A DNA stretch of 64,000 nucleotides from Stylophora pistillata (taxonomy: Eukaryota). Position 1 is the stretch's first letter; each line of letters begins with the position of its first letter. Below, piece after piece: positions 1-64,000 of the stretch. The translations under genes were made by a program, and so were the position numbers. The notes under the pieces are model-generated. The model did not search any database, was not told the origin of the DNA, and saw only the letters and a program-made list of their open reading frames with translations. The DNA lies in assembly GCF_002571385.2 (NCBI RefSeq), contig NW_019218060.1:155579-219578 (forward strand), in the 5' to 3' direction.

Positions 1-13042: not shown

Positions 13043-14941
13043 GAAACAAGCAACATGCCATTTACCTTTTATACCAGCTCGTAACTTAGTGAACAACACA
13101 GTTGTTTGTGAGAGACCATTGGATTCTTGAGCAAGTAGGACTACTGTGCATTTTCAATGCAAATTCATTCGGGCAAAACAAGGCGAATTTTTTTCTTTGT
13201 TTTGCGACCTATTTCTCCTGTCCAAATTTTTCGTTCATCAGCAGTGTTTGCCCATTGGTCTGGAACAATCAAGTGTTGTAAGACAAAACCTTTCCGCATT
13301 ATTAGTAAGACTGTGGTGGTGATGCCACTGAATTATGAACTGCTACTTCCTTGTGAGCAGGCCATCAGATTTTGGCCCTAGCCTAGGTCTAAATCATTGT
13401 TGTTCTGCCTACATGGCTTTCTAACACTAGAGTTGTGTAAACCATTTCTTTGTACTCAGATGCAGAAGCGTAAGTCTTAACAGACTGAGTTCTAGTAGAG
13501 TCCTAGCGAGGTAAAACGTTTGCAGTAGAAATGATAAAAACAAAAAAACAAAACAAAGATATGAAACCAAATCGTAGGTGTCTTTCTTCAAGAACTGTTT
13601 GCGTTCCTGATTAAATAGCGGCTTTGAAACGAACTCGGCAAAGAATAAAGCATACATATCAGTTCACGTGTGTACAAAGTTTTTATACCTTCAAAATTTT
13701 TGACGAAAAAAATTGTTTTACATTTATTAACCGTTGAGGGGATGTTTCCTAATTTTCATCGCTATAGTTTCAACAAGGAAAAGAAATGACGTACAGGGTT
13801 AGTCGAGCTGCCTATTTTCACCCTGGAGTATACATGGCGGACCAGTGAAACTCTTTGGGGGAGGGGGGAGGGGGTTTCGGAAAGTAATGGAGAGTTTTAA
13901 GTGGCCAAGTATTTCAATGCACTGCTTTCTCTCTGTTCAGACCAGGGTTTGTTGATTGAGCGTTAACCAAAAAGCCCCGATTGACTACGTGTCCTGCCTC
14001 ACGTGTAACGTAGGCAGTCTGTTTTTGCTATTTATACATCGGGCTTATAAGAAAAGAAAAAATATATAATCCTCTTTTGGTAGAAATACTTATTACTTAC
14101 TTCTGGTCACCAAGTGATCTCAAGGCAATTGCCAACGCTGGATTGAGCTTTTATTGTTATAAAATACCCACTTAAGGTTTTTATTCATTTGAATTAATCA
14201 TTCTAATATTGTGGTTAAATACTTTTTGTAATACTGCATTTATTTTCGTTAATAAATGTTTGTTTTCCTTAGTAATGCGGCTATTTTCCTAGTTTTTCGA
14301 CTAGTTTTCTGCAAGTAGAGTGGCACATTTTGATTTTTCTATAATCATTATCAAAAGGATTCTGACAAAGACAAAGTTAAACTGAAGATTAAGTTTCAAA
14401 CACATAACGAGGAAAAGATCAGTGAACCATTTTCAAAAGACCGTAATACCTGTACGAAATGTAACTTAATCCCATTTTAGCGCGAATCCAACCTTACCGG
14501 GCGTACTTATCCAAAGTTACACACTAGCATTCGAGTACGTGTAAAGTACGAAGGCTGTATAATCGTATTCTATAGCACAAGGAGTCAATAATATCAGCTA
14601 CTGCTAAGACAATTGAGATACAGGCCTCTGATGGGAGGTAATGATAGGAAGTAAACTGCAATGAAAGCTTGTAATGTGCACATTCGGTTGAGTTTGCAAG
14701 CTTAACACGTTGAGCCTTAGCTGAGAACGAATACCATTGTATGATCGGGCCTCCATGACTTTCTTTAATTCTGGTTGTGAATCAGTCTGTTAACTGTTAC
14801 TATTGCAAGAATCTTGTTTCCCCAGAAGTGGATCTCTTTCTTTACTTTTCAGTTTGACGATTTTCTCTGTACTGTTAATTACAAGGAATGCCAAACTGGC
14901 CATATTTTCCATGGCCATTTTTTACCAAAAGCGCACTGAAA

Positions 14942-17900
14942 TCAAACAGCCGTTAGATCGTGATAACAAGCAATTTCCAGTGTGACAGCACCAGGCATCT
15001 TTTCGGCATGTTTCCGCCCTCTACCCATCAGTTGATGAGACAGCACCACTGTTCTGTTATTAATATCGATCCTCATTTTTGCTTGACCCAGGAAGGAGTC
15101 ACAAAACATATTGCTGTCCCAAATCTGGTAAGAAAATCAAAAATGAAAGTTGTACTTAAAATGCAAATAACATCAATAAAAGTAATAATAATTTACTGAT
15201 AATAAAAATTATTGAATAATAATAACGATGATAAGAATGATTGTTATACTGGTGATAATAATGCGAACCAATAAATTCTAGAGATTGAAGAATAGCAATG
15301 ACAAACGATAAAAAAAATAAAAATTGCTTATCTGTGTAGGCAACAAGTGTACAGGCATTCACAACTCCAAAGACAACTATGTCTCAACAGTGTAACAGCG
15401 CCACTAAGACTTATGGGAAATGTTTAAAATCCCCTTTAGCCGAAACCCTTATATCACTTATTAATGCTTTTCTTGGTAGAAAACAAGCTGAAAAAAACTC
15501 TAAAAACTGTGTAGCGTTTGTATTGGTCAAAACGCTCTCAAACCGCAAATGTCAGCGTTGTCGGTAAACTATCCTTTAAGCTCATACATATTTAATTAGA
15601 ACACCACATAAGACCATTTTCTGGGAGTTATGTCGCTTCATCTCCAGCTGAAATAACTCTTATGTTCTCTCAACACTCGTTCCCCTGTTGATCGAGGAAC
15701 TGATGGTAATTTGAAACTAACCTGTACCACCAAGTGCGTTTTCTTGGGTCTCCTGACATAAAACAAAGCACCAGCTGCATTCCATTCCGGGTTACGTGTG
15801 TCATTGACGGTAGGAATTCGGACAGTCTTCCCCTCGCACTTAATCAAAGCGTAAGGGTCAACACCTGATATGAAATTAAAACGATTAAAGGAAGAGAAAG
15901 AAAGAAAGAAATAATCATTACTAGCTGATTTTCTCATAAAGTTTTGTTTCACTGTGATATCACTGGTTCTGAGTTAAACCATTTATTCCAACTTGACATA
16001 AAACAGCAATTTCTATGACGAATTACGATCCTAAAAAACACTGGTAAAGCAAATCCACGTGGTCGCAAAATAACATCCACTAAAAACTTCTCCTCTTGTC
16101 ACGTGATTCTAGAATTTGCACCTCGAGTACACTACAACAAAGCGTCCTTCACAACAATAACTGATTTCTTCCTTAACTACATTCGTTCTTTTCTGGATTT
16201 TCTTTTGCCACTGTAGTATTTTCTTTTTTTCAGGAAACTATCATTTGAAGGTTCAACGCCATAATGAAGAACTTTTCGTATACTCGAATTGACATATAAT
16301 GTGGAAGCTTCTTTCCTTTAAATTGGATGGAAATTTCAGCTTGATAACAGAATGGAATAAATGAAGAGTTGAAGGGGAGGATAAAATATTAATTCGCACA
16401 TGTTCTTTAACTCTAAACGGATTGTTTAGGCAAAAAGAAAAAAAAAATCTTCTCCCCCATGACAAACTTATCTATAGTTTCAATGCTGATGCTAGCGTTG
16501 TCTATCACTCCTAACAAATAAAATCTTCTTGCTATCTGTCTACCCAAAATATCCGGTTAAAGTAACATCCTTACTTAACAAAGTTCTCTTCTGGAGATCA
16601 ACCGCTGACTTCACAAAAACAGACAGGATGCACACAGGGGTGCGACATCGTGGGATACAGCAGCAGATGCTGCTTCCCTTTGGGTGGTCCTTTAATAGTG
16701 CTCTGCAAAAATCATCAGGAAAAAAATAAGAGAACGGAATTTAATGAACACCCCACGCTCAACATGGAAGAGTCTCCACGAAGGAGTGTAGACCTCAAAA
16801 CTTTTCTCTGTACATCAAAACTATCGGGAGCTAGATTACTATGAAGGCGCGCAGCAAGGCATCGACATACTAGAGAGGTAAGGAGCTGAAAACAAAGCTA
16901 AACAACAAATAAACATTTTTTTTTGTCAGGGACAACAAGATTTCCACTTCTATTTCCCAGATTCATTTGAATTTATCTGATTCTTTCACCTCGGCATTTA
17001 CAGTGGTGACACAACTCGAACGGTGGTTATTTTTAATAACCCACTTAATGACCGCCAGCTTCCACTGACAAGTTACAAACCTTGCATTAGACGATTTCTC
17101 GGTGAAGATTCTCAACATAAAATTCCCAGCCACATGTGGATCGTAGGTTGATGGTATAACGACATATCTTCCTGTCTTCAGCTGAAACCTGTTCACTACC
17201 TCCCGCATATTTATAAATATGGAGTCACCAGCTTTCTCCATCATCACATGTAAACGATAGCCGCGATTCTCTTCCACCTTAATACAAATGAAAAAAGAAA
17301 AGATTGGAATGTCAGCAAGTTCTACCACGACTGCGGGTTAAAAATTGAAAATAGTTTTCAAAACAACGGCTTTTGATGAGTAGGACAGTATATATCTTAG
17401 CGTTTGATTCCCTGATCACAAAGCTGTTGTACAACCGCTGATATAGCAGTTAGATGAGATTTAGAAACCTCTCGTAAAATCTTTGGAAATTTTCTATGGA
17501 ATCATCTTTTCTCTCAGTTCAATTGTTTCTTTTCGTTTTCTTCTTATAATTGTAAGCCTCCTAATCAGATGTCCTGCAAGCAAACTTTCCTGAAAGCGAA
17601 TATATATTCGGGATAAAATACCTCTCTCTTTTCTCCCTGAGTGTGATAAACAACCCCCAACTGAAAAAAATGAACAACTCAAAAAGTTTCTGTTCATATG
17701 CACGTGATACCTTCATAATGTAATATCCAATGCTAAGATTCTTTCCGCCTTCATCTCTGTCAATCCTTGTATCTTCCTGCATCAGTGCTATCATTACCTC
17801 TCCAGCGTCATCATCTTTTACACTGAAAGCGTACTAAGGATGCGAAAAAACGTAACTTAGTGGCGATGATGCTTGGGAAAGCTCCAATGCGCAAAGGAAC

Positions 17901-20900
17901 ATAAAGTTGAAGTTATAGGCAGACAGGAAGAATTTAACCCTTCACACTCTTACATCAATATGCATATTCTCCATACTGTTCATTATTCATTTCCTAAGGT
18001 TCCTAAAGAGAATTTGTGTAGCATTCAGTTTGATTTTTAGTCGGTGATCTCTTCTCGTGACTGTAATGTTTGATTCAGGGGTGATATTGAAAGGAGAAAT
18101 TAGATGCTGGTCACTTGCAGGGGTTTAAGGATTAAGCTTAGAGTGGAAAGAGGGTTGCCCGTCAATGTCCAGTAGGGCATGGCCCATTGCATGAGACCAA
18201 ACAAATTATTCTCACTGAATTATATTATTAATACCTGTGGATTCTTGAAAAATGTGTCCTGGTTAGTAACGCATCCTCCTGCAGATGAACCAGGCTTCCA
18301 TTCGTTTTTGTGTTTAAAAATGTGCCATCGCTTGGATAAAGAGAAAATTGATGTATTCATCAAATGACACATGGTGGCCTTGGAGAAGTAACGGCAGAAA
18401 TCTTCAAACGACATCCTGTAAAAAATTAAAGAAAAGAGACTTAGACAACTGATTTGGACAAGAAGTTCTGAGGAAATGCGTGCAGGATGTTTGAGAATAA
18501 CTAAAACAAGGACAACATCAACAATTTTAGTAATGATAATGATTGTAAAATTACTGTAATAAATAATAATGATAATAAATATGACGAGTGAACAGTGACC
18601 AAGCATCTTAGAACATGGGTTGTAGAAATTGGAATCCCTAGAATCCCTAGTTAGCTACAATGGAAAGGTCTCATAAATCAGACGTTGTTTATTTACAGTA
18701 ACTGTGTGGAACAAGTAGAAACCCTGGTTAATACTAGGAATTCCCGAGAGTTCTTTTAATCAATGCAGATCTATGTGATATTTTTAAAGTATTCGCATGT
18801 ATCATAATTATGATCGATGTTCTTCTACTGACCAGAACTCGCCATCATCTTCGAAGTCAATTCCGAGCTTTCTCCTTACTTCTGCTTCAAGCTTGTTCCA
18901 CTCTTCTGAACTATGTAAACACAAAAACACAAAAACACAAAAGGACAAAACAAAAGGAAAACTCGACCTCATAAATAAGAATTCCCAAGCTTAAAATCGA
19001 CTCTAGGTCCTTTACCCATCACTCCACGCGCCATTCCATTCTTTTTGTCCCCAAGGATTTCTTAGTCGGAGCAGGTACAGATGTTCTCGATTAAACAGGT
19101 TGAATAAGCCGTCGCCCGTAGTGATCTGACCAAAGAAAAGTCAAACAAATCATTCCACTTTGTTACACGTGCTTTCCTGTGGGTATATGTAGCGGCTTTG
19201 TAATTCTTTTTCTCTGTTTCACTATAAGAAACTATGTTTTGTTCGCCATCCTGCACACTAAAAGAGAACTAAAACAGGGTGACAAACAAGCAACCGAACA
19301 GCAACAACAACAACAACAACAGCAAAACCAAAAACAGAAGCACACCATCAAAACTCTGAACAAAAAAAGAGTAACCAAAACGTTCTATTTTTACTATAAA
19401 AGCAGTCATATCTTCTCATAGCTCGATTCAAATTAGCTTGCGGCGAGGCGCCAAACTTCGCTTACCTTCTTTATTGCAGTAACACCGTATGCGTGTCCCA
19501 TTACCAAGCCAGTTTCTGTGCGTTTTTCCATTTCTTCATTGTTTTTAGCCTACAAACGTAGATTTTCCAAATATGAAATGGCTGCATAAATGAATAGAAA
19601 CAGAAACAAGGGACAGATACAATTAGCATTGCAAGAGTATTTACCGAGATTGAAGCACCAACAAGAGACTTGTTATCCATGGCCTTTTGCATGCTTTTGA
19701 AAAATTCTAGTCTTCTTTCTTCATCGTCATTGTAATTTGCATCCTTAAGGTTAACTGACTCGCACACCCCCCCTGTGAAATCAACCAGAGCGTCAGCGAT
19801 ATTGCCTGCCTCCAGAGCCTCGTAACTTCCATTCAATCTGAAATAAAAAATGTCGCGAGTGAGAATTCATGCATGTTGTTTGTTTAACAGGGGGATAAGT
19901 TTCTAAAGAGGCTTTCGCTCTGACAACGGGCTAATGCTCGAAACGTTAGCTTCATAAACTCTCAGTCGGTGGCCAATTCACATTATCAACTCAGTAGATT
20001 AAACCAAATTATCTTGTACCGATTATTCAACTTTGATTAAAAACACTATGGAGTTGAGTTTATCTAATAAACAGCTAATCGTTGTTTAACAAAACTGCGT
20101 GTTATGAACCGACCGTGATTAGTCGTTAACAATAATGCTTTCACTTACTTGGCGTAAGACTTTTCAAGTAACGCTCCCCAGAACTCATTCTTCACCGAGG
20201 AGTGGATGAAGACCAACTGACCATTAATTGTAGGAAGAAGATCATCGATCACCACTTCAGTCCACTCACCCTGCCGCCAAAACCGGAACCTGAAGATACC
20301 CTGGTACTTGCCAACGTCTTTTACATCCCACTCTTGGTTCTCCACGTCAGGAATGACCTAGCGTAGTAATTCAGGAATACCAAGATCATATCAAAGCGTG
20401 CTTTTGTTATATATATATTTTTCTCCTTCTTTTCTGCTATCGAGCTCTAGTTAGTTGTAGACCATGTAGAAGTCATGCCCTCAAGCATTAAGTTTGCTCT
20501 AACCGTAGGCTTTGGGGAGTTAGGAAGGTTTTCCTCTGAATGGATCCTATTTTTCTTCCTGCGACATGGAGTATCATTTCTTGTCTGGTATGAGATGCTG
20601 GTCAATTACACTACCCCTTTCCTGCTTACAATTTTAATTTCTAGTCTTTCGTTGAGTGAAGCATTGGAAAAGTAAAGCGTTTTGCCAATAGCACAACTCG
20701 ATTCCTCTGGTCAGCGGTCGGCGGAATCTGGCCTAGTGCAATGAACATTATGTATCGACTTTGTTGATGAGAAATCCGATTTTTCTTTCCCACCAATATC
20801 AGCTAAACAATATATTTAGCAAGTTATTTAAGGGATCTTGTTTGCCTTCTCCGGCCTTTCTCCCTTCCAGGCCACCCTATTTAATCCACCCCAAGACAGA

Positions 20901-23075
20901 CTCAGTATATGATTACCAGTACTATATATGTTTAGACTGTTCCCAGGAGGTTTCATGTTACCCAGAGATAGATTTAAGTTTAAGGCCGGTCACATGCATC
21001 TAGCAGCATGTTAGGCTCTTTTCAGTCAGTTGTATACCTTCTCCAAGAGTGAAGGCTCCAGGGCCAGAGTTGAACATGATGCCACAAACCAACAGTTTCC
21101 AAGTTTTCCTTGAGTGATGTCATGTCTGCTTGATCCGTCAACAAACAGGCTTGGAGGGTCTGGCTCGCAAATGTCCTTATAATGGAAAATATATTTTACA
21201 AATGAAATATACAATAGGCAGGGATGATATATCACCACCATCTCTAAAGTTAACCTTAATAAACCACTTGGTTTTCCTTATCACCATGTGCAGGATACCT
21301 ACCCAATCAAGATTTTTCAAAGCTATGCAAATTTGTTAACCAAGAATACTCCATGACAGCGAATGCAGGGGCGTGGTAATTTTTTTTTTTTTTTTTTTTT
21401 CGTTTTCGATGCCTTACATTTTTGTCCTGATGTCTTGCTTTTGTTTTATTTTTAATAGTTTTCTTTTACAAGTGTAGAGGAGAGCTTGAAGTCTTGTAAT
21501 CATTTCATTATTGTCATATTTATAAATTTATCATTATTTCCTTTTTTTAAACAAAGAGGCAGGTGGATGGAAGTCGCAGCATTCAAGGACTCCTAACTAC
21601 ACACTCGAGTGGGAAAGAGTGGAGTATTTATCGTCTGTCTCAGACATGAGGCAGTGAAAGAAAATTGATAATTTTACTGATCTTGAATCTTATTTTCTTA
21701 ATTAGATTGTTATTTTGCTTCTTGCTTTAAAAATTCTTTAACCGTAAGAATTAATCAAAAAATGGCTCGACTCGTCAGCTGACACCTTGTGATAATAGAA
21801 AATGAGAACTGACATAAACGTAAATATTTGAATTATCAAACGGGTGGCTGAAATGACATTGATCAACATACTTGGTCACTAGGTGATTTGCGCTTACGAG
21901 TCTATAAAGAAGATCACAAATTAACGTGGATTAAAGAGTATAGGTACCCATTTCTTTTTTTTTTTTTTTGGTGTTGCTTATTGAATAATTTGTTTTTGAA
22001 CTGGATCAGCACGAATATATGCTTATTCATATGCTTTTATCTCCCCCACCCACTGGGCAGTTTATTATAAATGTTATTACGTTATATTCTTGACGGAGTC
22101 TCAGTAAATAGTTTGGAACTGGAACTAAAGAGGCTAGTGAAATTAGACCCCAACTCCACTCTAAAGCATGAAACAAAATTTAATCTCCGTTGAACCTGAG
22201 GCATTTGAAAATGGTAGTTGACTTCCCAGACTGCCACCCAAAGCGTTCATTTTATTTCTCAATCACGCTCGCGTGAGTTTTGTTACGTATTTCAATATTC
22301 ATGAATTATCTGAATTAATGAAGCGGTCACCATTGTTGAGTTTACAATAAGTTTCAAAACAAAAACGTACTCTTCAAATCGCCCCACTAAAATCATGCAA
22401 ACCAAAGGTTGAAAATTAACAAGAAGCTCCTACAAATGTCAGGTTGTAGATCGTTCTTCAAGCATTAATCATTGGGGCTTGCCATCCTAGCGTTCAGTCT
22501 TCTCGTTTTTTAAAGGAGTATGTTAATTTAAAAAGTTTAACTCATCAGACAATAAACCCCCATTTATTTGCGTTGGTGACATTGCAAGATTGTTCCCTTC
22601 TATGACAGTTTTGATCGTCCGCTAAAATCGGATAGGATTAGAAGTTTTTCTTTGGAATTTTCTTAAAAGGGGGGCTTTGTTTGCTTTTTGTAAGCGGGAT
22701 GATCTGAGTTAGAACGTATGTTCGTAGTATGAAGTGACATACTGTAAGAAGTCTAACTATAAACAATTGACAAAAATTGATAATCCTCTGAAAAACATTG
22801 CTCTTACAAACCTACATGAAATCTCAGAATTGCGCATTGCCTTAATGCTTTCCTTGAAGCATGATATGGGAGACAGCTGAATAGAACGAAGACTAACGGA
22901 GCTTTAACAATACCTTAGGTCGTCGCCAATCGATTTGTTCTGGCGGTGCACGGCTGAAAAAGATCGAATTATCGTTCGCTGGAAATTCAGGATCTTCGAA
23001 CAGACGCTCTTCCTTTTCGCATTGTGACTTGAGTTTGCTGTAACGCTGGTTCTTGAAATAGTGCAGCTTTACCAT
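14942..23075 (-). CDS. CAPN5: Calpain-5-like cysteine protease (CysPc + domain III + C2), paralog A
   Basis: Multi-exon. Starts [20 protein letters not shown]. Catalytic triad motifs [16 protein letters not shown] and RNPWGQKEW; also [13 protein letters not shown] and SSAGGC..NPQ. C2 exons [10 protein letters not shown] and [14 protein letters not shown]; stop TGA at 14944-14942. No penta-EF-hand domain. Confidence 0.93.
19888..20015 (+). mobile_element. Penelope-type repeat fragment with degenerate hammerhead core
   Basis: GCT-CTGACAA-CGGGCTAATGCTC-GAAAC-GTT-AGC resembles a minimal hammerhead layout with core mutations. Related to the copy at ~29020-29245. Confidence 0.6.
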
Positions 23076-25010
23076 AACTCAAAAGTAAACGATTTCACGC
23101 TCAACTGGATTCATAAAAGCTTTGATCGCGTCAAAATTTTGATTTTATTAGTAACATCATCGCGACCTTCATTGATGGTGGCGCATGGGAAGGGTCTGGG
23201 TCGAGTCTAAAAATATATCTTGTTCTGTCTTATCCTATGAACTCATCAGAATTGGTAAGAAACATTTCGTCAGTTATCATATTAAAAGAGATCACTTTAA
23301 GGCTCATATCCCCACCCTCGTAATTTCGCTGGTAACAGCTCGCCTACACCTACTCCTCGCAGAGTAAACTTCATTAAGACTGGTCTGGGCAACTTCGCCC
23401 CCAATCCAAAAAGAAAAACTTTCAGTCTTTTGCTAAAATACCTCACATCAATGAAACGAAATAGTATGTCACAACTTCATTGCCAGCGTAAATTACCGCA
23501 GAAATCTCCATTTGTATCAATCACTCGTTCGCACACACATGCCACGCGCGCGACGCGTTAAACGTTCGTACATGCATGTCAGGCGCGCGACTCTTTTCAT
23601 CCCTTTGTTTAACTAACTGGAAACATACATAGTTCACTTCGTATTTGAAATTTATTTTTCACTAATTCCCCAATTCACGTAGTGTTACAAAATTGTTACG
23701 ATAGTTGTATACAGAAAAAAAAAATTAAACAAATAACCAGCCGCACCCGAAATTACGACCAGTTTACTGTCGTAAGATCAGTGTTCTTTCTTCATTGACA
23801 ACTTGGTAAGCTCTGTAACTTTATACGCTCTATCTTTTGTCATCTGTAATACATATGCCAAAATATGTACTGGTATATACCGTTTACTTAAGGTCCTTAC
23901 TTTTCTCATGTATTATTTCTGCAAAAACACCTAATGACGTTTTCAGCGTGTGTGAAATACTTCGAAAACAACTAACAGCTCACATGAAAGCTTAAAAATA
24001 CAATTCAAGCCTTTTACTCAAAGCCTGATTTCAAGGATTGAAGGTTAGCTAGGGTAAGTGAGCTTACACTTCTAACATAAATAATTATCATACTCCTTAG
24101 TGGCATTTAGCATGCCGGTGAAAAAGTTCAGAGAACTATTCACCAGCAAGCAGCCAAGCTATATTTTAGCGAGGGAATTTAAGTTTGCTAATTGCGTTTG
24201 CGATACTTAGCTTAATTTAGTGAGAGTACCTGGCGTATAAATGGGAAATACCTCTTTTAAATCTGATAAAGCCGGTACGGCTTTTAATGCTTTCCTAGCG
24301 ACTAGAAAAATACTTTTTGTATTCCTTTTAGAACTACAAAAACGATTAATAAAATTTTCTTCCCCATACTTACAATTTTGTGACAAATACAGTGCAAAAG
24401 AATCATCGACCGATTTTCTGGATCGTGATCTTTTTATTTTAAAAGCATGCTAATTTCCTATAAATTGCAATGTGGCTGTATTTCATTGAAAATATTCCAC
24501 AAAGGTCTTTAAGCGACAATCGCCTAAAGTTTCCCATTTCAACTGTGCTAAATTCTTTATTACCTGCAGCCCCATAGCTATCGACTAAACGCCATAGGTT
24601 TGAGTTAAATAACTTATTATAAAGTCTGTCCAAATCGGGTGTTGTCATGTCATTAGTAACTACCATGGCAAAGGTGTAAAAGATTCTTTTCTTTGTATAA
24701 TTATAACATTTATAATTATCAAAGAACAAAAAGGGAAAAAAATGCTACACACTGTCACATTTGTTTTCGTTCCCGCACCAAAGAAACAAGTGCTAGCCAC
24801 CTTAAAAACAAGCGTGACATTGGAACTTGCACACGGGTACTTACATTACGTCAGCGGCTACTTTCTGCAAGAACTACTTCCTAAATTGCGGCCAAACCTG
24901 AGAAATAGAAAGCGTCTTTGCACTTTATTCCTAACTAATTCCCTTTGGTCAGATGAAAGCAGGCATTGATAAGATCTCTCTTTCACAACGAAACATTATA
25001 ATTCAAATCA

Positions 25011-28000
25011 TTAGATGGCGAGCAGATCCTGGTAACATTTAACTTCCACGGTCACAACGCCAGGCATTTGTACCTGGTGATTTCGCATTCGTCCCATCAG
25101 CTGGTGTGTTTCTGTGACAGCTTTGTTGTTAATATCGATTGCTATCTTGGCTTGACCCATGAATGAGTCCCAGAACCAGTTGTAATCCCAAACCTGAATG
25201 AAAAGACGACGAGAAAGGCACTTACATAAGGACCTGTTGTCACGCGACAGCCATGTTGATAAACTACTTTCAAAAAGTATTACTACATAGAAGAGCTACG
25301 AAAATACGCGATCCTTTTTGGGGATATTGAATAAGTATACTTCTCGTGAAGACCAACTATGACACAGAAAAAGGTGTGACAATATTAAAATAACCCCACT
25401 GTGCATTAATTCTATATTGACGGTTAAACGATAAAGCTAGTAACTATCCTTACTTGTACAACCAAGCGAGATTTTTGAGGTCTCCTGACAAAAAACAGCG
25501 CACCAGTGTTCCACTGTGGATTCAACGAGTCTTTCTGAACAGGAGTTTTGACTTTTCGTCCCTCACAGCTGATCGTGGCGTATGGATCAGGCGCTGAAAT
25601 TATGACAAAATATAAAGAAATTATCATAAAAATAAAAATAATATACGCTTTACGTGCTGGAAGATCGAAACGACACGAAAGAACGAAACGACACGAAAGA
25701 ACGCTTAAAAAGAGGTGTTTATATTTATTACAAATTTTATTTGATTTGTAATAAATAAAAACACCTCTTTTCATTTAATCAAATCGGCGCTCTCTTATAG
25801 AACCCGAACAGACTCTCAACACCTAGCTATAGCACTACCTTGCGACCAATGCCGGTGGGGGGGGGAGGCGGGGTCGTAATAACGGTGAAATGAGATCCTT
25901 CCGAGAAAAAGTATCCACGAGTCCATGGAAAACGCCCGATTAATAGACTTCCCTTATCACAAGAGGTTATGTACGCATGGGGAACGAATCATGAGTTCGC
26001 ATGAGATGTGTCACCCACGATGGCCGTTCATTACAGGGCTTATTAGTGCTTCTGGTAAATTCAAACCACCTAATTAATTCAATAATTTTCCTAATTAGGA
26101 ACAACGCAGTTGGCGTTCCGATAAACCTTTCACTACTGGTAACAACGAGTTTGTTTACTTACTCATTGAAAGTCTGCTTGTTTTTTGAAGTCCGCCGGCT
26201 GATTTAACAGTAACGGAAAGCACGCAAAGCGGAGTACGGCATTGTGGGAAGCAGCAGAATATTTGACTTCCGGTGGAGTGCTCCTGGTTTAGAAACCTAC
26301 AGAAATAAGATAGGGATGAAAACTCTGACTTTAGAACAGTTGGTCAGTGCCAAGTACAGCGTTAGGTATGAGGATACTTACATTGCTTTTGAGGACTTTT
26401 CTGTGAATATTCTCATCAGAAATTGCCCAGCTTTGTTTTGTTCGTATGTGGATGGTATCACCACATATCTTCCTTTCTTGAAATGAAACTTGTTCACCAC
26501 TTCTCGGGCGTTGATGAAGATGGAATCACCAGCTTTTTCAAACATTGTATGTAAGCGATACTTTCTGTTTTCCTCCACCTAAAGCGTAAAAATCAGACTG
26601 TGAGCCGGCCAATGTGGACAGACAATGGCCAACACGACGCAAAACCAAACAATTAAGTTAACTTCTCTTTTACCAGACAGACAAACAGGCCAACAGACGA
26701 ACAAGTAGACAGAAACCCACGCATAGACCGACATGCGAAAAATGTGCAAGATGGTCAAATTAAATGCCAGAAAATGTTATGTTACGGTAATAATGGGCAT
26801 TAAGAAAAAACCAAAACATGACAAATATTTGATTTAACACAAAAGTATTCTGACAATTATGATTTGAACGGTCAGAAATGAATAGATCATCGGTAGCCAT
26901 TTTAGCAGTGTTACCTTCATAACAAAATATCCAATGGTGAGATTTTCTGCACCATGTTCTTTCTCCTTTCTTGTGTCTTCCTGCATCAGTGAGATCATCA
27001 CTTCACCTTCCTCTTTGACAGTGAAAGCATACTGACAAAATCATTGGTACAATTAATAGTAGTGTCAGGAACATAAACGCCTCCCGGTTTAGCTCAATTG
27101 GTTAGAGCGCCGGATTGTGTTGTGCGGGAGGTCGAGCCCCGGCCGGACCAATACTCATGGTCGTAAAATAAATGAGGAGAATTTGCTACCTTTCTCTATA
27201 ATCAAGAAATGGATAAATATTCTAGTGTTCTCGGATAAGGACGAATAAACCGTAGGCCCCGTCTCCTGCAGGGTTAGGGGTAGGAGACGTTAATTTCCCA
27301 CGCACGAGATTACTGTGTGGTGGATTTCCTCCCCTGGTGAGATGGGCGGCTGTTGGCCCTGAAAAGTCCCTATGGGGAGTGGTCAACCTATGTATGTGTA
27401 TGTGTGTTGTGATAATCAGAAAAATTCAGAGAAAAATATTTCTTGAGCCCAATGACACAAAGCTACTTCGGTGCTTATTTCTATTAAGTCTCGCCCATTT
27501 CTGGTAACCTCCAATCCCTCTTCCCCTGATACCATTTACATGCACCTGGGTGGGGAGGGAGAGGCATTGTAGAAGTAAAGTGTCTTGTAAAGACACAAGA
27601 AATATCTATTGCAAGGTTTGGGTTTTCCCACAGAAAAAAAAATGCGAGCCCTGCATAAAAATGTGGACACTACTTCAAACTTACCTAGCAAACTAAATGA
27701 TAGAATACAGGTAAATTAAAGATCACAGTATGATGTTATGTACCTGCGGGTTCTTAAGGAAAGTGCTTCTATTTTCAACACACCCACCAGCAGTGGAGCC
27801 TGGTGACCAGCGATAGTTATGCTTAAACACATGCCATCTGTTTGAGAAGGAAAAGATGGATGTGTTGAGGACATGGCACAAGGTGGCATTTGTGAAGTAT
27901 GTGCAGAAGTCTTCAAATGCCATCCTACAAAAAAACACACAAACAGTAAATATGGGCATATACCGAAGACAAAACATGCAAAGAGAAGAAGCAAAAGATA

Positions 28001-31000
28001 ATCTAAAACCAAAACCCTAAATAATAGGAAAATACAAATTATAAATAAAGTCTGTACTGACCAAAATTCTCCATCATTCTCAAAGACAATCCCTAACTTT
28101 TCTCTATCACTTGCTTTAAGCTTTTTCCACTCTTCAGAGCTAACATAATATGAATTCAAAATAGAAATCATAATTGTTATAAATGACAGTGGGATAAATA
28201 TTTTTGTAATAAGTACCATTATTATATTAAAATTATCTCTTAAACAAGGATATTGAATGAGAATAAAATAAAATAGTAACATTCAAAACAAATAGGAGGT
28301 AGTTTTCAGTTATCATTACTCATCACTCCATGGTCCATTCCACTCCTTTTGACCCCAAGGATTCCTCAGACGAATCATATAAAGATGCTGTCGATTGAAC
28401 AAACTGAAAAGACCCTCACCAATGGTGATCTGCAATAAACAAGTATATATGTATGGGTGTGTGTTTCAAATTTGTAGTTGGGTGTAAATCATTAAAAAGT
28501 ACATTTTTCAAGGATCAGTGGCTAAAAATTGAATATATATGAAAAATTTCTCTGAGTGGAGAAAACTAACCATATCAAATAAATTAACCATTCTTAGAAT
28601 ACATCTAATGCATATCATGCAGCCTAGAACCAACATCATTGCCTGCATGCAACTTGAGATTGTTATTGTTTCTACTTTGCTTTTTAATTTATTTGTTGTT
28701 GATTCTTTCTTTGAATTCCTTTTGTTTTTGTCACCTTCATTTTTCCTATCAGATCAAAAGTTACCTTCTTTACTGCTGTGACACCATATGCATGTCCCAT
28801 AACCAAACCAGTTTCTGTTCGCTTTTCCATCTCATCTCTATTTTTGATCTAATGGCAAAAAAAACATATATGTCAAAATAAGTTAGTCTTATATCCCTGT
28901 AATCCCTCATCATATTTTTGATTAGTATCATTATGTAGTAAGAATAAACTTATTTGCAGGGGTGAGTATTTAACACAACTACAATGTTTGCTATCTGTTG
29001 ATATAACCAAATTCACTATAATGGGGGTAAGTTTCTAAAGAAGCTGTGGTGCTGTGTCGGTGGGGGTAACAAGGTAATTTGGTTTTATCAACTAAGTTGA
29101 AATTCCAATTTTGCCACCATAAAGTGTTAAAAAGCTGATGTTTCAAGCATTAGCTCTTCCTCAGAGCATTAGCCCTTCGCTCTGATTAAGGGCTATTAAC
29201 ACTCCAAACAACAGCTCTTTAACTCTTTATGGTGGTCAAACTTAGTTATTACAACCAAATTACCAAATTCACTATAAGGCAACTTGTAAATCACAACTAT
29301 TTTGTTCCATTTTTATTATTTAAAATTTTCTCACATCTGACTATAATTTGCACAAGAGAAATCAAAAGTAATTGCAATCTTAACTTTAACTCCTTTCATT
29401 TCCCAATCAAGTTGTTATTCCTTGTGCATCTGACTGGTGTACATATGTGATGAGCATGCAAGTTCATACCTTCTATTATACAGCACTTACCCTTATTGAC
29501 GCACCAATCAGGGATTTATCTCGCATTGCTCTCTGCATACTTTTAAACAAGCCCAGCCTCTTCTCCTGATCTTGACCATAACCTCCATCCTTGAGGTTGA
29601 TAGACTCACAAACTCCACCAGTGAAATCAACTAAGGCATCACCAGTATTTCCTGCTTCTAAAGCTTCATATGAGCCTGCCATTCTTAAAAAGAAAAAAAA
29701 AAAGTGACCCATTTCCCTGCCTGACTCCATTGGAATAGAAAGTACTGCAGTAAGCCACTTTTAAATAATTTCCAAGAACTCTTCTTACTTGGCATAAGCT
29801 TTTTCCACCAAGGCACTCCAGAACTCATTCTTGTCTGTTGAGTGGATGTACACCAGTTTTCCAGCAATTGTTGGCAGAAGATCGTCAATAACAACTTCAG
29901 TCCACTGGCCTTGGCGGAAAAACCGGAACCTAAAGATCCCTTGGTAATTACCAACATTTTCAGGATCCCACTCCTGATGTTTCATATCTGGAATCACCTT
30001 GAAAAGGGGTAAAAATAATGAAAAAAAATGTTAAGTTATCTCAGATCTGTTGTTGACATGCTTGCCTTGTTTAACCAAGAGGAACTGAAAATCATCATTA
30101 GTAAGCAGTGCATTGTCATAACATCTTGAGAAATACAAACCTTCTCTAACAGAGATGGCTCTAAAGCCAATGAGGAACATGCTGCCACAAACCAACAATT
30201 CCCAAGTTTGCCTTGTGTGACATCATGGCTGCTCATCCCATCTACAAACAGCTGTGGGGGGTCTGGGGCACAGATGTCCTGAAGAAAATGCAGAAAACAG
30301 GTTCTATCACCTTTTGCTCATAATTATCTGATTTTGACCTTTTACTGTTTAGAGCCCACACCATTGCAAGGTTGTAAAGGAATTTGATGTTGGTGTTTTA
30401 TAGAAGTATAGAGAGAATCCCAAGAGGATTAACCAGGACTAAAAAAAAATTGATCCCTCTCCCCTCACATGACTGACCACATGTAACTGGAAACTTCTGA
30501 TGTCTAGATTAAATGTCTTTCAAAATTCAAACAATGGTTGTGCCAGTCTAGACTGGCTGCCAAGGTTGACATAAAAAGTATGCAAACATTCTATTTTCCT
30601 TTTTATGAGAATTTGCAGTAATTTAATCAAAGTTGTGTTTATATCTTAGTTTCCCCTCAGTTTTCCACCCCTACATTTTTTTTAACACTTTTTTAACCCA
30701 TTAACGTCCAGTGCACCCGTATGCGCCCATGGGGACCCACACCCTTTCTACGCCCTGTGACGTCATCAATTTTATCTCTGGAGCACAAACTCGAGCATGT
30801 ACTTGAACGGGTTGAAAATATCTTGCAGACGATACCAGAATGAGCGCAATTGAGTGGAGGAGATTGGAGAAATAGCCAAAAAACCGTGTCACTTTGACTG
30901 GAAAATCTGCACGAAGATCGTGTTTCACTACCCACCTACCTTTCCGAGCATGTGCTTTGAAAATAATGAGTAGTTTCTGAAAAATCTCTACACCAAAATG

Positions 31001-32552
31001 AAGCCTACTCAATTTCCAGCAAGTGAGGAGAAACTTTAGGCAAGGAGAGGGGAAAAAAAGGGCAGGAGAAAGAGAGAAAAGTAGAAGTCGTAAGTGGGGC
31101 GTGACTTTTCAACCCAAAAACTATGTCCAAATTTTGCTCTCTGCGCGTGCCCGAGATTTTCAGGCCGCCATTTTGCATTTGGATCGAAAGGCCGTCGAGT
31201 GCACGAGCTGTCAAGTGGTTTTTGGTAAGTTTGAGCTTTTAAAACCCCAACAGTGACCCGAAATCTGCTGGACTAGCTTCAAAACACAGTTTTCTACAAA
31301 AGCTGCGGCCATTAATGGGTTAAACCACATCCTTCCCTCTTCTTTGACTCCTCCAATACTTATCAAGATGTGGGTGCAAATCAATAGATAAGGGGGGTGG
31401 GGAAGGAATCGGCGGGGAGTTCACAGTACAGTCTGGTAAGTTCAACATTATATAAAGAATTTAATTACACTAGAATGGCCGCTAACAAATTTCTTGCATT
31501 GTTTTTGCTCATTTATAGCACAATATTGCTTCACCATGACTCTATATGGGGCTGGTTGATCACGATGCAATATCTGAAAATGTGTGAATTGGACGCGAAC
31601 CAACGTAAAAACCCAATTATAGTACATACAATATAACATTTTAAACCTCTTAACATTTAGGGGAACAACAAAATATTTGAAACTTAGGTTTCAAATTCAT
31701 GTAAACAAAAATCGAAAAAATTCCAATTATTATCTCAGCTCTGTGCTTTGGAACAGAACTTGTCACTGATGCACTGCGAAAGCAAATGGTTCAAGTGACG
31801 ATAATAGAATAACTAGTCACTAATTAATTTACATTATGTTTATGTTTCAAGTCAGAAGTCTCATAAAATTACAATGCGTTAGTACAACGGCACGATTAAA
31901 AAAGGAAATAATGTGACTGTGATTGCAAAGTAGCGCTGGAATGCAGATAGAAAAACAAAGTGAAACCCTCTGCTGTGAAAGTTCGATTCTACAATTGTGT
32001 ATTATGGACGGGCACGAGAATTTTAAACAGCTCGCTCCTTACAAGAGCTTAGTGACACGACAATACTGGGGGGATTAATATATTAATTGAATGTCTAACG
32101 TTGGCTAGCGTAAATATGTTTGCACTTTCAAAAGACTGTGGGTTTAAGTGCGTATTTTGAAAGGGAGAATAAGTCGATCAACCTTTCGCTCAACGTTCTT
32201 GATAGGCAACACAATGTAGAGCAAAATATTTGAATGAATTCAACAGCCACTAAATGAGCACAAAGTCTGCCTATGATCCGAGGCATATCGGATCATTGCT
32301 ATGTTCGAGCATAGTTACGAGACAGCGTTAGTTAATCTACAAAATTCAAACAAAGGAAAGTCTAGCAGAAAATTGATGTCACGATACCTTCGGTCTCTTC
32401 CATTCAACGGGCTCGGGAGGTGTCGCTCGACTGAAGTACAAAGACTTCGTCTCGGGTGGAAATTCAGGATCAACAAAAAGTCTTTCATCTCTTTCACATT
32501 GTGCCTTCAGCTTGCTGTAACGTTGATTTTTGAAATAATGTAATTTCACCAT
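25011..32552 (-). CDS. CAPN5: Calpain-5-like cysteine protease, paralog B
   Basis: Same exon organisation as paralog A. ATG at 32552 ([20 protein letters not shown]). Motifs [16 protein letters not shown] and [10 protein letters not shown]2 exons [10 protein letters not shown] and [14 protein letters not shown]; stop TAA at 25013-25011. Confidence 0.93.
27084..27265 (+). mobile_element. tRNA-derived SINE (truncated)
   Basis: A-box TAGCTCAATTGGTTAGAGCG with a degenerate B-box, followed by a non-tRNA body. No complete cloverleaf. Confidence 0.7.
29020..29247. mobile_element. Penelope-type inverted repeat pair (degenerate)
   Basis: Starts like the 19888 copy (GGGGxTAAGTTTCTAAAGA). Contains opposed decayed hammerhead-like units (AGCTGATGTTTCAAGCATTAGC..TCAGAGC / GCTCTGATTAAGGGCTA) and CCACCATAAAG...CTTTATGGTGG arms. 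Confidence 0.55.
30697..31319. mobile_element. piggyBac-type MITE in calpain B intron 1
   Basis: TTAA at 30693-30696 and 31320-31323 flanks the termini CCCATTAA...TTAATGGG. Confidence 0.8.
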
Positions 32553-32850
32553 GTTTTTCTTTAGCGAGAACCTTCAATAATAAATCTGAACTTCAAGCTT
32601 TCGAGGTTGATGACTAAAACGTTTGTTACAAGCCTCGAAATCATTCGCGCGGAAATAGATGAAAACGCACATCAAGAAAATCTGCGACGCAATTGGCTAA
32701 CCTAAGACCGGAAATCGAATTGACACCAAATGGTGTTTTTGTGGGCAGCGGGTTCTTCATGGCAACTGAATGTTTACAAATGTGCCGCCATCTTCTGAAA
32801 TTTGCTTACGTCTATGATTGTTTTATCTTTCGAAGTTGAGTTATCTAACA
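32553..32850. promoter_or_regulatory. Bidirectional promoter/5'UTRs between calpain B and ANKRD42-like gene
   Basis: Divergent ATGs at 32552 and 32851. Reverse CCAAT at 32692-32696, ETS CCGGAA at 32708-32713, RFX X-box GTTCTTCATGGCAAC at 32752-32766 and YY1 GCCGCCATCTT at 32784-32794. Confidence 0.7.
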
Positions 32851-40726
<7,876 letters not shown>

Positions 40727-41353
40727 ACCGCTGGATTTGTGACTACGGTGGGCTCTGGTTCAACCATTTGTTAGATTTGTTTTGATTTTCCAAGTTCTTC
40801 TCCTTGGATACCTTTGTGATGGTGGCTAATTGGTCTCCAGATTTCTCAAGTTTTTTGTTTCTGTTTTTCAAAGTTTACTTCTGTTCACTTTATTTCCTTT
40901 CATGTTGTTGTTTTATTGCTTTCCATACAAGTACCCTAACCTTTATTAGTTTTGAATCATTAAATTACGGAGGTATACTATAATTTTTCCCAGGAGGAGT
41001 GGTGGGGGGTCTTTGGTCATCGTTAGAGTTGAAAAGTTATGTACATTTTTCAGTTCGTATTGCATTTTTTTTTCTTTTGTCACCTTCTCTATGTGCTTTC
41101 GGACTCCGAAAGAAAAGCGTTTCATCGACACGTATTGCTTGGTGTTCTGGTTAAGCTTTTAGCTTTTGCACATATTCAAATGGTCCAAACTCGACTGAAT
41201 TTAATGAAAGTGGAGAGGAGCCACCCATTTCCCCCTTCAATCCATTCAATATTTTACAAATTTCATTGCAGTCGTCTGAATTTCAACGATCGTCAACCTC
41301 GACACAGCAAACTGCGTTACGACGCAAGAATTNNNNNNNNNNNNNNNNNNNNN

Positions 41354-41628
41354 AATTTCTGGGGTTTCCTACCTTGTTTTACGATTTTAGTAAACGCATC
41401 TGTCACCTCTTTCCCCGTTTTCTTTTTAAGGGGTACTGCCCACGCATATTTAGAAAACGCATCAACCACGACCAAAATGTATCGGAAACCTTTATTTTCT
41501 TTGGCAATTATCTGTACTTCTATCAAATCGGATACCCACTGTTCGTCAATATCAAAGACTAACACAGGTGCAAACTCTCCTCGGCGGCGACGCGATTTGT
41601 GTAGAGTGTAAGCTAAATTCTTTTCCAA
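41354..41628 (-). pseudogene. Polinton-type rve integrase fragment
   Basis: AYTLHKSRRRR..DIDEQWVSDL..GFRYILVVVDAFSKYAWAVPLKKKTGKEVTDAF..GRKPQK, which includes the first catalytic Asp region. Truncated by the gap; the N-terminus appears deleted or frameshifted. Confidence 0.85.
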
Positions 41629-41629
41629 T

Positions 41630-42017
41630 TAGCTAGCTGTCTCAGCGGTTCTACTGATGTCATCTCAGGGTTTGGGATATCTGAGGGACGCATCTCCTCT
41701 TGCTTCACAGGATTATCTTGGGCGTGGTACGCATCTACAATTTTCCTCCACCCTTCTTTCCACGCCTCTTCCTCTTCCTCTGTCCTCTATGAAGGGGTTG
41801 GGATGTCTAAGGTAAGATTTTTAGGATTTTTCTTCTTGGTCCAGTTTTTCTTGCCTTTAACCTCTTGGGCTACTTGAGGCACACCATCGATCATGACCTT
41901 TCCATCAGGGTACTTTTCGGTCCATTCTTTCTTAAAATGCAAAGGTTCTCCCTTGTCATAGGGGTGATGTCTCTTGCCTTTGACTCCTTTGGTTGGTTTC
42001 TTCATTAGAGTCTCCAT
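41630..42017 (-). pseudogene. Charged ORF upstream of integrase (element-encoded, disrupted)
   Basis: METLMKKPTKGVKGKRHHPY... ends at a stop at 41787, with coding-like sequence continuing beyond it. TATAAAG on the minus strand at ~42073-42079. Confidence 0.45.
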
Positions 42018-42099
42018 CCTGCACATCAGAACTGCTGCTTCTTGACTGTGGAAAGTAGTGAAACCGTTCTAGCTTTATACACTCGAGAACAATACCCTA

Positions 42100-42292
42100 T
42101 AGTTTGATTGACAGCCATTGTTTTACGCTAAAAAAAGAGACGCGACGCCAACCTTGATTGACAGCCATTGTTTTACAAGAGACGCGACGCTAGCAAAGAG
42201 ACGCGACGCCAACTTTGATTGACAGTCATTGTTTTTTAGGATGAGACGCTAACTCTGATTGACAGCAATCGTTTTTTAGGACGCGACGCTAT
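42100..42292. promoter_or_regulatory. Tandem array of TGATTGACAG and GACGCGACGC motifs (divergent promoter of the element)
   Basis: TGATTGACAG at 42105, 42155, 42216 and 42256, interleaved with GACGCGACGC-type motifs and flanked by TATA-like boxes on both strands. Confidence 0.65.
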
Positions 42293-42352
42293 CTATTGTT
42301 TCCATTTTCCTATATATCGACTGGTACTGACATGACACATGTATCATTCACC

Positions 42353-42652
42353 ATGAACCCTAGTTTAGAAACGAACCCTAAATTTGGTGTGATAGCCATG
42401 GATGAAATTTTAGATACCATGGAATTTCACTCTGACGACGATTCCTTGAGAAGAGTGATTCGAGATGCAGAGCAGTACTTAATCGACTTTGCACCCGATG
42501 AGAACGATTTCGATAGAAGAACCTGGGAATTACGTAGTTAAGTCATACAGGCATTCTTGAACTTTGTACGATATCACCGCGATTGTGCAATTTCCTCTTG
42601 TAAGAAACGCCTCCTATTCACAGATGATGAATCCACGCCAATCAAAAAGTGA
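42353..42652 (+). pseudogene. Small element ORF A (one in-frame stop)
   Basis: MNPSLETNPK...ELRS*VIQAFLNFVRYH...PIKK*. Single TAA at 42539-42541; the frame continues beyond it. Confidence 0.6.
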
Positions 42653-42728
42653 TTGACAGCTAGCTTCTATAAAACACTACTGATTCCTATACTTTTTCAT
42701 CATTTGATACTGCACGCGAGTCAGAACG

Positions 42729-43297
42729 ATGCCTTCCTCCATTCATACTCGTCCTTAAACTGCGGCAAGTGAAATCATTTGTTTGCTTTACGATTTGAGA
42801 GTAGAAGCTACTATAGTAGATTTAGACTACAACTTAAACACCATGAAAGACTTGGCTCTGATACGTGAAGCACCTACACCAGAAATAAAACAAGCTCAAA
42901 CTGAAGTGTTTGACGCTTTCAGAAATTACCTTCGAGTACTTAAAGATTCAGCCAAACCTCTGGGAGTGACTAAAGACTTGGAAGAATATCCATCCAAGGC
43001 GTGTGTGGTACTTGACGAAGTCCTCTCTTGTGTAGACGAGCGAGCCAAACACACTGAATTGGAAATAATCAAATCTCGCATCCATCATTCCATGGTGTAT
43101 GATTCTTACGGAATCAGTGATGACGAGAAACATTCAACAAAGTCTACAACGGCGTGATGACGGCTTTCCTGAACTTTGTACGTTATTGTGAAGACAAACC
43201 TCCCCTCCCCCCCGAGATTCCTCTGACTATAGTTCTGGGTACGGCAGTTATGATGACGAACAAGATCGATGATTGGCAGCTGTCAAGTTTATATTAA
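42729..43297 (+). pseudogene. Small element ORF B (internal duplication; stop and frameshift)
   Basis: ATG at 42729 followed by an early TAA. Contains EVFDAFRNYLR and, after a frameshift near 43130, VMTAFLNFVRYC. Confidence 0.55.
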
Positions 43298-43348
43298 AAG
43301 ACTTTACTCACACAATTTACCTCATTTCAGCACAGACCTTACTTCAAC

Positions 43349-43606
43349 ATGTTTGAACATTTGGACGACAACCCTAGACGGTGTAGAGTTGCTTTAGATG
43401 ATTTACTACGCGTCGTAGAGAAAAATACAGACTATGATGACTACTGTCGAATGCAGAGGCATGGGAACCAGTACATACAAGCTCACGAACTTACACAAGT
43501 AAAACACGACGGTGATGAACAACTGTTTAAACTGTACGCAGATGTCATGAAAGCTTTCCTCACTTACACGCAACATTGTGAACAGCTGTACAGGAAAAAG
43601 TTGTGA
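43349..43606 (+). CDS. Small element ORF C, hypothetical helical protein
   Basis: 85 aa with DVMKAFLTYTQHC, paralogous to ORFs A and B. Preceded by TGATTGGCAG, a TATA-like box and TCATT. Confidence 0.55.
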   Translation: MFEHLDDNPRRCRVALDDLLRVVEKNTDYDDYCRMQRHGNQYIQAHELTQVKHDGDEQLFKLYADVMKAFLTYTQHCEQLYRKKL

Positions 43607-43993
43607 GCAGCGACGACGATGAAGTGTTTGTGGATCCTAAAAAGACTGAAGACATTAAGGAAGACGAATGGCCTGAATCTTTTCCAAAACATTTAATTGC
43701 TATTATGAACTCTTAATTTGCACCTTGTATATAGCAAAACAATAAAACCTTGTTATCACCTATTCACATTTGTATGTATTTTCTTGCCCATGCGCAAGTT
43801 ATAATCAAACTATACCACATGCGTACGAAAATCTTTTTGAGATTCTTCTAATACCTATTATTTGCTTAAAGACTTATTCAGTTACCAAAAACACCCAGCG
43901 ATACACAAACGCATACTATAGCGTCCATTCACTTTTTCCTACTTAATCCCTCTGCCATCTTGCATTCTTTTGTTTTTGAGAAAACCATTAAGT

Positions 43994-44889
43994 CCTAAAA
44001 AACCTAAAACCAACACTAAAAACCTAACCCTAAACACTAACCCCCAACCCTACCCNTAATAACCCTAACCCTAATAACCCTGACCCTAATAACCCTAACC
44101 CTAGTAACCCTAACACTAATAATCCTAACCCAAGTAACCATAACCCTAGTAACCCTAACCCTAAAATAACCCTAACCCTAGTAGCCCTAACCCTAATAAC
44201 CCAAACCCTAGTAACCCTAACACTAGTAGCCCTAACCCTACTAACCCTAACCCTAGTAACCCTAACCCTAGTACCCCTAACACTAATAACCCTAACCCTA
44301 CTAACCCTAACCCTAGTAGCCCTAACCCTAATAACCCTAACCCTAGTAACCCTAACCCTAGTAGTACTAACCCTAACCCTAGTAACCCTAACCCTAGTAG
44401 CCCTAACCCTAGTAACCCTAACCCTACTAACCCTAACCCTAGTAACCCTAACCCTAGTAGCCCTAACCCTAATAACCCTAACCCTAGTAACCCTAACCCT
44501 GGTAGCCCTAACCCTACTAACCCTAACCTTAGTAACCCTAACCCTAGTATTCTAACCCCACTAACGCTAACCCTAGTAAACCTAACCCAAGTAGCCCTAG
44601 CGCTATTAACCCTAACCCTAGCAGCCCTAACCCTACTAACCCTAACCCTAGTAACCCTAACCCTAGTAGCCCTAACCCTAATAACCCTAACCCTTGTAAC
44701 CCTAACCCTAGTAGCCCTAACCCCACTAACCCTAACCTTAGTAACCCTAACCCTAATATTCTAACCCCTCTAACGCTAACCCTAGTAACCATAACCCTAG
44801 TAGCCCTAACGCTATTAACCCTAACCCTAGCAGCCCTAACCCTACTAACCCTAACCCTAGTAACCCTAACCCTAGTAGCCCTAACCCTA
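43994..44889. repeat. Telomere-variant tandem array, ~15-bp unit TAACCCTAACCCTAG
   Basis: CCCTAA hexamers regularly interrupted by 3-nt inserts (TAG/TAA/TAC). Runs into the N gap at 44890. Confidence 0.95.
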
Positions 44890-45429
44890 NNNNNNNNNNN
44901 NNNNNNNNNNNCTATGACGTAAAGTAGCTAACGAATACATTGTTACTGGTGTTATTGTTGTTGTAGTCCTGTTTTTGTTGTTTCTCCCTAGCCCAGCTTG
45001 GGAATACCCTTACCTAGGAAGATAAATGCCCAATACCCATGTTGGTTGAAGACTGCGTTCGTTTGTTGGTATAACTAAGGGAATAGTTGGTGTTTATCAT
45101 TTAAAAAGGGACGCTTCGATTACTATCAGCCTGTAAAATAAGCCCTAAAATACAAGCTTTCTACGTCTATCTTTTCTTAATACTTTATTGCTTAATGTAT
45201 CTTAAAGGAAACAAGCTCGTTAGATAAGACTCTCTGTGGCCCTGTTTCTCTGCACTTGCTAAATGCTATCTAAAGTATAGTACGTAGCAAATAAAGACCA
45301 TAAGGAAATGTAAAGAGTGAATGAATCAAGCATCAGGCGAAAAACAAGCAATTGTGAATGAAGCAGTACGTTATTATTAAGTGTTGCAGTCATACAGGAA
45401 AAAGAACTCATGAACTATATGTGTTCATC

Positions 45430-46530
45430 TGAAACTGGGTGTGTTGGAACCTAGGCTAAAGCCTGAAACTAAGCCCGCATTGGAACTGACTTACACGCGA
45501 GAATTTAAAACTGAACTAGGAGTACACTGCATACAAAACTAAGCTCACATTCTAACTGAGCAATATTCACATTTAAAACTGAACTAGGCATGGACTGATG
45601 AAGCTCATATGATATTAAAACTGGGTTATGCACACAAAAAACTAAGTTTGCATTGTAATTGAGTTGTAAGCTCATTTAAAACTTAACTTAATACACCCTA
45701 GAAACAAAATAAACTCACATTGTAATATATGATTTATGCAAGCAGTTAAAACTGAACTTGGTTGACACAGTAAACAAAACTAAGCCCACGTTGTAGCTAA
45801 GTTTTACACGCATTTAAAATTCAAATCAAGGGTATATTAGAAACAACACTAAGTTTACATTATAACAGAGTAATGCCTACCTTTGAAACTGAACAAGGCG
45901 TATACCAGAATGACTTAGATCCCGACGTATCTTAGTAATGTGTGCAATTAACACTGAACTTAGCGCACATTGGAAGTAAAACTAAGCTTGCATTGTTAGA
46001 GAGTTATGTGTGTATTTTAAACTGGACTAGGCGCATACTGGATACAAAAACTAGCTCACACTGTAACAGAGTTATGCACGCATTAAAAACTGATCACAAT
46101 AGAGAGAAAAGTAAACTTATATTGTAACAAAGCTATGCGTACCGCTTAAAACTCAACTAAACTAAGCATAAACTAGACAGAATACCAAGCTCACATTGTA
46201 AGTGAGGTACGAGTCCATCTAAAGCTATATCACACATAGACTGGAAATAGGCTAAAGTCACAATGTGAGTTATTTTCGCGCATATAGAACGGAACAAGGC
46301 TTTTACAGAAATGCAACTAAACTTGTATGAATAGAGTCGTACGGGCATTTAAAACTGAACTAAGTTTAAACATGAATCAAAACTAAGATTATATCGTAAC
46401 AAAGCTTTGCGCGATTTAAAACTCAATTAGTTAATATAAGTTAACGTTAGGCCTACACTAGAAAAAAGAATAAGGTTCACATTCCAACAGAGTTATAAAT
46501 GCAATAAAAGCAGAACAAGGGGAACACTGA
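45430..46530. repeat. Degenerate ~69-bp tandem satellite (~15 units)
   Basis: Recurring TTAAAACTGAACTAGG...AAAACTAAGCTCACATTGTAAC..GAGTTATG at roughly 69-bp spacing. Confidence 0.85.

Positions 46531-64000: not shown

Follow-up and report, generated by a model that had tools for sequence, protein, structure and literature searches.

A fragment of a Polinton stands directly before an array of telomere-like repeats, and the question is whether the two belong together and, if so, whether such elements are tied to telomeres. We examined the locus and the 64-kb stretch of DNA around it (hereafter the window), starting from an earlier note made from the sequence alone. The features are collected in Table 1.

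Table 1. Features of the Polinton fragment, the array and the neighbouring host exon (positions in the window)
Feature	Position	Strand	Remarks
Host ANKRD42 coding exon, outside the element, cut by the left gap	41272..41332	+	19/19 residues identical to P0091
rve integrase, Polinton-type, middle piece only	41354..41628	-	Pfam PF00665, E 1.3e-8
ORF U, 5' part of the gene upstream of the integrase	41629..42017	-	In-frame stop at 41789
Divergent intergenic region, four ~40-bp repeat copies, each with TGATTGACAG	42084..42291	.	Repeat family D11, TRF period 40
Small accessory gene A of a helical family, paralogous to B and C	42353..42652	+	In-frame stop at 42539
Small accessory gene B	42729..43210	+	In-frame stop at 42756; frame change near 43127-43142
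Small accessory gene C	43349..43716	+	Frame change near 43603-43606
Non-coding tail, 34% GC	43717..43990	.	AATAAA at 43741; Maverick 3' end motifs absent
Telomere-like edge with many indels, before the single N	43991..44055	+	Similar to the array, 0/500 shuffles
Single N, ambiguous base or assembly join	44056..44056	.	Where the regular array takes over from the indel-rich edge
15-bp minisatellite, CCCTAA alternating with CCCTAGTAA and variants	44057..44889	+	Runs into the gap

The Polinton fragment and its accessory genes

The region 41354-43716 is a decayed fragment of a stony-coral Polinton (adintovirus-type/eupolintovirus). The integrase had been called Polinton-type, and the PF00665 match, which lies above the curated cut-off, bears this out. 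At E ≤ 1e-10 it was matched by 85 of 184 candidate proteins, 33 of which carried a chromodomain (counted from the table of matches). The best matches were F54H12-type Stylophora proteins, the top three being Stylophora pistillata proteins with 86-89% identity. The same three proteins were also the nearest rows in an integrase tree, a quick version (92 columns, 82 of 86 rows) used for nearest neighbours only.

The 5' part of the integrase was lost at an internal join at 41628, and the 3' part is cut by the N gap. ORF U, for which no Pfam family was found, is joined to the integrase through an internal deletion: residues 275-365 of P0004 match the integrase from 41628 on and its residues 1-12 match 41663-41628 at 100% (E 0.055, a short match), so that 262 residues of the record are without counterpart at the locus. 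Decay is visible in three in-frame stops, two frame changes and one internal deletion; from three stops over 602 codons, neutral change is estimated at ~3.3% (95% interval 0.7-9.7%). The fragment itself is unremarkable, as decayed Polintons occur commonly in stony corals; polintoviruses abound in coral genomes, with 1 to >1,700 regions in each (PMC11131425).

The integrase and ORF U are directed inward; a divergent cassette of three genes faces outward and ends in a polyadenylation signal. No ORF for a packaging ATPase, protease, major or minor capsid protein or polymerase was found in the contig, which stops at the gap. The C-terminal parts of P0004-P0006 and P0036 were without match in the window, as was the OTU-like part of P0118 by tblastn, and the contig ends before the element core. 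P0005, folded as a test of a capsid link, gave a predicted model with a pLDDT of only 30. There was no second arm of a terminal inverted repeat (TIR) in the 64 kb, and neither a TIR pair nor a 6-bp target-site duplication was demonstrable, with neither element end defined in the window.

The small virus-like genes noticed earlier were confirmed on the plus strand as genes A, B and C; these are paralogous, small and helical, and the same promoter-like motif precedes each of them. This motif, TGATTGACAG, is presumably an inverted CCAAT-box-like motif; four of its six matches in the window fall within the divergent intergenic region, where CpG o/e is 1.45. Gene A matched P0113 at 78% and P0109 at 83%, and its local score against gene C (87) was reached by none of 1000 shuffles. 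Gene B matched P0110 at 65% over 128 aa, P0114 at 73-81% in two frames and P0118 at 69% and 64%. Both frames of gene C were matched by P0001 and P0002 at 71-73%, and its first 85 aa gave an AlphaFold2 model of three helices with a pLDDT of 86.6.

Sequence comparison showed that relatives of the small genes are, in other records, fused to an integrase or to a putative OTU/pPolB-like N-terminus. The N-terminus of P0043, a record with a fused Polinton integrase, aligns with gene A (E 5e-11). The upstream part of P0118 resembles OTU/pPolB N-termini, the gene B relative being fused there to a DNA_pol_B_2- and OTU-cluster-like region (TM 0.48-0.64, low-confidence Atlas model); P0118 had no PDB-sequence match and no phage match. 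No convincing Pfam or NCBIfam family was found for genes A-C, Atlas matches of gene B stayed under 0.9, and comparison of the small-gene fold with BFVD gave 0 matches at E ≤ 0.001. A PDB-wide search returned generic helical hairpins only (best Z 9.1 over ~60 residues, below the level trusted for helical models). Five of the 33 small-gene-family matches (P0124, P0126, P0131, P0132 and P0137) had no back-match to the window at E < 1e-3, and three of these five records look unrelated. A solid by-product of the analysis is an unannotated three-helix accessory gene family, standing in tandem behind one promoter-like motif, that marks this coral Polinton group.

The locus resembles the stony-coral polintoviruses (Adintoviridae/Eupolintoviridae; Stephens et al. 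2024, PMC11131425) in its integrase, in the linkage of small-gene relatives with integrase and OTU/pPolB-like N-terminus, and in its scleractinian-like coral host. Unlike them, it is a 2.4-kb decayed end without a polymerase, ATPase, protease or capsid gene. The related taxon 'Stylophora coral adintovirus' (taxid 2707292) is likened here by name, not by sequence. Telomeres, tandem repeats and satellites are unmentioned in the main text of PMC11131425.

The non-coding tail and the 15-bp array

A noncoding tail of ~250 bp had been noted, and we measured ~275 bp from the last stop codon (43714-43716) to ~43990. Nothing similar to it occurs elsewhere in the window or among 50,697 phage records, and it has no significant direct or inverted match to the right contig (125 and 89 of 500 shuffles). 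An Rfam search of 40000-50000 gave 0 matches. Since none of the three published Maverick 3' end motifs occurs within 43600-44889, no element end is seen before the array; one CTCTCT at 45230, past the right gap, is within chance (0.27).

The array is a real 15-bp minisatellite, telomere-like but no telomere. Tandem repeats run from 44046 to 44889 with a period of 15 and 55.9 copies (TRF score 1126). The earlier description as CCCTAA-derived repeats was right that a tandem array exists; it is not, however, a CCCTAA run with variants, since a 6-mer and a 9-mer alternate strictly. CCCTAA occurs 53 times, doubled 7 times and tripled never, no perfect telomeric tract was found in the assembled 845 bp, and the best ungapped match to four telomere units was 17/24. 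Unit variation is concentrated at positions 12 and 15 (54 units). There is also a 209-bp higher-order duplication (44471-44680 and 44680-44889, identical at 201/210), which together with the strict 6+9 alternation shows unit-level amplification. Neither strand of the 64 kb holds another copy of CCCTAACCCTA. The G-strand reads TTAGGG, then TTA and CTAGGG, with 63 matches to YTAGGGTTR, which we take to be the TRF half-site, and 16 predicted non-overlapping G-quadruplex motifs in 833 bp.

As described earlier, the C-rich strand lies on the plus strand and reads away from the element, and the argument that the array is therefore no telomere healed onto a broken element end was upheld. With this polarity a chromosome end would sit on the element side; genes lie on both sides, and the placement of the contig is doubtful. 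Polarity and unit structure together led us to reject a telomere healed onto a broken element.

The junction and the placement of the contig

Element and array had been described as parts of one ungapped contig in which the repeats regularise gradually. A single N stands at 44056, however, right at the start of the regular array, and the change is a step instead: 43996-44055 matches the 15-mer at 51/60 positions with 7 gap openings, and each of the 14 blocks from 44056 on has 0-1. Both observations would fit an assembly artefact in which, at this N, a repeat contig was run on into a satellite or joined to one, and the 3.5-kb contig was misplaced. We consider such an artefact unlikely. The 70 bp left of the N are already array-like (local score 42, reached by 0 of 500 shuffles) and include one array-specific variant, while four upstream tail windows are not array-like (211-452 of 500 shuffles). 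Some telomere-like sequence thus lies on the element side of the N. The N is also readable as one ambiguous base inside a 15-mer, and another single N occurs at 47023 in non-array sequence.

The gaps reported to bound the contig were confirmed (N at 41333-41353 and 44890-44911), and the caveat of mis-scaffolding gained weight from the ANKRD42 exon truncated at the left gap as well as from the N at 44056. The ANKRD42 exon shows no splice donor before the Ns, and the next ~32-36 ANKRD42 residues are absent from the window for six of six homologs, a control segment being found for five of six. The placement of the contig is doubtful because the left gap cuts both the integrase and the ANKRD42 exon and the end of the exon is missing; 21 Ns are too few for the missing parts of both. 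Contig ends overlap by 4 and 3 bases across the two gaps (chance 0.007 and 0.026), and by 0 at a third gap. All this speaks for the artefact, but misplacement of the contig alone would leave the link between element and array intact. The flanking scaffold is gene-dense on both sides. On the right contig, a degenerate or inverted array edge in 44912-45010 was not significant (25-187 of 500 shuffles); window 45100-45200 reached 6 of 500 shuffles, as one among 8 tests. An ORF cut by the third gap showed weak paralogy to the 55-kb exon (30/1000), which is not claimed.

Origin of the array

In vertebrate Mavericks, according to the portion of PMC8097293 covered here, both core modules are directed towards the middle of the element, with accessory regions on either side of them and TIRs of 46-1,447 bp beyond these. 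By analogy, the order integrase, accessory cassette, tail would let our array start where a TIR is expected. From this position, our best reading is that the array is a minisatellite within the Polinton's own end and that the fragment is the integrase-side end of a dead copy; we hold this tentatively as one whole explanation, rating it somewhat short of even. Tail and array would make up the non-coding terminus that belongs to the element itself, lying within the TIR or immediately inside it. The array would have grown and been homogenised through slippage and unequal exchange, not by telomerase, would have been brought in with the element via ordinary integrase-mediated insertion, and may then have broken the short-read assembly. 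Its likeness to telomeres would be a property of the repeat unit and would imply no telomere targeting. The ages are compatible: the difference of ~4% between the 209-bp blocks falls within twice the neutral change given above, as would be expected for blocks that were alike when the element inserted. Both position and age lean slightly towards the terminal region of the element rather than a host array.

The architecture argument is borrowed from vertebrate elements and applied to a single locus. The locus is like the vertebrate Mavericks (Barreat and Katzourakis 2021, PMC8097293, as far as covered here) in its inward integrase, outer accessory region and non-coding terminus, and in that these are mostly degraded. 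It is unlike them in that no (AGT)2/(ACT)2, (AG)3/(CT)3 or (AC)3A end motif, TIR pair or 6-bp duplication could be demonstrated at it. The same portion of that paper describes no telomere-like array, and no report of such arrays in Polinton TIRs was found in the literature searched. The motif would be missing, too, if the end had been eroded or truncated within the tail, and the N at 44056 with the abrupt change of error type allows a mis-join.

The array may alternatively be host DNA that lies against the decayed Polinton end without any targeting, whether the Polinton was inserted beside it or the repeat arrived later. It would then be either a telomere-like minisatellite of the interstitial kind or the tandem core of some unrelated non-autonomous element. 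We regard this origin as only somewhat less likely than the element's own end. Helentron-type non-autonomous elements carry an inverted pair at the 5' end, and a weak 15-nt inverted pair (43933-43947 / 43987-44001, 80%) stands just before the array; it is not significant, however, the best self-inverted match of the tail being reached by 41 of 500 shuffles. Interstitial telomere-like sequence is reported to be ordinary in coral genomes: assemblies of Porites, Pocillopora and Stylophora contain interstitial telomeric sequences, and Porites has a 188-bp satellite with a telomeric palindrome (PMC10236652), which makes a host origin plausible. Coral polintoviruses are so abundant (PMC11131425) that neighbours of all kinds are expected, and 96% of vertebrate Maverick loci are degraded, many without discernible TIRs (PMC8097293, in the portion covered). 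Against host DNA, the junction has no sharp terminus and no end motif, and this type of array is absent from the rest of the window, so that a chance neighbour within 300 bp would be locally uncommon.

It had further been proposed that either origin suggests a telomere-associated Polinton lineage. This was not supported, given minisatellite amplification, the common interstitial sequence of corals, a gene-dense scaffold and one locus only, and no description of such a lineage was found in the literature searched. A telomere-targeting Polinton would carry telomere-like repeats or insert into telomeric tracts, the locus being the centromere-side junction, and we judge it very unlikely. The polarity would be that of such a junction inside a telomeric tract, and the half-site matches and predicted G-quadruplex motifs of the G-strand would also fit. 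Coral telomeres, however, are (TTAGGG)n, up to 16-20 kb in Acropora, and the array contains no run of three units. Variant repeats of telomeres are located towards the centromere; here the degenerate part of the array adjoins the element. No telomere-associated tyrosine recombinase was found by Pfam among the ORFs of the contig, which lacks most of the element.

HHV-6A/6B (T1/T2; PMC8492063) and Marek's disease virus are like the locus in having terminal TTAGGG and CTAGGG-type repeats and the polarity of a centromere-side junction, and T1 of HHV-6B mixes the same two hexamers as the array. These herpesviruses are unlike it in their direct repeats and in the perfect (TTAGGG)n for homologous integration; HHV-6 integration is attributed to the perfect T2 repeats (PMC8492063), and our locus has no perfect tract, a 15-bp unit and its own DDE integrase. 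The telomere-inserting nimaviruses (Nimav-1_LVa, majaniviruses; PMC7016691, PMC10871703) are likewise endogenous dsDNA viruses of invertebrates with telomere-type flanks. All their copies are flanked by the true telomere motif and they encode a specific, dedicated tyrosine recombinase (PMC10871703), whereas the locus is one copy with a non-canonical 15-mer and an ordinary Polinton rve integrase.

A GTDB scan with a five-sequence gene C alignment gave 50 pattern matches, 0 confirmed by tblastn, and one with a 41-base array pattern gave 0 matches; since GTDB consists of prokaryotic genomes, these blanks say nothing about corals. Array and peptide strings had 0 matches in the covered portion of the PMC8502044 supplement, as was the case for that of the PMC11131425 supplement, and array strings had 0 in the 12 of 17 PMC10236652 files covered.

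Should the array turn out to be common to the terminal repeats of the family, a Polinton end would be built from telomere-like units, in parallel to the telomeric repeats of herpesviruses, and if copies also cluster at chromosome ends, a telomere-associated Polinton lineage would follow. A coral Polinton family with the 15-bp array in its terminal repeats, binding telomere proteins or recombining with telomeric or interstitial tracts, seems improbable. An array shared by the whole family would give some of the interstitial telomere-like satellites of corals a source; it would also be relevant to measurements of coral telomere length, in which interstitial signal has to be set aside. With the interstitial telomeric sequences of corals and the Porites satellite (PMC10236652) the locus shares tandem telomere-like DNA inside a coral chromosome; it differs from the Porites satellite in its 15-bp unit and 209-bp higher-order block, in being non-palindromic and in adjoining a Polinton end.

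The Polinton fragment and its integrase

The earlier note had assigned the integrase to the Polinton type, and this was borne out by its rve domain match and by its top three matches, all Stylophora pistillata proteins of 86–89% identity. The search for longer relatives returned 184 candidates, among which 85 proteins were retained at E ≤ 1e-10, and the nearest rows to the integrase in a quick tree (82 of 86 sequences) were the same three Stylophora pistillata proteins. The chromodomain, a hallmark of Polinton integrases, was present in 33 of the 85 relatives. In the related protein record P0004, residues 1–12 match the end of ORF U and residues 275–365 match the integrase directly after it, with the stretch between absent from the window; therefore the intervening stretch was lost in this Polinton copy.

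The copy is dead, carrying three in-frame stops and two frame changes. Three stops in 602 codons correspond to ~3.3% neutral change (0.7–9.7%). The 64-kb window yielded no polymerase, ATPase or capsid sequence.

Features of the window and their coordinates
Feature	Position	Strand	Remark
ROCO-type gene	5985–9816		HEPN_DZIP3 exon (E 7e-43), then 777-codon Roc-COR frame
Two tandem calpain genes	15600–32600		C2 domains; ~9.3 kb apart; exons 71–84% alike
ANKRD42 host gene, exons	32940–41328		close matches named from Acropora, Actinia, Nematostella
Inverted repeat in ANKRD42 intron	37461–37752		132-bp arms, 99%, 28-bp loop
N gaps	41333–41353; 44890–44911; 48244–48264		left, right and third gap
rve integrase piece	41354–41628	minus	PF00665, E 1.3e-8
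ORF U	42017–41629	minus	upstream of integrase; stop at 41789
In-frame stops	41789; 42539; 42756
Frame changes	near 43127–43142; near 43603–43606
Genes A / B / C, starts	42353 / 42729 / 43349	plus	paralogous small genes, opposite to integrase
Gene C stop	43714–43716	plus	then AATAAA at 43741
Non-coding tail	43717–43990
Indel-rich edge	43991–44055
Single Ns	44056; 47023
Array	44057–44889		15-bp telomere-like minisatellite
CTCTCT	45230–45235		320 bp past right gap
Degenerate tandem repeat	45497–46529		old, ~68 bp, families D3 and D6; contig right of array
MITE-like element	48266–49068		directly after third gap; 236-bp inverted arms (88%), internal 52-bp tandem repeats
Two open frames	49335–50812	minus	152 and 316 aa, no Pfam match
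19-bp tandem repeat	56451–56661		11 copies, 93% matches

Small genes and a promoter-like motif

Genes A, B and C are, as modelled, an unannotated three-helix paralog family (42353–43716). A against C, and the end of B against C, both outscored 1000 of 1000 shuffles. A profile search (E ≤ 0.001) collected 33 family members as representatives at the 50% identity level, and 28 of these also match 42300–43720 in the reverse comparison. The first 85 residues of gene C were predicted to form three helices (pLDDT 86.6), and structure searches with the model gave no specific match; GTDB scans, which cover prokaryotic genomes only, were empty for both gene C and the array.

Gene order is kept in joined protein records, A then B in P0108 and P0109 and B then C in P0110. 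An A-like domain precedes an integrase within one record (P0043). In P0123 such a domain is joined to a cysteine-rich region that P0004 also has (49%, 127 residues). In P0118 the gene B end sits behind a region resembling OTU and DNA_pol_B_2 clusters, which PMC8502044 gives as the N-terminal hallmark of adintovirus PolB. Through these fused records the family appears tied to the Polinton integrase and to OTU/pPolB.

The motif TGATTGRCAG occurs six times in the 64-kb window, always on the plus strand and inside the element (42105–43279), with 0.39 copies expected by chance and six reached in 0 of 100 shuffles. Four copies lie before gene A in a ~40-bp tandem repeat and one each before B and C, 78–79 nt upstream of their start codons and followed by TATA-like sequence. 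The motif looks like a shared viral promoter element.

The array, its junction and its origin

TRF reported period 15 and 55.9 copies over 44046–44889. The repeats had been described as derived from CCCTAA, which holds in part: CCCTAA fills every other position, alternating with the 9-mer CCCTAGTAA and its variants, and never occurs three times in succession within the array. Variation clusters at positions 12 and 15 of the unit. The array also holds two copies of a 209-bp block (201/210 identical). Coral telomeres are (TTAGGG)n (PMC10235076), with lengths of up to 16–20 kb in Acropora (PMC12314368); the array is therefore probably a minisatellite grown by unit and block duplication and no telomerase product. 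The G-strand is built of TTAGGG and CTAGGG hexamers and a TTA spacer; the same two hexamers dominate HHV-6B pvT1 (PMC8492063). The G-strand also holds 16 G-quadruplex motifs and 63 matches to the TRF half-site pattern.

The tail is AT-rich, shows no similarity to the array until ~43990 and has no match among phage records. The following 65 bp are array-like, with a score reached in 0 of 500 shuffles; this edge has 7 gap openings per 60 nt, against 0–1 in each of the 14 blocks right of the N at 44056. The N and the jump in gap openings mean that the contig is not ungapped and that the change is a step, in place of the gradual regularising first proposed. The N may mark an assembly join or a single ambiguous base inside a unit; that element and array were mis-joined is, in our estimate, unlikely. 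The three published 3' end motifs had 0 occurrences in 43600–44889. The published Maverick 3' motif CTCTCT found beyond the right gap is within chance (0.27).

Vertebrate Mavericks have core modules that point inward, then flanking accessory regions and TIRs of 46–1,447 bp (PMC8097293), and the order in the window, with integrase, U, outward accessory cassette and tail, is consistent with one of their arms. By this layout the array would begin at the expected position of the TIR, and the 209-bp blocks may already have been present at insertion, with which their 4% divergence is compatible. Because of this order and divergence, an element-borne terminal minisatellite is ranked first, albeit tentatively. 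A close second is that an eroded Polinton end lies beside a satellite of the host, interstitial in position, or beside another element's core; interstitial telomere-like sequences have been reported from Porites, Pocillopora and Stylophora (PMC10236652), and corals are rich in polintoviruses (PMC11131425). True telomere targeting by a Polinton is permitted by the array polarity, but the array has no perfect tract, unlike HHV-6 T2 (PMC8492063), the tyrosine recombinase of telomere-inserting nimaviruses (PMC10871703, PMC7016691) was not seen in the fragment, and a single locus only is at hand, so we regard it as very improbable. The telomere-associated Polinton lineage raised in the earlier note is quite improbable as well. 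In one protist, virophages and PLVs are reported to lie near telomeric repeats, the subtelomeric copies being nearly all virophages (bioRxiv 10.64898/2026.07.28.741278). The literature searched, where subscription papers and Repbase reports were thinly covered, gave no account of Polinton termini that carry a telomere-like array.

Placement and neighbouring features

With 38% GC and its calpain, HEPN plus Roc-COR, ANKRD42 and collagen-like exons, the window resembles a scaffold from a stony coral. The left contig stops within a coding exon of ANKRD42, without a splice donor, and the last ~33 codons of the gene are absent from the window: for the next 32–36 residues of six homologs the window scored only 33–38 against self-scores of 156–193. 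As a control, the segment just before these residues was recovered for five of the six. The same 21-N gap cuts the integrase. It is too small for both missing parts, which leaves three readings: a far longer gap, a misplaced contig, or a deletion that brought exon and integrase together. The cut exon and the N at 44056 strengthen the earlier caveat of mis-scaffolding. Contig ends overlap by 4 bases at the left gap (41329–41357; chance 0.007) and 3 bases at the right gap (44887–44914; 0.026), with 0 at the third. The first two overlaps suggest either that these gaps are nominal or that reads link the contigs over too short a stretch to merge them. If the placement is right, the element is interstitial in a gene-dense region. 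Collagen-like exons lie to its right. The shorter of the two minus-strand open frames (152 aa) may resemble the starts of Harbinger-type transposases.
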